IMG/VR virus record: IMGVR_UViG_3300027573_000779
Span: 1-64,000 of that record
Length of the DNA: 64,000 nt
Strand: one strand, 5' to 3'
Part shown: in pieces, positions 1 to 64,000 of the stretch
How positions within the stretch are numbered: the first letter of the stretch is position 1
Layout: every line of letters starts with the position of its first letter
The notes under the pieces: generated by a model
What the model was told of the DNA's origin: nothing
Databases searched by the model: none
What the model saw: only the letters and a program-made list of their open reading frames with translations
Made by a program: the position numbers and the translations under genes

Positions 1-137
1 TACCTTCCCCGAATAGAACTACCTTATAGAGCGAGCCAATAAAGCCGATATAAGGGTGAATGGTAGGAGAATTTAAGCGATAACCATTCGAAATAGCACA
101 CTATCAAAAGCTGAATGACAGCCTGGAAAGACAGGCA
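1..137 (+). ncRNA. 3' end of a large structured ncRNA truncated by the window edge (ROOL-like by recalled resemblance)
   Basis: Non-coding stretch with stacked hairpins CCTTATA/TATAAGG, GAATGGT/ACCATTC and GCCTG-GAAAGA-CAGGC, followed by T/A runs. The family name is from memory and needs an Rfam check. Confidence 0.4.
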
Positions 138-178
138 TCTTTTAAACTTTTTAAAAAAAAAAAAAAGACGGTCAAATT

Positions 179-2848
179 TTATCTACTATTGTATGTAAGC
201 ATCGCTGGTGAAGAGTTTAACGTTTGATACTTGCTCCAAATTGTAATTGTATATTGCGTCTTTCTTGTAATTAAGTCAACATAACTGTATGAAGTACTAT
301 TAGCCGCTAGTGTCGCGTCTACTTCAAGAGTGGTTTTCCCTTTCACTTTAGAAACAATCCTCAAACGATAACCCTCCTCCCCTGTGGAATTGTCTGTCCA
401 ATTTATGAGCAAACCATTTCCAGTTCTTACTACTCTAAGGTTGGTCGGAGGATTTAATATAACCGTTGGCGCGTTAGTAACAGTTATTGTTGCGTCTAAA
501 CTAATCTTTACGCCACAGTTATTAGTAACTATAGCCTTGTAAACTCCCGCGTTAGTGCTATTAGCCGTGAAAGTATAGTCATCATCGCCTTGAGCAACTA
601 ACACATTATCTTTATACCATTCATAGGCTAACGGTGCGGTTCCAGTTGCACGAACGCTTAAAGTATTAGTAGTCCCAATCAACATTGTTGCAGATTGTGG
701 CTGCACCGTAATAACTGGCGCGTCACAAGGCGGAGGCGGAGGCGGAGGTTCTGAACCATCAAACACCGTGACATAAAACCACCCCTTAACATTGAAATAT
801 TTACCTTTAAAAGTTACATTGAATTCATAGGTGCCGGGATTAGTATAAGTAAAACTGCCATAAGGCACTGAAATAGACTTTAATAAACCTGTATCCAATG
901 GGTCGATAAATATCATTACCGGACCATAAGGTTCTACGCTCCCTGAAAAATCATAATTTAAAGTAAAAGGAGCAAACCCGGACTGTTGGTCTATCTTTAT
1001 ATCGATGTTCGGAGCAACCGTTGTAGAGTTTGTTTCGGCACCAAATCTGATATATTTATAGTCAGAATAAAATATCTCTTTTAAAGGAGTCTCAACTATA
1101 TGGTAACCAACAACACTTCTGTTAGTCTGTGTATTAAGATATCCGAGAGTATTGCGAGAACAATTAGTAATACTCTCAAACGTAAAATATGTCACACTTG
1201 CCACTCCTCCCAACACACCAATTATATGACTTACCCATAACTGTTGAGGAGCGCCTTCTGTAAGACAAAGCCCTATACGGGGTAACATTAACAGTGGGTT
1301 GGGGTCGGGAATAACAATAGTCTCCATTGTGAAAACACTGGGAGAAATCTCAGATTTGAAAATATTTATTCCTATTTTCTTTTGTGTAGCTCCTCCCTTG
1401 CCATCTAAAGCTGTAACTGTCACTCGGGCGACGAAATCTATAACATATTTTGGAGCAATAAAAGAAACAGAATTTAAAGTCGTTTGGAAAAAGTTATCAA
1501 TAGATGATATAACAACTCTAACAGGGTCTCCATTAGGGTCAGTTGCCGTAGCACTAATAGAAACGTTTTCTCCTGCCATTACATTTTGAGTAAATTGCAC
1601 GTTCAAAACAGGCGGATTATTCGGTTGCGGATTAAGTATAAACGGATTAATTAATGCCTTTCTAACATTAATTTTACCACCGGTTTGACTCTGTGTAGCT
1701 GGAGGGTCAGTTAAAATATCATAACTATCAGGATGTAAAATAGCATCCCGTAGTTGAGTCGCCGTTAGATTAGGATTAACTGACAAAATTAAAGCTGCAA
1801 GCCCCGCAACGTGAGGAGTAGCCATTGAAGTACCATTTAAAATTCTATATCCGTTAGTGTTTCCCAAGGACACACTATTGGTTGGCACGGTGCTTAAAAT
1901 ACCAACACCGGGGGCAGCAATATCTACATTAGCATAACCATAGTTTGAAAAGGACGCTTTTTTATTATTAATGTCAGTTGCCATAACAGTAATAACACTG
2001 TTATTTGTAGCTTCCGCTGGTGAGTAATTATTAACATCAATATTAGCAGAAGAATTTCCCGCAGCAACAATAGAAGTAACACCAGCGTCTTCTAATCTTT
2101 TAAATGCCTCAGACGTGGCACTATCTATAGCTGAACCACCGCCCCAAGAATTACTGGTCAACCGAAAATTAATTCCGCGAGTTTTCTTAAGTTCAATTAT
2201 CTTATCGTAAAGTAATATCGCGTCGCTTCGACTACCAGAACCACTTGAACCAAGAAATTTAAATCCAGCAATCTTTACCTTCCAATTAACTCCTACTACA
2301 CCAATTCCGTTGTCTCCAACCGCACCTATAGTTCCAGCGCAGTGCGTTCCATGTCCATGGTCATCAATAACTCCCTCAGTTAAAACTCCTAGCCTAGCTG
2401 TCCACCCGTGAGCACCCGTTATTGGGTCGGTCCAAACGTTTGCAACCAAATCAGGATGTTCTGTCCAAAGCCCAGTGTCTACTACAGCCACAATAATATC
2501 TTCTCCTCCTGTGCTAATATCCCAACCTAAAGGAGCTTCAATATTTGGCATCCCCCAAAGTTCGGAATAACGAGGGTCATTAGGGATTGCATCTAAAGTT
2601 ATTTCTTGGTCTGGCTCCAAGAATTCAAACTTGTCAGTTGCTAAAAGTCTTTCAATAACATCGGGATTATTAAACTCAAACCTATGAATATCAACATATT
2701 GTAAATGTTGAGATTTTCCATTATTTCCTTTAACAAGACCTTCTATCTCGTCTTTATCCTTGTTGTTTTTTAATTTACCCAACCAAACTTCGCCATTTAG
2801 ATTGAGCGCTAAAAAGAGAACTAATATACAGTTAAATACTTTTCTCAT
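179..2848 (-). CDS. Secreted S8 subtilisin-like serine protease with C-terminal Ig/PKD-like, Pro-rich linker, Ig and FN3 domains
   Basis: Signal peptide; catalytic motifs VVDTG, HGHGTHCAG, NGTSMATPHVAG; oxyanion AAGN; C-terminal PPTNLRV...WTDNS FN3 pattern. Confidence 0.93.
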   Translation of the reverse strand: MRKVFNCILVLFLALNLNGEVWLGKLKNNKDKDEIEGLVKGNNGKSQHLQYVDIHRFEFNNPDVIERLLATDKFEFLEPDQEITLDAIPNDPRYSELWGMPNIEAPLGWDISTGGEDIIVAVVDTGLWTEHPDLVANVWTDPITGAHGWTARLGVLTEGVIDDHGHGTHCAGTIGAVGDNGIGVVGVNWKVKIAGFKFLGSSGSGSRSDAILLYDKIIELKKTRGINFRLTSNSWGGGSAIDSATSEAFKRLEDAGVTSIVAAGNSSANIDVNNYSPAEATNNSVITVMATDINNKKASFSNYGYANVDIAAPGVGILSTVPTNSVSLGNTNGYRILNGTSMATPHVAGLAALILSVNPNLTATQLRDAILHPDSYDILTDPPATQSQTGGKINVRKALINPFILNPQPNNPPVLNVQFTQNVMAGENVSISATATDPNGDPVRVVISSIDNFFQTTLNSVSFIAPKYVIDFVARVTVTALDGKGGATQKKIGINIFKSEISPSVFTMETIVIPDPNPLLMLPRIGLCLTEGAPQQLWVSHIIGVLGGVASVTYFTFESITNCSRNTLGYLNTQTNRSVVGYHIVETPLKEIFYSDYKYIRFGAETNSTTVAPNIDIKIDQQSGFAPFTLNYDFSGSVEPYGPVMIFIDPLDTGLLKSISVPYGSFTYTNPGTYEFNVTFKGKYFNVKGWFYVTVFDGSEPPPPPPPCDAPVITVQPQSATMLIGTTNTLSVRATGTAPLAYEWYKDNVLVAQGDDDYTFTANSTNAGVYKAIVTNNCGVKISLDATITVTNAPTVILNPPTNLRVVRTGNGLLINWTDNSTGEEGYRLRIVSKVKGKTTLEVDATLAANSTSYSYVDLITRKTQYTITIWSKYQTLNSSPAMLTYNSR

Positions 2849-2878
2849 ACAAAGGCAATTACACCTAAGTATGAGAAA
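2841..2878 (-). promoter_or_regulatory. 10-bp perfect hairpin sequestering the protease start codon, with a GTGTAA motif in the loop
   Basis: TTTCTCATAC (2841-2850) and GTATGAGAAA (2869-2878) are a perfect inverted repeat; the stem contains ATG AGA AA; the 18-nt loop carries GTGTAA on the minus strand. Confidence 0.6.
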
Positions 2879-2904
2879 GAGTGTAAAGTTTATTTACAGA
2901 AAAT

Positions 2905-2981
2905 TGGTACTCCCGTTGGGACTTGCACCCAAATTTGTCTACTTAGAAGGTAGATGCCTCATCTATTTCGGCCACAGGAGC
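2905..2981 (-). tRNA. tRNA-Arg(UCU) with non-canonical elbow (A18, G55)
   Basis: GCTCCTG/CGGGAGT acceptor, TCTAC-CTTCTAA-GTAGA anticodon arm, TTGGG-TGCAAGT-CCCAA T arm, encoded CCA, A20. Confidence 0.92.
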
Positions 2982-3003
2982 ATTTTACTGAGGTTGGCAG
3001 TCT

Positions 3004-3951
3004 TTACTCTGATAAAGCACTAATAGTGTGTAAGCCCCTACGATTCGCGAACAAAGACCAATTCATGCCATCGGAAGAGGTTAGTACTTGTAGTGGTGCG
3101 CCCCCTGCGGCCCCATTGCGCCACCATAAAAGATTATTTACCGCACTACTACCCAATGGTTCTCCTCGTAACACAAGCCAATGTGTGCCGACTGGACACG
3201 CAACATTTGGCATAGGGAAAACTGTCTTACTCACAATAGCATTCGATAAACTAAACGTGTCCATATGAGGCATACTTGAGATAGCTACAGCAACAGATTC
3301 ACCAAGCTGAGTAACGGGATTAGTGCCGCCTAACCAAATAGACGCGTAAACCTGTCCCTGTAGACCGCCTACACTTTGAAGCGCCGCTGTGAGTTCACAT
3401 ATAGCGGTGTTGTTAGTCCACACAAAGGGCGTTGCAGCATACTTCCTTGAAGATACATCAAGCCATCGAGTATAACCAAAACCACTATTTGTTGACATGT
3501 TCATTAATACTTCATCACATGTGACTACTGGGGGAGGAGGATTTGTGACGGGTGGAAGGTCATTTGTGTAAATAATAGTGATAGTATCTGTATACTTGGT
3601 GACGCGAAGGTTGGGAGGTTCTTCGGGAAGATTCGGTGGAGGAGGAGGAAGAGGCGTATTATAAACGACTTCGTTACTGAAATCACTCTCCATATTTTCA
3701 TTATTGGCAGCAGTAGCAGTAAAGTAGTAGGTGCGACCAGCAAGAAGGCCGTCAATTGAACCTAAAAGGACATTTCCAACATTAAGTTTGTTGGTATAAA
3801 ACCCGCTAGTGCCACCGGAATATAAATAATACGAAACTACATTCGTGTCAGGGCTAGGGTCCCACGCCAAAGTAACGGTCCCCGCATAGACAGAGAGGTT
3901 AATGAGAACAAGAATTACGATTGTTTTGATGCCGAGTTTGATTTTTTTCAT
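3004..3951 (-). CDS. Secreted FN3-domain protein with Pro-rich linkers and an unknown C-terminal beta domain
   Basis: Signal peptide, VTLAWDPS...YYFTATA...ESDFSNEV FN3 pattern, PPPPPP linker. Confidence 0.8.
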   Translation of the reverse strand: MKKIKLGIKTIVILVLINLSVYAGTVTLAWDPSPDTNVVSYYLYSGGTSGFYTNKLNVGNVLLGSIDGLLAGRTYYFTATAANNENMESDFSNEVVYNTPLPPPPPNLPEEPPNLRVTKYTDTITIIYTNDLPPVTNPPPPVVTCDEVLMNMSTNSGFGYTRWLDVSSRKYAATPFVWTNNTAICELTAALQSVGGLQGQVYASIWLGGTNPVTQLGESVAVAISSMPHMDTFSLSNAIVSKTVFPMPNVACPVGTHWLVLRGEPLGSSAVNNLLWWRNGAAGGAPLQVLTSSDGMNWSLFANRRGLHTISALSE

Positions 3952-4018
3952 TTTTTTAGGTGTGTTAGTGTCTCATTTTGAGGCACAAGTGGAAAAAAAG
4001 ATTTTCATTTCTATCAGT

Positions 4019-4024
4019 TTACAC
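4019..4024 (-). promoter_or_regulatory. GTGTAA motif (putative phage late promoter) upstream of the FN3 gene
   Basis: GTGTAAACTGATAG on minus strand; the same hexamer recurs in intergenic positions at 2859, 19382, 35485, 43847 and 45005. Confidence 0.4.
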
Positions 4025-4054
4025 GAACCTTGGGTTGAATACAAGGAAAAAAGA

Positions 4055-4128
4055 TGGTGGGGCCGCTCGGTAACTCTCCGAGTTCAAAAATTTAAAAGAT
4101 TTTTGCTTCAATTTAAAGCTTCGACCCC
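4055..4128 (-). tRNA. tRNA-Lys(UUU) with fully rewired elbow (A18, U19, A54, G55, A56, U58)
   Basis: GGGGTCG/CGGCCCC acceptor, AAAAT-CTTTTAA-ATTTT anticodon arm, CTCGG-AGAGTTA-CCGAG T arm, ACCA end. Confidence 0.9.
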
Positions 4129-4132
4129 ATAA

Positions 4133-4384
4133 CTAAGTTTTTTTTATTAACCAACCAGTGTTAATAGTGTTGCTTTGAAAGCCGTTCTGCCATTTTACTG
4201 TTGCATATTCTCCATAGAGATAATGGTTGTTTTCTAATCGTAAACCTAATATTTCACCTGTTAGGTTTTTTTGGTGGATTTCTTGGTATTGTTCTTTATT
4301 AATCTGACAGCCATCATATAACTTATGCGCACCCTTGGGTTCTAACTGAACCGTATCTCCTACTTGAAGTCCTGATTTATCCAT
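4133..4384 (-). CDS. Hypothetical protein
   Basis: 83-aa ORF in gene-dense minus-strand array. Confidence 0.6.
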   Translation of the reverse strand: MDKSGLQVGDTVQLEPKGAHKLYDGCQINKEQYQEIHQKNLTGEILGLRLENNHYLYGEYATVKWQNGFQSNTINTGWLIKKT

Positions 4385-4618
4385 GATTTTATTTTGTAAG
4401 CGTAAATTTTAAAAAATTTATTAAAATCAATGGTTCCTCTAGGTTAGATACTCTGTTTAAAAATCTACTTGGCTCTAAGGTTAGTTGGAGGTAACGGTAT
4501 ACTGGGTATGCGAACAGTGGCATACGGACTCTTGCCTTGTAAACGTTATACTCAGCTTCCATTCGTCACTCTTTAAATGATGGGGTTCTAGCCCAACATC
4601 TTTAATAGTTTGAAATTC

Positions 4619-5722
4619 TTAATTCTTCAAAACCTGATACAATAATTTCTTTCTATCTTCTGAATCTAAACCCTTACCGTCCAACAGTTTAAACACAAAA
4701 GAAGCGCGATTTGTATTTCCGTATGCTTTAATAACTTCAAGCGCCTGTTCTTTTCGAGTTGGTAAATGCGCCAAACGACTGGTCACAAAAGTATTCATGC
4801 CTTGAATAATCTTTGCAACCTCTTTTGAACCGTCACAAATCCGCGATGCATCCCCTCTACATTGATTCCATAGCTCCCAATCAAATTGAGAAGTAATATT
4901 AGCTTCAAAGGTTCGATATTCAGGTTCACCTTGCGCAAACCACACATCCACAACTTTATCGAAAGAAGACAAAGCTTCCTTCATTCTGTGCAAGCTCAAA
5001 TACCACAAGGACTTACATTTATGGATTGCTTGACCGTCTTTAGAATAAACACAAACGCCCTCTTTGCCTTTCCATGTCTCGACATCAGTCATTAAAGCTT
5101 CAACTGAAGAAAATTGATAAGTAGAAGGTCGCTTAAATTCTAATGCTTTCGCAACTTCATCGAGTCTTTCCTGAGACCATAAAGTATAATCTAAATGTTC
5201 AACAACTCCAACCAAAATCCAATCGGGCTGTTCACCATAATTTAGAATGATTTTACGAGTAGGGGACACCCATTCAAAGAGCCAAGACTTTTTGCCCCAA
5301 TCTTTAATTGAATTATAAATCAAGTCAATTTTGTATAAAAGGGCTTGTTTAAAAACTTCAATCTCGTGCGCATTTTCTAAATCTTCAACATTTGAAGTGC
5401 CCCGAGTCCGAATGATATGTTTGCCTTTATACTTGGAAACAATCAACAGTGAGCCGTCTACTTTCTCAACGATAGTGGTCTTGTTAAGAGATTTTGGCAC
5501 TGGAAAGTGTTCTAGATTCTCGCCCCAATTCACAAATTTAGGAAAACCTGCCGAAACTAATTCTCCATCGTTATTCCAAAGGCTAGACCGCAATATCTTG
5601 TTATCTTGAGTCCACTTACATCCAATATGTTGGGGTTGGATTAACCACAATTGTTCCCCATCCAAAACATGCTGGTGAATCATGAATTGGGCGCGGTCAA
5701 TTAAATCTAAGTCAATTTTCAA
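4619..5722 (-). CDS. T4 Rnl1-like RNA ligase (nucleotidyltransferase)
   Basis: Motif I EKVDGSL, RTRG, LFEW, EGVCV, KCKS. Confidence 0.82.
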   Translation of the reverse strand: MKIDLDLIDRAQFMIHQHVLDGEQLWLIQPQHIGCKWTQDNKILRSSLWNNDGELVSAGFPKFVNWGENLEHFPVPKSLNKTTIVEKVDGSLLIVSKYKGKHIIRTRGTSNVEDLENAHEIEVFKQALLYKIDLIYNSIKDWGKKSWLFEWVSPTRKIILNYGEQPDWILVGVVEHLDYTLWSQERLDEVAKALEFKRPSTYQFSSVEALMTDVETWKGKEGVCVYSKDGQAIHKCKSLWYLSLHRMKEALSSFDKVVDVWFAQGEPEYRTFEANITSQFDWELWNQCRGDASRICDGSKEVAKIIQGMNTFVTSRLAHLPTRKEQALEVIKAYGNTNRASFVFKLLDGKGLDSEDRKKLLYQVLKN

Positions 5723-5732
5723 TCTGGTTGCT

Positions 5733-5760
5733 ATTATAGCAAGACTTTTTAGAATGTCAA
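5733..5760 (-). promoter_or_regulatory. Sigma70-type promoter TTGACA-N16-TATAAT (extended -10)
   Basis: TTGACAttctaaaaagtcttgcTATAAT upstream of the RNA ligase. Confidence 0.7.
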
Positions 5761-5937
5761 ACGATTGGTCTCCAAAACACTTTTAAAATAGTTTGTTTTT
5801 ACCCCAAGCACCCATTCTTTGTAGTGTTTTTCTATCTCAGGAATTTCCTTAGGGGGACGTTGGGGCCAGCGAGCTTCAAAAGATGGATTTTGAACAAACA
5901 AAAAGGAAATTAACAATCCGGCACCTAAAAAATTCAT
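5749..5937 (-). CDS. Small hypothetical protein with N-terminal hydrophobic segment
   Basis: ORF track; abuts neighbours. Confidence 0.5.
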   Translation of the reverse strand: MNFLGAGLLISFLFVQNPSFEARWPQRPPKEIPEIEKHYKEWVLGVKTNYFKSVLETNRLTF

Positions 5938-6149
5938 AAACAGTCTGATTTAAGATAACCGGCCTCTTCTAGTCTGAGTTTAAGAAAATAAGGCAAACTT
6001 AGACTAAGATACCCATCTTCTTGCATATTATGCCACTCTAAAAGTATTTCATTAATTTTTCTTGTGATTGCGTCCCACGTTTGAGGGTTTTCCATAACTT
6101 TAGTTACACTAAATTCTCCCCTCAATCTCCACGCGGAGCGAGGGGTCAC
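5934..6149 (-). CDS. Hypothetical protein
   Basis: ORF track; 4-nt overlap with next gene. Confidence 0.5.
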   Translation of the reverse strand: MTPRSAWRLRGEFSVTKVMENPQTWDAITRKINEILLEWHNMQEDGYLSLSLPYFLKLRLEEAGYLKSDCL

Positions 6150-6271
6150 GCCACCCGTTCAATTAGAATACATTGACTTTTGGACAAGAACAGATGTCGT
6201 AAATTGGAGACAGAGCCTACAGCTAAGTAGGCAAAACATCTCATGAGAACGTCTCTTCTCTGTCAATGATA

Positions 6272-6742
6272 CTAACTACCTACTCTCTCATTCGTCCCAT
6301 CCCAAACAAACTCTCCATCTTCGCCGACAAGTAGATGTTTGCCACACCCACAACAATAAGTCAGTCCATAGAACTTTGGATTTCTACTATAAGTTTCGGC
6401 TATGGCTTGACCCATATAAGTTATCGCCCCACAGCCTTTGCCTATTTTATTTAACTCTTCCTGTGTCCAGAACTTACCTAGGGCGGCAGTATTCGGCGGA
6501 TACTCCTCATACTTAGCATAACCAAACTCATCATATAACTCATGCTCCTTAGCAGTAAGGTCGCGTAAGGGATACTTCGGGCCAGCGATGCCTACGTGTT
6601 TGTAGCTCGTCCTGACTGGTCGCACGAACCCTTTAGCCTTCTCTTCTTCAGAGAGTACTAAATATACCTCGCACGGAGGAACGGATTGTTTATCTTCTCC
6701 ACCGCGACAAATGCGCGGGTCATTAGGGTCTGTAGTTAGCAT
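6272..6742 (-). CDS. Conserved-type phage hypothetical protein with Cys cluster (putative Zn-binding)
   Basis: HVG...CG...TYCCGCGKHL Cys motifs. Confidence 0.65.
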   Translation of the reverse strand: MLTTDPNDPRICRGGEDKQSVPPCEVYLVLSEEEKAKGFVRPVRTSYKHVGIAGPKYPLRDLTAKEHELYDEFGYAKYEEYPPNTAALGKFWTQEELNKIGKGCGAITYMGQAIAETYSRNPKFYGLTYCCGCGKHLLVGEDGEFVWDGTNERVGS

Positions 6743-6800
6743 AATTTAAAACTTTGTTTTCCTTTATGTATGGATTTTTGTTGCTGTTGGCACCTTTAAA

Positions 6801-6894
6801 TTGCGGCTACTGCATGGAATTCCACCCACGCCGGATGTTACTCACGGTCCAATTTTCAAGACTGGTGCGACAATGTATCATTCGCCTAGTAGCC
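6801..6894 (-). tRNA. tRNA-Ser(UGA)-like gene with aberrant D/T arms and 3' GCAA instead of GCCA
   Basis: GGCTACT/AGTAGCC acceptor, CCAGT-CTTGAAA-ATTGG anticodon arm, long variable arm, G73; T loop TG-GAAT. Confidence 0.7.
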
Positions 6895-6917
6895 AAAAGG
6901 GGTATGAGAAATGGATT

Positions 6918-7607
6918 TTAGACAGACGCTGGAATCAATTGTGACTTTGCTGATTTTTGTCTATAATAAAACTCGCGACGGAATTGCCGTTGTTTTTCCA
7001 TCCACTGCGGGTTGGAGCTTAGTCTATGATACTTAGCATATCTTCTGCATTGTGTTCGGCAAAATCTCTTACGTCTATCAGACGAACTAAATGGCCTCTC
7101 ACACCAATCGCAATGCCGATAATCTGCAACAGCCGTCCGCACAGTCTTTCTTCGCCTTTGAACGTTTGCAACGCGATACAACCGCTTACATTCGTTGCTG
7201 CAAGTTTTCCGCCGATGCCCGCCGCCCGCCGATGAGAACTCAAATATCTCATGACAGATAAGACATTCCCGCATCAAAGTCTTGTGTGGTTTAGCGCGTG
7301 GAAAAGGCTTTACTATTCTCTTTAATGCAGCAGAGTAAAGCGTATTAACCTGCTTCCACTTTTCGGGGTCTCCACCGTTAGCTTCATGATACCGCGTGGC
7401 TAAGACTTTCCATCGCCGCTTAACCAAATCCAGTAAGGTTTGTTCTTCGCCGGTCCAAGCGCCCAAAATATGTCTTACGCCGGGACGATATCGCATCTCA
7501 GCATCGCTAATACCTAAAGCGTGAAGTCTCCAGCGCAGGCCGCGTGCTCGCTGACCACTCCAGTTGCGCTTGGTGGGCGGCGCTTGAGTTATGATTAACT
7601 CAGACAT
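6918..7607 (-). CDS. Degenerate J-domain-like segment plus two CxxC...CxxxC zinc-finger repeats
   Basis: RWKVLATRYHEANGGDPEKWKQVN resembles J-domain helices II-III with HPD changed to HEA; CLICHE/CSNEC and CDWCE/CRTQC. Confidence 0.55.
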   Translation of the reverse strand: MSELIITQAPPTKRNWSGQRARGLRWRLHALGISDAEMRYRPGVRHILGAWTGEEQTLLDLVKRRWKVLATRYHEANGGDPEKWKQVNTLYSAALKRIVKPFPRAKPHKTLMRECLICHEIFEFSSAGGGHRRKTCSNECKRLYRVANVQRRRKTVRTAVADYRHCDWCERPFSSSDRRKRFCRTQCRRYAKYHRLSSNPQWMEKQRQFRREFYYRQKSAKSQLIPASV

Positions 7608-7990
7608 TACTTTCTTTTAAGAGATTCGGCTTCTGCGTGAACTTTTGTATCATTAGAATCAACTAAAAGGGTTGGAGCGTCTTTAAATTTTTTTCGATAG
7701 GCGGCACAGTTTAAAAAACCTTCATATTCTGCTCTAGTACTTCTTTCGTCGTCCCAATAAGGTATTAGTGTCCAATAAGGCTCAAACCCCATATGATACC
7801 AATACATAGGAATAATTTTAAACCAATACCGACGAATACAATACTGGTCGCCTTTTCTAAGGAGTTGAATGTTTGATGTCATTCTTTCACCAATGTAATA
7901 AAACACAGCAATTAAAAACACACTTACAAATACAGTCATTACAACAAAAAACACAAGTAATACGGGTAAAATTTGAATCATTTCGCACAT
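7607..7990 (-). CDS. Hypothetical membrane protein
   Basis: N-terminal TM helix. Confidence 0.55.
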   Translation of the reverse strand: MCEMIQILPVLLVFFVVMTVFVSVFLIAVFYYIGERMTSNIQLLRKGDQYCIRRYWFKIIPMYWYHMGFEPYWTLIPYWDDERSTRAEYEGFLNCAAYRKKFKDAPTLLVDSNDTKVHAEAESLKRK

Positions 7991-8181
7991 CCAAGAACGC
8001 TCGTAGCTTTAGGTAAAAACTTGTCTTGGATAAAATTTAAAATTTCAACGCCCTGCTCCCAAGTTATAGCGCAGGGCTTTCTTGGCACGATTCGGTCAAG
8101 TCCAGTAATTAGCTCCCGCAACTCCTTAACTTCCGCCTGAAGTTGTTCTATCTTCTCGTAAAGGTCATTTGTATCTGTCAT
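7978..8181 (-). CDS. Small hypothetical coiled-coil protein
   Basis: ORF track; heptad-like N-terminus. Confidence 0.5.
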   Translation of the reverse strand: MTDTNDLYEKIEQLQAEVKELRELITGLDRIVPRKPCAITWEQGVEILNFIQDKFLPKATSVLGCAK

Positions 8182-8186
8182 GTTGT

Positions 8187-8411
8187 TTATATAGGATTCA
8201 ACTTCTGCCTAACTTTTTCTTTTTTCTTTTCTTCTTTGTCTAGAGAAAGGAATTTAAACTTTGAATACCTATTTGTAATCAAAGAACCTAAAGTATTATA
8301 AAACTCTTTGGCACACTTTCGAGAACAAAGCCCACGGTTGTCTTCCTGCCCCTTTTTTGTCTGAAATCTTAATGGAACCTTTTTGGTGCAACCTAAATTC
8401 ATGCATTTCAT
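8187..8411 (-). CDS. Small Cys-rich hypothetical protein
   Basis: CMNLGC...CSRKC. Confidence 0.5.
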   Translation of the reverse strand: MKCMNLGCTKKVPLRFQTKKGQEDNRGLCSRKCAKEFYNTLGSLITNRYSKFKFLSLDKEEKKKEKVRQKLNPI

Positions 8412-8418
8412 TAAAAAT

Positions 8419-8496
8419 TGGCGTTCGTGGTCGAACTCTCATCGACTAGGCGTAGGGTGAAAACCTACCTGCTCGAAATACTTTGCATTCACGAAC
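8419..8496 (-). tRNA. tRNA-Glu(UUC) with A18, U19, G55, A56
   Basis: GTTCGTG/CACGAAC acceptor, GTAGG-TTTTCAC-CCTAC anticodon arm, GTCGA-TGAGAGT-TCGAC T arm, GCCA end. Confidence 0.9.
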
Positions 8497-8719
8497 AATA
8501 TGGTTTCGGCTGTCCTAAGACAATGTTGGATTTGGCCGATAGCTCCTGCCATGCCCACAACACCCTAAGCAGTTGAACTTCACGTTCTGTTGGCTTGAGT
8601 TGCTCCAGTGTTGGGGCCGAGATAAACCCTCGTGGTGATTCCTTCTCAGTCACGGCTTCTATGTCTGTCATAAAACTAAACAGAAGACCAGTTTTTTCCC
8701 AATTCAAACATCGCCTCAA
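8489..8719 (-). CDS. Hypothetical protein
   Basis: ORF track; true start probably downstream of the annotated one. Confidence 0.4.
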   Translation of the reverse strand: MRRCLNWEKTGLLFSFMTDIEAVTEKESPRGFISAPTLEQLKPTEREVQLLRVLWAWQELSAKSNIVLGQPKPYCS

Positions 8720-9050
8720 GCTGTTTGGGCGAAATAAGCTTTCGCTTTACTTCTACATAATGATTTGATTTGCTATCTGGATTTGCATAACCAACTTCTC
8801 TTTCAATACCAATAATTGACGCGGTATAAACTCCGTCTGAAGAAGCTCTTTCAATAGCTTTCTCAAGAACGTCACTGCGTTTCTTTTCTACGTATTTATA
8901 AAGAAAATGACAAACGCCTAAATTACCTACAAGTTCAACTCTCCGTTCAATGAAATATTTGTTGTATGTTTTTGCCGCTTCTACAGGTTTAATAAACAAT
9001 CCAATAAACGGAAGTGACGCTAATAGATTGATAAAATTCCTTCTTTTCAT
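8676..9050 (-). CDS. Hypothetical protein with twin-arginine (Tat)-like signal peptide
   Basis: MKRRNFINLLASLPFIGLFIKPVEAA. Confidence 0.6.
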   Translation of the reverse strand: MKRRNFINLLASLPFIGLFIKPVEAAKTYNKYFIERRVELVGNLGVCHFLYKYVEKKRSDVLEKAIERASSDGVYTASIIGIEREVGYANPDSKSNHYVEVKRKLISPKQLEAMFELGKNWSSV

Positions 9051-9061
9051 AAAACAATAGA

Positions 9062-9307
9062 TTAATAATATTGCTGTAAGTATTCCTTCACGGCTTTAAG
9101 CAGCTTTTTTGAAGGCTTATCAATCATTTTTACCTCAATATCAACAAAAGGTTTTAAAAGCTCTGGAATCCTATCTAGTTCGAGCACAGTATCAGAATAG
9201 TCAAGATGCGAAACTGGCACTCCATCTTTGACTAAAACTAGAATTTCGCCAAAATCTTCTAATCCTTCATAATCACAAGTGTTATCAATATATTCAATCG
9301 TTACCAT
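9062..9307 (-). CDS. Hypothetical protein, paralog of 9294-9563 (start revised to MVTIEY)
   Basis: Aligns end to end with the upstream ORF (MVxIEYIxNTxDxxGLExF...KPSKKL). Confidence 0.65.
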   Translation of the reverse strand: MVTIEYIDNTCDYEGLEDFGEILVLVKDGVPVSHLDYSDTVLELDRIPELLKPFVDIEVKMIDKPSKKLLKAVKEYLQQYY

Positions 9308-9563
9308 CGCTATAACCTTCTTTTTTAAGATATTCTTTAATGAGCTTAACCAACTTCTTAGACGGCTTTTCAATCTTGTGAACTTCAACATCGATTCCAA
9401 AGTGCTTTAACACTCTTGGAAGAACATGCATATCAAGCGCATCGTTATTAATAAGATAAAGATGGTCAATGGGTTTGCCACCTTGTATAAAAATGGTAAT
9501 TTCGGGAAATCCCTCTAAACCATCAACATCATAAGTGTTGCCTATGTATTCTATTTTAACCAT
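9294..9563 (-). CDS. Hypothetical protein, paralog of 9062-9307
   Basis: Sequence similarity to neighbour. Confidence 0.65.
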   Translation of the reverse strand: MVKIEYIGNTYDVDGLEGFPEITIFIQGGKPIDHLYLINNDALDMHVLPRVLKHFGIDVEVHKIEKPSKKLVKLIKEYLKKEGYSDGND

Positions 9564-9569
9564 ATGTTT

Positions 9570-9776
9570 TTAAAATTGGTAACCCTTCTCTAGAAACTCA
9601 AAACAAATTAAACACAAATGTTCTTTAGGTGGGTCGGGCTGGCAATCTTTATGAGCAATACCTATCTTTTTTGATTCACAAATTTTTGAACTAGAAACGC
9701 CACAATAAGTCTTTCCGTTTGGTGTAAGCAAATGCCACTTGTCGTTTCCCACAACCTTGTATATTGACATAAACAT
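9570..9776 (-). CDS. Small Cys/His-rich hypothetical protein
   Basis: WH...YCG...C...CLIC. Confidence 0.55.
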   Translation of the reverse strand: MFMSIYKVVGNDKWHLLTPNGKTYCGVSSSKICESKKIGIAHKDCQPDPPKEHLCLICFEFLEKGYQF

Positions 9777-9779
9777 AAC

Positions 9780-9936
9780 TGATGGATGTAATCAGATTCG
9801 AACTGATACCACGCCCTTATTAGGCGTTAAAGCTATTTCATCAATCTGCTACTAGGCTTACAGAGGATATCATGGTCTGCTCTCCACAAACTAACTACTT
9901 TAATCTTTACGATTGCTACCGTTACAACATACACCC
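9780..9936 (-). ncRNA. 157-nt tRNA-like RNA with alanine identity (G3.U70, A73) and a ~90-nt insert replacing the anticodon arm
   Basis: GGGTGTA/TACATCC acceptor, TTGT-AACGGTA-GCAA D arm, ATCAG-TTCGAAT-CTGAT T arm, 3' ATCA. Confidence 0.75.
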
Positions 9937-9942
9937 ACAAAC

Positions 9943-12135
9943 TCACAAGTATTTCGACAAAATCATATCTGTCTCAAATGGAGTCGTTTCAGCCGAAAAA
10001 ACCACGTCTGCCTTCTCTGATTTATTTACCAACTTTCCGCGACCTTCTGCGTGCATAGAAAGCAAATCAAACAGATTGGGTTTAACAAGTTTGCACATTG
10101 CCTTACAAACCAAGCTAGTACTCTTTGAATTTGCGACCGCTGCATTTACAAAGTTTGGATTAGATTTCATTGACAAGTCTAACCATACTACTTGCCGCTC
10201 TTTAACATCAATCAGTAATGGTAGAGCTACCGCTGTATCAGCCGTAATGTCAATTTTGTTTTTGACAGTTCGAGCCTCAAAAATTTCACCTGAATTGGGT
10301 TTTTTGCGACCCATCCAACCCGCAAAACATTCTGGCAAATCATGATAAGGTTGTCCAGTATAGCAACGAACACTCATTACAATATAGCGTCCGTTTTGTT
10401 CCATTACATTACTCATTGGAATGTCAATGAATTCCGCTGCTCCATTAGGGGCATTAGTAATATCCCCACTGTGAGCGCCGCCCATATCCTTGAGATTATA
10501 ATACGCAATATCAGTTATGCGTTCAAAGTCTTCGCCAAGAATGGTGGCTGTTAAATCAATATCTGTTCTGCTTTCTCCGTTTTTCCACCAAACAAAGAAG
10601 CGAATGGTGTCGTAATCCCCATCCAAAGGAATCTTGGAACCTCTTACTAGGGTCTTAAGAGCTTTGGACGCACTACGTTGTGAAAACGGAACCTTATAAT
10701 TCTTTAAAGCATCATCAAGATACACGTTACCCAAAGGCTCTAGTTCCGAAAAGCGAGCTACTAAAACATCTCGTGCTTCTTTCACCACTGAATCACAAAA
10801 AGTCTGATTTAAGGGTATAGGAGCAGTATCCAATACTTTAATTTTGGCCAAGTTCCCCTTAGGGAATACAGCATGAAAATCATTTTGATTGCGTTCTTTG
10901 AAATGAGTAAACACCTGAAGCAAAACAGGAGTAGAAACTTTTGAAGCTACGTCTGAAAAACACCCTAATAGTTTCTTGCGCTCTTTGTCACTAGACGCAA
11001 GCCTAAAGATATGGTCCAGCCTTCGGGCAAAATCTCCCGGTCTAGTCCTAAGAAGTTCTACACTCTCTTTTAAATCTCCTTCTAAAAGAGATTTTTCGAC
11101 TTTTGAGTTGAAAGTGACAATTTTGACGTTATCACGTAATTTTGAAAAAGCAGCGAAAGTTACCGGAAACTGTTTCTTATAGTCGCCGGGATGAAGAACT
11201 TCCCCAAGCCTTATCCAACGTTCATCATATTTAACCATTTCTTCGGCTAAACTTGTTTTGCAGGACTCAAGAAGTCCCAACAAAAACTTCCTTTTTCCTC
11301 TTGGAATTTTGATAAACTTGGTCGTATCCGCAAGTGACACGTCTCCTCCGCACAAAGCGGCAGCTAACCTCAATACATCCGTAGGGGTCTTTACATACTT
11401 CTCTAAGATTTTAGCAGAAGTTGTAAAAGAAATCATCCCACTCGCCACAACCGCAAGTTGTTCTTTGTGGGAAATAGTTTCTGGCAGCAAACGAACGATA
11501 TCGTTTTGATAATACGCAATAAAACTTAAAACAATCTCTTTGTCGGACGCTGAGATAGAAGATTTAGCTTGTACTAAAGAAGTAAAAATGGACTCAAAAT
11601 CATTTATGTCGCCAAGTTCAATAGTGTCAAGTTTAACAGGTTCAGCTAACGGCAACCTTTCTTTCTTCTCGTAAGTGGGAAGCCAAGTATCATCTATTAA
11701 ACCTAAATCCTTGAGCCAAAAAGTCCAGTAATGGCGAATCGCATTAGAGTAAAGCTCAAACTCGCTCATATCCATTACTTGTTGGGGGAAATTTGGATAC
11801 ATTGGCCTGAAAGCCCTATGCGCTCCCCGCATTGTCTTCAGAACAGGAACAACTTCTGCATAAAAATCAGACAGTTGAGACTCAGTCAAGCGACTAAGAG
11901 CCTTAAAAAGAGTTGGACTGATGACATAACCTAGACTTTCAAGGTTCTTATCAATGGTCCCAACAAGCAAATCATTGTCCGAGCTTCTGCCTAATGGGGG
12001 AATAACCTTTAAACGCTTCTCTAGATAGATTTGAGTTACGTTCAAAGATTGCGGCACCTTGGTAACAATCGGCACTTGAGTTTTAGTTATTGCCGCCACT
12101 GGCCGTCTGATTGTTCTTCTAGTCGTTGTTCTCAT
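9943..12135 (-). CDS. Large helical (TROVE/Ro-like) protein with C-terminal TerD-like domain
   Basis: C-terminal IRFFVWWKNGESRTDIDL...HSGDITNAPNGAAEFIDI TerD-like motifs; the N-terminal RPGDFARRLD helical region is Ro-like by recalled family resemblance. Confidence 0.7.
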   Translation of the reverse strand: MRTTTRRTIRRPVAAITKTQVPIVTKVPQSLNVTQIYLEKRLKVIPPLGRSSDNDLLVGTIDKNLESLGYVISPTLFKALSRLTESQLSDFYAEVVPVLKTMRGAHRAFRPMYPNFPQQVMDMSEFELYSNAIRHYWTFWLKDLGLIDDTWLPTYEKKERLPLAEPVKLDTIELGDINDFESIFTSLVQAKSSISASDKEIVLSFIAYYQNDIVRLLPETISHKEQLAVVASGMISFTTSAKILEKYVKTPTDVLRLAAALCGGDVSLADTTKFIKIPRGKRKFLLGLLESCKTSLAEEMVKYDERWIRLGEVLHPGDYKKQFPVTFAAFSKLRDNVKIVTFNSKVEKSLLEGDLKESVELLRTRPGDFARRLDHIFRLASSDKERKKLLGCFSDVASKVSTPVLLQVFTHFKERNQNDFHAVFPKGNLAKIKVLDTAPIPLNQTFCDSVVKEARDVLVARFSELEPLGNVYLDDALKNYKVPFSQRSASKALKTLVRGSKIPLDGDYDTIRFFVWWKNGESRTDIDLTATILGEDFERITDIAYYNLKDMGGAHSGDITNAPNGAAEFIDIPMSNVMEQNGRYIVMSVRCYTGQPYHDLPECFAGWMGRKKPNSGEIFEARTVKNKIDITADTAVALPLLIDVKERQVVWLDLSMKSNPNFVNAAVANSKSTSLVCKAMCKLVKPNLFDLLSMHAEGRGKLVNKSEKADVVFSAETTPFETDMILSKYL

Positions 12136-12151
12136 TTTTTTTATAAAAGTA

Positions 12152-12213
12152 AGCGGAAACCGGTAAAGCTGGATTTTAGGATAAATTTAGAAGGAAGCTC
12201 TACCATAGCCGCT
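12152..12213 (-). ncRNA. Y-RNA-like hairpin, copy 2
   Basis: AGCGG/CCGCT closing stem, GGTAGAGCT/AGCTTTACC inner stem, conserved GAGCTTCCTTCTAAA. Confidence 0.6.
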
Positions 12214-12222
12214 CGATTTAAC

Positions 12223-12291
12223 AAACCGGGAACCACAAAAGCTGGTTTCATTCCAATAGATTTTAGAAGGAAGCTCTTATATAGCCGGTTT
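12223..12291 (-). ncRNA. Y-RNA-like hairpin, copy 1
   Basis: AAACCGG/CCGGTTT closing stem, AAGAGCT/AGCTTTT inner stem, same GAGCTTCCTTCTAAA core with different stem sequence. Confidence 0.6.
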
Positions 12292-12319
12292 GAAATTTCA
12301 AAATTCATCAACTGTCTGT

Positions 12320-12347
12320 ATCATACCAAATCTTTTCGAAAAGTCAA
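12320..12347 (-). promoter_or_regulatory. Sigma70-type promoter TTGACT-N16-TATGAT driving the hairpins and the TROVE-TerD gene
   Basis: TTGACTtttcgaaaagatttggTATGAT. Confidence 0.65.
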
Positions 12348-12357
12348 CAGGAAAAAA

Positions 12358-12444
12358 TGGTCCGAGAAAGGGCGCTCGCATCCCTACGGTATTTCTACAC
12401 CAGTTCCCAAAACTGGCCCGGTACTGTTTACGGTCTACTCTCGG
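12358..12444 (-). tRNA. tRNA-Pro(UGG) with an extra variable arm, A18 and G55
   Basis: CCGAGAG/TTCTCGG acceptor, CCAGT-TTTGGGA-ACTGG anticodon arm, 14-nt variable region with GTA-GAAA-TAC hairpin, T loop TGCGAGC, ACCA. Confidence 0.82.
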
Positions 12445-12466
12445 TTTCAAAAGCACAAAAAATACG

Positions 12467-12775
12467 CTATTTTAAACTCAATAATCTTTTACAACATTCA
12501 TCAATGGGATTAGCAGCTTGGGCTATCTCTGGATGACGTTCAATTAAAATTGCACAACAAAGTTTCCATTCTTCAACATGACTGCCGCCTAACATTTCTA
12601 GTTCTCGAACTATTCCTTCAAACTTAAGACAGTCATTAAGCCAAGCATTACATAAAAGGTCGCAATAATCAATTGAATACCCCGCTTCCTTTACAAGCTC
12701 GAAAATCATATCCAAAGGAAGTCCATGAGTGTCTTTTAGCTGAAAAACACCTTTGAAGAGTAGTTTGTCTTGCAT
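12467..12775 (-). CDS. Stand-alone fragment resembling the alanyl-tRNA synthetase tRNA-recognition helical domain
   Basis: GVFQLKDTHGLPLDMIFELVKEAGYSID matches the AlaRS AFxLYDT(Y/H)GFPxDLTxxIxxExGxxVD motif. Confidence 0.65.
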   Translation of the reverse strand: MQDKLLFKGVFQLKDTHGLPLDMIFELVKEAGYSIDYCDLLCNAWLNDCLKFEGIVRELEMLGGSHVEEWKLCCAILIERHPEIAQAANPIDECCKRLLSLK

Positions 12776-12820
12776 AAAATGGAGTTAAGCGGATAATACC
12801 TTGTAACCCCAAAAAAACCT

Positions 12821-12988
12821 AATCCTAAAAATGAACCGAATCCCGATTCTCCACGGTCATTTTCCGCATCCCTTTCAGGGATAACCCTTTTCGGGCTGCT
12901 ACCAAACGGATGTTTTAATTTAATTAATCGTATCTACTGATGGTTTCGCTATTAATCCCATCTGTATTTAAACTACATTTTTAGGACT
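12821..12988 (-). ncRNA. Unnamed ~168-nt structured RNA immediately 3' of tRNA-Gln
   Basis: 13-bp closing stem AGTCCTAAAAATG/CATTTTTAGGATT; internal hairpins GATGG/CCATC, GCCC-GAAAA-GGGT, ATCCC-TGAAA-GGGAT. Confidence 0.55.
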
Positions 12989-12996
12989 AAGTAAAT

Positions 12997-13070
12997 TGGC
13001 AGGCACAGTTGGTTACGCTCCAACGCCCCATGGTCCAAAGCCACGTACGCTACTATTACGCCATGTGCCA
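12997..13070 (-). tRNA. tRNA-Gln(UUG) with A18, A54, G55, U58 and a U1.U72 mismatch
   Basis: TGGCACA/TGTGCCT acceptor, CGTGG-CTTTGGA-CCATG anticodon arm, GTTGG-AGCGTAA-CCAAC T arm, GCCA. Confidence 0.9.
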
Positions 13071-13076
13071 ATTGTT

Positions 13077-13592
13077 TTAGAACGACAATCCAATGCCAAA
13101 ACTATACCTTAGACCATCATCACCTTCACTCACCCAATCCCAATTGAGACCAGCATAAATAAAAGCATTGTCAGAGGTATAATACTGAAGATAAGCCTCT
13201 GGCCCAGTGCGCCAAATTTCATCATCGTCACTATACATTATGCCTCCAGACCAGCCAGTATTCAGATAGATAGTGTCATTCCAAATATGCCATGACCAGT
13301 CCGCAAACAGGTCTGTATTGCCAGCAAAGGAAGGCTCCCAAAAAAGCCCCTGAGCCACACCCAACCAAATCTCGGGTCTTGCTTTAAAGGGGTTTACTGA
13401 TAAAGAAAGGTCTAACCCAAACAGGGACTCTCCTTTAATCTCTGTGCCGGAACCGCCCAAAGTAAACTCAACTCCTCCAGCTTGTTTTCCAGAACTTTCA
13501 AGCTCTGTTGCTAAAGCGAAGTTGGTTGTTTGAGCATTAACACTAAGCAAACAGCTTAGTCCAATAATTAACAGTGTTAGTTTGTGTTTCAT
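13077..13592 (-). CDS. Small outer-membrane beta-barrel-like protein
   Basis: Signal peptide, alternating aromatic/Gly beta strands, C-terminal YSFGIGLSF with terminal Phe (BAM-type signal). Confidence 0.7.
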   Translation of the reverse strand: MKHKLTLLIIGLSCLLSVNAQTTNFALATELESSGKQAGGVEFTLGGSGTEIKGESLFGLDLSLSVNPFKARPEIWLGVAQGLFWEPSFAGNTDLFADWSWHIWNDTIYLNTGWSGGIMYSDDDEIWRTGPEAYLQYYTSDNAFIYAGLNWDWVSEGDDGLRYSFGIGLSF

Positions 13593-13597
13593 TAAAA

Positions 13598-14656
13598 TTA
13601 ATCAGAATTCATGGGCGCAATCATCGAAAAAATCACCATCTTACAAAGCACCATAACTTGCTGTTTTGTGAGATTGTTCCCAGTAAGGTCAATTGTGACT
13701 TTAGAAGATGTTGTTGTGTCGCCTTTTAGAACATCTTTATACTTCATTGTGCCAACCAAGGCTGGAAGGGTAGTATCGGTTTCAAAAAAGTCAGATTCAT
13801 CACCTTCAGAAGCTGTAAAAACCGCGTTTTCTGATGGAGGAGGTTCGTTAACTCTGATATCAAACTGATATTCCCCTTCTCCTGTTACTTTTCGGTTGGG
13901 CGTTTCAACCCACCGAATATTCCCGCTCAAACGGTCAATCTTCACTGTGTTATTAACCACATATTGAACAGTAATATTGTTAAAGAACCATGAAAACTTG
14001 TCGTAATCATAGAGAGCTTCGCCATTGACAGTTACAGGCTGATACATTTGGATAGGGCCAGCCGCTATTACATGCTGGCGAAACTCCATTTTATCATATC
14101 TTTTTAAAGCCACTGTCATAATCTTTCCGCCAACTTTGCGCTTGATATTGACAGTTTCCCTTTTTAGAGTTTCCATCCAATTTGCAGGGCGAGCTAAGGG
14201 TTTTCCTACGGTAATACCAGCAAATTTGCTATCAAACCCCACCGCATTACCTCTAGGCAAAATACTCATTTGAACCGCGCCTGAATCATAGCGATAAGTC
14301 CCATCTTGGTCAATCCCAACCTTACCAAATATCCTGCCTACGTTAACTGATTGCGCCGGATTTTTAGGATTAACCACATCACAAGCTACATCAAATTCCA
14401 ATGATTTAGCTTGTTTTATTGTGCCACCTGTCCAGCCACCCATAATTAAAGGGGTGTCTTTTATGCTTCCTTTAAAAACCGCTGAATTGGACACATTAAT
14501 ATTCAAAGTATAAACATCTTTAATCCCTACTGCTTGGGGCGTTATTCGTGAGTTATACTGAATATCCATTTCGCCCTTAATGAAAGTCGGCGTATTGGTT
14601 TGTGCTACCACTTGGAACGCTAAAAATGCCAAGCAAGCACCCAGTTTTAGTTTCAT
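13598..14656 (-). CDS. Secreted/periplasmic beta-rich hypothetical protein
   Basis: Signal peptide MKLKLGACLAFLAFQVVA. Confidence 0.65.
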   Translation of the reverse strand: MKLKLGACLAFLAFQVVAQTNTPTFIKGEMDIQYNSRITPQAVGIKDVYTLNINVSNSAVFKGSIKDTPLIMGGWTGGTIKQAKSLEFDVACDVVNPKNPAQSVNVGRIFGKVGIDQDGTYRYDSGAVQMSILPRGNAVGFDSKFAGITVGKPLARPANWMETLKRETVNIKRKVGGKIMTVALKRYDKMEFRQHVIAAGPIQMYQPVTVNGEALYDYDKFSWFFNNITVQYVVNNTVKIDRLSGNIRWVETPNRKVTGEGEYQFDIRVNEPPPSENAVFTASEGDESDFFETDTTLPALVGTMKYKDVLKGDTTTSSKVTIDLTGNNLTKQQVMVLCKMVIFSMIAPMNSD

Positions 14657-14779
14657 CTATTGTGTTTCTTCTGTTTGAGTTGTGTTTTCTGTGTTTTGGT
14701 CGTTGTTCCCTGAAGTTACAACATAGAGAAGCAACAACACCCCAAAAATCAACACTGAAGCAATGATTTTAAACTTCAT
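14657..14779 (-). CDS. 40-aa single-TM protein absent from the ORF track (MKFKIIASVLIFGVLLLLYVVTSGNNDQNTENTTQTEETQ)
   Basis: Manual translation; the TAG stop directly abuts the ATG of the next gene. Confidence 0.6.
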   Translation of the reverse strand: MKFKIIASVLIFGVLLLLYVVTSGNNDQNTENTTQTEETQ

Positions 14780-14809
14780 AAAGCAATTCTATCAAGTTTT
14801 TTTAAAAAG

Positions 14810-15574
14810 TCAACCAGTGATTTTAGAGCGCGAAGTTGAAAGATTTTGTAAAGCCTCCTGTTCAGAAAGCCCTTTTAATTTTTCATCAAGAACGTTTTTG
14901 CTCCCTTTTTTGTTCTTATCGTCATCCAATAAGGCTATTTCAAGGTCCGCAAACGATTGATTGAGTTTGATTTGAACACTTTCTAGGGCAGTTTCAATAC
15001 AAATCTTATCAAAAGTGTCCCCTTCAATTTCTCCTGCCGCTTCGTTCATAGCCGCCGCCGCACAAGCCATCTTCCATTTCTTTTCTGTGCGTTTGATTGT
15101 CTCCGCAAAGTCCTGAAGAGTTACTTGGGCATCCTGATACACCCCTTGCCGATGTTCAAGCAATTGTCTCATTTTGGCCAACCGTTCTTTATAAACATCA
15201 GCGTCTTCAAGCCCGTCCTTCACGTATTGTTTAACTTGGTCCGCAAAAGTTAAAACCTGTGCCGAAAACTTACTAATATTTTCTTTATATTGGGCGAGCG
15301 CGTCTTGTTTCTTTATATACTGATTTTGTAATGTTTCAACGGGGTTTTTAGCGGACTCAGCTTTTAAGGCTTTTATACGCCAGTTTGCCATCTTCATTGC
15401 AAAGTATGGCAGAAAATTGATAATTCCCCAAGATATCCCGCCAGCAACCAAAAGACCAAATAATCCTTGAATGCTTAAAAAAACAAATGGAGCTACAAAA
15501 ACTCCTAGCACCCCAAGACCAATTACCTTCACTAATAATTCTATCCGTTTTCGTTTTTGTTCTAGGTCAGTCAT
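14810..15574 (-). CDS. Two-TM protein with long coiled coil (PspA/IM30-like architecture)
   Basis: Two N-terminal TM helices followed by ~170 aa of heptad helix ending KKWKMACAAAAMNEAAG. Confidence 0.55.
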   Translation of the reverse strand: MTDLEQKRKRIELLVKVIGLGVLGVFVAPFVFLSIQGLFGLLVAGGISWGIINFLPYFAMKMANWRIKALKAESAKNPVETLQNQYIKKQDALAQYKENISKFSAQVLTFADQVKQYVKDGLEDADVYKERLAKMRQLLEHRQGVYQDAQVTLQDFAETIKRTEKKWKMACAAAAMNEAAGEIEGDTFDKICIETALESVQIKLNQSFADLEIALLDDDKNKKGSKNVLDEKLKGLSEQEALQNLSTSRSKITG

Positions 15575-15948
15575 ATGTTTTGTAAAGATTTATATTTAAG
15601 TCTAATCAGTTCATCTAACGCTTTGCTTTGAACAATGGTTCCAGTTTCCCATCTTTTAACGCTTGCTACGCCAACATGTAAAAAACGCGCAAATTCTATT
15701 TGGGATAAATCTAATGAATTTCGAATTGCCAAAATCTCTTTTCCTGTTAAGAGATTTTGTTTTAGTCTATAAGCATCTACCGTATTCTTTCTTAATTCGT
15801 CTGCTTGTTCAAAGGTCACAGTTTTATATCCACACATAGTACATTCTTCGGCAGACGTAACAACTTCAAACTTTTCCCCATGAAACTCTTGTAAAATTGG
15901 GGCCTTCACTGTTTTAAACTCAGTATTGTTACAATCTAAACATATCAT
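15571..15948 (-). CDS. MqsA-like antitoxin (zinc ribbon + XRE HTH)
   Basis: CLDC...HGEKFEV...CTMCG zinc ribbon; IRNSLDLSQIEFARFLHVGVASVKRWETG HTH. Confidence 0.8.
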   Translation of the reverse strand: MICLDCNNTEFKTVKAPILQEFHGEKFEVVTSAEECTMCGYKTVTFEQADELRKNTVDAYRLKQNLLTGKEILAIRNSLDLSQIEFARFLHVGVASVKRWETGTIVQSKALDELIRLKYKSLQNI

Positions 15949-15953
15949 AAAAT

Positions 15954-16045
15954 TGGCACGGAGTACAGGTAACGCTCCTGTATAACGGAATGATTACCGT
16001 ATGAGGGTTTGGAATCCTCTGCCTTACTTGTCGAGCCAACTCCGT
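15954..16045 (-). tRNA. tRNA with Trp anticodon (CCA) on a long-variable-arm (class II) body; A18, A54, G55, U58
   Basis: ACGGAGT/ACTCCGT acceptor, GAGGA-TTCCAAA-CCCTC anticodon arm, ACGG/CCGT variable arm, ACAGG-AGCGTTA-CCTGT T arm, GCCA. Confidence 0.85.
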
Positions 16046-16049
16046 GTTG

Positions 16050-16074
16050 GGGCGCACCATTGCAAGGTGCGCCC
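16050..16074. other. Perfect 9-bp GC-rich hairpin in the tRNA-Trp 5' leader
   Basis: GGGCGCACC-ATTGCAA-GGTGCGCCC. Confidence 0.6.
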
Positions 16075-16251
16075 TCAGCGCATCAGTTTTTAACTTAACT
16101 TATGATAAAAAGGTCTATAAAATACCTCTTATAGACAAGAGAACTATCAATTCACTCCCAATAGCAAGGATACCTTTTGAATGCCGAAAAAGGTTCTAAA
16201 CGTGTTGGATTTTTAATTTAAGGATAACGCACCCAACTAACCTAAATTAAC

Positions 16252-16497
16252 CTAAATTTTGGGTCTGCCGTAAACCGAAGGGCCTCCGGTGTCTTTTTGT
16301 TCAATTGCTAAAGACCCCTTGGAAACAAACTCTACTTGTTGTTCGTCAAAGAATTCAGCGCGAGCTAAAGTCCCGTCTTTTGCTAGTTTTTGTGGGGTAA
16401 TTCCAATATGAACACACCCATTAAGGTATTCTGTCCGACTGGAAAACACGCCCTTGAACCCGCTGATTTTATCCTTAACAATGTCACCTAGTTTCAT
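16252..16497 (-). CDS. Conserved-type phage hypothetical protein (start revised to MKLGDIVKD)
   Basis: KLGDIVKDKISGFKGV...RTEYLNGCV pattern; the longer upstream extension is low-complexity. Confidence 0.65.
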   Translation of the reverse strand: MKLGDIVKDKISGFKGVFSSRTEYLNGCVHIGITPQKLAKDGTLARAEFFDEQQVEFVSKGSLAIEQKDTGGPSVYGRPKI

Positions 16498-16625
16498 TTT
16501 GTTATTTGTTTTGTTTTTTTGTTTTGTCTGAAATTTACCCCAAAACACACCCTTAAAGCCCCGCATTTTCATTTGTTAGTTGTTTTTGCTCAAATTCGCC
16601 CCAAAAAAGCATAACAAGCCTTTTT

Positions 16626-16826
16626 GGGGGAAGACTCCTATTTACCTTACTCAACCCCTACTTCCGGCTCAGGGTCTTTCATCCGCCCTTCCCTGCTAGT
16701 CTTTCTATGTACGGGCAGAACACTAAGTATTTTAGTGAACTGTTGCGATACATCGCCTCACGGCTCGCTCCATCGTCATCCTACTCACACTCGGTAGAAG
16801 TATTTTCGTCGGATACTAGCAACCTC
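16626..16826 (-). ncRNA. Unnamed ~200-nt structured RNA with possible pseudoknot
   Basis: TGCTAGT/ACTAGCA, TTCTAC/GTAGGA, GCC-GTGA-GGC, CACTAA/TTAGTG, TCTGCCC/GGGCGGA, GGGAAG/CTTCCC; no ORF. Confidence 0.6.
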
Positions 16827-16835
16827 AATAGGATA

Positions 16836-17063
16836 TCAAACTTGTTTGTTTAAATTTTTAATAATAGCTCGAACAAGTCTAGGTTCCGCACGAACATATT
16901 GACAAGCCAAACATTCACAGGTCCAATCTTTTTTCTTGTGAAAAGCGTCAATAACATGCATTGTGCCAAGTACGTCTAAACCTACGTTACGAACTTTAGA
17001 TAAAGCTAGTTCTTCTTGTTGTTCTGGTGTCATAAAAAATGGAGCCAAAGATAGGATTTGCAC
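16836..17063 (-). CDS. Hypothetical protein
   Basis: ORF track; CECLAC motif; start may be at the internal MTPEQ. Confidence 0.55.
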   Translation of the reverse strand: MQILSLAPFFMTPEQQEELALSKVRNVGLDVLGTMHVIDAFHKKKDWTCECLACQYVRAEPRLVRAIIKNLNKQV

Positions 17064-17123
17064 CTACAAATGAGAATTCACAAAATTCTTCCTGTTCTAG
17101 TTGAGGCACTTCGGCAATAAAAC

Positions 17124-17199
17124 TGGAACGGTAGACAAGATTCGCACTTGCGTAAAGGTTGGTTGGAAGCCAACTGCCTGACTTCTAGGCTACTACCGC
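17124..17199 (-). tRNA. tRNA-Gly(UCC) with A18 and G55
   Basis: GCGGTAG/CTACCGT acceptor, GTTGG-CTTCCAA-CCAAC anticodon arm, T loop TGCGAAT, U73-CCA. Confidence 0.92.
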
Positions 17200-17215
17200 A
17201 TTGAAAATTCAAAAA

Positions 17216-17299
17216 GGGGTCAGGATACCAATCTGCCTTATTTCATTCGACAGTGACCCTCAAGCTTTCTAAAGGGTCTTCCAACCGGAACCCTGACCC
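17216..17299 (-). ncRNA. Three-way-junction RNA, copy A
   Basis: GGGTCAGG/CCTGACCC; GACCC-TTTAGAAAGCTTGA-GGGTC; CTGTC-GAATGAAATAA-GGCAG. Confidence 0.7.
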
Positions 17300-17301
17300 G
17301 A

Positions 17302-17375
17302 AAAGGACATTAACTGTCTTATTTCATTCAACAGCACCCCTCAGTTTCCAAAGGGGTTCGTTACGAATGTCCTTT
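17302..17375 (-). ncRNA. Three-way-junction RNA, copy B
   Basis: AAAGGACAT/ATGTCCTTT; ACCCC-TTTGGAAACTGA-GGGGT; CTGTT-GAATGAAATAA-GACAG. Confidence 0.7.
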
Positions 17376-17499
17376 AAAATTGAAGAGGGGCAACCTAACG
17401 TCATCAGATAACCCCAATCACTAACGTTGCGTTAATGAGAAGTAAATTAAAACAACCTTGGGATTTCACGAGCGTTCCAATGTCTATCCAAGGTTTACT

Positions 17500-18287
17500 A
17501 AGTCTGAGACTACAACTTAGATTACTAGTCTTTCCGAAGATTATCAAGGCTTTGCGAGCCTCTTTCCTCCGTTATCCTCATAAACCCTTTAATGGCATCT
17601 ATGAACCTAGCATGGCTGCATTTTTACAGGTTGCATTTCCTGCTACCCATCACTCTACTCGATGTTCACTTTCTGTCTAGCTTGCGGCCAGTTAAGGATT
17701 ATTAGTCCAACATGCAGCGAAACAATCAACTAAATCACCCCTTGCGAGGGCAATCCAGTCTCCATTACCTTGCGGCAGGAGAATTAAGCCACTTTCGAGT
17801 GACAGAGGAAACGTCTTTGCTTTTTATATCATAGAACGATATGTTGGGATTACACCAACGCATCTAACAGCGACGTGCGTTTCCTGTCGTTTCATATCCT
17901 TTTGGGATACAAAATGCGACACGCCGCTTGCCTTTCATCTTGCAGACTACTCAACCAGATTACTCGACTTTGGATAACTTTTTAAGGGTTATCCATTACC
18001 GTTTAACCTTGCTATTAAGCCCTTGCTTGCATGGCTTGAACTTAATAACTCCTCTTTGTCCTTAGCTGTCGCTGTTTGGCATGATAATATATTAGATTGC
18101 GAGTCTAATACCCCTACTCACCGATTGGCTCTGTAGGTTTAACTATCCAGCTTCCAGTTACCTCACGTTATCGTAAGGTCTCAGGACTGAGTTTGCCTGA
18201 ATATCCCTTTGGAAAGGGCGCGAGGTTAGTTAGCACCTTCGCCTTTCGCCGTCTTGCGACGGGTTATTTAACGTGGTCAGGCCCACA
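17500..18287 (-). ncRNA. GOLLD-like giant ornate ncRNA (~790 nt)
   Basis: ORF-free, many GNRA-capped hairpins (GTC-GCAA-GAC, CCCTC-GCAA-GGGG, CACTC-GAAA-GTG), 5' loop GCCTGA complementary to TCAGGC, 3' GAGTAG...GATAATC...GAAAGACTAG...GTAGTCTCAG as recalled for GOLLD; located within a tRNA cluster. Confidence 0.7.
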
Positions 18288-18305
18288 AAATCTACAAATT
18301 AAAAT

Positions 18306-18410
18306 ACCTAAGTTCAGGTCGCTCAATATACGGTATGACCGATTGAAACAGTTAGCTATGCTGCTCCAAGTTGCCGGAATGACCCGATTTTATGCCCTCA
18401 ACGCTTAGGT
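18306..18410 (-). ncRNA. Closed ~105-nt structured domain directly 3' of tRNA-Leu
   Basis: ACCTAAG/CTTAGGT closing stem, TTCCGG-CAAC-TTGGAG hairpin; starts 3 nt after the CCA. Confidence 0.4.
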
Positions 18411-18413
18411 AAA

Positions 18414-18490
18414 TGGTCCCTCTGGCCGTGGTTGCAACGGCACTGTCAAGCTTTTAAGGCTCGCGTCTCCTGCTCTTGGACTACAGAGGG
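18414..18490 (-). tRNA. tRNA-Leu(UAA) lacking the long variable arm; A18, G55
   Basis: CCCTCTG/CAGAGGG acceptor, CGAGC-CTTAAAA-GCTTG anticodon arm, 5-nt variable loop, GCCGT-TGCAACC-ACGGC T arm, ACCA. Confidence 0.87.
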
Positions 18491-18495
18491 TAAAA

Positions 18496-18570
18496 TGGTG
18501 CGGAAAGGGAGAAGTCGCACTCCCACCTTAAACTTGGCAAGTTCACGTTCTACTACTAAACTACTTCCGC
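18496..18570 (-). tRNA. tRNA-Gly(GCC) with A18, G55, an 8-nt T loop and A73
   Basis: GCGGAAG/TTTCCGC acceptor, TGAAC-TTGCCAA-GTTTA anticodon arm, GGGAG-TGCGACTT-CTCCC T arm. Confidence 0.87.
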
Positions 18571-19100
18571 ATTTTTAAGGCTTGTCTCGCATTTTTAATC
18601 TCTTCTTCAAAATTTTTAATCTCTTCTTCTAAATCCTCAAACTCTTGATGTGCTAAGATATGACATTTCCTGCAAAGAGTCTTTAAATCTTTAACGGTTG
18701 TATCGTAAAGGTTCCTATAAACCAAATGGTGGGGTTCAACCCTAGAAGGAGACCCGCATTTTTCACAAACCGGATTGAGCTTTAACTTCTCTCTTCTCAA
18801 AGCGAACCAATGTTCCGATTTCAGATACTCGGTTCTATAGTATTCCCTTTTATCATTAACGGGATGTTCCCCACGGATTGGGGTATCGTGATAAACGCCC
18901 AGTGAGCGAGGAATCTTAAACTTAGATTTCAGCCTTCTGTTTATCTTCTTGTTGAAGATTCTCATCCCTTCCCAATCAAACCCTCTCTTCTTTTTTCGTT
19001 TTATAACGCCTTTAGGTAACATAAAGTAATGGGATTTTTTCCCTACCTCCGTTGGTAGCACCAATGTCTCCATTGATACCGGCGTCTCCGAACTTCCCAC
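18561..19100 (-). CDS. HNH endonuclease (true start likely MLPKG at ~19022)
   Basis: CEKCG...EPHHLVY...DLKTLCRKCHILAH. Confidence 0.85.
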   Translation of the reverse strand: MGSSETPVSMETLVLPTEVGKKSHYFMLPKGVIKRKKKRGFDWEGMRIFNKKINRRLKSKFKIPRSLGVYHDTPIRGEHPVNDKREYYRTEYLKSEHWFALRREKLKLNPVCEKCGSPSRVEPHHLVYRNLYDTTVKDLKTLCRKCHILAHQEFEDLEEEIKNFEEEIKNARQALKMRK

Positions 19101-19170
19101 GGCCCGCCTCTACGGTAAGCTTGATTTTCGGCTCAAACTTCTTCCAAAGCCATCCATTCTTACTTTTCCT

Positions 19171-19198
19171 ATGCTATCAAAACTTTTTCAAATGTCAA
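19171..19198 (-). promoter_or_regulatory. Sigma70-type promoter TTGACA-N16-TAGCAT for the HNH/tRNA/GOLLD unit
   Basis: TTGACAtttgaaaaagttttgaTAGCAT, just downstream of a terminator. Confidence 0.6.
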
Positions 19199-19210
19199 CA
19201 CCCTAAAAAT

Positions 19211-19245
19211 TAAAAACCCACTCTTTTGAGGGAGTGGGTCTTTTT
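19211..19245 (-). terminator. Intrinsic terminator (possibly bidirectional)
   Basis: ACCCACTC/GAGTGGGT stem flanked by T tracts on both strands. Confidence 0.75.
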
Positions 19246-19259
19246 CTCACGCAATCTGT

Positions 19260-19370
19260 CTATCTACCCCACCCCCACATACGACTTTCAGTTCTCGGAT
19301 AGACAAAATTATGGAGTAACCCACCTGTTTGGGCCTGCTTGCTTCTCCACATCTTATGAAACACACTCAT
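19260..19370 (-). CDS. 36-aa peptide absent from the ORF track (MSVFHKMWRSKQAQTGGLLHNFVYPRTESRMWGWGR)
   Basis: Manual translation; preceded by GTGTAA (19382-19387) and followed by the terminator. Confidence 0.4.
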   Translation of the reverse strand: MSVFHKMWRSKQAQTGGLLHNFVYPRTESRMWGWGR

Positions 19371-19413
19371 TCTTCTATATCTTACACAAAATTTATAAAA
19401 TTTCTACAAAAAA

Positions 19414-19911
19414 TTACAATTCTTTGCCATCCAACCCCACAAGAGTTGAAACCCTCTTCCAACCATACGTTTTCATCTGTTCTTCATTCATGGTGTCAAG
19501 GCTGGCTTCGGGACTAATCACAAAAATGGAAATATTCTTCTCTCGTATGGTTTTTAGATATTTTTTGACAATAATTTCAAGAGAATAAGCTGATTGTTGA
19601 GCGTATTGAGGGTCGATTCTAAGAACGACCAAGCTGTTAGGTTCAATCTCATCTATCTTGATTATCTTATCTAACTTTAGACCAATTTCAACGTCTGTCT
19701 CTTGTTTAAGCCAACGAATAAATTTATCTTGAACATCCTGTGAGACCCCTTGCCCCTTCATTAATTCTTCGACAGAAGCATATCTTCTCCCGGTAGGTTT
19801 AATTTCTTCTGGATTTTTTAAAGGATGATTATCGTTCAGAGGATTTTCACATCCTACATCGTCATCTTCTGTTGTTCGGCCCATATAAATTCTTTCTTTA
19901 TTATGCTGCAA
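19414..19911 (-). CDS. Hypothetical protein
   Basis: ORF track; follows the PurA-like gene. Confidence 0.6.
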   Translation of the reverse strand: MQHNKERIYMGRTTEDDDVGCENPLNDNHPLKNPEEIKPTGRRYASVEELMKGQGVSQDVQDKFIRWLKQETDVEIGLKLDKIIKIDEIEPNSLVVLRIDPQYAQQSAYSLEIIVKKYLKTIREKNISIFVISPEASLDTMNEEQMKTYGWKRVSTLVGLDGKEL

Positions 19912-21241
19912 CCATCTCTTTTTTCAAGTTTAAAAAAGACATCTTATCGTTTGCCATTTCCCCATAAGATTTAATACCTATAGGGACATTTAACATATCA
20001 GTAAGAATATTAGGAATTGCTTCCCCTTCTACTTTTTCCGATTCACAATTAACTTTACCGAGAGTTTTACCTAGTTCTTCCTGATTAACTAAAAATGACA
20101 TATGGGGTTTTTTAAGTTCCCAAAGTTTTCCATTTAAATTATAGCCAGTGTTAATATACCATGGATTGATTTCATTAATTCTATCACAATGAGAAACCGC
20201 CAAATAATCTACCCCACCGTTAACTTCTAGGGCATATTTTAAAAGGGGAATATCTAACATGCCCGTTCTAAATCTTCCTTGCCATGGACCAGTTGTATTA
20301 GCTGTGTCTTGTAAATTCCAAGGCATTTCAGTTGGAAAAGGTCCTGCGCCGTGTCTGGTGGCATAAATTCTAGTTACACCAATCTCAACAATGTTAGATT
20401 CTAATAACCCCAAGCCAGCTTCATTTAAAACCTTATATACGTTTTCTGTGGTTGTATTACTCCAAGTTGTGTGGGGGTGAAAACCCCATTTTTCATCTAG
20501 TAATATGCCTTGAGCGCCCTCAAAAACAGGATTATTGGAACCTTTTAGCAATTCTGAAACCTGTTGAGCGTCTATGATGTTAATTTTTTTGCTTAATTCC
20601 TGATATTCTTTAGCTATACGGTCAGTAAAACGCAAATCTCTGAAAAACTTAGCATGAGAACCTATAAAATTATAGAAATCAACCCCTTCCCTGTCTAGGC
20701 GCGAAATCATCGCCCTAAAGGTAAGCCAAAGCTTTTCATGGGTAATATCATAATTCTTAAGGTCTTTAACCCGTAAAACATTATCTCTCTTTAAACTGTC
20801 TAAAACTGTTTCTCCAATCCCCACTCCACACGAGCCATGACGATTATTGTTTCTACTCTCTTCTAACATCCTGTTAGCCGCAACATGAAATGGGGTAGTA
20901 ACCAAAGCTCGTTCATCTACATAAATTGATTCAAAGTTTCCCCCTTTGCGCCAAGTATTTGCACTTAAAACCTCTTCTTCTTTTATTAAGGATAAGGGGT
21001 TAAATAAAACGTGCTTAGTGAGTAATGTTTTAACGTTCCGATTGACTAAAGTTCCACTGCCAAACTGAGCAAAAACGTGAGAGTCGCCACTTGAAGTAAC
21101 AACTCTGTGGGCACATTGAGCGCCGCCATTATATCTGATAACTAAATCAGAATTGTTTTGACGGACAAGAAAGTCAACAACACTTCCTTTTGTTTCGTCG
21201 CCGTGTTGCAGACCCACAACTATGAAAACATTTTTGTCCAT
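19901..21241 (-). CDS. Divergent adenylosuccinate synthetase-like protein (start revised to MDKNV)
   Basis: GDETKG, RYNGGAQCAH, FEGAQGILLD, TRHGAGPFPTE, GRFRTG. Confidence 0.9.
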   Translation of the reverse strand: MDKNVFIVVGLQHGDETKGSVVDFLVRQNNSDLVIRYNGGAQCAHRVVTSSGDSHVFAQFGSGTLVNRNVKTLLTKHVLFNPLSLIKEEEVLSANTWRKGGNFESIYVDERALVTTPFHVAANRMLEESRNNNRHGSCGVGIGETVLDSLKRDNVLRVKDLKNYDITHEKLWLTFRAMISRLDREGVDFYNFIGSHAKFFRDLRFTDRIAKEYQELSKKINIIDAQQVSELLKGSNNPVFEGAQGILLDEKWGFHPHTTWSNTTTENVYKVLNEAGLGLLESNIVEIGVTRIYATRHGAGPFPTEMPWNLQDTANTTGPWQGRFRTGMLDIPLLKYALEVNGGVDYLAVSHCDRINEINPWYINTGYNLNGKLWELKKPHMSFLVNQEELGKTLGKVNCESEKVEGEAIPNILTDMLNVPIGIKSYGEMANDKMSFLNLKKEMVAA

Positions 21242-21310
21242 AAATTTGAAAAAAAGGGAGAGGAAAGGCAACCATAACCATTCCTCTCCCGGTGTGCGAA
21301 CCCGAACCAA

Positions 21311-22318
21311 CTAGACTAACTCTACGGAAGAAGCTTTTTTGGATTTCTCCAGTTTACCTTTTACTGTAGCAGTTTTAACAACTGCCGACGAAGGTTTATA
21401 GGCCGAAAGAGCCATACTCGCTCTGTTAATTGCGTCTTTGTCAGCACCAACATCAGCAAGGTCTTTCTTAATGTCATTGATATCATAACCTTCCTCCAAA
21501 CCAATTGTAGAAACAATCAGTTCCACAATATCTTCTGGATTTTTAAGGCGCAAAAGTCTTTGACCAAACATTTTTTTCAAAGGGTCAATAACATTTGAAT
21601 CATTGGTATGTGACGTTTCTGCTGGTATAATCCAGAAAACCTCAAATTTATCACAAAGAGCCTCAAACACTTCGTTTGTTTCAAGATTCTCTTGAAGAGT
21701 GTCACCAATCAGCGTCTTAACTTGCTTCTTATCAACCTGTTCTCTTGGCAATTCGTCGCCAGCAAAGAACAAATATCCCTTCTTGCCGCGCTTATTCACA
21801 CTGTCCAAATCAGTATGATTAGCCATAAAATACATGGCTAGCTCTGCGGATTCATAAATATGCGCACCGCCGCCCCCTTCAAGGTGAATGTGAGCTAGTA
21901 TGTCTGTGTTTTCGCTTCCTGCTTCAAATTGGCCAATTTGGAGAGGAATACTATCGCAAGTTGCGTCTCCATAAGCGCCAAAAAGAATATGAGGGTCAGC
22001 AACATACCCTTTTTTGGTAAGACTGGCCATGAGGTTGTTTAATTTTCCCACAAATTGACGGGGAACACTTGACATTGAGCCGGTTACATCAAAAATAACA
22101 GCAATTGGGAGACTGTTTGGATGAGCGTCACTGTCAAATGACTCACGAATGTTTTTCCCTACCTTGTTAACTTTTGAGGGGTTAAGAAGGTCATGAACCT
22201 TCGAATCAACCGCACCAGAAGCAATATCTGCCGAATATTTAAAATAGTCAGCGCCAGTCCTGCGACAGGTGTCTAAACGGTCAGTATGATAACTATAATC
22301 GTAACTTGAGCTTCCCAT
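21311..22318 (-). CDS. vWA-domain protein
   Basis: IAVIFDVTGSM MIDAS-like motif, EGGGG...YESAEL, FFAGDE. Confidence 0.8.
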   Translation of the reverse strand: MGSSSYDYSYHTDRLDTCRRTGADYFKYSADIASGAVDSKVHDLLNPSKVNKVGKNIRESFDSDAHPNSLPIAVIFDVTGSMSSVPRQFVGKLNNLMASLTKKGYVADPHILFGAYGDATCDSIPLQIGQFEAGSENTDILAHIHLEGGGGAHIYESAELAMYFMANHTDLDSVNKRGKKGYLFFAGDELPREQVDKKQVKTLIGDTLQENLETNEVFEALCDKFEVFWIIPAETSHTNDSNVIDPLKKMFGQRLLRLKNPEDIVELIVSTIGLEEGYDINDIKKDLADVGADKDAINRASMALSAYKPSSAVVKTATVKGKLEKSKKASSVELV

Positions 22319-22352
22319 AAATGTTTTGGTTTGTGAATTATCGTCAATCCCA

Positions 22353-22380
22353 ATCCTACCAAGACTTTTTTAAATGTCAA
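22353..22380 (-). promoter_or_regulatory. Sigma70-type promoter TTGACA-N16-TAGGAT
   Basis: TTGACAtttaaaaaagtcttggTAGGAT upstream of vWA; spacer nearly identical to the one at 5733. Confidence 0.65.
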
Positions 22381-23417
22381 CTCCGGTTCCAAACAAACTT
22401 TCTGAATTTTTTCGGTCCAAAAAGAGCAATCAAAATAGCCTGAAAATCACGATAAAATTCTGTAATGTTTTGTATACGATGAAGATGACTTAGTTGTGCC
22501 GCCTTCATCAAATCCTTAATCGCAGTTGGTAACTTATTGTTGGTCAAATAGTTAAGAATTTTGGACGCCATGTAAATGTCAAACCCAAAATTCAATTCTT
22601 TTTTGTCTTTATATTCAGGGGGATAAAAATCTTTATATTTAGGAACAATTGCTTTTAATTTTGTGCCCTTTTTTCCAGAATAACACCAATCGATAAGCAA
22701 ACCTTCGTGAGTTTCGGGAATTACAAGAACATGAGAAGGAATGATTGCGCCGTGAACATAACCGGAATCATGAGCAGCAATAAGAGCGGATAAAAGTCTA
22801 TTAAACATCCAAGCAGCGTCCCTAACATCAATACCGTCTGGATAGACCCTTTTAATTTCTTCTAAGGAAACGAACTTTGGATTGTAAGGAAAAACATTAG
22901 CCCTTTTAGTGCCGCCATCTTTAATATCTATCCCAAAGAAAGGTTTTAGTATTAACTTAACAATACTGTGCGCTGCAACAGGAGATTTGTAAATTCCATT
23001 TAAAGTATCTAGTTCGGTTTTAAGGAAGACGTTGTGTTTTGGGTCCCGAGACACCTTAACCATAACTTCCTCAGAATTAAAATGGCCCCTATACAAATCG
23101 CAGATGTCCCCATCAGCAAAAATCCCACCAATATCAATATTACCCTTACTAGAAATAATAGTAACGCCGCGACCATCAGTTTCGCGTTTTCCATAAGAAC
23201 CACTCTTAAATTTACACTCAGCTTCCTCTAAAAACTTATTTAATAATATCAGAGCCTCGTGAGCTAAATTCTTATCTGAACATAAATCAGGGTGAGTTTT
23301 TTTTACCCAGTCTCGATAAATTCCTTTTAAATCGCCACTGGTAATATCCCCAAAAATGTCTTCGGCGCAAGTAGCGCTTTGAAGCTGTTTTAAATGCTTT
23401 TTAACGGAAGCAGACAT
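22377..23417 (-). CDS. J-domain-fused Ser/Thr kinase-like protein
   Basis: YRDWVKKTHPD J motif; VMVKVS, LKTE, HGAIIPSHVLV, LIDW kinase-like motifs. Confidence 0.78.
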   Translation of the reverse strand: MSASVKKHLKQLQSATCAEDIFGDITSGDLKGIYRDWVKKTHPDLCSDKNLAHEALILLNKFLEEAECKFKSGSYGKRETDGRGVTIISSKGNIDIGGIFADGDICDLYRGHFNSEEVMVKVSRDPKHNVFLKTELDTLNGIYKSPVAAHSIVKLILKPFFGIDIKDGGTKRANVFPYNPKFVSLEEIKRVYPDGIDVRDAAWMFNRLLSALIAAHDSGYVHGAIIPSHVLVIPETHEGLLIDWCYSGKKGTKLKAIVPKYKDFYPPEYKDKKELNFGFDIYMASKILNYLTNNKLPTAIKDLMKAAQLSHLHRIQNITEFYRDFQAILIALFGPKKFRKFVWNRS

Positions 23418-23613
23418 TAATTTTTTCCATAATAACAGGACATATCAAATTGATATCCTGAGTCGAAAAAAAACTTGGAAATAAGTCTCTAATTTCTTTG
23501 CGTATGTTAGTATCAACGGTATCATCTAAATTGAAATAAATTTCATCTAAAACCTTTTCGTCTAAAATAGAACTAATCCGTTCCCAAACATAATAATAAG
23601 GACTATGTTTCAT
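23401..23613 (-). CDS. Small hypothetical protein, tandem paralog
   Basis: MKHSPYYYVWERISSILDEKVLD resembles 23603-23827. Confidence 0.6.
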   Translation of the reverse strand: MKHSPYYYVWERISSILDEKVLDEIYFNLDDTVDTNIRKEIRDLFPSFFSTQDINLICPVIMEKINVCFR

Positions 23614-23827
23614 TTTCTAAAATATGAATTTCTTCCCTAAGATAAGAATCCATTGAATCGGCATCATCACTCGAAAAATAATCTGGAAACAAGTTGCTAA
23701 TTTTTTTATGAATATCATCATTAACAATATCGATATCGTCCGAGTCAAAAAACTGTCTATCTAAAACCTTTTCGTCTAAAATAGAAGCAATCTGTCCCCA
23801 AACATAAAAAATAGGACTACGTTTCAT
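23603..23827 (-). CDS. Small hypothetical protein, tandem paralog
   Basis: MKRSPIFYVWGQIASILDEKVLD. Confidence 0.6.
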   Translation of the reverse strand: MKRSPIFYVWGQIASILDEKVLDRQFFDSDDIDIVNDDIHKKISNLFPDYFSSDDADSMDSYLREEIHILENET

Positions 23828-24026
23828 TTTCTAAAATTTCTATCATACAAACACAAACGTCTAATTGGTTCGACCGGTAATCTGTTCCAAAAAACTTTTC
23901 TAAAAACAATAATTTGGTTTCCTCACAAACCGTCTTTCTTACTTTATTTAGAATATGTTCTCTGTTTTGTCCAATTATAACACTACAACAAGAACGAAGC
24001 TGATTGGAAACCTGCTCGCTGTCCAT
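23817..24026 (-). CDS. Small hypothetical protein sharing the ILENET C-terminus with its neighbour
   Basis: ORF track. Confidence 0.55.
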   Translation of the reverse strand: MDSEQVSNQLRSCCSVIIGQNREHILNKVRKTVCEETKLLFLEKFFGTDYRSNQLDVCVCMIEILENET

Positions 24027-24032
24027 TTAAGC

Positions 24033-24060
24033 ATGATAAACGGTCTTTTTAAAATGTCAA
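24033..24060 (-). promoter_or_regulatory. Sigma70-type promoter TTGACA-N16-TATCAT
   Basis: TTGACAttttaaaaagaccgttTATCAT. Confidence 0.6.
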
Positions 24061-24107
24061 TACTCCAAAGCCGTAGGGCTTAAACTTTTTTTTAAAAGCA
24101 CCGAGGG

Positions 24108-24296
24108 CTACGAAAGTGACCTAATATCATAAATATCAACATCTTGCAACAAACCGTCGCCTCTTTTTATAAGAAAAGTTTCGACATCCTTCACCTTCAC
24201 AATTTCTCCTGTCCAATTGCCATCTTTAGACACAACCAGAACGGTCTTGTTTAACATTTTTTCGTTTGCCAACAATTTATCAGCTAAGTTTTGCAT
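24108..24296 (-). CDS. Small beta-barrel (SH3/Sm-like) hypothetical protein
   Basis: VLVVSKDGNWTGEIVKV...FLIK. Confidence 0.55.
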   Translation of the reverse strand: MQNLADKLLANEKMLNKTVLVVSKDGNWTGEIVKVKDVETFLIKRGDGLLQDVDIYDIRSLS

Positions 24297-24297
24297 T

Positions 24298-24507
24298 TTA
24301 CAACAGGTCTTTTAGGTCGTTTTTGTTCAGAAACAAGTAATCAATAGTAAATACACTTCCGCTTTTGATTTGAGCGACACAAAGACAAGGATAAGCCGGG
24401 GGTCTGATTTCTTTTTGCTTGGTGTGGGGGGCCAACTCAAAGAAAGCCTCCATCAAACGAAGCAGGACGTTCCAATCCTTTTTATCTTTAAGAATTTTAT
24501 AAATCAT
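24298..24507 (-). CDS. Hypothetical protein
   Basis: ORF track. Confidence 0.5.
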   Translation of the reverse strand: MIYKILKDKKDWNVLLRLMEAFFELAPHTKQKEIRPPAYPCLCVAQIKSGSVFTIDYLFLNKNDLKDLL

Positions 24508-24509
24508 TT

Positions 24510-25100
24510 TTAAATCTTTTCAAAAACCGAATAAGCTCTAATTCGATTTGAAAAACCGCAAATAATCCCAATACATGCAATAAAAATTGAATTTTTTGGT
24601 GGTTTTGGAACCAAGTAATGAATTATGCCTGCCCTTTCTCCTGAATTCATCACATTAAAACAGTTTTTAAGTATCAGACTCGGTGATGGGTAAACATCTC
24701 TTCCTACAATATAATTTTTGGCGTCCTCTGGTGAATAGGGCGGGTCACAAAGATATGCTTTGGGTTTCCATGTTAAAACTTGGTCGTAAGGACTAACGTG
24801 ACCGCATGGGTCTGTATACTTCAAGGGCAAAGGAAACGCTTTTCTAACATCATGTAAAATATCAGGATTGACTTCGGGGTCTAAATCCATTGTTTTATCA
24901 TTTACTCCAAACCCATTTCTATAAGGATAGTCTTTTGCTGCCCCACCACAGACATGAAGAACGGGGTCCTTAATGGTAACGCCCAATAAACGTCTAGCTC
25001 TCTCAGGAAAACCACCTAAGTAAGCGCCGTAATATTTCCTTCCGTTTTTAAGCTTGGCACGAGCTAAAATCCAAACATCTGTAATAGGTCTATAACTCAT
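24510..25100 (-). CDS. Putative amino-methyltransferase-like protein (DPPY motif)
   Basis: VLHVCGG SAM-binding-like motif, MDLD, LCDPPYS. Confidence 0.6.
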   Translation of the reverse strand: MSYRPITDVWILARAKLKNGRKYYGAYLGGFPERARRLLGVTIKDPVLHVCGGAAKDYPYRNGFGVNDKTMDLDPEVNPDILHDVRKAFPLPLKYTDPCGHVSPYDQVLTWKPKAYLCDPPYSPEDAKNYIVGRDVYPSPSLILKNCFNVMNSGERAGIIHYLVPKPPKNSIFIACIGIICGFSNRIRAYSVFEKI

Positions 25101-25357
25101 TTAAAGACCTTTACATTGAGCATATGAATTCTATTACTACAACCTAATGTGGGACAAATAACAAAAAATAATAAACTTGTTGACTTTTCATCATATGTTA
25201 ATTCTTCTTCTTGGGCTTCTACTTCACAACCACAGACAGCACATGTCCCGCTATACGTTGTTGGACTTATTGTCTTTCCTTCTTTGAGTATTTTCATTTT
25301 CTGTCCTTTAAATACCCACAAAACCAAACTACCTAAAAATAAAAACATAGTAACCAC
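25097..25357 (-). CDS. Small zinc-ribbon protein
   Basis: TCAVCGC...ICPTLGC; likely start MKILKEG. Confidence 0.55.
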   Translation of the reverse strand: MVTMFLFLGSLVLWVFKGQKMKILKEGKTISPTTYSGTCAVCGCEVEAQEEELTYDEKSTSLLFFVICPTLGCSNRIHMLNVKVFK

Positions 25358-25484
25358 AGTTTACCAAAACCAAAACACGACAATATATCGTTCGGTGTAT
25401 GCTCTGCAACTTTTTAGATTCCAAACACCAAAAAGATTAAAAATTAAAATAGCAATCATTAACTTAGTATACAAATTCATATGT

Positions 25485-25697
25485 TTATTTCTTTTTAAAT
25501 TTAAAAATTATTTTGTCACCATATTTTTCTTCCAGCGCCCCAATCAAAACACAGGGGCCACAAATCGCTCCCTCAAAAATCAACTGTAATATATCTCCTA
25601 TTGTTATATCTTGCTTTCTAAAATAGAAAATCAATCCAAAACCAATCCAGCCACTTAAAAGATAACTGGCTATTAAAACAATTAACAATATTGTCAT
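25485..25697 (-). CDS. Small two-TM protein, family member 1
   Basis: DITIGDI...GP...DKIIFK motif shared with 27879, 28098 and 28339. Confidence 0.65.
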   Translation of the reverse strand: MTILLIVLIASYLLSGWIGFGLIFYFRKQDITIGDILQLIFEGAICGPCVLIGALEEKYGDKIIFKFKKK

Positions 25698-25948
25698 TTT
25701 TCCACCATTTCCTTAATTTGCTCTACTAGCATAGCAACATCTTCATGTTGCCAATTATAATCTAGTTTTCTGTCCGTTCGCTTAATTAACCCTAAAATAG
25801 ACTTAACTGCGGCATTCCATCCCTTTAAAGCCATTATTTCATCCCTGTTAGTTTTCTCGTTCCAATGAGAATCACCTATAAAAACTTTGTCCCAAAATTT
25901 ATCAAACTGAGTTTCTTTGTCCCAAAATTTATCAAACTGAGTTTTCAT
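25694..25948 (-). CDS. Hypothetical protein with an internal 10-aa duplication
   Basis: KTQFDKFWDKETQFDKFWDK. Confidence 0.6.
   Translation of the reverse strand: MKTQFDKFWDKETQFDKFWDKVFIGDSHWNEKTNRDEIMALKGWNAAVKSILGLIKRTDRKLDYNWQHEDVAMLVEQIKEMVEK
25885..25944. repeat. Perfect 2 x 30-bp tandem repeat
   Basis: CTTTGTCCCAAAATTTATCAAACTGAGTTT x2. Confidence 0.95.
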
Positions 25949-26325
25949 GGTATTAAATCTGGAGTTTCAAAAACATTACCAACTACAGTTACATCTCTAA
26001 CAAAAGACATTCCAGAAAAATTCCAACCACAATGTCTATCTATATCACCGTCATATTCTCCAAACATAACTTCAAAAGTTCTTTTATGACTATTTGAATA
26101 AAATTCTACTAAATCCCCCTCGTAAATATCAACTCCATTTTTATCTTTTAAGCCTGTAAATTGTTGAAAAATAAGGTGTTCTGGAATATCAACGACTTCT
26201 GGCAACTCGCGTCTCTTATAATTAACCACCTTGCCTTCCAAATTAAGGAACATCGCGGCATGTTTATAAATAAATTCCTTTTGCCCTTTGTCCCAAATTC
26301 TAAATTTAAACACTCTAGTTTTCAT
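25945..26325 (-). CDS. YopX family protein
   Basis: FKFRIWD...QQFTGLKDKNGVDIYEGD...VVGNVFETPDL. Confidence 0.9.
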   Translation of the reverse strand: MKTRVFKFRIWDKGQKEFIYKHAAMFLNLEGKVVNYKRRELPEVVDIPEHLIFQQFTGLKDKNGVDIYEGDLVEFYSNSHKRTFEVMFGEYDGDIDRHCGWNFSGMSFVRDVTVVGNVFETPDLIP

Positions 26326-26626
26326 GATTGCCCTCTAACCATTCAACAATGACATCTCCGTGACAACTCAATGGCTTACAGTAACAGCCAAGCCTCTTTC
26401 CTCGTAAGCTTTTAACCATAGCCGCAAAACTTGGATTCTTAACTTGGTCCAAAAACCAACCTTTATATTTTTCAATAGCCTCTTCTCTCGTCGCAACTTT
26501 ATATACAGCTAGGCTATTGTCTAAATGAGAATATGGATTCCCAAATGGAGACCCGCGCCCAATAAATTCGTCATATGCTTCCACCCTTTTGTTGACAACA
26601 AGAGTTTTATTAAGTCTTGTTTCCAT
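26315..26626 (-). CDS. DUF4326 family protein
   Basis: FIGRGSPFGNPY...LRGKRLGCYCKPLSCHGDVI. Confidence 0.88.
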   Translation of the reverse strand: METRLNKTLVVNKRVEAYDEFIGRGSPFGNPYSHLDNSLAVYKVATREEAIEKYKGWFLDQVKNPSFAAMVKSLRGKRLGCYCKPLSCHGDVIVEWLEGNHEN

Positions 26627-26987
26627 ATTTTTCCTCTATCATCTTCCAGTAGTGGTTTACTGGTAACTTTTCTAAGTCATCGTCCCAAGTTCCATCCTTA
26701 ATCATTTGTTCTTTAATGGGTTTTTGGGGCTGTTCGTTTCGGCGCAAACAAACCCACTTAATAACCCCATCACCCTTTTTTTGCTCCCATAAAGCATAAA
26801 GCTTGGGAATCTCTTCAAAGGGCAAGTCTTCTGCGTCAGCACATCCCGCAAACATGTCATTACAACCGACTAGTATATCTGTTTGTATTCTGTTCCTATG
26901 AACTGGGTGAGTATTTATAAGAAACACCCATCCTGCTTCAATAAGTTCGCTCAAAGCCTCTGATTCAGTTGTAAGATATTTATCCAT
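26610..26987 (-). CDS. Hypothetical protein
   Basis: ORF track. Confidence 0.6.
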   Translation of the reverse strand: MDKYLTTESEALSELIEAGWVFLINTHPVHRNRIQTDILVGCNDMFAGCADAEDLPFEEIPKLYALWEQKKGDGVIKWVCLRRNEQPQKPIKEQMIKDGTWDDDLEKLPVNHYWKMIEEKYGNKT

Positions 26988-26997
26988 TTAATCTCTT

Positions 26998-27207
26998 TCA
27001 TTTGTTAAAAAGATTTACAAGCAACCAAGTAATCCACGAACAGGCAGTAACAAAAAGGGCTATTACAAAAGAAATTGCCGTCCCAAGGCCAGACATAATA
27101 CCTGAATCATTCCGCTCGGTAAAAGCTGTAAAAGCAACGCCTGAAAACGCAATAATTGTTATAATGGCTGGAATACACCAACTAGTTAAAGTGAAAGTAA
27201 TATTCAT
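26998..27207 (-). CDS. Small two-TM membrane protein
   Basis: Two hydrophobic helices. Confidence 0.55.
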   Translation of the reverse strand: MNITFTLTSWCIPAIITIIAFSGVAFTAFTERNDSGIMSGLGTAISFVIALFVTACSWITWLLVNLFNK

Positions 27208-27228
27208 TTAATCGCTATTCTTTGTTTT

Positions 27229-27882
27229 TTATAATTGATGAAGAAGTCCTCCGGGTCTTTGTTGCCCCTTTATAGTCTTCATGATTTGTTTATCTATCAT
27301 ATCACCAAGAAGAAGCTCTTTTGCTTTTCTTTTTAAATATTTTCTTCTTTGTTTTGTCGCTTCATACAATACTATACCCGTAGAAGTGCCTAAATTCAAG
27401 CTTTCAATTATCCCACACATGGGAATATTAATGCAACACTCACTGTTATCTATTGCGGCCTGACTAACACCCTGACTTTCGTTGCCGAACCAAATTGCCA
27501 GTTTCTTATGAGTGTAATCCCCTTCCTCTAAAATAACATTCTTTTTACCCTTAAGGTGTGGAGAGGTCACCATTGATACAAACCCTTTACTATTAAGATA
27601 TTTTATACATGAATCGGTGTCGGGATAACACTTAACAAAAGCCCATTTAATAGCAGAAACAGAAATTTTGTTTAAAGAGCCTGTTTCTCTCATTGTCTGC
27701 CAATATGCAGGTAAAAGTCTATACCCATCAACGACATATAGTTTTTGAACTCCTAGAGCGTCAATGTTACGGACCACTGAGCCGATGTTTTCAATCGTCT
27801 TGGGATTTTCCAAAACGGCAATTAAGTTCTTACAGCGTAATTGCTTTGCTCTATCAGCTTTCAGACGAAGATTGGTCTTCAT
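27229..27882 (-). CDS. SpoU/TrmH-family RNA 2'-O-methyltransferase
   Basis: VLENPKTIENIGSVVR (motif 1), FGNESQG (motif 2), IPMCGIIESLN (motif 3). Confidence 0.9.
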   Translation of the reverse strand: MKTNLRLKADRAKQLRCKNLIAVLENPKTIENIGSVVRNIDALGVQKLYVVDGYRLLPAYWQTMRETGSLNKISVSAIKWAFVKCYPDTDSCIKYLNSKGFVSMVTSPHLKGKKNVILEEGDYTHKKLAIWFGNESQGVSQAAIDNSECCINIPMCGIIESLNLGTSTGIVLYEATKQRRKYLKRKAKELLLGDMIDKQIMKTIKGQQRPGGLLHQL

Positions 27883-28097
27883 TTCTTTTTTCCTTTTAAA
27901 ATCACCTTGCTACCGTATCTTTCGAACAAAAACTGCACAAAAGGAATTAAGAGTATCGGCCCCAAAAATCCAGCGAAAAACCCTCCAAATAATTCCTCAA
28001 GTAGAAGGTCTTCTCCATCTAAGTAATGAAGATAAGTGAAGAAAACAATAAGCGCCCAACCACATAAAACCCACCCAATAATAATGTAAAATATCAT
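27879..28097 (-). CDS. Small two-TM protein, family member 2
   Basis: GP motif and basic C-terminus. Confidence 0.65.
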   Translation of the reverse strand: MIFYIIIGWVLCGWALIVFFTYLHYLDGEDLLLEELFGGFFAGFLGPILLIPFVQFLFERYGSKVILKGKKK

Positions 28098-28316
28098 TTA
28101 TTTTTTTCTCCGAAAAATTACTTTGTCATCCAGTCTTATTGACAAACTCATAAATAGAATAATAACCGCAAACGGCCCCATAAAAGAAAACCCACAGGCA
28201 ATCAAAATATCGCCAAGAGTTATTTCGTCGTTTTCCAAGTATTCGGATGCGACTATCAAAGCACAACCTATGCTGCACCAAACAAACACAACAAATATAA
28301 TACCAAGAGTTGCCAT
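28098..28316 (-). CDS. Small two-TM protein, family member 3
   Basis: EITLGDI...GP...DKVIFRRKK. Confidence 0.65.
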   Translation of the reverse strand: MATLGIIFVVFVWCSIGCALIVASEYLENDEITLGDILIACGFSFMGPFAVIILFMSLSIRLDDKVIFRRKK

Positions 28317-28338
28317 AAATTAACTGTAAGACGGGAGT

Positions 28339-28560
28339 TTAGTCGTTGTTTTGCTTTTTTCCTTTAATTATAACTATGTCATCCTCTTCAATTAAGAAGA
28401 ACGCAAGCCAAACCACTAAAACAATAGGACCTAAAACACCGAACAATAAACTATTAATTATTTTTTGTAATGTTATATCAAAACCCTGTATATAATCTTT
28501 ATAAATAAATAAAACTAAAGGAATCCAACCTACTAAGAACCATCCTATAACGTATATCAT
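28339..28560 (-). CDS. Small two-TM protein, family member 4
   Basis: DITLQKI...GP...DIVIIKGKK. Confidence 0.65.
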   Translation of the reverse strand: MIYVIGWFLVGWIPLVLFIYKDYIQGFDITLQKIINSLLFGVLGPIVLVVWLAFFLIEEDDIVIIKGKKQNND

Positions 28561-28775
28561 ATTTCACCTTTCCAACAAATCTTATTTGCGCGTTCAGCAG
28601 CTTTCTTTTTTGAAATATCTTCTTGTATTTTTTTCATACACTTTTTCGCATCTTCTTCCCTTCTCAACGTGCAAAACCCATAGGTCCACGTGTCAAAATC
28701 GTGCCACATTCCAAACTCACGAAACTGAGGAAGATAAACTTCCCGATAAACGTCGTAAAAGATTCTTACTTTCAT
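28557..28775 (-). CDS. Hypothetical protein
   Basis: ORF track. Confidence 0.55.
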   Translation of the reverse strand: MKVRIFYDVYREVYLPQFREFGMWHDFDTWTYGFCTLRREEDAKKCMKKIQEDISKKKAAERANKICWKGEI

Positions 28776-29869
28776 ACCGCGACCTCTCCTTTTATAGCTG
28801 GATGTGGGTCGTAGCCCTCTAACCTAATATCCTCATACTTGAAATCAAAAAGGTCTCGCTTATCGGGGTTGAGCCATAAGCGGGGTAAAGGTTTAGGCTC
28901 GCGGCTTAGTTGCTCATTTACCTGCTCTTTATGATTCTCATAAATATGCAAATCTCCATAGGTATGAATGAAAGTTCCCGGCTGCATATTAACACAATGG
29001 GCGACCATTGCTAATAGGAGACTATAAGATGTGATGTTGAATGGCACGCCTAGGAAAGTATCACAGCTTCTTTGATAGAGTAGAAGATTAAGACGGCGAC
29101 TTGGAACACCCATTCTATTTAAAGCCTCTTCTTGCTCTTGAATAGTATGGTAACCTACTTGGCCCCACGAGCCTTCTTTTTGTTTGTAAGTGGGGTTTTT
29201 AAAAGATAGCTCAAATCTTTCGTCGTGTGTTAGTTCCTCAGTATGAAACTGAAACAAGCAATGGCACGGCGGCAGCGCACATTTCTCGACCCAATAAGGA
29301 TGCCATGCACTTACTATCATGCGGCGGTCATCGGGGTTAGTCTTGAGTTTGTCGAGGACTTTCTGGAGTTGGTCTACCTCTCCCTTCAGTCCTTGTTCAA
29401 CACAATTCTCATAAAAATATGGAAATGCTCGCCACATCCCACCATAAGTTCCTTCGCCTAATTCTCCATGCTCGGCAGCAAATTTTTCGTCATTCTTTAT
29501 TCTCTCTAAGAACTTATCCATAGATAAAGCTCTTCCGTGTTCGTCGCCATCCCATTTAAAAATACCAGTAAGAGTTGGAAACTTTTCAGCATACCTCTTA
29601 TAGGGCCAAGAATTCCAAATATGAACGTCATTATCCACCAAATACTTAATGTTGGTATCTCCCCGTATGAACCATAACAGTTCGTGAACAACGCCTTTAA
29701 ACCACACCTTCTTAGTTGTTAATATAGGAAACTCCTCAAAACTAACAGGAAACTTCGCCTGCTCCCCAAACACTCCTACAGTATTTATCCCCGTCCGGTT
29801 CTTCTTAACCGTTCCCTTTTCCAGAATAGTATTTAAAAGTCTAAAATATTCCTTGTCAGTATTATTCAT
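28772..29869 (-). CDS. thyA: Thymidylate synthase
   Basis: ALPPCHCLFQF, YQRSCDTFLGVPFN, YGDLHIYENH. Confidence 0.96.
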   Translation of the reverse strand: MNNTDKEYFRLLNTILEKGTVKKNRTGINTVGVFGEQAKFPVSFEEFPILTTKKVWFKGVVHELLWFIRGDTNIKYLVDNDVHIWNSWPYKRYAEKFPTLTGIFKWDGDEHGRALSMDKFLERIKNDEKFAAEHGELGEGTYGGMWRAFPYFYENCVEQGLKGEVDQLQKVLDKLKTNPDDRRMIVSAWHPYWVEKCALPPCHCLFQFHTEELTHDERFELSFKNPTYKQKEGSWGQVGYHTIQEQEEALNRMGVPSRRLNLLLYQRSCDTFLGVPFNITSYSLLLAMVAHCVNMQPGTFIHTYGDLHIYENHKEQVNEQLSREPKPLPRLWLNPDKRDLFDFKYEDIRLEGYDPHPAIKGEVAV

Positions 29870-30608
29870 ATTCTGGAATCATCGTAAGTAATTGTTCGTT
29901 TTTTTTAAAATCCCAAGCGCCTTTGGCGACTAATTGTCCTCTTTCATCTTCCGCGCCCGAAAATTCCCTATAAACAATTCGGCCATTTTTTTGACCGTCA
30001 CTTAAATCTCTTGCCCAATTAATACCTATTTCATGTAACATTTCGTGCATATCTGATTGACTTTTCTTATGTAATTGATTAGGTAAAAAATAATATTGTG
30101 CCAACATTGAAATTGAATTTCTAACACAGTCCTGCTGCCGCCACCTAAAATAGTTCATCACTTCAATCCGGTCAGGAATGGTAAAGACGCGACAATCAAA
30201 ATATGCTTGAGTTTGGTCATACCACTGATTTTTTTCATTAAACTGTCTATAAATTCTTCGTTTGTTAAACTCTGCGGTCATTATACTAGCCGCCACAGAA
30301 GTTATCTTTTGTATATTTCCATCAAACCAAGCACAAGAATCGATATTTTCAAAATCAGTCACCAAAATACTTATTTCGTCTGACTGATTATAAGCAAAAA
30401 CCACACCCTGAATATTAGGAAATAAAGCTAATGTAGCCTCATCCAAATCATTCATTAGCCCGTTATCAAAAGGTTTCAGTAACCCTCTGGTATAGGTATG
30501 AAAAGCTTTCCCATCTAAACGAAGGATAGTATAAGTGCGCCGAGGAAGACTGTAACGAGTTCTGTCTTCGTACTGCTCCTTCATCCTTTGACCGAACAAA
30601 TCATTCAT
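29862..30608 (-). CDS. Thg1-like tRNA(His) guanylyltransferase / 3'-5' polymerase (TLP)
   Basis: ILRLDGKAFH, YNQSDEIS, FDCRVF, RQQDCVRNS. Confidence 0.92.
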   Translation of the reverse strand: MNDLFGQRMKEQYEDRTRYSLPRRTYTILRLDGKAFHTYTRGLLKPFDNGLMNDLDEATLALFPNIQGVVFAYNQSDEISILVTDFENIDSCAWFDGNIQKITSVAASIMTAEFNKRRIYRQFNEKNQWYDQTQAYFDCRVFTIPDRIEVMNYFRWRQQDCVRNSISMLAQYYFLPNQLHKKSQSDMHEMLHEIGINWARDLSDGQKNGRIVYREFSGAEDERGQLVAKGAWDFKKNEQLLTMIPEYE

Positions 30609-30832
30609 TTCTTTTCGAAAATATCCCTAATATTTTTAGCCGCTAATTCAAACATCGAAGCAAGCTTAAGCCAGTCTTTAGAATTCATGTTATTGGCTCC
30701 ATATGTGTCTAAATAAAGACACCAACAAGTACAACAAAGAGTTGTTGGTTTGCGCTTTGCCTTATAATTCTTATGATAATCACATTGGGTTGGGTCAAGG
30801 GTGTCATACGTTGAATTTTTCACTTGGTTCAT
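30605..30832 (-). CDS. Small Cys-rich hypothetical protein
   Basis: CDYH...CCTCW. Confidence 0.55.
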   Translation of the reverse strand: MNQVKNSTYDTLDPTQCDYHKNYKAKRKPTTLCCTCWCLYLDTYGANNMNSKDWLKLASMFELAAKNIRDIFEKK

Positions 30833-31196
30833 TCCTCAGACGGTAAAGTTCTTTAACGGTTTTGTCTATATCTCTAAGAAGTTTTTGGACTTCATTAACT
30901 TGATTGTTTGGCAACTGTTTATTTTCAACCAAAATTCGCAACTCATTATATTGAGCATCCAATATATCTAGCTCCTTTTCATAAGCCTCATCAAAAGTTT
31001 CAACTACAATAATATTATCAATTTCGTCCCAGTTTGCTCTATTAAGAGGGGCGTCAGCAGCGACCCACTTCACCCATTTACCCGAAGGAGAAATTTCAAG
31101 TACTTTAACTTCACTTGGGGAAATTTGAGCTTCATTAAATTTAACCAAACAACGTTTACCAAGTGAATCTTTAACTTTTTGAGACATAATTACCAA
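30804..31196 (-). CDS. Hypothetical protein
   Basis: ORF track. Confidence 0.55.
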   Translation of the reverse strand: MVIMSQKVKDSLGKRCLVKFNEAQISPSEVKVLEISPSGKWVKWVAADAPLNRANWDEIDNIIVVETFDEAYEKELDILDAQYNELRILVENKQLPNNQVNEVQKLLRDIDKTVKELYRLRNEPSEKFNV

Positions 31197-31381
31197 ATTC
31201 CGTCTGTATATTCTTGTTTTAGGGCGTGTAAATTATCTTTTATGTATTTCCAAAGGTCCGGGCTAGACTTTTTAAAGTCTTCCTGTGTCCAAAGATAATG
31301 GAAATATGATGCTGGAACATCCTGTAAAAGCTTGCCTCTATGTTTGCCAAAAGGCATTGATGACAAATCATTCAGTTCCAT
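31190..31381 (-). CDS. DUF3820-like small protein
   Basis: MPFGKHRGKLLQDVPASYFHYL. Confidence 0.75.
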   Translation of the reverse strand: MELNDLSSMPFGKHRGKLLQDVPASYFHYLWTQEDFKKSSPDLWKYIKDNLHALKQEYTDGIW

Positions 31382-31406
31382 AAACGTATGGTATTAAGCA
31401 TTTGGG

Positions 31407-32849
31407 TTAAAATGCAAGCGCTAAATCATTATCCCGTAGAGGTTCTTCAATAAAGACCATTGATTCTCTTATTTTATCAAGGCGAGACTTAATAATTTTA
31501 AACTCCTCTAAAACGCCCAAAACTTTCCCTTTATCAACTTCGTCTGACCGCTGATTGCGAGCGGCAAAAAACTGATAGACTTCACTGTTATTAATCTCTA
31601 TGTTATATGTTAACTGCCCGTCTTTTAAAACCCCAAGTAATCTCGAATGTCCGCCAGTAACTCTACTTCCATAACCCCCAATACAATTATGCATAATGGC
31701 CCCCCATTCCTTAAGCTCAAAACTGGTTTTGGGGACTACAATCTGTAAGTTATCTATTTTATATCCATCAATCTTCTCATATTTTTTATCTTTAATGATT
31801 CCAAGCTCGAAATCCTCTTCTTTTGTATACCCTCTGCCCCATTGTTGATTTAAGTGAGTGTGTAGCTCGTCATGAATTTGTGAAAAGCTTCTTGGACGCT
31901 CAGGTAACGTAAAGCCTTGTAAACGCTCTGGACTAACAAAATAATAAACAGTATCAACAAGCATCGCATAAAAAACATCGCACTCTAAAAGACTCTTTAA
32001 TAAAAGTTTCCTGCGGTCTACATTGTAATGTCTTAAAACGCGCCTAAAAGCCATAATAGACTTGGAAATTTGGCTGTTAAAATGAATTTTTTTATGAACG
32101 TGAGTTTTTAAACATCCAAGAATAAAATCAAATGAAACCAATCCTCTTGTAGCCGCGCCAAACTGAAGTTTTTCAACAAGGGCTTGATTAACTGTTTCAC
32201 TTTCAAAAAGAGGATAAATCTCTTTTGATATCTGTTTGCCCGAATTACCAAAAATATCCTCTAAAACATCTTTAAAAGTTTCATTGCGCCCAAGATATTT
32301 AGTAATACTTCCATTTAAATTTGGACACCATTGTAAATCTAAACCCCGAAAACACGGATAAGATGCCTTAAGACAATTGATATAAGGATTTTTATTAAAT
32401 TTAAATTTGATGCCGTTTCTTTTTAAAAAATTTTTTAAAATTTTATTGAAGCGCCACTCAAAAACATTTTTTCCTATATCTGATTTCTTTGATTTCTCTC
32501 CATCATGAACTGTAAATAAAGTGCTAGCCCAAAAATAAAAAGACTGTGGCGAATGAGAATGATTACGAAATCTATCACTTGCTGCAAAATATATCCTCAG
32601 TTTCCCATTCTTTACTTTAAAAATATAACGCTCTAAGTTCTTTACTTTAAAGGGTTGTTTGTCTTGTGAAGCTTGAAACTTAAAAACATTTAAATTGGTG
32701 CCAAAATCATAAAGAAAGATATATTTGGGCATCCTCCTAAATCGTTTTGTTTGTTTATCAAAATAACTCCGCTTAAGTAAAGTATAACGAACTCCCTTTT
32801 CTTTTTGAACAACATACTTAGGGTTGTCAAGTTTGATAGGCTCAATCAT
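31407..32849 (-). CDS. Large protein with C-terminal PcfJ-like domain
   Basis: IHDEL...VPKTSFELKEWGAIMHNCIGGYGSRV. Confidence 0.75.
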   Translation of the reverse strand: MIEPIKLDNPKYVVQKEKGVRYTLLKRSYFDKQTKRFRRMPKYIFLYDFGTNLNVFKFQASQDKQPFKVKNLERYIFKVKNGKLRIYFAASDRFRNHSHSPQSFYFWASTLFTVHDGEKSKKSDIGKNVFEWRFNKILKNFLKRNGIKFKFNKNPYINCLKASYPCFRGLDLQWCPNLNGSITKYLGRNETFKDVLEDIFGNSGKQISKEIYPLFESETVNQALVEKLQFGAATRGLVSFDFILGCLKTHVHKKIHFNSQISKSIMAFRRVLRHYNVDRRKLLLKSLLECDVFYAMLVDTVYYFVSPERLQGFTLPERPRSFSQIHDELHTHLNQQWGRGYTKEEDFELGIIKDKKYEKIDGYKIDNLQIVVPKTSFELKEWGAIMHNCIGGYGSRVTGGHSRLLGVLKDGQLTYNIEINNSEVYQFFAARNQRSDEVDKGKVLGVLEEFKIIKSRLDKIRESMVFIEEPLRDNDLALAF

Positions 32850-32855
32850 ATTAAA

Positions 32856-33260
32856 TTATTTATGATTCTCTATTCTTGCTTCTTCAGTGTCAAAATATTC
32901 ACACCCTACTTCTATCCACTTACCGTCTTTTTTAACTTCAAACTTTAGATTTTCGGGCACTAATGATTTTTCTATGGTTTCTTCTAAGGTTTCCTGTTGG
33001 CTAAGTTCATAAAGCTTCCTAGCAAGCCAAAACTTCATCTTGGGGGTTTCTACCAGTCTTTTAAACGCTTTTCTTAAATTCTGCGCCCGACTTCTTTCTT
33101 CGGTTCCTTGCGCTCGCGCCCCTGATTCTAGATGGTAAATACGACAACAGTTGTCGTGTTTATTCCTATATTGTCCGCCGCTACCGGGACCGCCTGAGAA
33201 CCAACTGATTTCCAAATCCTTCTTACTCAGAAGAGTTATTTTCTGTTGTTCCTGTTCCAT
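32856..33260 (-). CDS. Stand-alone RF-1-domain (GGQ) peptidyl-tRNA hydrolase-like protein (ArfB/PrfH-like)
   Basis: GPGSGGQYRNK...RIYHLESG...ERSRAQN. Confidence 0.88.
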   Translation of the reverse strand: MEQEQQKITLLSKKDLEISWFSGGPGSGGQYRNKHDNCCRIYHLESGARAQGTEERSRAQNLRKAFKRLVETPKMKFWLARKLYELSQQETLEETIEKSLVPENLKFEVKKDGKWIEVGCEYFDTEEARIENHK

Positions 33261-33588
33261 CTAATTTACATATTCCAAAATTATTTTTTGTTCTTTGTTT
33301 TACCCAAGCATCAATATAGGCAATCATAATTTCCATTTTGCGCAAATCTTGTTGGTCCTTTACCACACAATGTTCACCTATAAAACCATAATTTTTTTGG
33401 TCTATTGTCAGAGATAAAAGTGGAACATTATATTTAATACAAACCTTTGTTAATTCAGATTGTATTTCTTTAATTTCGGCGTCGGCGTCAGTTAGAGAAT
33501 CGGTGTCTATAATGCGACCATCAATACATTCAATTTTCATAAGTTTTTTATTTGATTTCAGTAATTGCATACTTCCCTCCAGACGCAT
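33223..33588 (-). CDS. Hypothetical protein, tandem paralog of 33548-33847
   Basis: MKIECIDGRIIDTDSLTDADAEI vs MDIKLRDGSTLNTDKLSDIEAEI. Confidence 0.6.
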   Translation of the reverse strand: MRLEGSMQLLKSNKKLMKIECIDGRIIDTDSLTDADAEIKEIQSELTKVCIKYNVPLLSLTIDQKNYGFIGEHCVVKDQQDLRKMEIMIAYIDAWVKQRTKNNFGICKLDGTGTTENNSSE

Positions 33589-33847
33589 TTATAACAAAAT
33601 CATTAAGCCAAGAGAAAAGAACACCAACTCTTTTTAACTTTCTTTCTTCGAACGCTTTATCATCAACATCAAAATGCTGTGAAATAAAAGGTTTCCTTTC
33701 TCCGTCTGCAAAACTAACTGAATACCAAGGAACGTTATATTTCCTACAAAGATTACCAACCTCTGTTTGTTTTTCTATTATTTCGGCTTCAATATCAGAA
33801 AGTTTATCTGTGTTTAGCGTTGAACCATCACGTAACTTAATATCCAT
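33548..33847 (-). CDS. Hypothetical protein, tandem paralog of 33223-33588
   Basis: Shared N-terminus and CxKYNVP motif. Confidence 0.6.
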   Translation of the reverse strand: MDIKLRDGSTLNTDKLSDIEAEIIEKQTEVGNLCRKYNVPWYSVSFADGERKPFISQHFDVDDKAFEERKLKRVGVLFSWLNDFVINASGGKYAITEIK

Positions 33848-33849
33848 AA

Positions 33850-34257
33850 TTATTTCTCTCCAATCATGTAGGTATAGTCTGGAAAGGCCACTGAAACGCG
33901 CAACTGACCTAATTTCTCTTTTAAAAGGTATGCTAGTTCAAAAGCCAGCCTTCTTATTTCTTCCTTTTCCCTAGGGAACCTAGGATAGTTAATAATTTCA
34001 ACAATAGCCCCAACCTCGCGCCCACCAACATAAACAAACTCCGTTTCTGTTATATTTACACAAAGTCCTTTTTGGTTGCAAAAATTTTCACAAGCCCAAT
34101 TTATCTCCAGTTCAGAATGGACCTTAGGCCCATAAGCCTCTTTGCGACCAACATAAATTTTAGAATAAAAGCTTTCAGCGCCGGTTAGTTGACCAAAATC
34201 TGAGTTAACTTCGAAGGTCATACATTCACAACTTCCCCGTTTAAATGACCAACGCAA
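33850..34257 (-). CDS. Conserved-type phage hypothetical protein
   Basis: EFVYVGGREVGAIVEIINYPRFP pattern. Confidence 0.65.
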   Translation of the reverse strand: MRWSFKRGSCECMTFEVNSDFGQLTGAESFYSKIYVGRKEAYGPKVHSELEINWACENFCNQKGLCVNITETEFVYVGGREVGAIVEIINYPRFPREKEEIRRLAFELAYLLKEKLGQLRVSVAFPDYTYMIGEK

Positions 34258-34739
34258 TTAAGAGAAACTTTGATTCCAAGTAACTGAACCTCTGCTTCAC
34301 AAAACATTGTTTTAGTAACTTTAAAAGACTTTTCCCACTTGGGGTCATCCCACGGCCAGTTCAAATGAAAAACAACCTTGGAAACTCCTGCTTGAATGAT
34401 GGTTTTGGCACAGTCATGACACGGAATTCCTTGAGAATAAAGTGTTGTTCCTATAGTGGAGATGCCATTTCGGGCACAGTTTAAAACTGCATTGTGTTCA
34501 CCATGAACGATGTATTGATACTTGGTTTCCCTATTATCATATCTTTCAAATACATCAAAGACCCCCCTTGGAAACCCATTATAGCCTAAGGAGACAGGAG
34601 TGTTGTTTTTAACGATTACGGCACCAATTTTGGTTCTAGGGTCCTTTGATTTCTCTGCTACTTTATAAACCAACCCCATATAAAGTGCGTCCCATGACAG
34701 GGGGGAAACCACAGTTTGTTGATAGGTTTCTAATTCCAC
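34218..34739 (-). CDS. dCMP deaminase
   Basis: SKDPRTKIGA, GYNGFPRG, VHGEHNA, PCHDC. Confidence 0.93.
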   Translation of the reverse strand: MELETYQQTVVSPLSWDALYMGLVYKVAEKSKDPRTKIGAVIVKNNTPVSLGYNGFPRGVFDVFERYDNRETKYQYIVHGEHNAVLNCARNGISTIGTTLYSQGIPCHDCAKTIIQAGVSKVVFHLNWPWDDPKWEKSFKVTKTMFCEAEVQLLGIKVSLNCVGHLNGEVVNV

Positions 34740-35490
34740 TTTTTATATGGTAGTAAGGTTTTAGGTGAAATGTCAACCTTTAAGAACTTACTTTGTGATA
34801 CAAAGGACACTTGACGGGGACTGTTTATTTTTTAACGAAATAAATAGAGGCGTTAGCGTAGCGAGAGCCTCTAGAATTGTAATCCTTAGAAACGAAAACT
34901 GGCAAGTTTGAGTTTCTCATCTTTTTCTTTGAAATCTTTAACCAAAGTAGAGTTTTTTATCTTAACATTCTGAGGGTTTTCAAACTTTATATTTTCTTTT
35001 TAAAACCCGAAGAATGTACTGGGTGCCGAACTTTCCTTAGAAGCGTAGCGTTTAGCGAAGCTTCTATTTTGTACTCTTTTTTTAATCTATCTTTTCTTAC
35101 CCCCTTGAGGGGGTTGGGGGTGTTAGTTCTTTCATAATTTATAAAGATAATTCCCCTAGACAAAAATAACTAAATCTTCGTTTAGGGGAAAGTAATCACC
35201 AAAAACTTTTAAATCTTTGGTACAGTAGGAGTCCTGTTAAACTGTTTTACGTTTACCATCCTGTCCTTTCGGACACAGCGGGAATTTCGGTCAGCTTCTA
35301 CGATTTACACGTAGCTCCATTTTTCCATTCTGAAAAGAATGTGCCATACCCTCTGCTTCACTCCTGACAGGCTAATCAGAATATCCTCAATTTCTCGGAG
35401 AAGCTCAGGAAACCTTGCTAAATTTATCTTAGCGGCTTAAAGGGGGTCGGACCCTTTATGTTGTTAAAACTTAACTGAAAAACTTTACAC
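34740..35490. other. 750-bp ORF-free, hairpin-rich region (candidate origin and/or ncRNA)
   Basis: Twin AGCGTAGCG-loop hairpins at 34846-34872 and 35039-35065, ACCCCC/GGGGGT, a cluster of short stems at 35240-35460, GTGTAA at 35485-35490 pointing into it. Confidence 0.5.
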
Positions 35491-36018
35491 CTAAACTATT
35501 CGATGTGTACTCCCAAATCCACCCAACCCTCTATCACTTTCTGTAAGTTGTTGAACTTCAACGAAATCCACATCAAAATATTTTTTGAATACTATTTGAG
35601 CGATTGGGTCTCCGGGTTTTATTTCAAGAGTGTCCTGACTGCCAAATATGTTTTCCTGTGCCCAAAGAGTTTTGAACTCTTCAATTGCCTGAATGCCAAT
35701 TAATAATTTTTTAATCGTTTCAAATCCATTCAAGTTAATTAAGACAACGCCAATGTTATCTCTGTAACCAGAATCAATAACTCCAGCCATCACATCAATC
35801 CCCTTTTTTAAGGCGAGTCCGCTTTTAGGTCTTATCATTGCGACAAAACCTTCAGGGAACTCAAACCTCAATCCAATAGGAATCAATTTCCTTTCAAAGG
35901 GTGCAAGTTTAAAATATTCAGGACTGAATAAATCATAACCTGCATCCCCTTGTTTGGCCTTTTTAGGAATGATGGCTTTAGAATTAGTTTTGATGAATTT
36001 GACTTGAAAATCACTCAT
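35491..36018 (-). CDS. dut: dUTPase (trimeric type)
   Basis: GDAGYDL, RPKSG, GVIDSGYR, RGLGGFGST. Confidence 0.95.
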   Translation of the reverse strand: MSDFQVKFIKTNSKAIIPKKAKQGDAGYDLFSPEYFKLAPFERKLIPIGLRFEFPEGFVAMIRPKSGLALKKGIDVMAGVIDSGYRDNIGVVLINLNGFETIKKLLIGIQAIEEFKTLWAQENIFGSQDTLEIKPGDPIAQIVFKKYFDVDFVEVQQLTESDRGLGGFGSTHRIV

Positions 36019-36340
36019 TAACGCAAATGGTTTCTACTGAAGGACTTATATCAATTGATTCAGTCTTTTTATAAATTCTGCTCGGACAGCCGCCAGAAGG
36101 TCTCGTTTTTTCAAGCCTTATCAATGTCCCTTCTTCAACAGCCTTATTAACTTTAAGCTGAATTGACACTGCACTTAGACTTTTGTTTTCGGCGTTTAGT
36201 GAGCTTTCAATATCTTTAACTGAGAATTCTGAAGTGGGCCACTCAATATGAGTTTTCTTGCGGCCAGTTTTTTTATTAATTTTTAAACTATTGTTCATAT
36301 CTTTCAACAGAGCATAAGAAACCCTTGAGTTCTTTGTCAA
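36011..36340 (-). CDS. Winged-helix-like DNA-binding protein
   Basis: FSVKDI...LSAVSIQLKVNKAVEEG...GCPSRIY. Confidence 0.55.
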   Translation of the reverse strand: MTKNSRVSYALLKDMNNSLKINKKTGRKKTHIEWPTSEFSVKDIESSLNAENKSLSAVSIQLKVNKAVEEGTLIRLEKTRPSGGCPSRIYKKTESIDISPSVETICVNE

Positions 36341-36388
36341 TAGGATTTTTGCTTAGAATTTTTCGTTACTTGTAAAGATGATAGGCCG

Positions 36389-36802
36389 ATGACAACTCTT
36401 GATGCAGCATTGAAACTTTACGAATGGTTCGCTGAAAATGATTCATTTAATTTTAAAATAAATTTTAAAAATTTACCAGTTGTATCAGACGAACCTTTTG
36501 TTACTAAGGCAACTTTTCAAACCGCCTTGGATGAAATGGAGAAAGCGGGGTATTTATCCAAAACCATCTTAAATAATGACGAGTATTGGATACTTAAAAA
36601 ACCTTTAGCCGCCATGGACCAAACCCTTAGTCTTAATGGAACCCTTTGTGGAGCTATCGCAAGCGTGATTAATTCTGCTTGTGAACAGCTTAAAGACACC
36701 AAAAACATTTGCAATCCTTTAAATCTTAAAGAAGGCGATATTGAGTTTTTAATGTTTTTACTAAATTTAAAATATAAAGACCAAGAAAATTCTATTGACT
36801 AA
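36389..36802 (+). CDS. Hypothetical protein (first gene of the plus-strand arm)
   Basis: ORF track; divergent from 36340. Confidence 0.6.
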   Translation: MTTLDAALKLYEWFAENDSFNFKINFKNLPVVSDEPFVTKATFQTALDEMEKAGYLSKTILNNDEYWILKKPLAAMDQTLSLNGTLCGAIASVINSACEQLKDTKNICNPLNLKEGDIEFLMFLLNLKYKDQENSID

Positions 36803-36832
36803 ACTACAAAGACATTGCTAAGATTGTCTTAG

Positions 36833-37417
36833 ATGAGTATAGAAATGATTGGCATTACGGGAGTTGCGAGGGCAGGGAAAGACACGCTTTGTAATTACTT
36901 TTTAAAGACTTACCCTAAGTGCCAAAGATTAGCTCTTGCCGACGAACTTAAAAAAGACTTAGATGCTTTTCTAATTGAAAAAGTAGGTATTAGCGCCTTT
37001 ACCAAGGACACCGAAGAGAAGAAGTTAATTAGGGACCTTCTTGTAGCTTATGGGAAGATTCAAAGGGCGCGGACTCAAGGCAAATATTGGACAGGACTAA
37101 TTCAACCAAAAATTCTAACACTTAAAAAAGAAGGATTTTTACCTATTGTTACTGATGTGCGTTACGCTATTTACGCGGAGGATGAATACCAATGGTTAAA
37201 GAACAATAACGGAATGCTTATCCATGTTAAAAGGGTTCAACCTGACGGGACACCAGTGTTGCCCCCCAATCAAGATGAAAGGATAAATGACCCTATTTTG
37301 GAGAAGCTGGCCGATTATAGGGTTGTTTGGCCAACCGTAATAAGCAATGACGAATCAAATCTGGATGTTTCCAAATACGTGCAAGACCAATTAAAAAATC
37401 TTTTAGCTCAAATTTAA
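36833..37417 (+). CDS. Deoxynucleoside monophosphate kinase
   Basis: IGITGVARAGKDT P-loop, LADELK, VTDVRY. Confidence 0.88.
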   Translation: MSIEMIGITGVARAGKDTLCNYFLKTYPKCQRLALADELKKDLDAFLIEKVGISAFTKDTEEKKLIRDLLVAYGKIQRARTQGKYWTGLIQPKILTLKKEGFLPIVTDVRYAIYAEDEYQWLKNNNGMLIHVKRVQPDGTPVLPPNQDERINDPILEKLADYRVVWPTVISNDESNLDVSKYVQDQLKNLLAQI

Positions 37418-37842
37418 TGACGTTTTGGGAAGATACTGACAAGTCAGAAAACATTTTCTATTTTATTCATAAAAATAGAAAGTCAGTGAAACTTAAAAAA
37501 TCCCAATTAACAACTTTAAAAGAATTAAGCAAAAATGCCAACAAAGAATTTGATGAAAATTTACAATGGCACTTTTGTATTATTTTAGCGATGAAGATGA
37601 CTGACCCAAGTTACAGGCACGTTTCATTGACTCTTTTTGAAGTCGAAGGTAAAACCCAACCAATTATTTTACTTGAATCTTTTCCTATCAATCAACCCAT
37701 GGAACTTAAAGCTTTTTTGGCTAGCCCCAAATGTATGTTTGAACAATTTGAAAGTGAGGTTCTGGTCATAGAAGGAGATTACACAATGGACACTTTGACA
37801 AAGGTTATTACAGAATGGCAACTACAAACAAATCAGACCTAG
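37417..37842 (+). CDS. Hypothetical protein
   Basis: ORF track. Confidence 0.6.
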   Translation: MTFWEDTDKSENIFYFIHKNRKSVKLKKSQLTTLKELSKNANKEFDENLQWHFCIILAMKMTDPSYRHVSLTLFEVEGKTQPIILLESFPINQPMELKAFLASPKCMFEQFESEVLVIEGDYTMDTLTKVITEWQLQTNQT

Positions 37843-38411
37843 AACTTATTAAAGAAGTCAAAGAAAAGGGTTGTGATAAGAGCTTCAATGAGCTTAACTC
37901 AAGATATGGAATGCTATGTTATAAAATATTTCATAGATATGCGCAATCTCTAAGAGCAACCGGATTTACTTTACAAGACTTTGATAAGGAAAAAGATTAT
38001 ATTTTGTTTCAATCTATTATAAAATATGATAGTAATAAATCAAAGTTCATCACTTTTGTTGGAAGAAACGTAATGTGGTCATGTAAGAAAAGAATAACTG
38101 AACATATTAAACTCTCAGTTAAGAAATTCGAACCAATTCACGAGCAGGAGATTATAGATGATTCTTGGTCCACCAGTCAGGACAATTCAGAATTCTTTGA
38201 ATTTGTTAACCATACCCTTAATGGCATTAAAGACAAAAGGGTTAAAGAAATTTATGAGATGCGCTATTTTACAGACAAAAAAAGAAATTTACCTTGGAAA
38301 ATTATCGCTGATAAATTTAGAATAAGCATACAACAAACGATTAATCTACACAATTCTGGCCAAAGACTTTTAAAAGAAAAATTTTATGAAAAACAACAAA
38401 CAGTTGGTTAA
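37815..38411 (+). CDS. Sigma70-family RNA polymerase sigma factor (regions 2 and 4)
   Basis: SDLELIKEVKE, KYDSNKSKFITFV region 2, WKIIADKFRISIQQTINL HTH. Confidence 0.8.
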   Translation: MATTNKSDLELIKEVKEKGCDKSFNELNSRYGMLCYKIFHRYAQSLRATGFTLQDFDKEKDYILFQSIIKYDSNKSKFITFVGRNVMWSCKKRITEHIKLSVKKFEPIHEQEIIDDSWSTSQDNSEFFEFVNHTLNGIKDKRVKEIYEMRYFTDKKRNLPWKIIADKFRISIQQTINLHNSGQRLLKEKFYEKQQTVG

Positions 38412-38670
38412 AATTGGTGCGCTATGGAAACGCACGTCCGCAAATGGTAACGAGTTCTTCACCGGGACAGTTACTGTAGATGGCAAACTTCAAAACATCA
38501 TTGCTTTTACCAACAAGCAAAAGACAAGCCACAATCATCCCGATTGGACTGTTTATGAATCAGAGCCGCCAACATATCAAGGGGATAAATCGAGCAAGCC
38601 GACCAAAGCTAAAACCGAGAAGGTAACCGCTCCTGCGGAAGCTCCTGTAGCAGACGAGGTTCCGCTATAA
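38386..38670 (+). CDS. Small OB-fold/DUF736-like putative ssDNA-binding protein
   Basis: KIGALWKRTS...FFTG...NKQK...HPDW and acidic C-terminal tail DEVPL. Confidence 0.6.
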   Translation: MKNNKQLVKIGALWKRTSANGNEFFTGTVTVDGKLQNIIAFTNKQKTSHNHPDWTVYESEPPTYQGDKSSKPTKAKTEKVTAPAEAPVADEVPL

Positions 38671-38672
38671 AA

Positions 38673-39764
38673 ATGTTCACTTTAAACATCCCAATTAACT
38701 CCGTCTCTTTTGGCCAAACCTCAATTGCCATACTTAGGGAATTATATGCTCGCGGCATAGAGCCACATATTTTTCCCATAGGTCCGGTGGATTTAAGTGC
38801 CCAAAAGAATGATGATAGCTTTAATAATAAGGTTAGGACAGGATTAAATTCTGCCTTGTTGAAGCATAATAGAAACATGTTGACAGTCAAACTGTGGCAT
38901 CTTTCTGGAGGAATTGAATCTTTTGGCAACAGTCAGGTTTTGATTACTTTTTACGAGCTAGACAGCCCCACCAAAGAAGAAATCAACGCTTGTAAAAATA
39001 ACACCAAAGTCATCTTCACTTCAAAATATGCTCAACGGACTTTTGAAGACTGCGGTGTAACAAATACAGCTTTCATTCCTTTGGGCTTTGACTCTTATAG
39101 TTTTTATCGAAAAGATAAAGAATATTTCAAAGACAGAACAACCTTTAACTTGGCTGGTAAGTTTGAAAAGCGCAAAAATCACCCTAAAATAATCGCTTCT
39201 TGGGTTAAGAAATTTGGAAACAATCCAAAATATAGTCTTCAGTGCGCAATATATAATCCTTTTATGTCGCCCGAAGAGAACAAAGCTCTTCTTCCGCAAC
39301 TAACTGGAGGACAACGAATTGGAAACATAACCTTTTGCGGAGTTATGGCTACAAATGAAGATTATAACGATTACCTTAATTCTGCTGATATTATGATTGG
39401 AATGTCGGGAGGAGAAGGATTTGGACTGCCAGAGTTTCAATCTGTGGCCTTAGGAAAACATGCCGTTATTATGAATGCTCACGGCTACAAAAGTTGGGCA
39501 ACTGCTGAAAACTCAGTTTTAGTCAATCCGTCAGGGAAAATGCCCGCTTATGATGGTAAATTCTTTGTTCAAAACACCCCTTTTAATCAGGGTAATATTT
39601 ATGATTTTAATGAAGAAGAGTTTATTGCTGGCTGCGAAGCGGCGATTGAAAGAGTGGGTAAAAACAAAGTGAACGAAGAAGGGTTAAAGCTTCAAACGAC
39701 CCATTCAATTAAGACTGTTGTTGATAAGCTTTTAGATGTAATCAATGAATGCGAAAAAAAATGA
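38673..39764 (+). CDS. GT4-family glycosyltransferase
   Basis: GKFEKRKN, EGFGLPEFQSVALG. Confidence 0.85.
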   Translation: MFTLNIPINSVSFGQTSIAILRELYARGIEPHIFPIGPVDLSAQKNDDSFNNKVRTGLNSALLKHNRNMLTVKLWHLSGGIESFGNSQVLITFYELDSPTKEEINACKNNTKVIFTSKYAQRTFEDCGVTNTAFIPLGFDSYSFYRKDKEYFKDRTTFNLAGKFEKRKNHPKIIASWVKKFGNNPKYSLQCAIYNPFMSPEENKALLPQLTGGQRIGNITFCGVMATNEDYNDYLNSADIMIGMSGGEGFGLPEFQSVALGKHAVIMNAHGYKSWATAENSVLVNPSGKMPAYDGKFFVQNTPFNQGNIYDFNEEEFIAGCEAAIERVGKNKVNEEGLKLQTTHSIKTVVDKLLDVINECEKK

Positions 39765-40134
39765 AAAGGGCTTATGGTATTTAGCGGCTCCTTACTCTCA
39801 TAAAGACGATTATATTCGTTACTTGAGAGTGCTTCAAATTAATAAAGTAGCATCTCATTTGTTTGACGAAGGTTATTGGATATTTAGCCCAATTAGTCAC
39901 ACTCATCCAATTAAAGAAGTCTCAGCGCCGGGACAAATAGCCAGAGATGGAAGTTGGGAATTTTGGAAGGAATATGATGAATATATGCTTTCTTTATGTG
40001 ATGGCATTATTGTTTTAATGCTTGATGGATATGAGAATTCTGTAGGTGTGACTGCGGAACACAAATTCGCACGAGAAAATAACATACCGGTTCTATTCTT
40101 TGACCCTTTAACTTATACGTTCCTCACCATTTAA
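39745..40134 (+). CDS. DUF1937-family (nucleoside deoxyribosyltransferase-like) protein
   Basis: YLAAPYSH, FSPISHTH, CDGIIVL, SVGVTAE. Confidence 0.8.
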   Translation: MNAKKNEKGLWYLAAPYSHKDDYIRYLRVLQINKVASHLFDEGYWIFSPISHTHPIKEVSAPGQIARDGSWEFWKEYDEYMLSLCDGIIVLMLDGYENSVGVTAEHKFARENNIPVLFFDPLTYTFLTI

Positions 40135-40141
40135 CTTATAC

Positions 40142-40513
40142 ATGCCCCATTACATCTATCAAAACCCTAAAACCAGAGAAATAAAAGAAGTCGTTCAGAG
40201 GATGAATGAACCCCATATCTATTCTGAAAATGGGGTTAAATTTAACCGTATCTTTACCATCCCTCAAGAAGCTATTGACACAAAAATAGACCCCAATAAC
40301 TCCAAAGACTTTGTTTCTAAAATGGGACGCAAAAGATGCAAGCTCGGAGATATGATGGACGAATCTGCGGCGCTTAGCGAACGCAGAGAAAAAATGATGG
40401 GTAAGGACCCAGTAAAAGAAAAATATTTTGAAAATTACAGTAAAAGAAGAAGAGGAAAACCGCACCCTTCGAAACTTACAAAACCAGAAGATATTTCTGT
40501 TGAAATAGTGTAG
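40142..40513 (+). CDS. FmdB-like protein (zinc-ribbon Cys lost)
   Basis: MPHYIYQNPKTREIKEV...M N-terminus. Confidence 0.55.
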   Translation: MPHYIYQNPKTREIKEVVQRMNEPHIYSENGVKFNRIFTIPQEAIDTKIDPNNSKDFVSKMGRKRCKLGDMMDESAALSERREKMMGKDPVKEKYFENYSKRRRGKPHPSKLTKPEDISVEIV

Positions 40514-40572
40514 TAAAATATTTGTTAAATTTTCTTAAAGGAGATTTAATTTTGTTGTAATTTCATAATACT

Positions 40573-43500
40573 ATGACAAAAACTTTAACTCAGGACGCTA
40601 CCTCTATTAATTTTGAACAGGAAATTTCAAACTATATTTTTGTTAGTCGTTACAGTAGATTTAATGAAAAGTTAGGGAGAAGAGAAACATGGGATGAGGC
40701 AGTTAGTAGGTTGGAAACCATGCACTTAAAGAAATTTAATTATCTTTCAAAGGAGGATAAGGATGAAATTAAGTGGGCGTTTGATATGGTTAGAGCAAAA
40801 CGGGTCGTTCCTTCGATGCGAAGTTTACAGTTCGGAGGCAAAGCAATTGAAGCTCATCAAGCTAGAATTTTCAACTGTAGTGTTCGGCATGTAGATTCTA
40901 TTCGTTCTTTTGCTGAGATAATGTATCTTTTGCTTTGTGGATGCGGGGTAGGTATTGGAGTAAGCAGGTTTTTTCTTCGTCGCTTGCCTGATTTGGTAGA
41001 TGCTAAAGATAAAACTGGAACAGTTGTCACTTATAGTATTGAGGATAGTATGGAGGGGTGGGCTGATTCAGTTGAAGCTCTTTTGATGTGTTATTTTAAG
41101 AATACTCCCTATACAGGTAGGAAGATTTGTTTTGATTATTCTAAAATTAGAAAAAAAGGAACGCCTCTTAAGACTGGAGGAGGTAAAGCTCCGGGTTACA
41201 AAGGCTTAAAAAACACTCATCTGAAAATTAAAGCTCTTCTTGACCATATTATTGAAAATAAAAAACAACTTCGACTTAAATCTATTGATGCTTATGATAT
41301 TTTAATGCATTGTGCCGACGCCGTTCTTTCAGGGGGAATTAGACGCTCAGCTACTTCGGTTATTTTTGATGAAGACGACGAAGATATGATGAATGCTAAA
41401 ACCTCATTTAAAGTAACTAAAAAAAGTGGGTTTGAAGAAGATGGGACCTCTGTTGTTGGTGGAAAGACCTATCAGTTATACAACGGCAAAGTTACTGTTG
41501 ATGGCCTAACCTATTATGTCACTTTGAAAGAATATGAATACGAACAGCTTAAGAAAAGCGGAACAATTAGCTGGATGCATATTCAACCCCAAAGAGCAAG
41601 GTCTAACAATAGCATTTTACTTCTAAGGGATAAAATAACGTATGAGAAGTTCAATGAGATGGTACAAAGAACCCGTCAATGGGGAGAACCGGGATTTGTA
41701 TTTGCTAATCATCCTTGGACCCTACTGAACCCCTGTTTTGAGATAGGGTTTATTCCTATTACCGACGATGGAGTTTGCGGCACCCAGTTTTGTAACCTCA
41801 CTTCTATCAACGGGAAAAAGATTACCTCTTTTCAAGACTTTAAAGAATGTGGCAAGGCAGCTTCATTAATAGGAACACTCCAAGCGGCTTATACTTACTT
41901 CTCTTATCTTTCACAAGCAGCACAGGAAGTAAGCGAGCAAGAAAGTTTATTGGGCGTAAGCCTAACAGGATGGATGGATTCTCCGTCCGTTCTCTTAAAT
42001 GAGGAAAATCAAAGAAAGGTAAGTTCTCTCGTGGTAGAAACAAACAGGATTTGGGCTAAGAAAATTGGCGTAAATCAGGCAGCAAGAACAACATGCGTAA
42101 AACCCGAGGGTTGCGTTTCAGCCGATACTTTAATTTTATCTAATGAAGGTATTTTATATTTAGATGAGGTTGGGGATATTAATGGTAAAGAATGGCAAAA
42201 TCATCAAATAAATATTAGTTCTGCGTTAGATATTAAAGCATCAGATAAATTTTTTGTTAATGGACGCAAAAACGTATTAAAAATTAAATTTAACAGTGGA
42301 TTTGAATTTACTGGAACCCTCAATCATAAAGTTCAAGTTGTCAATAGTCACGGAATAGAATGGAAACAGCTTGATAATTTACAAAAAGGGGATGCTGTTG
42401 TTTACAGAATTGGTGGATACGATAGTGCTTTTGGGTCTTATCAAAAGCTCAAGAAGCCCTCATTTGTATTACATAAAAACTCTCATAACACACAAGAAAT
42501 AATATGCCCCCCTATCTTAGACGAAGAACTTGCTTGGTTCCTCGGTCTTTATTTAGGAGACGGTTCGAATCACGAGAAAGGGATACGTATTTCAGGCAAC
42601 CGAAAAGATGTGTCAGATTTAGATAAAGCGAATAAGATAGTTAATAAATATTTTGGCATATCTTTTACTACTAGTAATTATCAAAAAGATGAATTAGATA
42701 ATAGAATTCAATATTATTTCAATTCAATACAATTGCTTAAGTTTTTGGAAGAGAATGGCCTTTTGAAACCTAAATCTCAAGACATTGAAATCCCTAAGAT
42801 TGTTCGTCAGTCTCCTAAATCTGTAATTGAATTTTATTTAGATGGGTATGCAGCAGCAGATGGATGTGATGAGAGTCGAACTAGGAGTTACCATACTGTT
42901 TCTGAGAAGATGGCAAAGCAACTACCAATAGTTTTAAGAGCTATAGGAAAAGATTGTAAAGTTCGCAAATATAAGCCTTCCAAAGGGTCGTTCGGCACAA
43001 ATGAAAAATATTGGATACAAGAACGAAAGAGCTTAAATGGTAATATAAACAGGAATAGCCGTTTAGATAAAAAAATATACAATATATTAAAGGCAAGCGG
43101 CTACAGTAGCCATTTATATGATGTGGTTGACAATGTTGTTTATGGGGCGAATGAGCCAACCTATGATATTTCGGTTCCAGACGAACATGCCTATATTGCT
43201 AATAGCTTTGTTTCCCACAACACATCATCTTTAGTCCTAGGCACTGCCTCAGGCATTCACCCACATCATTCTAGAAGATATTTCAGAAGAGTTCAATGTA
43301 ACACAGAAGACAATGTGTATAGACACTTTAAAAAGACCAATCCCAAACTTTGTGAGCCTTCAGTATGGTCCGCCAATAAAACAGACGATGTAATTACTTT
43401 TCCAGTCACGGTTTCTGATGAAGCAATGGTTAAAAGTGACCTTTCTGCTATTGAACATTTGGAAATTATCAAATCTGTTCAAAAAAATTGGGTAATTAAC

Positions 43501-43827
43501 GGAACAACCGAAGCAAACAAGAAGGATTTGACTCATAATGTCTCATGCACCGTTATCGTTAAAGATGACGAGTGGGACAAGGTAATCGATTATCTTTATC
43601 TAAACAGAGAGTATTTTGCTGCCGTTTCTCTTTTGCCAGAAACTGGAGATAAAGACTTTCCTCAAGCTCCAATGGAGGCCGTTATAACTCCAGAAGATGA
43701 AGAACATTGGGAGGAAATTATTAGTAATTTTAAGTCCGTAGATTATACCAAACTTAAAGAAGAAGAAGATAATACTGCCCTTTCCCAAGAAGGCTCTTGT
43801 TATGGTGGAGCCTGTCAAATAATATAG
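40573..43827 (+). CDS. nrdJ: Class II (B12-dependent) ribonucleotide reductase containing an intein
   Basis: RSLQFGG, FNCS, NPCFEI, FCNL, TTCVKPEG|T, C-terminal CYGGAC. Confidence 0.9.
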   Translation: MTKTLTQDATSINFEQEISNYIFVSRYSRFNEKLGRRETWDEAVSRLETMHLKKFNYLSKEDKDEIKWAFDMVRAKRVVPSMRSLQFGGKAIEAHQARIFNCSVRHVDSIRSFAEIMYLLLCGCGVGIGVSRFFLRRLPDLVDAKDKTGTVVTYSIEDSMEGWADSVEALLMCYFKNTPYTGRKICFDYSKIRKKGTPLKTGGGKAPGYKGLKNTHLKIKALLDHIIENKKQLRLKSIDAYDILMHCADAVLSGGIRRSATSVIFDEDDEDMMNAKTSFKVTKKSGFEEDGTSVVGGKTYQLYNGKVTVDGLTYYVTLKEYEYEQLKKSGTISWMHIQPQRARSNNSILLLRDKITYEKFNEMVQRTRQWGEPGFVFANHPWTLLNPCFEIGFIPITDDGVCGTQFCNLTSINGKKITSFQDFKECGKAASLIGTLQAAYTYFSYLSQAAQEVSEQESLLGVSLTGWMDSPSVLLNEENQRKVSSLVVETNRIWAKKIGVNQAARTTCVKPEGCVSADTLILSNEGILYLDEVGDINGKEWQNHQINISSALDIKASDKFFVNGRKNVLKIKFNSGFEFTGTLNHKVQVVNSHGIEWKQLDNLQKGDAVVYRIGGYDSAFGSYQKLKKPSFVLHKNSHNTQEIICPPILDEELAWFLGLYLGDGSNHEKGIRISGNRKDVSDLDKANKIVNKYFGISFTTSNYQKDELDNRIQYYFNSIQLLKFLEENGLLKPKSQDIEIPKIVRQSPKSVIEFYLDGYAAADGCDESRTRSYHTVSEKMAKQLPIVLRAIGKDCKVRKYKPSKGSFGTNEKYWIQERKSLNGNINRNSRLDKKIYNILKASGYSSHLYDVVDNVVYGANEPTYDISVPDEHAYIANSFVSHNTSSLVLGTASGIHPHHSRRYFRRVQCNTEDNVYRHFKKTNPKLCEPSVWSANKTDDVITFPVTVSDEAMVKSDLSAIEHLEIIKSVQKNWVINGTTEANKKDLTHNVSCTVIVKDDEWDKVIDYLYLNREYFAAVSLLPETGDKDFPQAPMEAVITPEDEEHWEEIISNFKSVDYTKLKEEEDNTALSQEGSCYGGACQII
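42112..43221 (+). mobile_element. 370-aa intein with LAGLIDADG homing endonuclease
   Basis: Starts CVSADT after KPEG, ends VSHN before Thr; LAWFLGLYLGDGS and FYLDGYAAADG. Confidence 0.95.
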
Positions 43828-43846
43828 GTCTTTTTTAGGCTCTTTT

Positions 43847-43852
43847 GTGTAA
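43847..43852 (+). promoter_or_regulatory. GTGTAA motif (putative late promoter)
   Basis: GTGTAAATACATAAG intergenic, upstream of the membrane gene pair. Confidence 0.4.
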
Positions 43853-43937
43853 ATACATAAGAGCCATGTTAACTATAGAAAGACTTTAATTTTAAAGCTA
43901 TCGTGCAACTTTCGAGGTTGGCGGTAGCTTATTTTTT

Positions 43938-44312
43938 ATGGACGAAAAAATACAACTAGAATTTGAAAACAGAATAGGACAATTGGAAAGTCTTCAGAGT
44001 CAGACACTTAGGATTGTCCAAAAGATTGAGAGGCGTCTAATTGGGGATATTGAAGATGATAAGCCGGGGCTGGTAGATGATTTTAGAGCGGTTCGCAAAA
44101 TTGTTGAGACCTTTGATGGTAAAATGATTCGTCTTGAACAACTTAACTTAGAAGAGAGAATTATCAGCGTTGAATCTTCGGTTACTGATTTAACAAGGGC
44201 TTTTCAAGACGTTAATAAATGGAAATGGGCTATTTGGGGCGGAATTATTGTTTTTGTCTTCTTTGTTGATAAAATTTGGGAAATTGTAAAAGAGTGGTTT
44301 AAAACACCTTAA
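43938..44312 (+). CDS. Coiled-coil protein with C-terminal TM (holin/XhlA-like architecture)
   Basis: Heptad helix followed by WKWAIWGGIIVFVFFV. Confidence 0.55.
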   Translation: MDEKIQLEFENRIGQLESLQSQTLRIVQKIERRLIGDIEDDKPGLVDDFRAVRKIVETFDGKMIRLEQLNLEERIISVESSVTDLTRAFQDVNKWKWAIWGGIIVFVFFVDKIWEIVKEWFKTP

Positions 44313-44315
44313 AAT

Positions 44316-44987
44316 ATGAAAAAAGTTATATTATTGTTTTTAGTTTTTGTAAGTTTGTTTATTGTTTCGTGCAGTTCTTCTATGCGAATTAAGGGAGGTA
44401 AACTGAACTATACTGGCGCAACCGGCACTGTCGCCAATCAAATCCAATCAGAAGACCCAAAAGACAAGACAAGTTTCTCCAGTGAGTCAGAAAAAATCAT
44501 AGAAATGATTATCCCTGCTGGCTCCATTATAGAAGTGCCATCTTTGGTGGGGACTACCAACACACAAAAGATTACTATTATTACCAACATTCCTTTCAAA
44601 GCCACTATTAAAGATAAAGTTAACAGTAGTGCGGGAGGCTCCCAAAAAAACGTACTTGGGGAGACTATCGCGAAGCTGAAAAGCATGAAATGGATAAGTA
44701 TAGTCGGAATGTTTTTGATGCTGTTCGGTGGAGCCTCTATGTTCTGGCCCCCATTGAGAGCGGTTATCGGGAGTTATACGACATCTTTAGTAATAGTGGC
44801 TGGTGGCGTTCTATTATTAATTCTACCAGTAATAGTAGTGGGGAATGAGACTCTTATACTAGCCGTTGTGCTTGGTGCAGTTGGTATTTATTTTCTAGCT
44901 TACCGTTATGGCGGAACCAGCAAAGAAACAAAAATTTGGCGCGACCTCAACAAAAACAATATTGTTGATGAAGGGGAAACAAAGTAG
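44316..44987 (+). CDS. Lipoprotein with three C-terminal TM helices
   Basis: Lipobox IVSC; three hydrophobic segments near the C-terminus. Confidence 0.6.
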   Translation: MKKVILLFLVFVSLFIVSCSSSMRIKGGKLNYTGATGTVANQIQSEDPKDKTSFSSESEKIIEMIIPAGSIIEVPSLVGTTNTQKITIITNIPFKATIKDKVNSSAGGSQKNVLGETIAKLKSMKWISIVGMFLMLFGGASMFWPPLRAVIGSYTTSLVIVAGGVLLLILPVIVVGNETLILAVVLGAVGIYFLAYRYGGTSKETKIWRDLNKNNIVDEGETK

Positions 44988-45004
44988 AAAAATTCCCTCT
45001 CTGA

Positions 45005-45010
45005 GTGTAA
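45005..45010 (+). promoter_or_regulatory. GTGTAA motif upstream of the glycosylation cluster
   Basis: GTGTAATATATAG. Confidence 0.4.
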
Positions 45011-45187
45011 TATATAGTGAGTGTTAAATCAATTAAAGAAGTAGGTCAATAACAACACCGAAAAAGTCCCTCGCCAGATTTAACACATCGATGGTCATAC
45101 TTACGATGATGACCTTTCCCAAATAAACATTAATGGCGAGGCATTTTTATTGGAAATTTCAGTGCTTAAAATTATGATATCCAATAG

Positions 45188-45556
45188 ATGATAGATACTA
45201 GTGCCAAGCCCGAAATAGTTAAAAAAGGTTGGGGCGAAGAAGTAATCATTGTTAATAATGATGAATACTGCGGAAAAATTCTAAAAATAAATGCGGGGCA
45301 CGAATTTTCGTTTCATTTCCATAAACTAAAACTAGAAACTTTTTATGTGCTTAAAGGAATTGCTGCTTTAAAATATCTAGATTTAGCTACCGGAGAAGAG
45401 CTTCAGGCAACTCTACAAAAGGGAGACATTGTTCATATCCCAAGATGCGAACCTCATCAAATTAGTGCCGACTTTGATACCGAAATCATCGAATTTTCAA
45501 CCCATCATGAAGATTCAGACAGCTACAGAATCGCAAAGGGTGACTCCCAAAGGTAG
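45188..45556 (+). CDS. Cupin (sugar isomerase-like)
   Basis: KGWGEE, FHFHKLKLETFYV, PHQ. Confidence 0.85.
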   Translation: MIDTSAKPEIVKKGWGEEVIIVNNDEYCGKILKINAGHEFSFHFHKLKLETFYVLKGIAALKYLDLATGEELQATLQKGDIVHIPRCEPHQISADFDTEIIEFSTHHEDSDSYRIAKGDSQR

Positions 45557-45559
45557 ACT

Positions 45560-46435
45560 ATGATTATTGCAACTTGCGGGGGTATTGGGGACCAAATACT
45601 AGCCTTTCAAGCGGCTAATAGGTTTTGTGCTGAAGGCGGTAATTGTAAGCCTATTATTTACTCATTCTCCAGAAAGGAAGTTTTTGAAGTTTTGTTTACT
45701 TTGTTTGGAAATTATTTCCAGATAAAACATATAGATGATGAAGCTGAACATAAGTTATTAAACGACGAAACTTATAGGAACAAGGTTTTCAAAGACAATG
45801 AATTTGGTTTGGTTTGGCCTGACCTTTTGTGGTCGCACCCATTATCTCTAAAACTTTATGATAGTCACATACAGATAGTTAAACAAATAAGGCTTTTAAC
45901 TAAACATTTAATTCCTGAAAATATTATCTATTTTGGTTTAAATACAACTACTAATGGATATCTTTATAATAATATTGGACAGTTACTTTTAAATACTGCT
46001 AGATTGTTACCAAACCATACAGTTTATTTTCCCAAAATTGATAAATGGAACGCAACGCCCATTAACATAGATTTAGAGTTTGACTTTCCTAAAAACGTCC
46101 ATATTGATACCAATCCAACCTTCCTTAAGAGTCTTGATTATTTAAAGAGAAGCTGTTATGGGGTTTTTGCCGACAATGGCCCTTCTCATATTGCCTATCA
46201 ATTAGGACTGCCCAGACTGGTTTTGGATTCTAGGTTTGGTTTTAATGGGCTTCCATGGGCCGCTCGTTGGAGACAAGACCTTACAGAATCAATTCCTATT
46301 TCTTCCAGTCCTTCAGAAATTGCTAGACTTATTAAAACCAACATTGAAGTCCCCCAAACCTGTCTAATTCCTAGACATACAGTTTTAGTTAATCAAGACG
46401 TAGATTGGAAACAAGTTCTTATAATCAAATACTAG
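45560..46435 (+). CDS. GT9-like glycosyltransferase
   Basis: GGIGDQI, ADNGPSHIA. Confidence 0.7.
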   Translation: MIIATCGGIGDQILAFQAANRFCAEGGNCKPIIYSFSRKEVFEVLFTLFGNYFQIKHIDDEAEHKLLNDETYRNKVFKDNEFGLVWPDLLWSHPLSLKLYDSHIQIVKQIRLLTKHLIPENIIYFGLNTTTNGYLYNNIGQLLLNTARLLPNHTVYFPKIDKWNATPINIDLEFDFPKNVHIDTNPTFLKSLDYLKRSCYGVFADNGPSHIAYQLGLPRLVLDSRFGFNGLPWAARWRQDLTESIPISSSPSEIARLIKTNIEVPQTCLIPRHTVLVNQDVDWKQVLIIKY

Positions 46436-46436
46436 T

Positions 46437-47351
46437 ATGAAAGTTTTAGTTTTAGGTGGATGCGGTTACGTAGGGTCGGCACTTTGTCCTTATTTAAAAA
46501 CTAACGGAATTGAAGTATTTTCTGTTGATTTAGAATGGTTTGGCAATCCAGCGAACATTCCTAATAGAATTTTGGATATGTCTGATATATTGGATATTTC
46601 TCATATAATGCCTTTAGATTATGATGCAATTGTTTTGCTGGCTGGCCATTCAAGCGTCAAAATGTGTTTAAATAATCTTCTTCCAACTTTTAAAAACAAC
46701 GTTCAGAACTTTGTTGAATTGCTTGGCAAGGTTAAAAAGGGCACAAAATTCATTTATGCCAGTAGTTCCAGCGTCTATGGCAAAGTTAATCGTAGTATAA
46801 TGGACGAAAACTGTATTGAGTATGTTTGTAGTAACTATTATGATTTCTCAAAGTTTGAAATCGATAGTTATATGAAAATGAATCAAGACGTTGAGTATTA
46901 TGGTCTTAGGTTTGGAACCATAAATGGCTTTTCTCATAATTTCAGAAACGACATTATGTTGAATTCAATGTATGCGACCGCAATGTCAGACAAAGAAATC
47001 AGAGTTAATAATTTACAAGTAAGAAGACCAATACTTGGAATGTATGATTTATGCAAAGCTATTCTAACTATTCTTAAAAAAGGTTCGTTTGAAAAGCGCG
47101 GAATTTACAATTTAGCTTCATTTAATGGAAGCGTCGATGCTATTTCTCAAAGAGCCGCTAAAATATTAGAGGTTCCAGTTCGTTATATGACCGATACAGA
47201 TGCCTATGATTTTGCCATTTCAACCGGAAAATTTGAAAACACTTTTAAATTTAATTTTGTAGAAACTGTTGATAGTATTTTGTTTAGTATTACAGAAAAC
47301 AAAGATAATTTAGTAATGTCAAATCGTAACCAGCCTAAGTTTTATGATTAA
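46437..47351 (+). CDS. NAD-dependent epimerase/dehydratase (extended SDR)
   Basis: GGCGYVG, ASSSSVYG, YDFSK, LRFGT. Confidence 0.9.
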   Translation: MKVLVLGGCGYVGSALCPYLKTNGIEVFSVDLEWFGNPANIPNRILDMSDILDISHIMPLDYDAIVLLAGHSSVKMCLNNLLPTFKNNVQNFVELLGKVKKGTKFIYASSSSVYGKVNRSIMDENCIEYVCSNYYDFSKFEIDSYMKMNQDVEYYGLRFGTINGFSHNFRNDIMLNSMYATAMSDKEIRVNNLQVRRPILGMYDLCKAILTILKKGSFEKRGIYNLASFNGSVDAISQRAAKILEVPVRYMTDTDAYDFAISTGKFENTFKFNFVETVDSILFSITENKDNLVMSNRNQPKFYD

Positions 47352-48132
47352 AATTGGAGTTACCGCAATTGGTTATAATTGCAACGAACATTTAGCGGCT
47401 GTTCTAAAACCTTGGATGGAACTAAAAGAAGCCTGTCTTTTTGGTAATTTAATTAAGTCTGTTCATATAGCATTTACTCATGGATGCTTTACTGAAACTG
47501 CGCAACTGGGCTATCCAATAATATCCACAGATGGGACTATAGAATACTTAAAAGCTCTTCATGAACTTGGTGATAGTGGAATTGATTTTTTAGACATTAA
47601 AGAAACTCCGCAGCTTGAATATGAGATGTGGACCAATAATTTACCTTATCTCTTTAGTAAAGACATTGATTTGTTGGTAATGCTTAACGCGGACGAACTA
47701 TGGGAGATTAATGAAATTATTAAAGCTGTAACCTACATTAAAGAAACAGAATTCATTGATTATTTTAAAGTTAATTTTAAAAACTATTGTATCGATTATA
47801 ATCATTATGTTTCAGACTTCATAGTCCCCCGTATTTGGTGGGCTAAAAAGAATGGAGGGATTAAAAGGTTTTATCGAGATGACCTGCTTGAATATAATAA
47901 CGGAAAAAGAGATGTGGAGGTTTCCCATAAGGTTATTTCCCCTAATATTATTTTCCCCAAACATTATTCTTGGGTAGGGTCAAAAGAATACCTTCAGCGC
48001 AAATTAGGATTTCAAAAGCTCCGTTATGGCAACTGTTCTTATGCTTGGGATGAAGTTAATGACAGGCTTATGCTGAATGAAGAGTTTTATAAAACTACCG
48101 GATTACCTAAACCAGAGATTTTAAGCGTATGA
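47344..48132 (+). CDS. GT-A-fold glycosyltransferase-like protein
   Basis: LNADELW DxD-like motif; cluster context. Confidence 0.55.
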   Translation: MIKIGVTAIGYNCNEHLAAVLKPWMELKEACLFGNLIKSVHIAFTHGCFTETAQLGYPIISTDGTIEYLKALHELGDSGIDFLDIKETPQLEYEMWTNNLPYLFSKDIDLLVMLNADELWEINEIIKAVTYIKETEFIDYFKVNFKNYCIDYNHYVSDFIVPRIWWAKKNGGIKRFYRDDLLEYNNGKRDVEVSHKVISPNIIFPKHYSWVGSKEYLQRKLGFQKLRYGNCSYAWDEVNDRLMLNEEFYKTTGLPKPEILSV

Positions 48133-49373
48133 GTTATACAACAATAACCAAGTGCCGACTTTGTAAATCAACATCTTTAGATAAAATGTTGGATTTTGGC
48201 GAAGTTCCATTGGCAAATGACTATCCAGAAAAGATAGATTCACCGGTTGAAGCCTATCCCCTTACAGTTTCAAAATGTAAAGGGTGTGGACACGTTCAAC
48301 TAAATGAAACAGTGTCGCCGGAAAGGTTGTTTTCTAATTATACTTATGCCAGTTCAGATTCACCAGCCCTAGTTAAGCATTTTACCGAATATGCAAACAC
48401 GGTAACAAGTAAATTTCGTTTGGGTGATTACTCTCAGATACTAGAATTGGGAATGAATGATGGTGTGCTGCTTGACCAATTTCAGAAGTTGGGACTACTA
48501 CAGCTATTTGGCGTTGACCCCGCTAAAAACATTTGCGAGCTAGCGCAAGAAAAATTAGGGTTTCCAACTAAGATTATAAACGATTTCTTTAATGAGGAAA
48601 CGGCTCTTAAGATGCGAAAACAACATGGGATGTTTGATATTATTTGTGCTAACAACGTCTTTGCTCATGTGGCTGATTTAGATAGTTTTACTAGCGGGGT
48701 GAAAATTTTATTGAGCAAAAATGGGACGTTTATATTTGAAAACGCTTATTTATTTGATACAATAAACAATCTTTATTTGGACCAATTTTATTCAGAACAC
48801 CTACAATATTATGGCATTCTTCCTCTTGTTCAATATTTAGATAAGTTTAAGTTAAAAATCTTTGATATCCAACACGTTAACACTCAAGGAGGTTCTTTTA
48901 GGATATTTGCTTCTCACAAGGACGATACACGAACAGAGCCTATAGTTCAACAATGGATAGACGAAGAGTTGCAGTTTGGTCTCTATAATGAGGACACTTA
49001 TAAAGATTTTAAATTTAGTTTAAATGACCTTCAAGAATCCATGAAAAATACTATGGATTGGATGAAGGAGAACAATTATACTGTTTCTTGTTATGGGTGC
49101 CCTGCAAAATTTGCACTTTTAAGTAAGTTTTTTAACTTTAATCGGGACAATATTCGGTATGTCGTTGACGATTCACCTTTAAAATATGGGAGGTTTTCTC
49201 AGGGTGCGAAAATTCCCATTGTTAATAACCAACATTTTAAAGCCAACCCAACTGATTATACTATCATTTCTACTTGGAATATGGCGGCATCGATTATGGA
49301 ACGAAACCCTAGTTACAACGGGACATGGATAGTTCCTTTACCTGAAATTAAATTTTATGGACCAAAATCCTAA
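48129..49373 (+). CDS. NDP-hexose C-methyltransferase
   Basis: CRLC...PLAN...CKGCGHVQL Zn domain, ELGMNDG, ANNVFAH, YSEH, YGCPAK, DDSPLK. Confidence 0.9.
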   Translation: MSYTTITKCRLCKSTSLDKMLDFGEVPLANDYPEKIDSPVEAYPLTVSKCKGCGHVQLNETVSPERLFSNYTYASSDSPALVKHFTEYANTVTSKFRLGDYSQILELGMNDGVLLDQFQKLGLLQLFGVDPAKNICELAQEKLGFPTKIINDFFNEETALKMRKQHGMFDIICANNVFAHVADLDSFTSGVKILLSKNGTFIFENAYLFDTINNLYLDQFYSEHLQYYGILPLVQYLDKFKLKIFDIQHVNTQGGSFRIFASHKDDTRTEPIVQQWIDEELQFGLYNEDTYKDFKFSLNDLQESMKNTMDWMKENNYTVSCYGCPAKFALLSKFFNFNRDNIRYVVDDSPLKYGRFSQGAKIPIVNNQHFKANPTDYTIISTWNMAASIMERNPSYNGTWIVPLPEIKFYGPKS

Positions 49374-50277
49374 TATAGCATTTTATATTTTAACTTATAA
49401 TAGACCAAACATTTTAAAGGTTTGTTTAGAAACTCTTTTTACCAATACCAATATTAAATATAACGAGGCTTGGCTAATAGACGATGGTTCGCAACCAGAC
49501 TTGAAGCACGGACTTTTAGATTTTAGTATCGCAAACTCAACCGCCTTTCCTATCAATACTCTTATCCATGGAAGAAATTATGGAATTGGTTTTGGGTTTG
49601 AAAGGATATACAACCTAATGCGTCAAAATGATGACTTGGACATTGGTTGCATTATCGAGTCTGATTACGTATGGCGTAAAAATTGGTTAGAAGACGTAGT
49701 GGCAGTTTTCGAAGCTTCACCTTTAACCGTTGCTATAGCAGGGGTATCACATCCAGATATGGTAGATAAAAATAAAACACACGGCACTTTCCCTGAAATA
49801 ATGAAAGAATGTTTTGGTGAAGATTTGACGGCTAGAGAACATCTTTATAAACCTTTTGATTTAAACACATCTGTTGGCTCCGTTAAAGTTCAAGGAGTAA
49901 GTAACTCTTGTGGTTGTCTGATGATTAATTGGAAGAGATTTAAAGAGGTAATAACTACAGTAGATTATCACTATAAATTTAATTATTGGAAAAGAATGGA
50001 CAGAGCTTTTAATAAAGGAATTGCTCATGATACAAGAGCTAATGCTAGCGACGGTCATATGAGTTCTAATATCACTTATTACGGAGAAAAGTATATACTT
50101 ATGCAGGGTGAAGACATTTCTAAACATTTTCCCATGTTGGATATTTGTGACTATAGTATAAGTCAACATATCTGTGGCGGAGGAGTTAATAGTGGACGTA
50201 TGTCAGAAGGAAACACTTTTATTTTGTCTCCAAACTGGAAAGATGAATATATACAAGTAAACCCAAGAAAAATTTAA
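49357..50277 (+). CDS. GT2-like glycosyltransferase
   Basis: ILTYNRP, LIDDGS, IESD. Confidence 0.8.
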   Translation: MDQNPNIAFYILTYNRPNILKVCLETLFTNTNIKYNEAWLIDDGSQPDLKHGLLDFSIANSTAFPINTLIHGRNYGIGFGFERIYNLMRQNDDLDIGCIIESDYVWRKNWLEDVVAVFEASPLTVAIAGVSHPDMVDKNKTHGTFPEIMKECFGEDLTAREHLYKPFDLNTSVGSVKVQGVSNSCGCLMINWKRFKEVITTVDYHYKFNYWKRMDRAFNKGIAHDTRANASDGHMSSNITYYGEKYILMQGEDISKHFPMLDICDYSISQHICGGGVNSGRMSEGNTFILSPNWKDEYIQVNPRKI

Positions 50278-50279
50278 AA

Positions 50280-50684
50280 ATGAACCCAATTCTTAATTTT
50301 GGTCCCGCATATCAAGACGATAGGGGAGTAATTCAAATGGTGGTTGAAGACACGAAGTTCTCTAGTGTATCGGTAATTATAAGTGTTGCTGGTTCAAGTA
50401 GGGCACGGCATTGGCACAAGCAGGATTCTCATATTTGTTTTGTTGTTAAGGGAGAGATTGAATATTACGAACGACCAGTAAACTTAAACATTAAACCAGA
50501 AAAACATATTATTAAAGCTGGCCAACTGTTTTATACTGGACCTTATGTAGAACATGAAATGGTTTTTACTCAGGATACCGAATTTTGGTGTTTTAGTAGT
50601 TTGAGTAGAAAAAACGCGGATTACGAACAAGATACTACTAGGTTTTCTTATTCGTTAAAAGAATTGTATGACAAATCTGTTTGA
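50280..50684 (+). CDS. Cupin (RmlC/WxcM-like sugar epimerase/isomerase)
   Basis: DDRG, RARHWHK, EH. Confidence 0.78.
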   Translation: MNPILNFGPAYQDDRGVIQMVVEDTKFSSVSVIISVAGSSRARHWHKQDSHICFVVKGEIEYYERPVNLNIKPEKHIIKAGQLFYTGPYVEHEMVFTQDTEFWCFSSLSRKNADYEQDTTRFSYSLKELYDKSV

Positions 50685-51723
50685 ACAAGAAAAAGATGAT
50701 TTTAGGTATATAGCTCAAGAGTTAATTGATTCGGGCGACCTGATTAAACTACTTAACAAAACCGTTTTGCTTGTTGGTGGAAGTGGTTTTTTGGGGACTG
50801 CTTTTAAGAAGCTTCTTCTGTATTGTAACGATGTTTTTGACTTAAATTGTAAAATTATCAGTGTCGATAACTATATTAAAGGAACCGTTGTAGCTAGTAA
50901 TGATATTGAGGCTCCAAACCTCATAAATATTACCCACAACATAATCCTTCCAATAAACAAAAAGATATCAAAATACAAGATAGACTATATTTTGAATTGT
51001 AGTGGAAATGCCGCCCCTAAAAACTATTTGACATACCCATGGGAAACTATTGATGTTTCTGTTATAGGAACACGTAATTTGTTAGACTTGGCTGAGATTT
51101 TAAAAATTCCTATTCTAAACTTTAGTAGCTCCGAAGTCCTAGGAACACCACAAGATAAAGATATTCCTACTTCAGAGGATTGTTTACCTTGTTTTAATTC
51201 GACAAACGATAGAGCGCCCTACGATACAAGCAAGTTGATGATTGAAACAATGTCGTTCTTAGCAAAGAAAGAGGGGGTAGATTGTAAAGTGGTGCGCCCG
51301 TTTAACGTGACTGGTTATTTCCATAAAGAGGATTATAGGGTTCTACCTAACTTTTTTGGGAAAGTTTTAAAAGGAGAACCTCTTCAAATTTACAAACCGG
51401 GGACTCAAACTAGAACTTTTTGTTTCTACTCTGACTTTTTAATTGGAGCTTTTAAGGTTCTTTTAAATGATTGTGACCTTATTTATCATATTGGGAATTC
51501 TGACAATGAAATCTCAATGATAGACCTAGCCAACAAAGTCGCGACTCTTTGTAAACATCCCGAATTGGTTGAGTTAGTTGATACTCCCGAAGTTTATAAA
51601 CATGAGCCTAAGCGCAGATGTCCCAGTATAGAGAAGGCGAGGCACGAACTGAGTTACAACCCCAAGGTTAATCTTGACAAAATGCTAAGTAAAATATATC
51701 ATTGGTGTAGAGAAACTTATTAA
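50668..51723 (+). CDS. NAD-dependent epimerase/dehydratase (UDP-glucuronate decarboxylase-like)
   Basis: GGSGFLG, SSSEV, YDTSK, RPFN, QTRTFC, KRRCPSI. Confidence 0.88.
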   Translation: MTNLFEQEKDDFRYIAQELIDSGDLIKLLNKTVLLVGGSGFLGTAFKKLLLYCNDVFDLNCKIISVDNYIKGTVVASNDIEAPNLINITHNIILPINKKISKYKIDYILNCSGNAAPKNYLTYPWETIDVSVIGTRNLLDLAEILKIPILNFSSSEVLGTPQDKDIPTSEDCLPCFNSTNDRAPYDTSKLMIETMSFLAKKEGVDCKVVRPFNVTGYFHKEDYRVLPNFFGKVLKGEPLQIYKPGTQTRTFCFYSDFLIGAFKVLLNDCDLIYHIGNSDNEISMIDLANKVATLCKHPELVELVDTPEVYKHEPKRRCPSIEKARHELSYNPKVNLDKMLSKIYHWCRETY

Positions 51724-52539
51724 ATGAACTTTGGACTCGTTGGCGTAGGGAAATTCGGCAAGAACTACATCAGGACATTACAACAAATTCCTGAAGCCAA
51801 GTTGATTGCTACAGCTTCAAAAACAGGAACCAACTGGGAGGCTCTTCCAGAAGAACTCAGGCAGGTTCCTCATCATTTAACTTATGGAGCGCTATTAGGT
51901 AATGAGGATATTGATACTATCATTATTGCCACTCACCCCGATTCTCATTTTGAAATTGCTCAACAGGCGCTAAGACTAGGTAAAAATGTAATCTGTGAAA
52001 AGCCCTGTATGTTTACTCCAGAGCAATATAGGGAGATAGTGGATATTTTAATACTTAAAAAAGGAAGCGTCCAATTTGTCACCAACTATATTAACTTGTG
52101 GCATAACTGGAACTATAAGGTTCGTACAAATTTTGGCGCAAAGTTTAGTCTTTGGAAGATTGTAAATGCTGGCAATGGCCCACATAGAGAATATTCTTCA
52201 CTTTGGGACTATGGAAGTCACGTGTTTTCAATAATTTTTCATTATTATCCCGAATTTGAACTAAATTACATAACCAAAACTACACTAAATAATTATTACT
52301 TTTCGGGCAAAGCACATTATAGCTACATCCAAGGAATGTTTGGTAGCGGCGCAGAAGAAAGAGAAAACTCTGTTTCAATCAAGGGAACAGACGAAGATTT
52401 TTATTGGAAAGACGACAGAACCGGAAATCCTCTTAAAAATATGATTGAGGGGGTTATGGAGGGTAAAATCTTATCTAATATTAAACTAAGTTTAAAAATC
52501 TCAAGAACTTTAACTGATTGCGAATTTCAAACAATATGA
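51724..52539 (+). CDS. Gfo/Idh/MocA oxidoreductase
   Basis: GVGKFG, HF...GKNVICEKP, WDYGSH. Confidence 0.88.
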   Translation: MNFGLVGVGKFGKNYIRTLQQIPEAKLIATASKTGTNWEALPEELRQVPHHLTYGALLGNEDIDTIIIATHPDSHFEIAQQALRLGKNVICEKPCMFTPEQYREIVDILILKKGSVQFVTNYINLWHNWNYKVRTNFGAKFSLWKIVNAGNGPHREYSSLWDYGSHVFSIIFHYYPEFELNYITKTTLNNYYFSGKAHYSYIQGMFGSGAEERENSVSIKGTDEDFYWKDDRTGNPLKNMIEGVMEGKILSNIKLSLKISRTLTDCEFQTI

Positions 52540-52889
52540 AACTTAAAGTAACTGTAGACGCGGCTTATGCATTTGATATGCTGGCAATTGCTCAAATTAA
52601 AGCAGAAAAAATTGATAGCATAGACGCTAATTGGCGGTTTCAAGACCTCGAAAACGAAATAAGACACCAAATTAGTGAAGAACTGTTTTATAAAATAATC
52701 TTATCTAAAGAATATACAGAAGTTTATAACGCTAATTTGATTGTTTGGGAAATGGTCCGCGATTCAAGAGATAATAAGGTTACTGCTCAAGAGGTAGATA
52801 ATGCTAACTATGACAGACACATTAAAAAAATGAGCTTGCAACACAAGTTTTTCAATAGTGAATTAACAGAGGAAAAAAAGCGTGACTAA
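52518..52889 (+). CDS. Hypothetical protein
   Basis: ORF track; cluster context. Confidence 0.6.
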   Translation: MRISNNMKLKVTVDAAYAFDMLAIAQIKAEKIDSIDANWRFQDLENEIRHQISEELFYKIILSKEYTEVYNANLIVWEMVRDSRDNKVTAQEVDNANYDRHIKKMSLQHKFFNSELTEEKKRD

Positions 52890-53673
52890 GGTAATTGGCT
52901 TAATAACAAGGGATTTGCCGGGAATTGGGGACAAACTTGTTGTAAGTTCCTTTCCTGAAAACATTTATAAAAACACAGGTAATAAAGTTATTGATGTAGA
53001 TAATTGCCGAGTTTTTGATTATAATCCCTATGTTTTAAGACAAGCCGAATACGAGGTTGGAATGCGCCATGAAGATATTTGTGCGCTTTTTAATTATAAA
53101 AATGTTACCAAACCCTTTATTTCGTTTCCTGAAAGAGCGGTGTTGGGTCTAGGTCTAGAGAAGGTTTATCTTCGTAATCCTAGACTTTATGCTTATGAAG
53201 ATGCAACTCAAGAGAAAAAAATTTGCCTTCATAGTTCGGGTAGTTCAAAAGATAGACATATTCCACAGGAAGCCATAGCTAACATTTTAGACCGTTATCC
53301 ATATCACGAAATAATACAAATTGGTTACAAGAAAGATATTCCTCTAAGTGAAAAATTTCCAAGGATTATTGATAGGACTTCAGAAAAGTCTGTTGATGCC
53401 GCTTTTTGGGAAACAGCTTATGAAATTGCTACTTGTGAAATTTATATAGGTATTGATTCGGGGTGGGTTCACATGGCAAACGCCTACAACAGAGTGAGAA
53501 AGAAGATTTTTTTAAATTATGGTGAAGACCTTCTGGAAAACTTTGTTCCTAACGTAATGAATCCTAATCCAAGTTTGCCAGTATTTTCAAATCCGTGGTT
53601 TGACTTTAATTGGGAATACTATAATACATTTAAAAGGGATATTGGTGTCACTAGAAGTTATATCCATATATGA
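52882..53673 (+). CDS. GT9-like glycosyltransferase
   Basis: GIGDKL, YIGIDSGWVHMA. Confidence 0.72.
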   Translation: MTKVIGLITRDLPGIGDKLVVSSFPENIYKNTGNKVIDVDNCRVFDYNPYVLRQAEYEVGMRHEDICALFNYKNVTKPFISFPERAVLGLGLEKVYLRNPRLYAYEDATQEKKICLHSSGSSKDRHIPQEAIANILDRYPYHEIIQIGYKKDIPLSEKFPRIIDRTSEKSVDAAFWETAYEIATCEIYIGIDSGWVHMANAYNRVRKKIFLNYGEDLLENFVPNVMNPNPSLPVFSNPWFDFNWEYYNTFKRDIGVTRSYIHI

Positions 53674-54500
53674 TTGACTTAGTATTTTTTCTTTCAACAA
53701 AGTCGCGTTACGGGCGAACTAATGATTATAAGGTGACTCTAACCAGTTTTTTTAATTTGGTTCAACCAAGCTTTTTTGCTCAAAGGTTCCTAAATCTTAA
53801 AGTTTTTAAAGATGATGACAAACAAGAAGAAGAAATTAAAAGATTTTTTGGCCAGTTTGATTTTAAGATAAACACTATCTATGACTTACGAAAAGGCACG
53901 GATATTGACCGGGACGCTCAAAGAAACGAACTAATCATAGGAACCATCCTTGATGATATTGCCAGTTTTTTTGTTCAATATGAACCTGTTTTAAACGACC
54001 ATGTATTTTTATTAGAGGACGATTCTCCAGTTGTCTTTAATCCAATTCAATCAGTTTGGCAGCAGTTAAGTCATATGATTGACCATTCTTACCGGAGTTT
54101 AGAAGAGAATGTAAATTTACAATCTATTCATTTTGCGCGGAAATCCCTTTTTGGAAAACCCTCTACCACAGAAGAATGGTTGGCTTATCATAAATTTGAA
54201 GTTGATTCCGATGGTTTAATTAAAAATAACTACTTTTATAACTTTCAGCCTAGGCTATGTAGGACCAGCGATTTGACTAAAGCTTGTTCTTTAATTAGGG
54301 GGCAATGGCATCTTTTCAAACATCATCATCCCGAAGAGGGCTTAAAGGTCGCACTTTTAAACTATAATCCCAATGCTACTTGGTGGGCTTTCAATCCAGA
54401 AGACGCTTATTCTGTCCATTTAGGGGAGGAACCGGCGATTCATAAACAGGTATTAGAAAGTGAACCTGAATTAGCAAAACTGTATGACAGTAACCCTTAA
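53670..54500 (+). CDS. GT-A-fold-like hypothetical protein
   Basis: FLLEDD, FQPRL; cluster context. Confidence 0.5.
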   Translation: MIDLVFFLSTKSRYGRTNDYKVTLTSFFNLVQPSFFAQRFLNLKVFKDDDKQEEEIKRFFGQFDFKINTIYDLRKGTDIDRDAQRNELIIGTILDDIASFFVQYEPVLNDHVFLLEDDSPVVFNPIQSVWQQLSHMIDHSYRSLEENVNLQSIHFARKSLFGKPSTTEEWLAYHKFEVDSDGLIKNNYFYNFQPRLCRTSDLTKACSLIRGQWHLFKHHHPEEGLKVALLNYNPNATWWAFNPEDAYSVHLGEEPAIHKQVLESEPELAKLYDSNP

Positions 54501-55209
54501 TAATAAAGAATACATTTTTAACAATAATTTTCAAGAGTATCGTAATCCTCAATGGGAAATAGATGCTCTAAGAGATGTTTTTAAACCTGTTTTTAGAGAC
54601 GGTTTAGTTTTGGATATTGGAGCCGGATGTGGAGATTCAGCACTTGCCCTATGGTCTTTAGCTCAAGATTCCAAGATTGTTTGTTTTGAACCCAATCTTG
54701 AATGTTTTGGTTATCTTAAATCTAATGTAATTGTTAATGGATTAGAGGAACATTTTGATTATCATAATGTAGCCGCTCATAACGATAATTGTTTTGAGGC
54801 GTTCTTTTTTAATGGGCCAAACGGAGGGATTGTAAGAGGTTATAGCGAGGAAGAAAGAGGGCAAATGTTACATAAATTGCCCGTTTGGTGTGTCAACACT
54901 ACAGAATTCTTAGTTAAAAAATATACTCTTCAAACACTATACGAAAAACTGTCTTTTATTAAGATTGATACAGAAGGACAGGATGCTTTCATTTTAAAGA
55001 ACTTAGAACCATTAATTAAGCTTGCTCAACCCACCGTTTTTATGGAGTGGTGGTTTCACGAAAGCCGCAATAAAGATACATTTGAAGCTATACGTGATAT
55101 TGATTATAATGCTTATAATGCAATAACTTATAATTTAGTTACAGAAGAAGATTTTAAAGATAACAAGTGTCAAGATTTGATATTATTACCTAAGAACAAA
55201 AGTTTATGA
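54484..55209 (+). CDS. FkbM-family methyltransferase
   Basis: LDIGAGCG, CFEPN, IKIDTEGQD. Confidence 0.9.
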   Translation: MTVTLNNKEYIFNNNFQEYRNPQWEIDALRDVFKPVFRDGLVLDIGAGCGDSALALWSLAQDSKIVCFEPNLECFGYLKSNVIVNGLEEHFDYHNVAAHNDNCFEAFFFNGPNGGIVRGYSEEERGQMLHKLPVWCVNTTEFLVKKYTLQTLYEKLSFIKIDTEGQDAFILKNLEPLIKLAQPTVFMEWWFHESRNKDTFEAIRDIDYNAYNAITYNLVTEEDFKDNKCQDLILLPKNKSL

Positions 55210-56189
55210 ATATAGCTTATTTAGATTTTAATGATGAATTAGTAGAAAGTTACGTAACTAATTCTAAGGCTGGAGCTTACGGGGGGGGGCGCGTTTTTGC
55301 GTCTATCGCTAAAGAAGCTTTAGATAATTTTTTTATTTTTGCCAATCCAGAATGTTTTAAACATTTAGCTCCCGACGAGAAGAAGAAAAATTGTATTGGC
55401 TTAAATTCCGAACAAAGAGCGCGAATTCGGGCTGGCGAGCCTGTTAAAGATATTATTCCTTTTGCTGAAGAATTTGACCTTTTTGTCCATCATCAAGTTT
55501 GTCATCATGTTAATATTGAAGGACTTAAGGCGAAAGAGTGTTGTTGGGCAGTAGGATACGGAGAGCCTATTCATCCTCAGAACGAACACTTATTACTTTA
55601 TAATAACTTTCAAAGTCCCCAAGTTACAAATCCTGAGACAAAAGTTTATAAAATTGTAATTGGTAAAGAAATTCCTGAGTTCCAAGAATACAATAAAGAG
55701 AATTTTATCTTTCAATGCACCCGACATTGTGAACAATTTAATTCTATTAATGTAGCAATTTTAGCGAAACATTTTGGTGTTCCTGTTTATTTCGCGGGTC
55801 CAATAGGTAGAGATTATCCTTTGCTTCATTATGTCGATAATCAAATGGTTCATTATTTGGGAATCATCTCAGAGGAAACTAAGATAGATTATTTAAAAAG
55901 AGCAAAAATGTCTACTTTTATTCATACTTGGCCCACACCATTTAGCCTTTCTGCAATCGAGGCTTTATCTTATGGTACTCCAATTTTAGCTACTAATGTA
56001 GGATTTTGGCCTAGTTTGGTTAACGGATTGAATGGGGACCACATCGTTAACTTTGCTGAGTTGCCGAGATTTTTTAATAAAGATTATAAACAGTGGGATT
56101 GTTTTGAAAGCGCGTTACCTTATAGTAGCAAAATAATGTTAAATAACTTTACAAATGTATTTGAGGAGATTTTGAATGAAAAAGATTAA
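55206..56189 (+). CDS. GT4-like glycosyltransferase
   Basis: GGGRV, PFSLSAIEALSYGTPILAT. Confidence 0.8.
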   Translation: MNIAYLDFNDELVESYVTNSKAGAYGGGRVFASIAKEALDNFFIFANPECFKHLAPDEKKKNCIGLNSEQRARIRAGEPVKDIIPFAEEFDLFVHHQVCHHVNIEGLKAKECCWAVGYGEPIHPQNEHLLLYNNFQSPQVTNPETKVYKIVIGKEIPEFQEYNKENFIFQCTRHCEQFNSINVAILAKHFGVPVYFAGPIGRDYPLLHYVDNQMVHYLGIISEETKIDYLKRAKMSTFIHTWPTPFSLSAIEALSYGTPILATNVGFWPSLVNGLNGDHIVNFAELPRFFNKDYKQWDCFESALPYSSKIMLNNFTNVFEEILNEKD

Positions 56190-57192
56190 AGTAGTTGGCG
56201 ACCCAAACAATACCCCTTCTTGTAGCAGCGAGATTATCATCTCAAACCTAAACAAAGGATTAAAAAATCTTGAATTATATGATGAAGACGGTGAATTGGT
56301 TGTTTACGACTGTCTGGCTAACGACCACGGACACAAGACTAATTTCATTATTTGCCCCTATGAAACAGCTATCCCTTTTGTGGTTTTATATAATGCAAAA
56401 AACAGGATTTTAATAGGGGTCTCAAATCAAAATCAAGCCTTTTTTAGTCAGGGGGGCTATCCCAAAGAAAAAACCGATGTGTGTCTTTTAGGAGTAGATA
56501 GTGACCTTTGGCGACCGTTTGATAGACCTCAAAACGACAAATTTACTTTTGGAATGATGTGTGACTCCAACACAAGAGCGGCTTACGACGATTTATTGGC
56601 AGCTTTTTCCGGTATTTTTACTGGAGTGAATGACGTTCGTCTTTTTATTAAAGACAGGTGGGCGACTGAGAAGTTTAAACAGCGGGTTAAAGATATCGCT
56701 AAACGGGACAATTTAGATATTGTTTTAGATGATACTCATATAACTGATAAAGAACAAGAAAGAGTTCTCTATAATAATTTAGATTGCCATATCTTTTTGA
56801 ATCGAAGCTCAACTTTCGCCATGACAGTCGCACAAGGAATGGCTATGCAAAAACCCACTATAGTAATGGATTACAGTGGACCAAGAGATTATTGTAACTC
56901 TTTAAATTCATGTTTAGTCAATTATCGTTTAATGCCGATTGAACAACAAACAATTGATTATCTTCAATTTCTAGGATATAGGAATTATCTTTTGACACCC
57001 AACATGACTTCTTTCCGAACAAATCCCCAATGGGCAATTCCAGACATTTATAATATCAAAGAATGCCTTAAAGAAATTTATCAGAATGCAAACTACAGGT
57101 GTGCAATTGCTTACTATGCTAGAGCAACAGCGGAAGCCATGACATGGACAAAATCAGCAGCTACCCTGTATTCAATTGTAAACAAACATTAA
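56176..57192 (+). CDS. GT4-like glycosyltransferase
   Basis: FAMTVAQGMAMQKPTIVMDYSG. Confidence 0.78.
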   Translation: MKKIKVVGDPNNTPSCSSEIIISNLNKGLKNLELYDEDGELVVYDCLANDHGHKTNFIICPYETAIPFVVLYNAKNRILIGVSNQNQAFFSQGGYPKEKTDVCLLGVDSDLWRPFDRPQNDKFTFGMMCDSNTRAAYDDLLAAFSGIFTGVNDVRLFIKDRWATEKFKQRVKDIAKRDNLDIVLDDTHITDKEQERVLYNNLDCHIFLNRSSTFAMTVAQGMAMQKPTIVMDYSGPRDYCNSLNSCLVNYRLMPIEQQTIDYLQFLGYRNYLLTPNMTSFRTNPQWAIPDIYNIKECLKEIYQNANYRCAIAYYARATAEAMTWTKSAATLYSIVNKH

Positions 57193-57193
57193 A

Positions 57194-57694
57194 ATGTCAC
57201 ACAATTTTAATAGATATACAACCTATAGATATTTTGTGGCCGGACTAGTAAAACAGATGGAACCGGATAATGTTTTAGAAATTGGTCTTGGACATAGCAG
57301 CACCGCAAATGAAATTTTAAAAGTTTTAACAGAATTAAACAAAGGTAAATATTATGCTATTGATACAACCCCTCATCTAGAATATTTAGAAAAATTTAGT
57401 GAAAAGTTTTTTGAGATTGCGACGGGACAATCTTCAATTATTATTTCTAAAAACGATTGGCCTAATTTTGACCTTGTTTTAGTTGATGCGACCCATACTG
57501 AAGAGGCAGTTTATGAAGATACCAAAAATTCAATCCCCAAGTTGAACAAAGAAGGATTATTTGTTTATCATGATGCAAACTCTACGCTAGTAATGAACGG
57601 AATTCAACGCGCCGCTAAAGATTATAACCTTGTAACCTTTTATTTCCCTCAATTTTACACCTCTGTTTCTCGCTATGAAAATTCACATGTTTGA
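57194..57694 (+). CDS. Class I SAM methyltransferase (Methyltransf_24-like)
   Basis: LEIGLGHSS, DLVLVDATH, VYHD. Confidence 0.82.
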   Translation: MSHNFNRYTTYRYFVAGLVKQMEPDNVLEIGLGHSSTANEILKVLTELNKGKYYAIDTTPHLEYLEKFSEKFFEIATGQSSIIISKNDWPNFDLVLVDATHTEEAVYEDTKNSIPKLNKEGLFVYHDANSTLVMNGIQRAAKDYNLVTFYFPQFYTSVSRYENSHV

Positions 57695-58709
57695 TGACGA
57701 TGAGCGCCAGTATACAGACCCAACGTATGCTGTCAACCATGGTCCATTTTCAGAAATATCTATACAGTTAAATAAAGCTTTAAAGAAACTAGACGCTTTT
57801 GCGCCGCCAAACTTAGCTGATTGGGTTGGATATAATACAAGTTTAAATTTAAAATTCCAATATCCAAACAAACAAAGTTTTATTATTACAGTGTGGGAGT
57901 GTAGCGCTATTCCTAATCTTTTAGTCTCAATGGCTAGAGATACAAGAATTTTTGGTCTTTCTCAACAAATAACCGAACTTTGGGATAAATACGGAATTAA
58001 TGCCCCTACTGTTTATCCCGGCTGTGATACAGATTTTTGGAAGCCGGTTTGTGAAAAAAACCCCACTTTTACTTTTCTTCATATCAATAGTTCAAACGTC
58101 CGTTCGGGGTTAGATTTAACAATTCAGGCTTTTCATAAGGTGTTTAAAAATTACCCTTATGTTCAATTAGTTATTAAAGACACCAACGATTCTCCACAGC
58201 TTTGCAATAAGATTCGAAAATACATAGATGAAGGCTCACAAATTTTTTACTATTCAAAAAGAATCAGTTATGAGGAAATTCGAAGGCTATACTCTTCTTC
58301 TCACGTTTGTCTAAATCTCTTAAGAAGCACTTCATTTGGCTTACCCCTTCTTGAATGTTCAGCTTGCGGTTGTCTTTGTGTTACAGGAGATACCAAACCC
58401 ACCAATGAAATTATAAAACCAGAATATGGAGTTTTAGTGCCGCCATCTGACGAAGTGGGGCTTGAAGGAATGGCGTCTTATTTAAGTCAGGAGTGGGGTC
58501 TTAGGAACTGCTATCCTGCGCTTCAATACAATGAAACTCCTAAGTTTTGGGACTTTAGTGTTGAAGAATACGCTAAAACATTGGAAAAAATATACTCCAA
58601 TTGGGATACTACTTACAGCAAAATAGACACCAGAACACCCATAGTTGAAAATTGGACTTGGGAAAAAAGCGCAAAAACTTTAATAAATCTTTTAGAAAAT
58701 GGAATATAG
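57675..58709 (+). CDS. GT4-like glycosyltransferase
   Basis: RSGLD, FGLPLLECSACG. Confidence 0.8.
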   Translation: MKIHMFDDDERQYTDPTYAVNHGPFSEISIQLNKALKKLDAFAPPNLADWVGYNTSLNLKFQYPNKQSFIITVWECSAIPNLLVSMARDTRIFGLSQQITELWDKYGINAPTVYPGCDTDFWKPVCEKNPTFTFLHINSSNVRSGLDLTIQAFHKVFKNYPYVQLVIKDTNDSPQLCNKIRKYIDEGSQIFYYSKRISYEEIRRLYSSSHVCLNLLRSTSFGLPLLECSACGCLCVTGDTKPTNEIIKPEYGVLVPPSDEVGLEGMASYLSQEWGLRNCYPALQYNETPKFWDFSVEEYAKTLEKIYSNWDTTYSKIDTRTPIVENWTWEKSAKTLINLLENGI

Positions 58710-59916
58710 TTGGCCTTTAAATACACCACAATTCAGCTTACTAGACAAACTTAAAATAGCGAAGTTCGTTTTAACTGATTCTCGTTGGACACAAGGAAAG
58801 AAAGTTCAGGAATTTGAACAAAAAATGGCAGAATATGTAGGTTCACGTTATGCTATTTTTACTTCAAGCGGCTCTACTGCTAACACTTTGTTAGCAATGT
58901 ATTTAAGAGACCATTGTTCGCCAGAAAGAAACATAGTTGTTTTTCCTTCAACTACTTGGATTACTTCAGTTTCGCCTTTTATCCGAGAGGGGTTTACTCC
59001 TCGTTTTATTGATATCAATCTTGTTAATTTTTCAATGAATTTGACAGAACTGGAAGAATATTTAAAAAAGAACTCTTCTAAAGTGGCCTGTATTTTTATT
59101 ACGTCATTAATTGGGTTTGTGCCTAATATCCAAACCATTAAGGCAATGGCCAAACATTATAATGTAACAGTAATGATGGATAATTGTGAAAATACTTTAG
59201 GGTCTTTTGAAAACAAAAATGTTTCTTCCTTTTTTACTTCAACAACCAGTACATATTTTGGGCACCAATTACAAAGTGTTGAGGGCGGGTTTGTATTTAC
59301 TAACTCTCTAGAACAACATGATTACTTTTTAATGGCAAGGAATCACGGAATGGTGCGGAGTCTTCCAGAATGGCGACAAAAATTTTATACTAATGGAGAA
59401 GTAGATTCGCGCTTTGATTTCAAAATTTTAGGCAACAATTTTAGAAACTCGGACCTTAATGCCTATATTGGTTTACTTGATTTTGCTCGATTGGAAGAAT
59501 ACTCGCAAAAACGAAAATATCTTTATGAAACTTTTGTAAGTAATTCAAGTGAAAAGCTTTTAATTATGCCTTTTGATTTGTTTTCGTGCAAACATGTTCC
59601 TTTTTGCCTACCTGTTATTTTAAGTCCTAAAGCTACCAAATATGTCGATTTACTTCCTGAATTGGTTGTGGAACTTAAAAAGGCATGTGAAGAAACTGAA
59701 ATCGAAACAAGGCCAATAATATCAGGAAACCTGCTCCGACAAACGTGTTTTAAACAATTTGGTTTTAAACCTAAAGATTTTCCTATAAGCGAATACGTTC
59801 ACAAAAACGGTTTTTATGTTGGTCTTTATGCAAATTTGGAGCCTGAGAGAGTTAGGAATTTTGCTATTAAAGTAAGAACGTATTTAGAGCAACAATTAGG
59901 TATAGCAGAGAGTTAA
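58699..59916 (+). CDS. PLP-dependent DegT-family enzyme, ColD-like (His replaces the catalytic Lys)
   Basis: SSGSTAN, DNCE, STYFGHQLQSVEGG, RNHG. Confidence 0.85.
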   Translation: MEYSWPLNTPQFSLLDKLKIAKFVLTDSRWTQGKKVQEFEQKMAEYVGSRYAIFTSSGSTANTLLAMYLRDHCSPERNIVVFPSTTWITSVSPFIREGFTPRFIDINLVNFSMNLTELEEYLKKNSSKVACIFITSLIGFVPNIQTIKAMAKHYNVTVMMDNCENTLGSFENKNVSSFFTSTTSTYFGHQLQSVEGGFVFTNSLEQHDYFLMARNHGMVRSLPEWRQKFYTNGEVDSRFDFKILGNNFRNSDLNAYIGLLDFARLEEYSQKRKYLYETFVSNSSEKLLIMPFDLFSCKHVPFCLPVILSPKATKYVDLLPELVVELKKACEETEIETRPIISGNLLRQTCFKQFGFKPKDFPISEYVHKNGFYVGLYANLEPERVRNFAIKVRTYLEQQLGIAES

Positions 59917-59918
59917 TT

Positions 59919-61022
59919 ATGAACAATAAAACAGTTGTAATCACCGGAGTAACAGGACAATTGGGGTCACTGTTTTCTGATTATTTACTTAAAAAAGGAT
60001 TTAAGGTTATTGGTACAATTAGGCGTTTAAGTGTTCCTAATCATGAGAACATTGAACATATTAAAAATAATGAAAATTTTAAGCTTGAATTAATGGATTT
60101 GGGGGACCCAATTTCAATTAATGGAATCGTTCAAAAATATCAACCAGATTATTTTATTAATTGTGCGGCTAATAGCTTTGTTGGCGATAGTTGGAAATGC
60201 CCTGTCCAACATTTTCAATATAATACTTTAGGAGTACTAAATCAATTAGAATCTATTAGATTATTTTCTCCAAAAACAAGATATATTAATTTAGGTTCGA
60301 GCGAAGAATTCGGAGATGTGCAGTATAGTCCTCAAAATGAAAAACATCCCTTGAGGGCACGAAGTCCTTATGGCGCTTCAAAAATTGCAGCTAGACAAAT
60401 AGTAAAGGTTTATAGAGAAAGTTATAATCTTTATGCGGTTCAGTCATGGTGCTTCAACTATGAGTCGTTTGCTCGTGGGAAACAGTTTATTTCGAGAAAA
60501 GTCACTTGTGGAATAGCAAATATTTGGAACAAGCTTCATCAAAACAAACCGTTTGAAGCTATTGAGCTTGGTAATATTTATGCAAAACGTGACTGGAGCC
60601 ATGCTTTTGATGTAGTAGAAGGTATTTGGAGAATGCTAAATCAGGAAGATTATAATGATGACATTGCATATGAGCTTAGTCTTGAAGTTGTTAATAAATG
60701 GAACTGTTTGGTTAAAAATATTAAAGAATATGTTTTTTCATCTAATGAAACACACACAGTCAAAGAACTTGTTGAGTTAGCTTTTAAAACTGCTAATATT
60801 GAAGGAGTTTGGGAAGGAGAGGGGATTAACGAAAAATATGTTTTAAAATCTAATCCTTCTGTCACTTTGGTTAGAATCAATCCAGAGTTCTATCGTCCTG
60901 CTGACGTGGAACTTTTGTTAGGTGATTCTTCGTTAGTTCGAAAAGAGTTAGGATGGGAGCCTCAAAGGACTTTTAAAACGTTAGTACAAGAAATGGTTGC
61001 TCATGATATCGCTTTATCATAA
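59919..61022 (+). CDS. gmd: GDP-mannose 4,6-dehydratase
   Basis: ITGVTGQLG, AANSFV, SSEEFG, PRARSPYGASK-type motif, FNYES, RDWSHA, YRPADV. Confidence 0.93.
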   Translation: MNNKTVVITGVTGQLGSLFSDYLLKKGFKVIGTIRRLSVPNHENIEHIKNNENFKLELMDLGDPISINGIVQKYQPDYFINCAANSFVGDSWKCPVQHFQYNTLGVLNQLESIRLFSPKTRYINLGSSEEFGDVQYSPQNEKHPLRARSPYGASKIAARQIVKVYRESYNLYAVQSWCFNYESFARGKQFISRKVTCGIANIWNKLHQNKPFEAIELGNIYAKRDWSHAFDVVEGIWRMLNQEDYNDDIAYELSLEVVNKWNCLVKNIKEYVFSSNETHTVKELVELAFKTANIEGVWEGEGINEKYVLKSNPSVTLVRINPEFYRPADVELLLGDSSLVRKELGWEPQRTFKTLVQEMVAHDIALS

Positions 61023-61068
61023 CAATACTTTGACAACAAACTCAAGAAATTGCTAGTCTATTTAATGA

Positions 61069-61467
61069 ATGATTAAAAAGAAAGGTTTTGTTCCCAAAGT
61101 TCCTCTATTAGAAGAGGATGGAACTCAAACGGCCATTTTTCATTCGAAACATACTTATTTAGTTAAAAAATTCCTTAAAAAAGACTCGGATGTTAACTGG
61201 GCAAACGAGATTCGAATAGCTAATATTCTTTTTAAATACAATTCTTCGATGGATTTTTGGGAGTTTTTTGAGTTAGATTTTAAACTTAATTCGCTCGCCT
61301 TTTTTTTAACCGAAAAAGGAAAGCTTTTAGTTAAAAAAGGAGAAAACAATTTTAAATTTTCAAACGTCCAGAAAACAGACACCAAGATAGAAAAGAAGAA
61401 AGTGGGAGAAGATAAGAACATAAACCCACAAAAACCAAAAACTTTATTTGATTTTATAAAACGTTAA
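61069..61467 (+). CDS. Hypothetical protein
   Basis: ORF track. Confidence 0.6.
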   Translation: MIKKKGFVPKVPLLEEDGTQTAIFHSKHTYLVKKFLKKDSDVNWANEIRIANILFKYNSSMDFWEFFELDFKLNSLAFFLTEKGKLLVKKGENNFKFSNVQKTDTKIEKKKVGEDKNINPQKPKTLFDFIKR

Positions 61468-61470
61468 ATT

Positions 61471-62586
61471 ATGGCTCCAAAAAAACAAGAACAAAAACAA
61501 GAAGAACAAATCGATTCAGTAGATAGGGTATTTGCTGAACTTCAAAAAGAAAAAAAAATTTATGGCACTAGGGCAGGAAATGAAATTGTCGCGCAAGAAG
61601 TGATTTCAACTGGGAGTTTTATTTTTGATGAAATTCTTGGGGGCGGTTTTAGGGATTCGGGATGGTCAAGGTTTTATTCTCCTGAAGAATGTGGCAAGAG
61701 CAGTTCTGCGCTTTGTTGGGGTAGAAACTGGCAACAAAAATATCCCGAAGGAGGTTTTGTAATTTATTACAACGCCGAAGGACGTGTTACCAAAGAACTG
61801 ATTGATAGGACCGGAATTGATACAGATTCATCAAAGTTTAGAGTTATAGATACAAATAATTTTGAGGCTATTTTTACAGCCACAGAAAAATTAATTCTAG
61901 AGAATAAAGAAAAACGCAAGTATTTTTTTATCGTTGATTCAACTGATGCGTGTGAACGGGAATTAGATAAAGGTAAAGAATTTGGTGATGCAGATAAAAT
62001 TGCTGGAGGCGCGGCGTTAGTAAGCGCGGCAGGAAAGAGGCTAAGTCTTCTTTTTAATGTTACCGGACATCACCTTTTCCTTTGTTCTCAGGTTAGAGAT
62101 AAGATGGCTAAAGGGCCAATGGCACAAGCGGGAGGAAAAACAGCTAGCGGAGGCAACGCTCCAAAGTTTTATAGTTCGCTTATTTGCGAGATTAAAAGAC
62201 CTTGGTCAGACAGATGGATTTACGAAAATCCTTCAGACAAAGACAGTAAAATTATTGGTAGAATGGTAGAAATCAAACTTGATAAAACGCCAAATGAAAA
62301 AACAGGAGTTACCGTTATGTATCCTGTTAAATATGGGCTGAAGGGTGGCGTTTGGCGTGCCCATGAAGCCATGACTGTTGCTCAAAGCTGTGACATAGTT
62401 AAACAAGCTAAGGCTTGGTATAACATTGAAGAATCATTTTTCGAAGATATGAAAACCAAAGGGATTAAGCTTGATTCTGATAAATTTCAAGGGGAACGGG
62501 CGCTTAGAGATTGTTTTGATACCAATCCAGATTTAGTGGAATATGTTTTAACTCAAGGGAAGATAATCTGGCAGGCCAAAAAATGA
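61471..62586 (+). CDS. RecA/UvsX-like recombinase
   Basis: ISTGSFIFDEILGGG, SPEECGKSS, NAEG, IVDS, SQVR, GGNAPKFYSS. Confidence 0.9.
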   Translation: MAPKKQEQKQEEQIDSVDRVFAELQKEKKIYGTRAGNEIVAQEVISTGSFIFDEILGGGFRDSGWSRFYSPEECGKSSSALCWGRNWQQKYPEGGFVIYYNAEGRVTKELIDRTGIDTDSSKFRVIDTNNFEAIFTATEKLILENKEKRKYFFIVDSTDACERELDKGKEFGDADKIAGGAALVSAAGKRLSLLFNVTGHHLFLCSQVRDKMAKGPMAQAGGKTASGGNAPKFYSSLICEIKRPWSDRWIYENPSDKDSKIIGRMVEIKLDKTPNEKTGVTVMYPVKYGLKGGVWRAHEAMTVAQSCDIVKQAKAWYNIEESFFEDMKTKGIKLDSDKFQGERALRDCFDTNPDLVEYVLTQGKIIWQAKK

Positions 62587-62996
62587 GGCTTTTTAATGTT
62601 AAAGGAAAACTAGTCTATTTAAATGTTAAAAAGTATTTGATAGATTGGGACTCTGCCAGCAGGTCAAAACTGCAAACCAGAGTTAAAAAGTTCCTTAAAC
62701 CGTTTTGGGAAAAACACTTATGTTATGAAGAGTTTCCCGTATATGGCAGTAGATTAAAAGTGGATTTTCTTAATGCTACTAAACGTATAGCCGTAGAGGT
62801 TCAGGGCGTTCAACATGATAACTTTAATGAGTTCTTTCATAAAAACCGGCTTAATTATTTTTTTTCAATTAAGCGCGATGTTAAGAAACTTAACTGGTTG
62901 GAAACGAACAAATTTAAAGTTTTAGAATTTACAGAGGAAGACGTTGAACAATTAACTTATGATTTTGTTTTGCAGAAGTTTGAAATTTATTTATGA
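62583..62996 (+). CDS. Vsr/DUF559-like PD-(D/E)xK endonuclease
   Basis: EEFPV...VDF...IAVEVQGVQH...RD...K. Confidence 0.75.
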   Translation: MRLFNVKGKLVYLNVKKYLIDWDSASRSKLQTRVKKFLKPFWEKHLCYEEFPVYGSRLKVDFLNATKRIAVEVQGVQHDNFNEFFHKNRLNYFFSIKRDVKKLNWLETNKFKVLEFTEEDVEQLTYDFVLQKFEIYL

Positions 62997-64000
62997 CAAC
63001 AGACGAAGGAAAAGAAACAACACCCTTATATTCGATAAGGATAGAAAAACATGTATTAGGCGGGTTAATTAAAAACCCAAAATCGTTAGTAGACATTACC
63101 GGCTTTGTTAAAAGCAGTGATTTTTTTGTTAAACCACACCAAGTTATTTTTGGTGTTTTGGAAAATTTAATTCTAACTAACACCCAGTTCGATGAAGTTA
63201 CACTCGCTCAAAGGATTAATGATTTGGGCGTTAAGTTTAAAGATAATATTAACATCTTTGATTACATTCAAACACTCGCATTTACTCAAATTACTCCCAA
63301 TGGCACCCTAAAGGCCGCTAAAGAGTTAATAAAGCTTCGAATCAAAAGAGAGATTTGTGCTACCGCTGATTCAATCAAAAACTATCTTCACGACACTCAA
63401 GAAGAAGATATTGATAAGATAATTGCTGAAGCTGACGCTATTTATAACAGAAACATTACAAGTTACAGTCTTCAGGATGAGCCGGTAGATGTATTTGAAG
63501 GTCTGGCTGACCTAATCGAAGAGAGGGGAAATTCTCCTATAGATGAAATCGGTTATCCTACTTTGTATCCAGAGTTTAACAGGCTTTTTGGAGGAGTGAG
63601 GCCGGGAAATATTTATGCAATAGTTGCAAGGCCGGGACAAGCAAAGTCAACTATGATAAGCGATATGTGTTATGGCATAGCCAAACTAACACGTTTTAAA
63701 ATTCCGGTTTTAATTCTAGATACTGAAATGAACACGACAGATGTTCGTTTTAGATTAGCTTCATCTATCACAGGGGTACCATTTTGGCATTTAGAAACAG
63801 GTAATTGGCGCAAGAACACAGAAATGTTTCAAAAGGTAAGGACAGTTCTAAAAGACCTAGAAGCGTTTAACTTTTTTCACTATCAAGTAGCTAATAAAAA
63901 CATTGATGAAATTGTTTCAATTATTAGACGTTGGTATTATTTAAAGGTTGGAAGAGGCAATAGATGTATTGTTGCTTATGATTACATTAAACTAACAGGG
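62993..64000 (+). CDS. dnaB: DnaB-like replicative helicase (truncated at the window end; not in the ORF track)
   Basis: Manual translation MTTDEGKETTPLYSIRIEKHVLGGL...ARPGQAKST...LDTEM...YDYIK. Confidence 0.92.
   Translation, partial: MTTDEGKETTPLYSIRIEKHVLGGLIKNPKSLVDITGFVKSSDFFVKPHQVIFGVLENLILTNTQFDEVTLAQRINDLGVKFKDNINIFDYIQTLAFTQITPNGTLKAAKELIKLRIKREICATADSIKNYLHDTQEEDIDKIIAEADAIYNRNITSYSLQDEPVDVFEGLADLIEERGNSPIDEIGYPTLYPEFNRLFGGVRPGNIYAIVARPGQAKSTMISDMCYGIAKLTRFKIPVLILDTEMNTTDVRFRLASSITGVPFWHLETGNWRKNTEMFQKVRTVLKDLEAFNFFHYQVANKNIDEIVSIIRRWYYLKVGRGNRCIVAYDYIKLTG

What the first reader, a model, noticed from the sequence alone, without database searches (positions are those of the whole stretch)
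12467..12775. Stand-alone AlaRS tRNA-recognition fragment
Seen: a 102-aa ORF whose N-half matches the AlaRS helical motif (FQLKDTHGLPLDMIFELVKEAGYSID) with the conserved Asp, but with no catalytic domain. Inference: a dominant-negative or tRNA-Ala-binding mimic that could sequester host tRNA-Ala or tmRNA.
Basis: partly seen in the sequence, partly recalled or inferred. Interest (0 to 1): 0.6.

Follow-up and report, generated by a model that had tools for sequence, protein, structure and literature searches.

The report
Phage protein with AlaRS tRNA-reading hairpin
A 102-residue protein of a 209-kb freshwater phage carries a true copy of the small hairpin that alanyl-tRNA synthetase uses to read the tRNA acceptor stem; it belongs to a widespread phage-only family whose function has never been tested.

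Summary
ORF 12467-12775 (-) is intact. Its residues 4-44 are homologous to the acceptor-stem hairpin of alanyl-tRNA synthetase (AlaRS): Pfam PF01411 E 1.8e-5, below cut-off because only 34 of 552 positions match; family profile against AlaRS by hhalign, probability 96.6%, E 5e-10. In a pLDDT 96 model the ten best Foldseek hits are all AlaRS, the best at 1.1 A over 42 residues. Asp15 and Gly18 align with E. coli Asp400 and Gly403, which contact G3:U70.

There is no catalytic domain here or anywhere in the 209-kb phage genome. The ORF is not a relic. It belongs to a family of over 100 clusters of small (85-170 aa) phage proteins, some catalogued as phrog_22967. Two GenBank records name their member alanyl-tRNA synthetase. 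None has been characterised.

The C-terminal half is family-specific and has no PDB fold match. In three of five tRNA-bearing phage lineages the gene lies within 2 kb of tRNA genes. Here it lies 222 nt downstream of a tRNA-Gln gene that ARAGORN missed at default settings.

A tRNA-end-binding role is plausible but unproven. The proteins are acidic, and Asp15 is kept in only 69% of members.

The parts
12467..12775 (-). Complete ORF (P0001): 102 aa plus stop codon. One compact, all-helical domain.
   Evidence: Searches give the ORF. AF2 with a 116-sequence alignment gives pLDDT 95.8 and pTM 0.87, with elements b6-7, H10-17, turn 18-20, H21-30, b34-35, H37-47, H49-61, H67-80, H82-85, H90-101. The homologues found (45-62% identity to it in the alignment) are complete proteins of 111-142 aa; three of the encoding genes were checked and translate intact.
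12644..12766 (-). Residues 4-44: the AlaRS-like acceptor-stem hairpin (strand, helix, G-x-P turn, helix, strand). It is homologous to E. coli AlaRS about 390-428 and A. aeolicus AlaRS 373-421.
12722..12736 (-). Codons for K14-D15-T16-H17-G18, aligned with E. coli AlaRS Y399-D400-T401-Y402-G403. In AlaRS these residues contact the G3 2-amino group and the U70 2'-OH from the minor groove.
   Evidence: Alignments. Residue roles come from PMC6055181. Family conservation: Asp 79/115, Gly 115/115, and the following Pro20 112/115.
12470..12643 (-). Residues 45-102: the family-specific helical C-terminal half. It includes the WLNDCLKF and ELEMLGGS blocks, which are the best-conserved stretch among the close relatives.
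   Evidence: Alignments A1 and A6. No AlaRS or other profile match extends past residue 44. No whole-domain PDB fold match; best Z 4.4.
12997..13070 (-). Neighbour: tRNA-Gln(UUG) gene with encoded CCA, a U1.U72 mismatch, G2:C71, G3:C70, G73 and a non-canonical T-loop. Its 3' end lies 222 nt upstream of the ORF start on the same strand.
   Evidence: Rfam RF00005, 44.3 bits. ARAGORN calls it only at a relaxed threshold.
12833..12849 (-). Terminator-like hairpin followed by a T-run, between the tRNA-Gln gene and the ORF. It is a consensus match only, and the number of such matches in the region is no higher than in shuffled sequence.

Best explanation
What it is (high confidence). The ORF is a real gene for a small, non-catalytic phage protein. 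It is a divergent member of a widespread, phage-restricted and uncharacterised family of 85-170 aa proteins. The N-terminal ~45 residues are a homologue of the hairpin that AlaRS inserts into the minor groove of the tRNA acceptor stem at the 3:70 pair. In this protein Asp15 corresponds to E. coli Asp400 and Gly18 to Gly403. The hairpin is built into one compact domain together with a family-specific bundle of five helices.

How it most likely works (inferred, modest confidence). The hairpin is used as in AlaRS, docking on the acceptor-stem minor groove of a tRNA or tRNA-like RNA. The protein would then act during infection as a small tRNA-end-binding accessory factor, for example escorting or shielding host or phage tRNAs, or limiting access of enzymes that act on the acceptor end. 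It lacks the Asn303 element that makes AlaRS reject G3:C70, so it need not be specific for tRNA-Ala. It cannot aminoacylate.

Shown: homology, fold, conservation, phage-only distribution, single copy, and a position beside tRNA genes in three of five tRNA-bearing lineages. Inferred: RNA binding, its target, and the benefit to the phage.
For: Homology to the AlaRS hairpin.

Retained contact residues: in AlaRS, Asp400 is the positive reader of G3:U70 and D400A or D400N nearly abolishes charging. Gly403 NH and the Tyr399/Asp400 carbonyls bind the U70 2'-OH (PMC6055181). P0001 and its closest relatives keep the Asp and the Gly.

Trans-acting precedent: the Nanoarchaeum equitans AlaRS beta subunit supplies the rest of the recognition domain and confers G3:U70 specificity in trans (PMC10036535).

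A real family under selection: 132 profile hits, 113 of them small proteins. The confident single-domain model depends on the family alignment. The nearest ESM Atlas clusters are 88-100% viral.

Genomic neighbourhood:
- This window: 222 nt downstream of tRNA-Gln, inside a stretch that runs across the record's ends (about 208.8 kb to 18.6 kb) and holds all 7 tRNA genes, a GOLLD RNA and a T4 Rnl1-like RNA ligase.
- Aeromonas phage CC2: 180 nt after a run of 11 tRNAs.
- Aeromonas phage Ahp1: inside a cluster of more than 20 tRNA genes (26 Rfam matches in the record), close upstream of a tRNA-Ala gene.
- Xanthomonas phage XaC1: 1.7 kb from tRNAs.
- Klebsiella phage FBKp24: 1.3 kb from an RtcB ligase gene.
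Under uniform placement, Fisher's combined p over 5 lineages is 0.004.
Against: - No RNA-binding test was possible.
- The family is acidic (median pI 5.3, median net charge -4). The hairpin segment itself averages net -2.
- The Asp is replaced by E, H, S, R or others in 31% of members, so reading of the G3 amino group is not a family-wide constraint. The invariant G-x-P could be purely structural.
- The hairpin is a small part of the AlaRS-tRNA interface.
- In FBKp24 and Serratia phage Moabite the gene lies 131 and 156 kb from the tRNAs.
- Eleven loci from smaller or fragmentary phage contigs have no tRNA gene within the sequence held.
- The closest relatives of P0001 sit in the head module, between portal, scaffold and capsid genes, of small phage contigs.
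- tRNA regions of large phages are hot spots for small accessory ORFs, so the uniform-placement null is generous.
Confidence: 0.4

Rival explanations
1. Protein-binding accessory factor. The AlaRS-derived hairpin serves only as a structural element of a new compact helical domain. The acidic protein binds a host or phage protein, for example as an inhibitor of a host enzyme or defence protein, or as a head-assembly or internal virion protein, and has no RNA role.
For: - Acidic family.
- The strongest conservation among close relatives lies in the family-specific C-terminal half, not in the hairpin.
- The Asp is variable across the family.
- The closest relatives lie between portal, scaffold and capsid genes.
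- Neighbours vary, as is typical of accessory or counter-defence genes.
- Two jumbo phages carry the gene far from their tRNAs.
Against: - No partner is indicated by conserved gene neighbourhood.
- The exact AlaRS contact residues (Asp, Gly) are kept in this protein and in most members.
- Proximity to tRNA genes in three independent lineages.
- No fold match to any known inhibitor or assembly protein.
Confidence: 0.33
2. One reading: the protein poisons host alanylation or trans-translation, either as a dominant-negative of AlaRS or by sequestering tRNA-Ala or tmRNA through G3:U70.
For: The hairpin is the AlaRS G3:U70 reader and Asp15 is kept (PMC6055181). In Aeromonas phage Ahp1 the homologue lies just upstream of a tRNA-Ala gene.
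Against: - There is no C-Ala dimerisation domain, so no path to a dominant-negative effect (general knowledge of AlaRS, not tested here).
- Stoichiometric sequestration of an abundant tRNA by a weak, acidic 102-aa binder is implausible (inference).
- It would also starve phage translation (inference).
- Asn303, which gives AlaRS its G:U versus G:C discrimination, is missing.
- The Asp is lost in 31% of the family.
- This phage has no tRNA-Ala to compensate.
Confidence: 0.07
3. Non-functional remnant of a decayed phage AlaRS gene, or a chance ORF with a chance motif.
For: The match is short (about 40 residues) and below Pfam's curated cut-off.
Against: - More than 100 small homologues exist, with conservation extending beyond the AlaRS-like part.
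- An identical copy occurs on a second contig and in independent freshwater samples.
- The family-informed fold is very confident.
- There are no flanking AlaRS debris in the genome.
- Profile-profile E is 5e-10.
Confidence: 0.02

Closest known systems
AlaRS tRNA-recognition domain hairpin (PF01411 positions about 373-421; E. coli residues about 390-428 including Y399-D400-T-Y-G403-F-P; PDB 1riq, 3htz, 3hxu, 5knn)
   Same: Same strand-helix-GxP turn-helix-strand unit. It superposes at 1.1-1.4 A over 36-42 residues with 28-36% identity. The Asp and Gly that contact G3:U70 are kept.
   Different: Only about 40 of AlaRS's roughly 870 residues are represented. There are no class II catalytic motifs, no Asn303 element, no editing domain and no C-Ala domain. 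The hairpin packs instead against a family-specific helical bundle. Scores fall below the curated family cut-offs.
Small phage proteins catalogued as phrog_22967 or annotated by similarity: Serratia phage Moabite CPT_Moabite_235 (alanyl-tRNA synthetase, 132 aa), Xanthomonas phage XaC1_496 (alanine-tRNA ligase, 90 aa), and hypothetical proteins of Aeromonas phages CC2 and Ahp1 and Klebsiella phage FBKp24
   Same: Same family by profile search. Similar size, phage-only, and the same hairpin plus D-W/Y...DA motif. Annotators of Moabite had already noted an InterPro IPR018162 hit and an HHpred match to AlaRS.
   Different: P0001 belongs to a rare, divergent subfamily with the WLNDCLKF block, with very few close relatives in the collections searched. 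It lacks most of the N-terminal PxYxTGxTxxG extension and does not itself reach phrog_22967. None of these proteins has a tested function.
Nanoarchaeum equitans split AlaRS, beta subunit
   Same: It is a natural case in which part of the AlaRS tRNA-recognition domain is a separate polypeptide and confers G3:U70 specificity in trans (PMC10036535; PMC11392972).
   Different: [quoted passage not shown] This phage encodes no catalytic partner.
Tupanvirus mini-AlaRS
   Same: A virus-encoded, reduced AlaRS derivative (PMC10036535).
   Different: It is the opposite reduction. It keeps the catalytic and recognition domains and is an active enzyme, but has lost the conserved Asn and Asp. The phage protein keeps the Asp hairpin and nothing else.
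AlaX and other free-standing aaRS-domain proteins
   Same: The general kind: a single aaRS domain living as an independent small protein.
   Different: AlaX is the editing domain (tRNA_SAD) and is catalytic. No tRNA_SAD or editing match is found here.

Membership tests
Alanine--tRNA ligase (AlaRS; PF01411 tRNA-synt_2c, TIGR00344 alaS) | Class II catalytic core (motifs 1-3), covered by profile positions about 1-250 | tested here: not met
   The protein is 102 aa and the match is confined to profile positions 381-414 of 552. A whole-genome six-frame search with PF01411 finds only this fragment.
Alanine--tRNA ligase (AlaRS; PF01411 tRNA-synt_2c, TIGR00344 alaS) | Score at or above the curated family cut-off | tested here: not met
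   24.0 bits against a 30.3 cut-off for PF01411. 21.2 bits against a 457 cut-off for TIGR00344.
Alanine--tRNA ligase (AlaRS; PF01411 tRNA-synt_2c, TIGR00344 alaS) | Minor-groove G3:U70 reader hairpin with Asp400 and Gly403 (E. coli numbering) | tested here: met
   K14-D15-T16-H17-G18-L19-P20 aligns with Y399-D400-T-Y-G403-F-P. The hairpin superposes on AlaRS structures at 1.1-1.4 A. Residue roles are from PMC6055181.
Alanine--tRNA ligase (AlaRS; PF01411 tRNA-synt_2c, TIGR00344 alaS) | Major-groove reader Asn303 region, editing domain and C-Ala domain | tested here: not met
   No sequence corresponds to these regions and there are no PF07973 or PF02272 hits. All alignments end by residue 44.
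Small phage AlaRS-hairpin proteins (phrog_22967 and relatives; uncharacterised) | Detectable sequence-profile relationship to the family | tested here: met
   A profile built from P0001 and its two close relatives retrieves 113 small proteins at E<=1e-3. 18 of the 116 aligned sequences hit phrog_22967. The 116-sequence profile finds single-copy members in CC2, Ahp1, XaC1, FBKp24 and Moabite. P0001 alone does not reach phrog_22967.
Small phage AlaRS-hairpin proteins (phrog_22967 and relatives; uncharacterised) | Family motifs: G before the first helix, G-[FL]-P turn, D-[WY] after the second strand, D-A in helix 3 | tested here: met
   P0001 has G9, G18-L19-P20, D36-Y37 and N43-A44. Family frequencies are G9 110/112, G18 115/115, P20 112/115, D36 100/116, W37 90/116 (Y 12) and A44 96/116.
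Small phage AlaRS-hairpin proteins (phrog_22967 and relatives; uncharacterised) | Small (85-170 aa), stand-alone, encoded by tailed phages | tested here: met
   102 aa, in a 208,933-bp virus record. The nearest ESM Atlas clusters are 88-100% viral. A pattern scan of one genome for each of 185,579 prokaryote species, with one subfamily, gave a single hit on a 5.8-kb MAG contig.
Pentatricopeptide-repeat (PPR) proteins | Tandem 35-residue helical-hairpin repeats | tested here: not met
   Designed PPR chains top the profile-against-PDB list only by summing many repeats of about 5 bits each. No single stretch is significant. P0001 has no internal repeat.

The most novel reading that the evidence does not exclude
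The family is a phage-encoded, free-standing reader of the tRNA acceptor stem, co-opted from the element that defines alanine identity. It would bind G.U- or G-containing 3:70 pairs of tRNA-Ala, tmRNA or other tRNAs. By doing so it would control access to the acceptor end during infection, for instance protecting tRNAs from host toxins or defence nucleases that act on the acceptor stem or CCA end, or tuning charging. That would make it the first viral effector built from an aaRS identity-reading motif.
Probability: 0.2. Interest if true: 0.8.

Novelty: new member of a known kind. Interest (0 to 1): 0.5.

Why it matters
The G3:U70 reader of AlaRS is the textbook example of the operational RNA code. 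A phage-wide family that has excised just this about 40-residue reader and rebuilt it into an independent small domain would be a natural experiment. It would show what the hairpin can do alone, and it may reveal a new way for phages to handle tRNAs.

The family also has cultured, tractable members (Aeromonas phages CC2 and Ahp1, Klebsiella phage FBKp24, Serratia phage Moabite, Xanthomonas phage XaC1), so the question can be tested directly.

On the practical side, database names such as alanyl-tRNA synthetase for these 90-130 aa proteins are misleading. They should read AlaRS acceptor-stem hairpin domain protein, non-catalytic.

Tried and rejected
- PHROGs scan of P0001 alone: no hit.
- Whole-domain fold searches found nothing convincing. 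VIA-align against 48,161 PDB representatives gave a best Z of 4.4-4.7, within the noise for helical proteins. BFVD returned only other unnamed small phage proteins and the Moabite homologue. Weak matches of residues 35-102 to LuxR-type HTH domains and to CarH helical bundles (Z 3.0-3.4) were judged to be noise.
- PPR hits in the profile-against-PDB search were rejected as a repeat-summing artefact.
- T4 cef or any other T4 homologue: none found in the T4 genome.
- Conserved partner gene: none. The 730-aa downstream neighbour (phrog_33734) is unrelated to the about 785-aa portal-like neighbours in relatives.
- More genomic contexts were sought without much gain. IMG/VR scans gave 7 loci, and two further scans failed for lack of a conserved stretch. 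The metagenome scan gave only the source contig and one short contig. The genome scan gave one MAG contig. Identity look-ups gave mostly 1-2 kb contigs. tblastn with three more subfamily members against cultured phages added nothing.
- Expression data: no RNA run holds the locus.
- Complex prediction was not run, because no specific protein partner is claimed and the host's AlaRS is unknown.
- Erwinia phage PhiEaH1 gave a weak hit (E 0.6, inside a 183-aa ORF) and was not counted as a family member.

Full report
**The sequence.** The window is the first 64 kb of a 208,933-bp virus record rated 100% complete by CheckV. The same DNA occurs in groundwater and freshwater-sediment metagenomes, and no RNA run holds it. 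ORF 12467-12775 on the minus strand is intact: 102 codons plus a stop, with an in-frame stop four codons upstream of the ATG. It lacks a Shine-Dalgarno motif, but so do nearly all genes of this phage. I take that as a sign of a host that does not rely on Shine-Dalgarno initiation, possibly Bacteroidota; this is an inference.

**Is the AlaRS resemblance real?** Yes.
- Alone, the protein hits Pfam PF01411 at E 1.8e-5. The 24 bits fall below the 30.3 cut-off because only residues 4-37 match, against profile positions 381-414 of 552.
- It hits NCBIfam alaS at E 7e-5.
- Among PDB sequences it finds only Aquifex aeolicus AlaRS, residues 379-415.
- The word-index search found just two relatives. I therefore ran the exhaustive profile search, which returned 132 hits, 113 of them small proteins of 63-205 aa.
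- Of the 116 aligned family sequences, 40 hit PF01411 and 39 hit alaS independently, and 18 hit phrog_22967, a family of unknown function.
- The family profile hits bacterial (A. aeolicus, E. coli) and human AlaRS chains at E 4e-6 to 1e-3, and archaeal A. fulgidus only weakly at E 0.8.
- I built an alignment of 30 AlaRS sequences from Verrucomicrobiota genomes. hhalign of the family against it gave probability 96.6%, E 5e-10 and 42 aligned columns, covering P0001 residues 4-44.

**Structure.** With the three-sequence alignment AlphaFold2 gave pLDDT 80. With the 116-sequence alignment it gave pLDDT 95.8 and pTM 0.87. The model is one compact domain: short strand, helix 10-17, G-L-P turn 18-20, helix 21-30, short strand, then five more helices.
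- The ten best Foldseek PDB hits are all AlaRS, from A. aeolicus, E. coli and human. They are local alignments of 36-58 columns. The best are 3htz at 1.1 A over 42 columns with 36% identity and 3hxu at 1.4 A over 36 columns. E-values are about 2 because the matches are short.
- The ESM Atlas shape search again gives AlaRS fragments and viral hypothetical proteins.
- The domain as a whole has no PDB match, with a best Z of 4.4.

**Which AlaRS element is it?** Searches align K14-D15-T16-H17-G18-L19-P20 with E. coli Y399-D400-T-Y-G403-F-P. According to PMC6055181:
- The Asp400 side chain and carbonyl bind the 2-amino group of G3 in the minor groove.
- The Tyr399 and Asp400 carbonyls and the Gly403 amide bind the U70 2'-OH.
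- D400A and D400N are nearly inactive.
- Asn303, in a different part of the domain, repels G3:C70.

The phage protein therefore keeps the positive reader and lacks the negative one. It also lacks the catalytic core, the editing domain and C-Ala. A six-frame PF01411 search of the whole phage genome finds nothing else, so this phage has no catalytic partner of the kind seen in the split N. equitans enzyme.

**The family.**
- Across 116 sequences G18 is invariant (115/115). P20 (112/115), G9 (110/112), D36 (100/116), A44 (96/116) and W/Y37 (102/116) are nearly so.
- The Asp400 equivalent is Asp in only 79 of 115 members, with E 9, H 9 and others making up the rest.
- The proteins are acidic. The median pI is 5.3 and the median net charge -4. 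P0001 has pI 4.9 and net charge -6. The hairpin segment averages -2.
- Among P0001's close relatives the strongest conservation is in the family-specific C-terminal half.
- The family looks restricted to tailed phages. A pattern scan of one genome for each of 185,579 prokaryote species, using one subfamily, found a single hit on a 5.8-kb MAG contig.
- Cultured carriers include Aeromonas phages CC2 and Ahp1, Klebsiella phage FBKp24, Xanthomonas phage XaC1 and Serratia phage Moabite, each with a single copy. T4 has none.
- XaC1 and Moabite annotate their copies as alanine-tRNA ligase and alanyl-tRNA synthetase. The Moabite record cites InterPro IPR018162 and an HHpred match. The resemblance has thus been noticed by annotators. 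I found no paper that studies these proteins.

**Genomic context.** An Rfam scan showed something ARAGORN had missed at default settings. A tRNA-Gln(UUG) gene lies at 12997-13070 on the minus strand, with encoded CCA, a U1.U72 mismatch and an odd T-loop. Its 3' end is 222 nt upstream of the ORF on the same strand. All seven tRNA genes of the phage lie in one stretch that runs across the record's ends, from about 208.8 kb to 18.6 kb. That stretch also holds a GOLLD RNA (17501-17929) and a T4 Rnl1-like RNA ligase (4619-5722).

In other phages:
- CC2: the homologue starts 180 nt after a run of 11 tRNAs.
- Ahp1: it sits inside a cluster of more than 20 tRNA genes (26 Rfam matches in the record), close upstream of a tRNA-Ala gene.
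- XaC1: 1.7 kb from the tRNAs.
- FBKp24: 131 kb from the tRNAs, but 1.3 kb from an RtcB ligase gene.
- Moabite: 156 kb from the tRNAs, next to thymidylate synthase.

Under a uniform-placement null the per-lineage p values are 0.010, 0.015 (Ahp1, used for the Aeromonas lineage; CC2 gives 0.005), 0.038, 0.58 and 0.78. Fisher's combined p is 0.004. This null is generous, because tRNA regions of big phages are rich in small accessory ORFs.

Eleven loci from smaller or fragmentary phage contigs have no tRNA within the sequence held and have varied neighbours. The closest relatives of P0001 sit in the head module of small phage contigs. The order is portal, small genes, family gene, scaffold-like gene in L018 and L019, and scaffold-like gene, family gene, capsid-like gene in L002. 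The portal, scaffold and capsid labels are my reading of the sequences, not family hits. No conserved partner gene emerges.

**Interpretation.** The what is secure: a real, non-catalytic phage protein built around a homologue of the AlaRS acceptor-stem hairpin. It is a divergent member of an uncharacterised but catalogued family.

The how is inference. I rank the options as follows:
- tRNA-end binding accessory factor, about 0.4. This rests on the origin of the hairpin, the retained contact residues, and proximity to tRNA genes in three independent lineages.
- Pure protein-binding role, about 0.33. This rests on the acidity, the variable Asp, the dominance of C-terminal conservation, and the head-module position of the closest relatives.
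There is no dimerisation domain, the expected affinity is weak, it would hurt the phage's own translation, and the phage has neither a tRNA-Ala nor any G3:U70 tRNA of its own.
- A pseudogene remnant or chance ORF is effectively excluded by the family conservation.

**Novelty and verdict.** This is a new, divergent member of a known but unstudied kind. Interest is moderate. The link to the operational RNA code and the availability of cultured phages make it a cheap and well-defined experiment, but nothing here demonstrates function. Database names that call such 90-130 aa proteins alanyl-tRNA synthetase are wrong as to activity.

Noticed in passing
window 17501-17929 (-): GOLLD RNA (Rfam RF02032, 194 bits against a gathering score of 150, full model 1-416). 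It lies between phage tRNA genes at 17043-17199 and 18414-18570. GOLLD is a large structured RNA of unknown function, reported to form RNA-only multimers (bioRxiv 10.1101/2024.12.08.627333, listed).
   Followed up: partly
window 12997-13070 (-) and 17043-17115 (-): Two tRNA genes that ARAGORN misses at default settings but Rfam finds (44.3 and 43.7 bits). One is tRNA-Gln(UUG) with a U1.U72 mismatch and a non-canonical T-loop, and the other is tRNA-Thr(UGU). All seven phage tRNAs encode their CCA end, and none is tRNA-Ala or has G3:U70.
   Followed up: yes
window 4619-5722 (-): T4 Rnl1-type RNA ligase (PF09511, E 1e-10) in the same tRNA-rich region. In T4 this enzyme repairs tRNA cut by a host anticodon nuclease (T4 record annotation). 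I did not identify a polynucleotide kinase partner.
   Followed up: no
window 15571-15948 (-): MqsA-type antitoxin-like protein (zinc ribbon plus HTH; PF15731, E 3e-10). It overlaps by 4 nt the start of a 254-aa gene of unknown function (14810-15574, phrog_27316). This may be a phage-borne antitoxin or regulator.
   Followed up: no
window 9943-12135 (-): The 730-aa protein immediately downstream of the ORF matches only phrog_33734 (unknown function, E 9e-95) and no Pfam family. A sigma-70-like promoter match (10 of 12, with a TG extension) lies at 12347-12320 in the 331-nt gap between the two genes.
   Followed up: partly
window 40573-43827 (+): B12-dependent (class II) ribonucleotide reductase interrupted by an intein with a LAGLIDADG endonuclease domain.
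   Followed up: no
window 179-2848 (-), 19901-21310 (-), 28772-29869 (-): Auxiliary genes: a subtilase with an Ig-like domain (889 aa), adenylosuccinate synthetase, and thymidylate synthase.
   Followed up: no
whole window: Almost no gene has a Shine-Dalgarno motif. Upstream regions are A/T-rich, which suggests a host that does not use Shine-Dalgarno initiation, possibly Bacteroidota. GC skew switches sign near 36 kb, where gene orientation flips.
   Followed up: partly
loci L046, L048-L058 (Verrucomicrobiota genomes): Many genomes of this phylum carry an AlaRS whose open frame is only about 593-668 aa (PF01411 positions 1-453). Most of these have Glu instead of Asp at the Asp400 position (LYETYGFP).
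   Followed up: no
proteins P0038, P0060, P0074 and others: Long proteins (516-2870 aa) match only profile positions 3-31, the PxYxTGxTxxGxxLxGG extension that P0001 mostly lacks, in 3-9 repeated stretches. That N-terminal element resembles a repeat found in large proteins. Their identity was not examined.
   Followed up: no

What the first reader, a model, noticed from the sequence alone, without database searches (positions are those of the whole stretch)
15954..16045. Trp-anticodon tRNA with a Ser-like long variable arm
Seen: CCA anticodon, G73, A1-U72 and a ~21-nt variable region with an ACGG/CCGT stem. Known: tRNA-Trp is normally class I, and SerRS reads the long arm plus G73 and ignores the anticodon. 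Inference: either an unusual tRNA-Trp or a missense tRNA that inserts Ser at UGG.
Basis: partly seen in the sequence, partly recalled or inferred. Interest (0 to 1): 0.7.

Follow-up and report, generated by a model that had tools for sequence, protein, structure and literature searches.

The report
Phage tryptophan tRNA with extra arm
This is a real transfer RNA gene of a 209-kb groundwater phage that reads the tryptophan codon but carries the long extra arm normally found only on serine, leucine and tyrosine tRNAs. Its other features say it most likely still carries tryptophan, so it is a rule-breaking tRNA shape rather than a recoding device.

Summary
On the minus strand, 16045 down to 15954, lies a 92-nt cloverleaf with anticodon CCA, A1-U72, G73, an encoded CCA end and a 21-nt variable region (4-bp ACGG/CCGU stem, 8-nt loop). 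Standard detectors narrowly miss it (Rfam tRNA 25.9 bits against a cut-off of 29; ARAGORN finds it only at 95% of its threshold). The cause is a non-canonical elbow (A18 and G55), which six of the phage's other seven tRNAs share.

Five orthologues in other phages prove the fold: 96% of cells pair and 15 of 24 pairs change on both sides. A1-U72 never varies. Three orthologues also have the long arm and two have a normal short loop.

At least 31 other viral tRNA(CCA) genes with long arms and canonical elbows exist in IMG/VR. Nearly all have purine1-U72 and G73.

Serine tRNAs of phages have G1-C72 and G2-C71. This tRNA has C2-G71, a known antideterminant against E. coli SerRS. The phage's TGG codons align with conserved Trp.

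Verdict: a class-II-shaped tRNA-Trp, most likely charged by the host's TrpRS. Serine missense is unlikely but untested. The role of the arm is unknown.

The parts
15954..16045 (-). Whole tRNA(CCA) gene, 92 nt including the encoded 3' CCA
   Evidence: Covariation with orthologues L290:3825-3916, L285:1737-1829, L299:3461-3549, L298:5281-5357 and L301:6875-6950.
16039..16045 (-). Acceptor stem, 5' strand (A1 at 16045)
   Evidence: Seven standard pairs with 15958-15964. Six of the 7 pairs change on both sides among orthologues; A1-U72 is invariant 6/6.
16021..16036 (-). D arm: 3-bp stem (G10-C25, C11-G24, U12.G23) and 10-nt loop CGACAAGUAA, with A18 G19 in place of G18 G19
   Evidence: Nearly invariant in L285 and L290, which were found without using this arm.
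16003..16019 (-). Anticodon arm: 4 pairs plus A31.C39, loop UUCCAAA
   Evidence: A31.C39 is kept in the three closest orthologues. L299 and L301 have a full 5-bp stem.
16010..16012 (-). Anticodon CCA (TGG on the + strand)
   Evidence: Identical in independent assemblies. CCA also in L298, L299 and L301, found by the D arm alone.
15982..16002 (-). Variable region, 21 nt: AU, stem ACGG (16000-15997), loop UAAUCAUU (15996-15989), stem CCGU (15988-15985), UAU
   Evidence: Hairpin -4.0 kcal/mol, p = 0.02 against shuffles. Two of 4 stem pairs change on both sides among the four long-arm orthologues. The loop is identical in window, L290 and L285 although it was not part of the search pattern.
15965..15981 (-). 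T arm ACAGG-AGCGUUA-CCUGU, with A54 G55 C56 G57 U58 instead of U54 U55 C56 R57 A58
   Evidence: Three of 5 stem pairs covary. The phage's tRNA-Gln (12997-13070) has the same AGCGU loop start.
15954..15964 (-). Acceptor 3' strand (15964-15958), discriminator G73 (15957), encoded CCA (15956-15954)
   Evidence: All 8 tRNAs of the phage encode CCA. The discriminator is G in 4 of the six orthologues and C in 2.
16050..16074 (-). 9-bp G+C-rich hairpin, 4 nt upstream of the tRNA's 5' end; no U tract follows it on the minus strand
   Evidence: Function not established; possibly a processing or stability element.
12997..13070 (-). tRNA-Gln(UUG) of the same phage, with the same AGCGU T loop and an AG D loop
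   Evidence: Rfam 44.3 bits.
17040..17199 (-). tRNA-Thr(UGU) and tRNA-Gly(UCC), both with UGC T loops and AG D loops
18414..18570 (-). tRNA-Leu(UAA), 77 nt with only a 5-nt variable loop, and tRNA-Gly(GCC); both have G55
2905..2981 (-). tRNA-Arg(UCU) with T loop UGCAAGU

Best explanation
It is a functional, phage-encoded tRNA-Trp with a class-II shape.

Shown: a conserved cloverleaf with CCA anticodon, A1-U72, G73 in this gene, an encoded CCA end, and a structured extra arm. It belongs to a tRNA-Trp lineage whose members in sister phages occur both with and without the arm.

Inferred mechanism:
1. It is transcribed on the minus strand with the surrounding genes.
2. RNase P and 3' trimming release it; no CCA addition is needed.
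3. The host TrpRS charges it with tryptophan by reading C34 C35 A36, G73 and A1-U72. The phage encodes no TrpRS or SerRS.
4. It decodes UGG, which makes up 1.4% of phage codons.

The extra arm sits on the variable-loop side. Bacterial TrpRS lacks the C-terminal domain with which its relative TyrRS grips such an arm, so the arm should be tolerated. C2-G71 and the absence of G1-C72 and G2-C71 should keep SerRS away.

The arm and the A18/G55 elbow are most likely lineage traits that change how tRNA-binding proteins other than the synthetase see the molecule, for example tRNA-cleaving defence or competitor nucleases. This last step is speculation. The evidence for it is the conserved loop sequence and a clade-wide pattern.
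For: Fold and orthology:
- 96.3% of cells paired, 15 of 24 pairs with changes on both sides, A1-U72 6/6; three-sequence version.
- The short-loop orthologues L298 and L301 share the D arm and acceptor bases 1-5.

Trp marks:
- Identity rules from PMC9976931.
- Class-I Trp tRNAs in related phages have A1-U72 and G73.
- Of 32 long-arm viral tRNA(CCA) sequences, 26 have R1-U72 and 30 have G73.

Anti-Ser marks:
- Ser tRNAs of phages: G1-C72 in 45/53, G2-C71 in 49/53.
- C2-G71 is a SerRS antideterminant in E. coli tRNA-Leu.

Coding and context:
- TGG aligns with W in 66% of 326 aligned positions; Ser is not among the six commonest partners.
- Standard code, with TGA as stop in 38 of 191 ORFs.
- No phage TrpRS or SerRS.
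- Same strand, same elbow signature and same encoded CCA as the phage's other tRNAs.
- In large viral tRNA arrays the long-arm form is the only Trp tRNA within the fetched stretch (L083, L084, L143).
- The neighbouring tRNA-Ala(UGC) of L285 and L290 also has a long arm yet keeps G3.U70 and A73.
Against: - There is no aminoacylation, expression or modification data; no RNA run was listed.
- The host is unknown, and the identity rules come from E. coli and B. subtilis.
- G73 plus a long arm are also the main Ser marks. The bodies of the canonical-elbow viral long-arm Trp tRNAs resemble Ser tRNAs most (55 of 160 top-5 neighbours against 8% of the pool), so residual serylation is conceivable.
- Two orthologues (L285, L298) have C73, which is not a known bacterial Trp discriminator.
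- A18/G55 breaks a nearly universal tertiary pair, so full translational competence is assumed, not shown.
- The anticodon and T-loop columns of L285 and L290, and the D arm of L297-L301, were fixed by the search patterns.
Confidence: 0.6

Rival explanations
1. Missense tRNA: SerRS charges it through the long arm and G73, so it inserts Ser at UGG.
For: Long arm, G73 and C11-G24 are present. SerRS ignores the anticodon, and arm size is its main determinant (PMC9976931). Viral long-arm Trp tRNA bodies are most similar to Ser tRNAs.
Against: - G1-C72 and G2-C71 are conserved in most bacterial Ser tRNAs and in 45-49 of 53 phage Ser tRNAs. Both are absent here, and C2-G71 is a SerRS antideterminant.
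- The V stem has 4 bp against a mean of 5.0 in phage Ser tRNAs.
- A1-U72 is invariant, as expected for Trp.
- Short-loop orthologues exist.
- TGG codons sit at conserved Trp positions.
Confidence: 0.07
2. Ambiguous tRNA: charged mainly with Trp but partly with Ser, giving low-level statistical mistranslation during infection.
For: It carries marks of both systems: CCA, G73 and A1-U72 for Trp; long arm and G73 for Ser. A likely Ser-type ancestry of many viral long-arm Trp tRNAs implies that such intermediates once existed.
Against: The acceptor stem has moved away from the Ser pattern across the family: G2-C71 in only 12 of 32 and G1-C72 in 1 of 32. That looks like selection against serylation. 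No benefit is evident.
Confidence: 0.1
3. A tRNA-like RNA that is not used for decoding: a decoy or sponge for a tRNA-targeting host defence, or a regulatory or processing element.
For: The elbow is non-canonical (A18, G55, A54-U58). The 8-nt V loop is invariant in three orthologues while the stems around it change, which suggests sequence-specific recognition by some partner. The phage encodes an RNA ligase family protein (180126-180593, 75 bits), as phages that repair cleaved tRNAs do. Phage tRNAs are known to counter tRNA nucleases (PMC10264068, PMC11464382).
Against: Intact identity marks, an encoded CCA, a 7-nt anticodon loop with U33, and the same elbow in the phage's other tRNAs, whose anticodons match its commonest codons (TTA, CAA, GGA, AGA, ACA), all point to a working translation set. 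A decoy role and a decoding role are not exclusive.
Confidence: 0.13
4. tRNA-Trp with widened decoding: the weakened anticodon stem (A31.C39) lets CCA also read UGA, giving stop-codon read-through.
For: [quoted passage not shown] A31.C39 is conserved in the three closest orthologues.
Against: In those reports the open pair is at the top of the stem (27-43), not the bottom. TGA ends 38 of 191 ORFs and is followed by another in-frame stop at ordinary distances. L299 and L301 have full 5-bp stems.
Confidence: 0.05
5. Chance cloverleaf or decaying pseudogene.
For: It scores below the thresholds of both standard detectors.
Against: There is compensatory covariation in all four variable helices across six phages whose flanking proteins are only 25-54% identical. 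The loops are conserved, CCA is encoded, and the elbow is the lineage-specific one.
Confidence: 0.02

Closest known systems
Bacterial class-I tRNA-Trp(CCA)
   Same: Anticodon CCA, discriminator G73, A1-U72, 7/5 acceptor/T stems and a 7-nt anticodon loop with U33 and A37.
   Different: 21-nt variable arm instead of 4-5 nt. 3-bp class-II-type D stem. A18/G55 and A54-U58 instead of G18/U55 and U54-A58. U32 instead of C32. A31.C39 mismatch.
Bacterial tRNA-Ser (class II)
   Same: Long structured variable arm, G73, 3-bp D stem with C11-G24. Body similarity is weak.
   Different: A1-U72 and C2-G71 instead of G1-C72 and G2-C71. Shorter V stem with a large loop. The anticodon is not a Ser one.
Viral long-arm tRNA(CCA) with canonical elbows, found here (for example L062:587-678, L090:5488-5576, L048:5801-5889)
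   Same: CCA anticodon, purine1-U72, G73, 11-21-nt variable region that is usually a hairpin, class-II-type D arm, phage tRNA arrays that often lie near GOLLD or ROOL RNAs.
   Different: They have GG and UUCGAAU elbows, a CUCCAAA loop and mostly GNRA-capped V arms, and score 42-56 bits with Rfam. A model built from them scores this gene only 26.5 bits, so common origin is not shown.
allo-tRNAs and tRNA-Sec (Mukai et al. 2017, PMC5389517)
   Same: Long variable arm and G73 combined with a non-Ser anticodon.
   Different: Those have 8/4, 9/3 or 8/5 acceptor/T stems and Ser identity. This one is 7/5 with Trp-type acceptor marks.
nev-tRNAs of nematodes (PMC3333845)
   Same: A class-II body carrying an anticodon of a class-I amino acid.
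   Different: Those are eukaryotic and, by the paper's title, decode an alternative code for leucine, so anticodon and identity disagree. Here acceptor marks and anticodon agree.
Phage tRNAs altered to escape tRNA-cleaving defences (PMC10264068; T5 tRNA-Lys against PARIS, PMC11464382)
   Same: Phage tRNAs that keep their decoding identity while changing features recognised by other tRNA-binding proteins.
   Different: The known cases change the anticodon loop. Here the changes are in the elbow and the variable arm, and no nuclease has been linked to them.

Membership tests
tRNA (Rfam RF00005) | Cloverleaf of four helices supported by comparative evidence | tested here: met
   96.3% of cells paired and 15 of 24 pairs with changes on both sides in six orthologues.
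tRNA (Rfam RF00005) | Score at or above the curated gathering score (29 bits), or detection by ARAGORN at default settings | tested here: not met
   25.9 bits. ARAGORN finds it only at -ps95.
tRNA (Rfam RF00005) | Conserved elbow nucleotides G18, G19, U54, U55, C56, A58 | tested here: not met
   A18 G19 and A54 G55 C56 G57 U58; only G19 and C56 are kept. Six of the phage's other seven tRNAs share G55 and the AG D loop.
Bacterial tRNA-Trp identity | Anticodon C34 C35 A36 | tested here: met
   Also in L298, L299 and L301, found without using the anticodon.
Bacterial tRNA-Trp identity | Discriminator G73 | tested here: met
   G at 15957. G in 4 of 6 orthologues and C in L285 and L298.
Bacterial tRNA-Trp identity | A1-U72 first pair | tested here: met
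   Invariant in 6/6 while the other acceptor pairs covary.
Bacterial tRNA-Trp identity | Aminoacylation with Trp by TrpRS | not testable with these tools
   No biochemical or tRNA-sequencing data; no RNA run was listed.
Bacterial tRNA-Ser identity | Long variable arm of Ser-like size | tested here: inconclusive
   The 21-nt region is Ser-like in length, but the stem has 4 bp with an 8-nt loop. Phage Ser tRNAs have a mean of 5.0 bp and a median of 18 nt.
Bacterial tRNA-Ser identity | G1-C72 and G2-C71 | tested here: not met
   A1-U72 and C2-G71. Ser tRNAs of phages have 45/53 and 49/53. C2-G71 is a SerRS antideterminant.
Bacterial tRNA-Ser identity | Discriminator G73 | tested here: met
   shared with Trp identity.
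allo-tRNA / tRNA-Sec | 8/4, 9/3 or 8/5 acceptor/T-stem configuration | tested here: not met
   7/5 in this gene and in all orthologues.
   Model R1 gives 26.5 bits, below the phage's own tRNA-Gly at 35.8.

The most novel reading that the evidence does not exclude
This gene belongs to a clade of roughly 200-kb phages that has rebuilt its whole tRNA pool. Nearly every tRNA has an A18/G55 elbow, and several class-I tRNAs (Trp, Ala, a CAU tRNA) carry an extra arm. In the Trp lineage that arm has an invariant loop, UAAUCAUU.

On this reading these are deliberate marks that separate phage tRNAs from host tRNAs. They would make them blind to T-loop or elbow-directed nucleases and modification enzymes of the host, of rival elements, or of the phage itself. 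The arm could also serve as a handle for a dedicated partner.
Probability: 0.2. Interest if true: 0.85.

Novelty: new variant of a known kind. Interest (0 to 1): 0.62.

Why it matters
Textbooks assign long variable arms in bacteria only to Leu, Ser, Tyr and Sec tRNAs, and this gene breaks that rule. The session also shows that long-arm tRNA(CCA) genes are common in viral metagenomes: about 33 of the first 120 pattern matches in IMG/VR, against 1 of 120 in cellular genomes.

None of the six full-text searches turned up a description of this.

If these tRNAs are charged with Trp, they show that TrpRS, EF-Tu and the ribosome accept a class-II body and a G55 elbow. They would also be natural scaffolds for orthogonal tRNA design.

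Detection is affected too. This gene and its L285 and L290 orthologues fell below the standard thresholds, so phage tRNA counts are underestimates.

If the arm and elbow serve to evade tRNA-targeting defences, that would be a new axis of the phage-host conflict over tRNA.

Tried and rejected
Searches that found nothing:
- blastn of the locus against GenBank phages.
- Exact anticodon-arm 22-mer, and D arm plus anticodon loop, in IMG/VR.
- The MqsA-like neighbour as bait. The neighbour is also not conserved next to the orthologues, so the adjacency looks incidental.
- No RNA-seq run could be listed, and DNA runs showed no variants.
- Relatives cannot be drawn for a virus record.

Searches that gave no orthologue:
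- The 730-aa neighbour protein gave 35 related loci, none with an orthologue of this tRNA. They did give the first hint of long arms on Gln and Thr tRNAs.
- The family covariance model R1 did not separate this gene from other tRNAs.
- L025:9507-9603, a 97-nt element with a UGCAAGU loop, does not fold as a tRNA.

Readings rejected:
- Genome-wide recoding. Code 11 fits, with 92% coverage by stop-to-stop frames of 100 codons or more. TGG aligns with Trp. TGA is a normal stop.
- A dedicated phage TrpRS or SerRS.
- Host mimicry, which is unlikely: the same pattern in 596 Gb of cellular genomes gave only one long-arm tRNA(CCA) among 120 stretches, and that one looks 8/4 (L263).

Not done: complex prediction was not run, because it could not distinguish identity.

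Full report
**Where it is.** The window is the first 64 kb of a 208,933-bp IMG/VR virus record. It has 37% G+C, and standard code 11 fits it. The same sequence occurs in groundwater and freshwater-sediment metagenomes. Everything from 1 to about 36,300 is transcribed on the minus strand. That region holds seven tRNA genes, and an eighth lies at the other end of the record. It also holds a GOLLD RNA at 17501-17929 (194 bits).

**The observation.** The reported interval, read on the minus strand, is a 92-nt cloverleaf:
- Acceptor stem of 7 perfect pairs beginning with A1-U72, then G73 and an encoded CCA.
- U8, and a 3-bp D stem with a 10-nt loop.
- Anticodon stem of 4 pairs plus A31.C39, loop UUCCAAA, anticodon CCA at 16012-16010.
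- Variable region of 21 nt with an ACGG/CCGU stem and the loop UAAUCAUU.
- T arm with the loop AGCGUUA.

ARAGORN at default settings and Rfam at its gathering score both miss it. Rfam gives 25.9 bits against 29. ARAGORN reports it at 95% of threshold, where the whole genome gives only nine calls. The cloverleaf is within 0.7 kcal/mol of the predicted optimum, and the V hairpin is more stable than 98% of shuffles.

**Why detectors miss it, and why that supports it.** Six of the phage's other seven tRNAs (Arg, Gln, Thr, Gly, Leu, Gly) have G at position 55, with T loops UGCRA.. or AGCGU... They also have AG where G18 G19 should be. Only the initiator tRNA is canonical. The candidate has the same signature and shares the AGCGU loop start with tRNA-Gln. 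All eight tRNAs encode CCA. A random cloverleaf would not copy a lineage-specific elbow.

**Sequence reliability.** Contigs from four public runs lie on 14000-19000 with no differences. They include X3, from another sample and study, which covers 15984-16242. An anticodon error is therefore excluded.

**Orthologues.**
- A metagenome scan with the anticodon-loop and T-loop motifs found L290:3825-3916 and L285:1737-1829. Their flanking proteins are 25-54% identical to ours.
- An IMG/VR scan with the D arm alone found L299:3461-3549, which also has a long arm (ACGA/UCGU, loop UAAU). It also found L298:5281-5357 and L301:6875-6950, which have ordinary 5-nt variable loops. All three carry CCA and A1-U72.
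- On the six-sequence alignment A3, 96.3% of cells pair, against 27-44% with slid partners. Fifteen of 24 pairs change on both sides: 6 of 7 acceptor, 4 of 5 anticodon-stem, 2 of 4 V-stem and 3 of 5 T-stem pairs. A1-U72 never varies.
- In the three closest orthologues the V loop and the A31.C39 mismatch are identical, although neither was in the search pattern.

Two caveats apply. The columns covered by each search pattern are invariant by construction. L285 is a low-coverage contig.

**A wider class.** ARAGORN called about 33 of the 120 stretches as tRNA-Trp(CCA) of 82-92 nt with a long variable region.
- Nine that I checked score 42-56 bits with Rfam.
- Among 32 distinct long-arm sequences, including ours, 26 have purine1-U72, 30 have G73 and 31 have the loop CUCCAAA.
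- Twenty-one have V hairpins beyond the 95th percentile of shuffles, and 20 are GNRA-capped. Phage Ser and Leu arms are often GNRA-capped too.
- Their bodies resemble Ser tRNAs most. This suggests that many arose from Ser-type tRNAs, helped by the G73 that Ser and Trp identity share, followed by remodelling of the acceptor stem.
- The same pattern in cellular genomes gave one long-arm tRNA(CCA) in 120 stretches.
- In some large arrays the long-arm form is the only Trp tRNA within the fetched stretch; L048 has both forms.
- Long arms also occur on Gln, Thr, Lys, His, Cys, Asn, Ile and Gly tRNAs, and Leu tRNAs occur without arms.
- A covariance model of the canonical-elbow group does not score our gene above other tRNAs, so I do not claim common descent with that group.

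**Trp or Ser.** According to the 2023 review of tRNA identity (PMC9976931):
- Bacterial Trp identity rests on the anticodon, G73 and the first acceptor pair.
- Ser identity rests on the size of the extra arm, helped in E. coli by G73 and acceptor-stem pairs.
- G1-C72 and G2-C71 are conserved in most bacterial Ser tRNAs.
- C2-G71 of E. coli tRNA-Leu is an antideterminant against SerRS.

Our tRNA has the complete Trp set and carries C2-G71. Phage Ser tRNAs in the fetched loci have G1-C72 in 45 of 53 and G2-C71 in 49 of 53. Class-I Trp tRNAs of related phages have A1-U72 and G73.

In L285 and L290 the next gene is a tRNA-Ala(UGC) with a long arm and a G55 loop that still has G3.U70 and A73. Extra arms in this clade therefore ride on otherwise cognate identity sets.

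In the phage's proteins, TGG aligns with Trp at 66% of 326 aligned positions. Its common substitutes are Phe, Leu, Tyr and His, not Ser. TGA is an ordinary stop. The phage has no TrpRS or SerRS.

**Mechanism proposed.**
- Shown: a conserved, structured tRNA gene with Trp-type marks and an optional extra arm within one lineage.
- Inferred: charging by the host TrpRS and decoding of UGG.
- Speculative: the arm, with its conserved loop, and the A18/G55 elbow change recognition by proteins other than the synthetase, such as tRNA nucleases.

Phage tRNAs that escape such nucleases are documented for anticodon-loop changes (PMC10264068, PMC11464382). The phage also has an RNA ligase family gene.

**Limits.** There are no expression or charging data. 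The host is unknown. C73 in two orthologues is unexplained. The collection scans were truncated, so frequencies are lower bounds. None of the six literature searches turned up a description, but many journals are outside the library.

Noticed in passing
window 2905-2981, 12997-13070, 17040-17199, 18414-18570 (all minus); L298, L300, L301, L299, L290, L285: Seven of this phage's eight tRNAs have G55 (T loops UGCRA.. or AGCGU..) and A18 G19 instead of G18 G19. In related jumbo-phage contigs the same holds for whole arrays: 18 of 18 calls in L301 and 21 of 23 in L300, at a relaxed ARAGORN threshold. This looks like a clade-wide re-engineered tRNA elbow. None of my literature searches turned up a description.
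   Followed up: partly
window 18414-18490 (-): tRNA-Leu(UAA) of 77 nt with only a 5-nt variable loop, C1-G72 and A73, so a Leu anticodon sits on a class-I body. Rfam does not report it at its gathering score. Arm-less Leu tRNAs recur in other viral loci.
   Followed up: partly
window 9781-9937 (-): A 157-nt tRNA-like RNA in the gap between two ORFs. It has an 8-9-bp acceptor stem, a D-like hairpin with GG, a central arm of about 75 nt, a 6-bp V-like hairpin and a canonical UUCGAAU T arm. Rfam gives no hit at E up to 1.
   Followed up: partly
window 17501-17929 (-); L092:307-752; L084:12269-12780 and 7558-8229: A GOLLD RNA (194 bits) sits among the tRNA genes. GOLLD and ROOL RNAs also lie in two of the arrays that hold long-arm Trp tRNAs.
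   Followed up: no
L285:1836-1932 and L290:3925-4009; L300 near 6615-6705: tRNA-Ala(UGC) with G3.U70, A73, a long variable arm and a G55 T loop lies directly after the Trp orthologue in L285 and L290. In L300 a tRNA with the same D arm, a CAU anticodon and a GAAA-capped long arm is present.
   Followed up: partly
L003, L009, L010, L013, L036 (for example L013:7245-7332, L009:7652-7737): Related jumbo phages carry high-scoring tRNA-Gln(UUG) of 87-88 nt and tRNA-Thr(UGU) of 82-86 nt with long variable arms, canonical elbows and cognate acceptor marks. In the Thr V stem the third pair is G-C, A-U or C-G in L009, L013 and L036 respectively.
   Followed up: partly
window 15571-15948 (-): An MqsA-type antitoxin / HTH protein (Pfam E 3.4e-10) starts 5 nt after the tRNA's CCA with no evident Shine-Dalgarno sequence. 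This adjacency is not conserved in the orthologous loci.
   Followed up: partly
window 16050-16074: A 9-bp G+C-rich hairpin lies 4 nt upstream of the tRNA's 5' end. It is not a typical terminator on the minus strand.
   Followed up: no
window 19901-21310 (-): This ORF matches phrog_1211 (labelled 2-aminooxy adenylosuccinate synthetase, E 9e-78). From my own knowledge this looks like the PurZ type, so the phage may modify its adenine. An aminotransferase-like ORF lies at 58699-59916.
   Followed up: no
G000:C1:180126-180593 (-) and 115243-131649 (+), outside the window: An RNA ligase family domain (PF09414, 75 bits) and a single ORF of 5,468 aa.
   Followed up: no
L285:1737-1829 and L298:5281-5357: Two Trp orthologues have C73 instead of G73. 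No known bacterial Trp or Ser identity set uses C73.
   Followed up: no
L263:124-205 (cellular genome collection): The only long-arm tRNA(CCA) among 120 pattern matches in bacterial and archaeal genomes. ARAGORN draws it with an 8-bp acceptor stem and a 4-bp T stem, which is allo-tRNA-like.
   Followed up: no

What the first reader, a model, noticed from the sequence alone, without database searches (positions are those of the whole stretch)
16626..16826. Unnamed ~200-nt multi-helix RNA with a candidate pseudoknot
Seen: at least six stems, including TCTGCCC/GGGCGGA crossing the TGCTAGT/ACTAGCA helix; purine-rich junctions; GC-richer than flanks; no ORF. I cannot assign a family.
Basis: seen in the sequence. 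Interest (0 to 1): 0.6.

Follow-up and report, generated by a model that had tools for sequence, protein, structure and literature searches.

The report
Orphan GC-rich noncoding block beside phage GOLLD
A 205-base, GC-rich, non-coding stretch in the tRNA/GOLLD RNA cluster of an uncultivated 209-kb freshwater phage can fold into several stems and may be a new small structured RNA, but no relative exists in any database searched, so its structure cannot be verified.

Summary
The stems are real and the block is non-coding, but the structured-RNA reading is unproven.

**What is there**
- The stems lie on the minus strand. A 10-bp closing stem bounds the element at 16633-16837, and a 14-bp hairpin follows at 16596-16631.
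- Codon usage is negative in all six frames.
- GC is 0.47-0.52 against 0.37 for the genome.
- It sits on the coding strand of a 2-kb RNA island: tRNAs, a 194-bit GOLLD RNA and a tandem structured module.

**Why support is only marginal**
- The core fold has z = -1.56, the same as the neighbouring tRNA.
- Long helices number 5, against 2.0 ± 1.3 in shuffles (P ≈ 0.05).

**What could not be tested**
- No Rfam family matches, even at E ≤ 10.
- No homologue turned up in phage, plasmid or E. coli collections, IMG/VR and JGI pattern scans, 41 related or GOLLD-bearing viral records, or 156 bacterial genomes.
- Copies of the phage from other samples are 100% identical, so covariation cannot be tested.
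- No RNA-seq run holds the sequence.

**Ruled out**
- 23S rRNA fragment, tRNA/tmRNA, part of GOLLD, a plus-strand gene, and a leader conserved with the downstream gene family.

Best reading is an orphan structured RNA element, at about 45% confidence.

The parts
16633..16837 (-). Candidate structured RNA core (205 nt), GC 0.47, non-coding in all six frames
16827..16837 (-). P1 5' strand (GAU.AUCCUAU). It overlaps the UGA stop codon (16838-16836) of the upstream gene.
   Evidence: base-pair probabilities 0.72-1.0
16633..16642 (-). P1 3' strand (AUAGGAGUC)
16815..16822 (-). It can instead pair with AGUAA at 16651-16647.
16693..16700 (-).
16777..16814 (-). Hairpin H1 (AUCC.AC....AUACUU-CUACC-GAGUGU..GU.GGAU)
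   Evidence: bpp 0.6-0.96
16746..16775 (-). Hairpin H2 with a GCC-GUGA-GGC tip (GNRA tetraloop)
16717..16741 (-). Hairpin H3 (CACUAA-AAUAC-UUAGUG core, bpp over 0.86)
16713..16719 (-). Candidate pseudoknot helix B, 5' strand UCUGCCC
   Evidence: duplex -11.3 kcal/mol
16682..16688 (-). Candidate pseudoknot helix B, 3' strand GGGCGGA
16643..16681 (-). Purine-rich 3' segment (UGAAAGACCCUGAGCCGGAAGUAGGGGUUGAGUAAGGUA). It can form an ACCCU/AGGGGU hairpin, and its GGAAGUA is complementary to UACUUCU in H1.
16596..16631 (-). Strong 14-bp hairpin directly 3' of the core. It has no canonical U-tract.
   Evidence: bpp about 1.0
16521..16606 (-). Two copies of UUUUGGGGYRAAUUUSAG..AAAAC (16606-16582 and 16545-21), 61 nt apart, in the leader of the downstream gene
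16836..17033 (-). Upstream gene P0001 (65 aa, no relatives, gene-like codon usage, unstructured mRNA with z +1.1)
16252..16497 (-). Downstream gene P0002 (81 aa; phrog_16275; large unnamed family of small beta-barrel-like domains)

Best explanation
The block at 16633-16837 (minus strand) is a transcribed, structured, non-coding RNA element. It is specific to this lineage of an uncultivated 209-kb groundwater and freshwater-sediment phage.

It forms the last unit of a 2-kb RNA island, in this order: tRNA-Gly, tRNA-Leu, GOLLD, a tandem three-way-junction module, tRNA-Gly, a tRNA-Thr-like gene, then a 65-aa gene.

- **Shown:** non-coding status, GC excess, strand-biased foldability, and the context.
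- **Inferred, most likely mechanism:**
  - It is transcribed with the island on the minus strand.
  - It folds into a P1-closed multi-helix domain, H1-H3 plus a purine-rich 3' segment that may pair back as a pseudoknot.
  - It is stabilised or delimited at its 3' end by the 16631-16596 hairpin.
  - It accumulates as a stable RNA acting in trans during infection, like the co-located GOLLD RNA, whose own function is also unknown.
For: - **Non-coding.** All six frames are negative by codon usage, while the neighbours P0001, P0002 and the MqsA-like gene score +0.26 to +0.35.
  - No protein family or homologue exists for any frame.
- **A large gap in a dense genome.** The gap is 338 nt in a genome about 93% covered by ORFs.
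- **GC excess.** GC is 0.47-0.52 against 0.373 for the genome. That is comparable only to the tRNA and GOLLD gaps.
- **RNA-island context.** GOLLD scores 194 bits at 17501-17929, and the tRNAs lie on the same strand.
  - The gap between them folds at z = -4.8 and holds two module copies with 8 compensatory pairs.
- **Strand asymmetry.** The core fold z-score is -1.56 on the minus strand and -0.78 on the plus strand; with the 3' hairpin the values are -2.74 and -1.78.
  - The model has 6 G.U pairs, which would be A.C mismatches on the plus strand.
- **A well-delimited block.** The P1 closing stem has pairing probability of 0.9 or more and delimits the GC-rich block exactly, starting at the upstream stop codon.
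- **Contrast with the upstream mRNA.** The adjacent coding region is unstructured, z +1.1.
- **Excess of long helices.** P = 0.046.
Against: - **No homologue in any collection searched**, so there is no covariation evidence.
- **No natural variation.** Three other environmental copies are 100% identical.
- **No RNA-seq run holds the sequence**, so transcription is unproven.
- **The core z-score is unimpressive.** 23 of 300 shuffles fold as well.
- **No recognisable promoter, and no canonical terminator after the hairpin**.
- **The pseudoknot is not favoured by the energy model**.
Confidence: 0.45

Rival explanations
1. It is an intergenic spacer, or decayed or foreign DNA, with no RNA-level function. 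The stems are those any 200-nt GC-enriched sequence offers. The GC excess reflects a horizontally acquired or degenerating fragment.
For: - The core fold is not significantly more stable than shuffles (z -1.56).
- A WC 7-mer helix is expected about once per 200 nt, and shuffles give 2.0 helices of 7 bp or more.
- There is no homologue and no conservation evidence at all.
- About 45 other windows in the genome reach 50% GC.
Against: - Phage genomes rarely keep 340 nt of useless DNA, and this one is about 93% covered by ORFs.
- No protein similarity exists in any frame.
- The position, strand and GC match the neighbouring true RNA genes.
- P1 frames the GC-rich block exactly.
- The helix count is in the upper 5% of shuffles.
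Confidence: 0.3
2. It is a cis-acting leader, riboswitch-like or protein-responsive, controlling the downstream gene P0002. The P1-closed domain would be the sensor. The 16631-16596 hairpin would be the expression platform. It competes with an alternative pairing of AGCC...GGGG (16669-16655) with CCCC...GGCU (16630-16617).
For: - The layout fits: a closed multi-helix domain, then a strong hairpin, then a gene on the same strand.
- Complementary segments allow an alternative to the hairpin (read directly from the sequence).
- Two direct repeats lie in the remaining leader.
Against: - The hairpin lacks a U-tract and lies about 100 nt before the start codon.
- It sequesters no ribosome-binding site, and the genome shows no SD use.
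- No riboswitch family matches.
- P0002 homologues in other phages and metagenomes are packed tightly against their upstream genes, with no such leader.
Confidence: 0.15
3. It is a DNA-level element: a replication origin, operator cluster or recombination site whose inverted repeats act in double-stranded or single-stranded DNA.
For: - Inverted repeats of 7-10 bp bound the block.
- Direct repeats lie next to it.
- An MqsA-like HTH regulator is encoded 0.7 kb downstream.
Against: - Six of 51 model pairs are G.U, which are mismatches in DNA and on the other strand.
- There are no iteron arrays or AT-rich unwinding region inside the block. It is the GC-rich part.
- No other copy exists in the genome.
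Confidence: 0.07
4. It is a diverged fragment or mimic of 23S rRNA domain I. Collinear short blocks such as GAAAA-N7-ACCGAG, AGUAG, GCCCGUACA, GGGCGG and AAGG.UAAAUA are shared with E. coli 23S nucleotides 200-440.
For: A gap-tolerant local alignment to E. coli 23S nt 151-600 scored 104.6, against 84.8 ± 7.4 for shuffles (1 of 300 as good).
Against: - The target region was chosen after the fact.
- An ordinary local alignment to the whole rrn operon is no better than shuffles.
- The Rfam LSU model gives no match on the phage at E ≤ 10.
- An HMM of 85 diverse bacterial 23S domain-I segments gives no hit on the genome or on the isolated candidate, even with all filters off.
Confidence: 0.02

Closest known systems
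GOLLD RNA (Rfam RF02032) and ROOL RNA, the large ornate phage RNAs found near tRNA islands
   Same: - Phage-encoded, non-coding and GC-enriched.
- On the same strand as GOLLD and within 0.7 kb of a bona fide copy.
- In a tRNA island, the context the literature describes for GOLLD and ROOL (bioRxiv 10.1101/2024.12.08.627333).
- Function unknown.
   Different: - About 205 nt, not 580-830 nt.
- No sequence or structure match to either family.
- Separated from GOLLD by two tRNAs and a protein gene.
- Absent from 39 other GOLLD-bearing viral records.
Stable small RNAs encoded in the T4 tRNA gene cluster (species 1 and 2 RNAs); comparison from general knowledge, not tested
   Same: Small stable RNAs of unknown function, co-located and probably co-transcribed with phage tRNA genes.
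   Different: - No sequence relation was tested or expected.
- The T4 RNAs are about 120-140 nt and are processed like tRNAs.
- The candidate shows no tRNA-like features.
Riboswitch or leader aptamers with a P1-closed multi-helix junction and pseudoknot (for example the SAM-I, lysine and cobalamin classes)
   Same: - A closing P1, a multi-way junction and a possible loop-tail pseudoknot.
- A following hairpin, with a downstream gene on the same strand.
   Different: - No family match at E ≤ 10.
- No canonical terminator or RBS sequestration.
- The association with the downstream gene family is not conserved.

Membership tests
Any Rfam 15 family (4227 covariance models, including riboswitches, ribozymes, RNase P, tmRNA, SRP, 6S, group I/II introns, ROOL, raiA, OLE, HEARO) | Covariance-model score at or above the family gathering threshold, or at least E ≤ 10 | tested here: not met
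   - Gathering scan of the whole window.
- E ≤ 10 scans of 701 nt and of 221 nt gave no hit on the candidate.
GOLLD RNA (RF02032) | Lies within the GOLLD model match, or contiguous with it as its 5' or 3' domain | tested here: not met
   - The GOLLD match is 17929-17501 (194 bits, model 1-416 complete).
- The candidate lies 660 nt further 3', beyond two tRNAs and a coding gene.
GOLLD-associated accessory element | Recurs beside GOLLD in other phages | tested here: not met
   Model R1 and nhmmer found nothing in 55 GOLLD-bearing loci or in 39 whole records.
Group I intron | Rfam Intron_gpI match, flanking exons forming one ORF, and a P3-P8-P7 arrangement | tested here: not met
   - No Rfam match.
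- The flanking ORFs are separate complete genes with their own start and stop.
- No P8 fits between the crossing strands, which are only 4 nt apart (16692-16689).
Self-cleaving ribozymes (hammerhead, twister, twister-sister, pistol, hatchet, HDV-like, glmS) | Family covariance-model match and catalytic-core consensus | tested here: not met
   No match at E ≤ 10. Cleavage activity itself cannot be tested with these tools.
tRNA / tmRNA / tRNA with intron | ARAGORN or Rfam tRNA/tmRNA call | tested here: not met
   (including the intron and low-threshold modes) call only the neighbouring tRNAs.
23S rRNA fragment (LSU domain I) | Significant match to an LSU covariance model or a domain-I profile | tested here: not met
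   - RF02541: no match at E ≤ 10.
- The 85-sequence domain-I HMM gave no hit, even with --max.
Tandem three-way-junction module at 17217-17375 (this genome) | Match to covariance model R2, built from the two copies | tested here: not met
   R2 hits only the two copies. A shared GAAGACCCU...AGGG hairpin word is seen by eye only.
Structured ncRNA in general (conserved secondary structure) | Compensatory base changes in homologues | not testable with these tools
   No homologue was found, and four other contigs and three runs are 100% identical.
Protein-coding sequence | Gene-like codon usage in some frame, or protein homologues | tested here: not met
   - All six frames are negative.
- No PHROG, Pfam, tblastn or word-search hit.

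The most novel reading that the evidence does not exclude
The block is the founding member of a new class of about 205-nt pseudoknotted phage RNA. It works together with GOLLD, the adjacent tandem module and the phage tRNAs as a multi-RNA 'RNA island', for example as cargo, partner or regulator of the GOLLD nanocage, or as a decoy for a host RNA-binding factor.
Probability: 0.2. Interest if true: 0.6.

Novelty: new variant of a known kind. Interest (0 to 1): 0.3.

Why it matters
GOLLD and ROOL are abundant phage RNAs that form RNA-only nanocages, and their function is unknown. Their genomic company is one of the few clues to what they do.

If this block and the neighbouring tandem module are real RNAs, this phage carries a compact island of at least three unrelated structured RNAs plus tRNAs. 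That would point to a coordinated RNA-based host-takeover function and would supply new partners to test with GOLLD.

If it is not real, it is just an unusually GC-rich spacer. As it stands it is an unverifiable singleton from an uncultivated virus, and that limits its value.

Tried and rejected
**1. 23S rRNA domain-I fragment or mimic: rejected**
- Collinear short blocks and a gap-tolerant alignment looked suggestive.
- The LSU covariance model and an independent 85-sequence HMM gave nothing.

**2. Accessory element of GOLLD: rejected**
- Absent from 55 loci and 39 whole GOLLD-bearing IMG/VR records.

**3. Relative of the tandem module at 17217-17375: rejected**
- Model R2 does not hit it.

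**4. Leader conserved with the P0002 family: rejected**
- Homologues in Brevundimonas and Pseudomonas phages and in metagenome contigs have no upstream gap.

**5. Group I intron, tRNA with intron, tmRNA: rejected**
-.

**6. Plus-strand small gene, or TGA read-through extension of P0001**
- The P0001 frame continues with four TGA and no TAA or TAG for 62 codons (read).
- That frame scores -0.61 by codon usage.
- Large conserved genes are intact under code 11, so the genome shows no recoding. No other code was applied.

**7. Homologue hunts that found nothing**
- blastn against phages, plasmids and E. coli.
- nhmmer and blastn against the phage's own genome.
- Three IMG/VR pattern scans. The one CM hit, L063, lies inside a methyltransferase-like ORF and is chance.
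- One JGI metagenome pattern scan, which found only the phage's own record.
- Relatives by DNA polymerase at 44-46% identity.
- 151 genomes of one phylum plus 5 others; two hits at E 0.02-0.08 per genome are at chance level for 151 genomes.

**8. Natural variation and expression**
- All other copies are identical, and no RNA runs were available.

**9. Bacteroidota-type -7 promoter motif TAnnTTTG**
- Not enriched.

Full report
**Setting**

The window is the first 64 kb of a 208,933-bp IMG/VR virus record, 37.3% GC and CheckV-complete. The same phage occurs in groundwater and freshwater-sediment metagenomes.

Genes around the finding all lie on the minus strand. Read 5' to 3' on that strand, the neighbourhood is as follows:

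| Coordinates | Feature |
|---|---|
| 18570-18496 | tRNA-Gly(GCC) |
| 18490-18414 | tRNA-Leu(UAA) |
| 18413-17930 | 484-nt non-coding stretch |
| 17929-17501 | GOLLD RNA: full-length match to the 416-position Rfam model RF02032, 194 bits |
| 17500-17200 | 300-nt non-coding stretch |
| 17199-17124 | tRNA-Gly(UCC) |
| 17115-17043 | tRNA-Thr-like gene |
| 17033-16836 | 65-aa gene P0001 |
| about 16837-16596 | the finding |
| 16497-16252 | 81-aa gene P0002 (phrog_16275) |

**The observation**

- A partition-function fold gives a very stable closing stem, 16837-16827 / 16642-16633, with pairing probability 0.72-1.0. It begins inside the UGA stop codon of P0001.
- Three internal hairpins follow: 16814-16777, 16775-16746 with a GUGA tetraloop, and 16741-16717.
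- Directly 3' of the core lies a 14-bp hairpin at 16631-16596.
  - UUGCUAGU/ACUAGCAG, 8 bp;
  - UCUGCCC/GGGCGGA, 7 bp, duplex energy -11.3 kcal/mol.
- In the nested ensemble the first of these loses to a competing UUGCU/AGUAA helix, which has probability over 0.9.
- My crude estimate puts the pseudoknotted model about 5 kcal/mol above the nested minimum.
- Two more 7-bp long-range complementarities exist. One is UACUUCU in H1 with GGAAGUA in the 3' segment. The pairing scheme is therefore ambiguous.

**Is it more than chance?**

The non-structural features are solid.

- GC is 0.51 in the core against 0.36-0.40 in the flanks.
- Only 0.4-0.9% of 150-nt windows in the genome reach this level.
- Among non-coding gaps it ranks with the tRNA and GOLLD gaps.
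- A codon-usage log-odds model was trained on 74 long ORFs of this genome.
  - It scores P0001 at +0.35, P0002 at +0.26 and the MqsA-like gene at +0.27.
  - Every frame of the candidate is negative, the best being -0.29.
  - GOLLD and the 17200-17500 gap are also negative in every frame.
- The 98-codon stop-free frame on the plus strand has no family, no tblastn match in phages and no word-search relative.
- Unpaired positions are 70% purine.

The structural statistics are weak.

- The 207-nt core folds at z = -1.56 on the minus strand (23 of 300 dinucleotide shuffles are as good) and at -0.78 on the plus strand.
- With the 3' hairpin the values are -2.74 and -1.78.
- For scale, the neighbouring tRNA-Gly gives -1.58, the GOLLD match -2.8, and the two flanking non-coding stretches -4.3 and -4.8.
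- The P0001 coding region gives +1.1.
- Long helices are modestly over-represented: 5 against 2.0 ± 1.3, P = 0.046.

**Search for a family**

Rfam 15 has nothing at gathering thresholds. It also has nothing at E ≤ 10 on 701 nt or on 221 nt. ARAGORN finds no tRNA, intron-bearing tRNA or tmRNA in the block.

**Search for homologues**

- **Direct DNA searches** found nothing in 50,697 phage records, PLSDB plasmids or E. coli genomes. There is no paralogue in the phage itself.
- **Flanking proteins.**
  - P0001 and P0002 have no close relatives in IMG/VR or in the 5.8-billion-protein word search.
  - The contigs that carry the identical P0002 protein are 100% identical over 0.8-2.6 kb.
  - Contigs from three sequencing runs also show no difference.
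- **Covariance model R1.** I built it from the single sequence with P1, helix A, H1-H3 and a small hairpin. It found nothing in any of these:
  - 55 GOLLD-bearing IMG/VR loci fetched with a GOLLD 3'-end pattern;
  - the 39 whole viral records behind those loci;
  - two records whose DNA polymerase is 44-46% identical, the closest relatives available;
  - loci from three sequence-pattern scans of IMG/VR and one of JGI metagenomes;
  - loci encoding P0002 homologues;
  - 156 bacterial genomes, where two hits at per-genome E of 0.02-0.08 among 151 genomes are at chance level.
- **The one CM hit** with E = 0.0014, in L063, contained the seeded 16-mer by construction and lies inside a 188-aa ORF.
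- **Expression.** No RNA-seq run holds the sequence.

Covariation and expression therefore remain untestable with present data.

**A lead that failed**

By eye, and by a gap-tolerant alignment, the candidate shares collinear short blocks with E. coli 23S rRNA nucleotides 200-440. The score was 104.6 against 84.8 ± 7.4 for shuffles.

I tested this independently and it did not hold.

- The Rfam LSU model finds nothing in the phage at E ≤ 10.
- An HMM built from 85 diverse bacterial 23S domain-I segments finds neither the phage genome nor the isolated candidate, even with all filters off.

I treat the resemblance as chance between purine-rich motifs.

**What it most likely is**

The non-coding status, the GC excess in an AT-rich and densely coded phage genome, the strand, the exact framing of the GC-rich block by P1, and its place at the end of an RNA island make a transcribed structured RNA the single most likely reading. 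I put it at about 0.45.

Within that reading I favour a stable trans-acting RNA processed from the island transcript over a cis-acting leader of P0002.

- The hairpin after the block is not a canonical terminator.
- It lies 100 nt from the start codon.
- P0002 belongs to a very large unnamed family: 3,368 representative clusters, mostly tandem two-domain proteins of about 160 aa. Members in other phages and metagenomes have no upstream gap.

An inert spacer or decayed foreign fragment remains a serious rival at about 0.3, because nothing structural has been shown beyond marginal statistics. A DNA-level element is less likely, because the model needs six G.U pairs.

**Comparison with known systems**

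The closest known kind is the set of phage RNAs of unknown function found at tRNA islands (GOLLD, ROOL). The candidate fails every membership test for those and for every other family tried. If it is real, it is a new, small and so far singleton class.

Noticed in passing
window 17217-17375, minus strand (whole gap 17200-17500): Two tandem copies of a 74-83-nt three-way-junction module: M1 at 17375-17302 and M2 at 17299-17217.
- Column identity is 79%, and 8 of 25 pairs are changed on both sides between the copies.
- The hairpin loop GAAUGAAAUAAG is invariant.
- M2's outer stem is followed by a U-tract, like a terminator.
- The gap folds at z = -4.8 on the minus strand against -1.4 on the plus strand.
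- There is no Rfam family at E ≤ 10, and no other copy in this genome or in 41 other viral records.

This is better supported as a real structured RNA than the finding itself.
   Followed up: partly
window 17501-17929 (-) and 17930-18413 (-): A bona fide GOLLD RNA: RF02032, 194 bits, E 3e-53, model 1-416 complete. A 484-nt non-coding stretch lies 5' of it and folds at z = -4.3. This is probably the variable GOLLD 5' domain. tRNA-Leu and tRNA-Gly lie directly upstream.
   Followed up: partly
window 17043-17115 (-): A tRNA-like gene. Rfam scores it 43.7 bits, and ARAGORN calls it tRNA-Thr(UGU) only at a lowered threshold. It ends 10 nt before the P0001 start codon.
   Followed up: partly
window 16521-16606 (-): Two copies of UUUUGGGGYRAAUUUSAG..AAAAC, 61 nt apart, upstream of P0002. 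The first overlaps the 3' strand of the 16631-16596 hairpin. The stretch between them re-encodes a GFKGVF peptide that also occurs in P0002, so it may be a partial duplication of the gene's 5' end.
   Followed up: no
window 15949-16251: Another GC-rich non-coding gap, with a peak of 0.55, lies between P0002 and the MqsA-like gene. It has very strong hairpins and folds at z -2.5 on the minus strand and -4.0 on the plus strand.
   Followed up: no
window 15571-15948 (-): A 125-aa protein matches the MqsA antitoxin / HTH_3 family (Pfam E 3e-10). No obvious MqsR-like toxin gene is adjacent.
   Followed up: no
window 19901-21310 (-): A 469-aa adenylosuccinate-synthetase homologue matches phrog_1211 (E 9e-78), the PHROG labelled as the PurZ-type enzyme of phages with modified adenine. 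Whether this phage makes 2-aminoadenine DNA was not examined.
   Followed up: no
window 40573-43827 (+) and 28772-29869 (-): A class II ribonucleotide reductase carries an intein (Intein_splicing, residues 532-883). A thymidylate synthase of 365 aa covers the 266-position Pfam model end to end, so it has about 100 extra residues inserted.
   Followed up: no
G000 115243-131649 (+), outside the window: A single 5,468-codon ORF. It was not characterised.
   Followed up: no
G000 about 182.2-185.5 kb (-), outside the window: Many repeats of AAGTTTGGGGCCAAGTTTGG-like units. Whether they are coding was not checked.
   Followed up: no
whole genome: No Shine-Dalgarno enrichment upstream of 118 long ORFs. 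The upstream regions are A/T-rich, a pattern known from Bacteroidota hosts, so this is only a hint at the host. The Bacteroidota -7 motif TAnnTTTG is not enriched.
   Followed up: partly
P0002 family (window 16252-16497): P0002 belongs to a very large unnamed protein family: 3,368 representative clusters at E < 0.001. Most members are tandem two-domain proteins of about 155-170 aa. There is no Pfam or NCBIfam model, apart from one faint YccV-like hit.
   Followed up: partly
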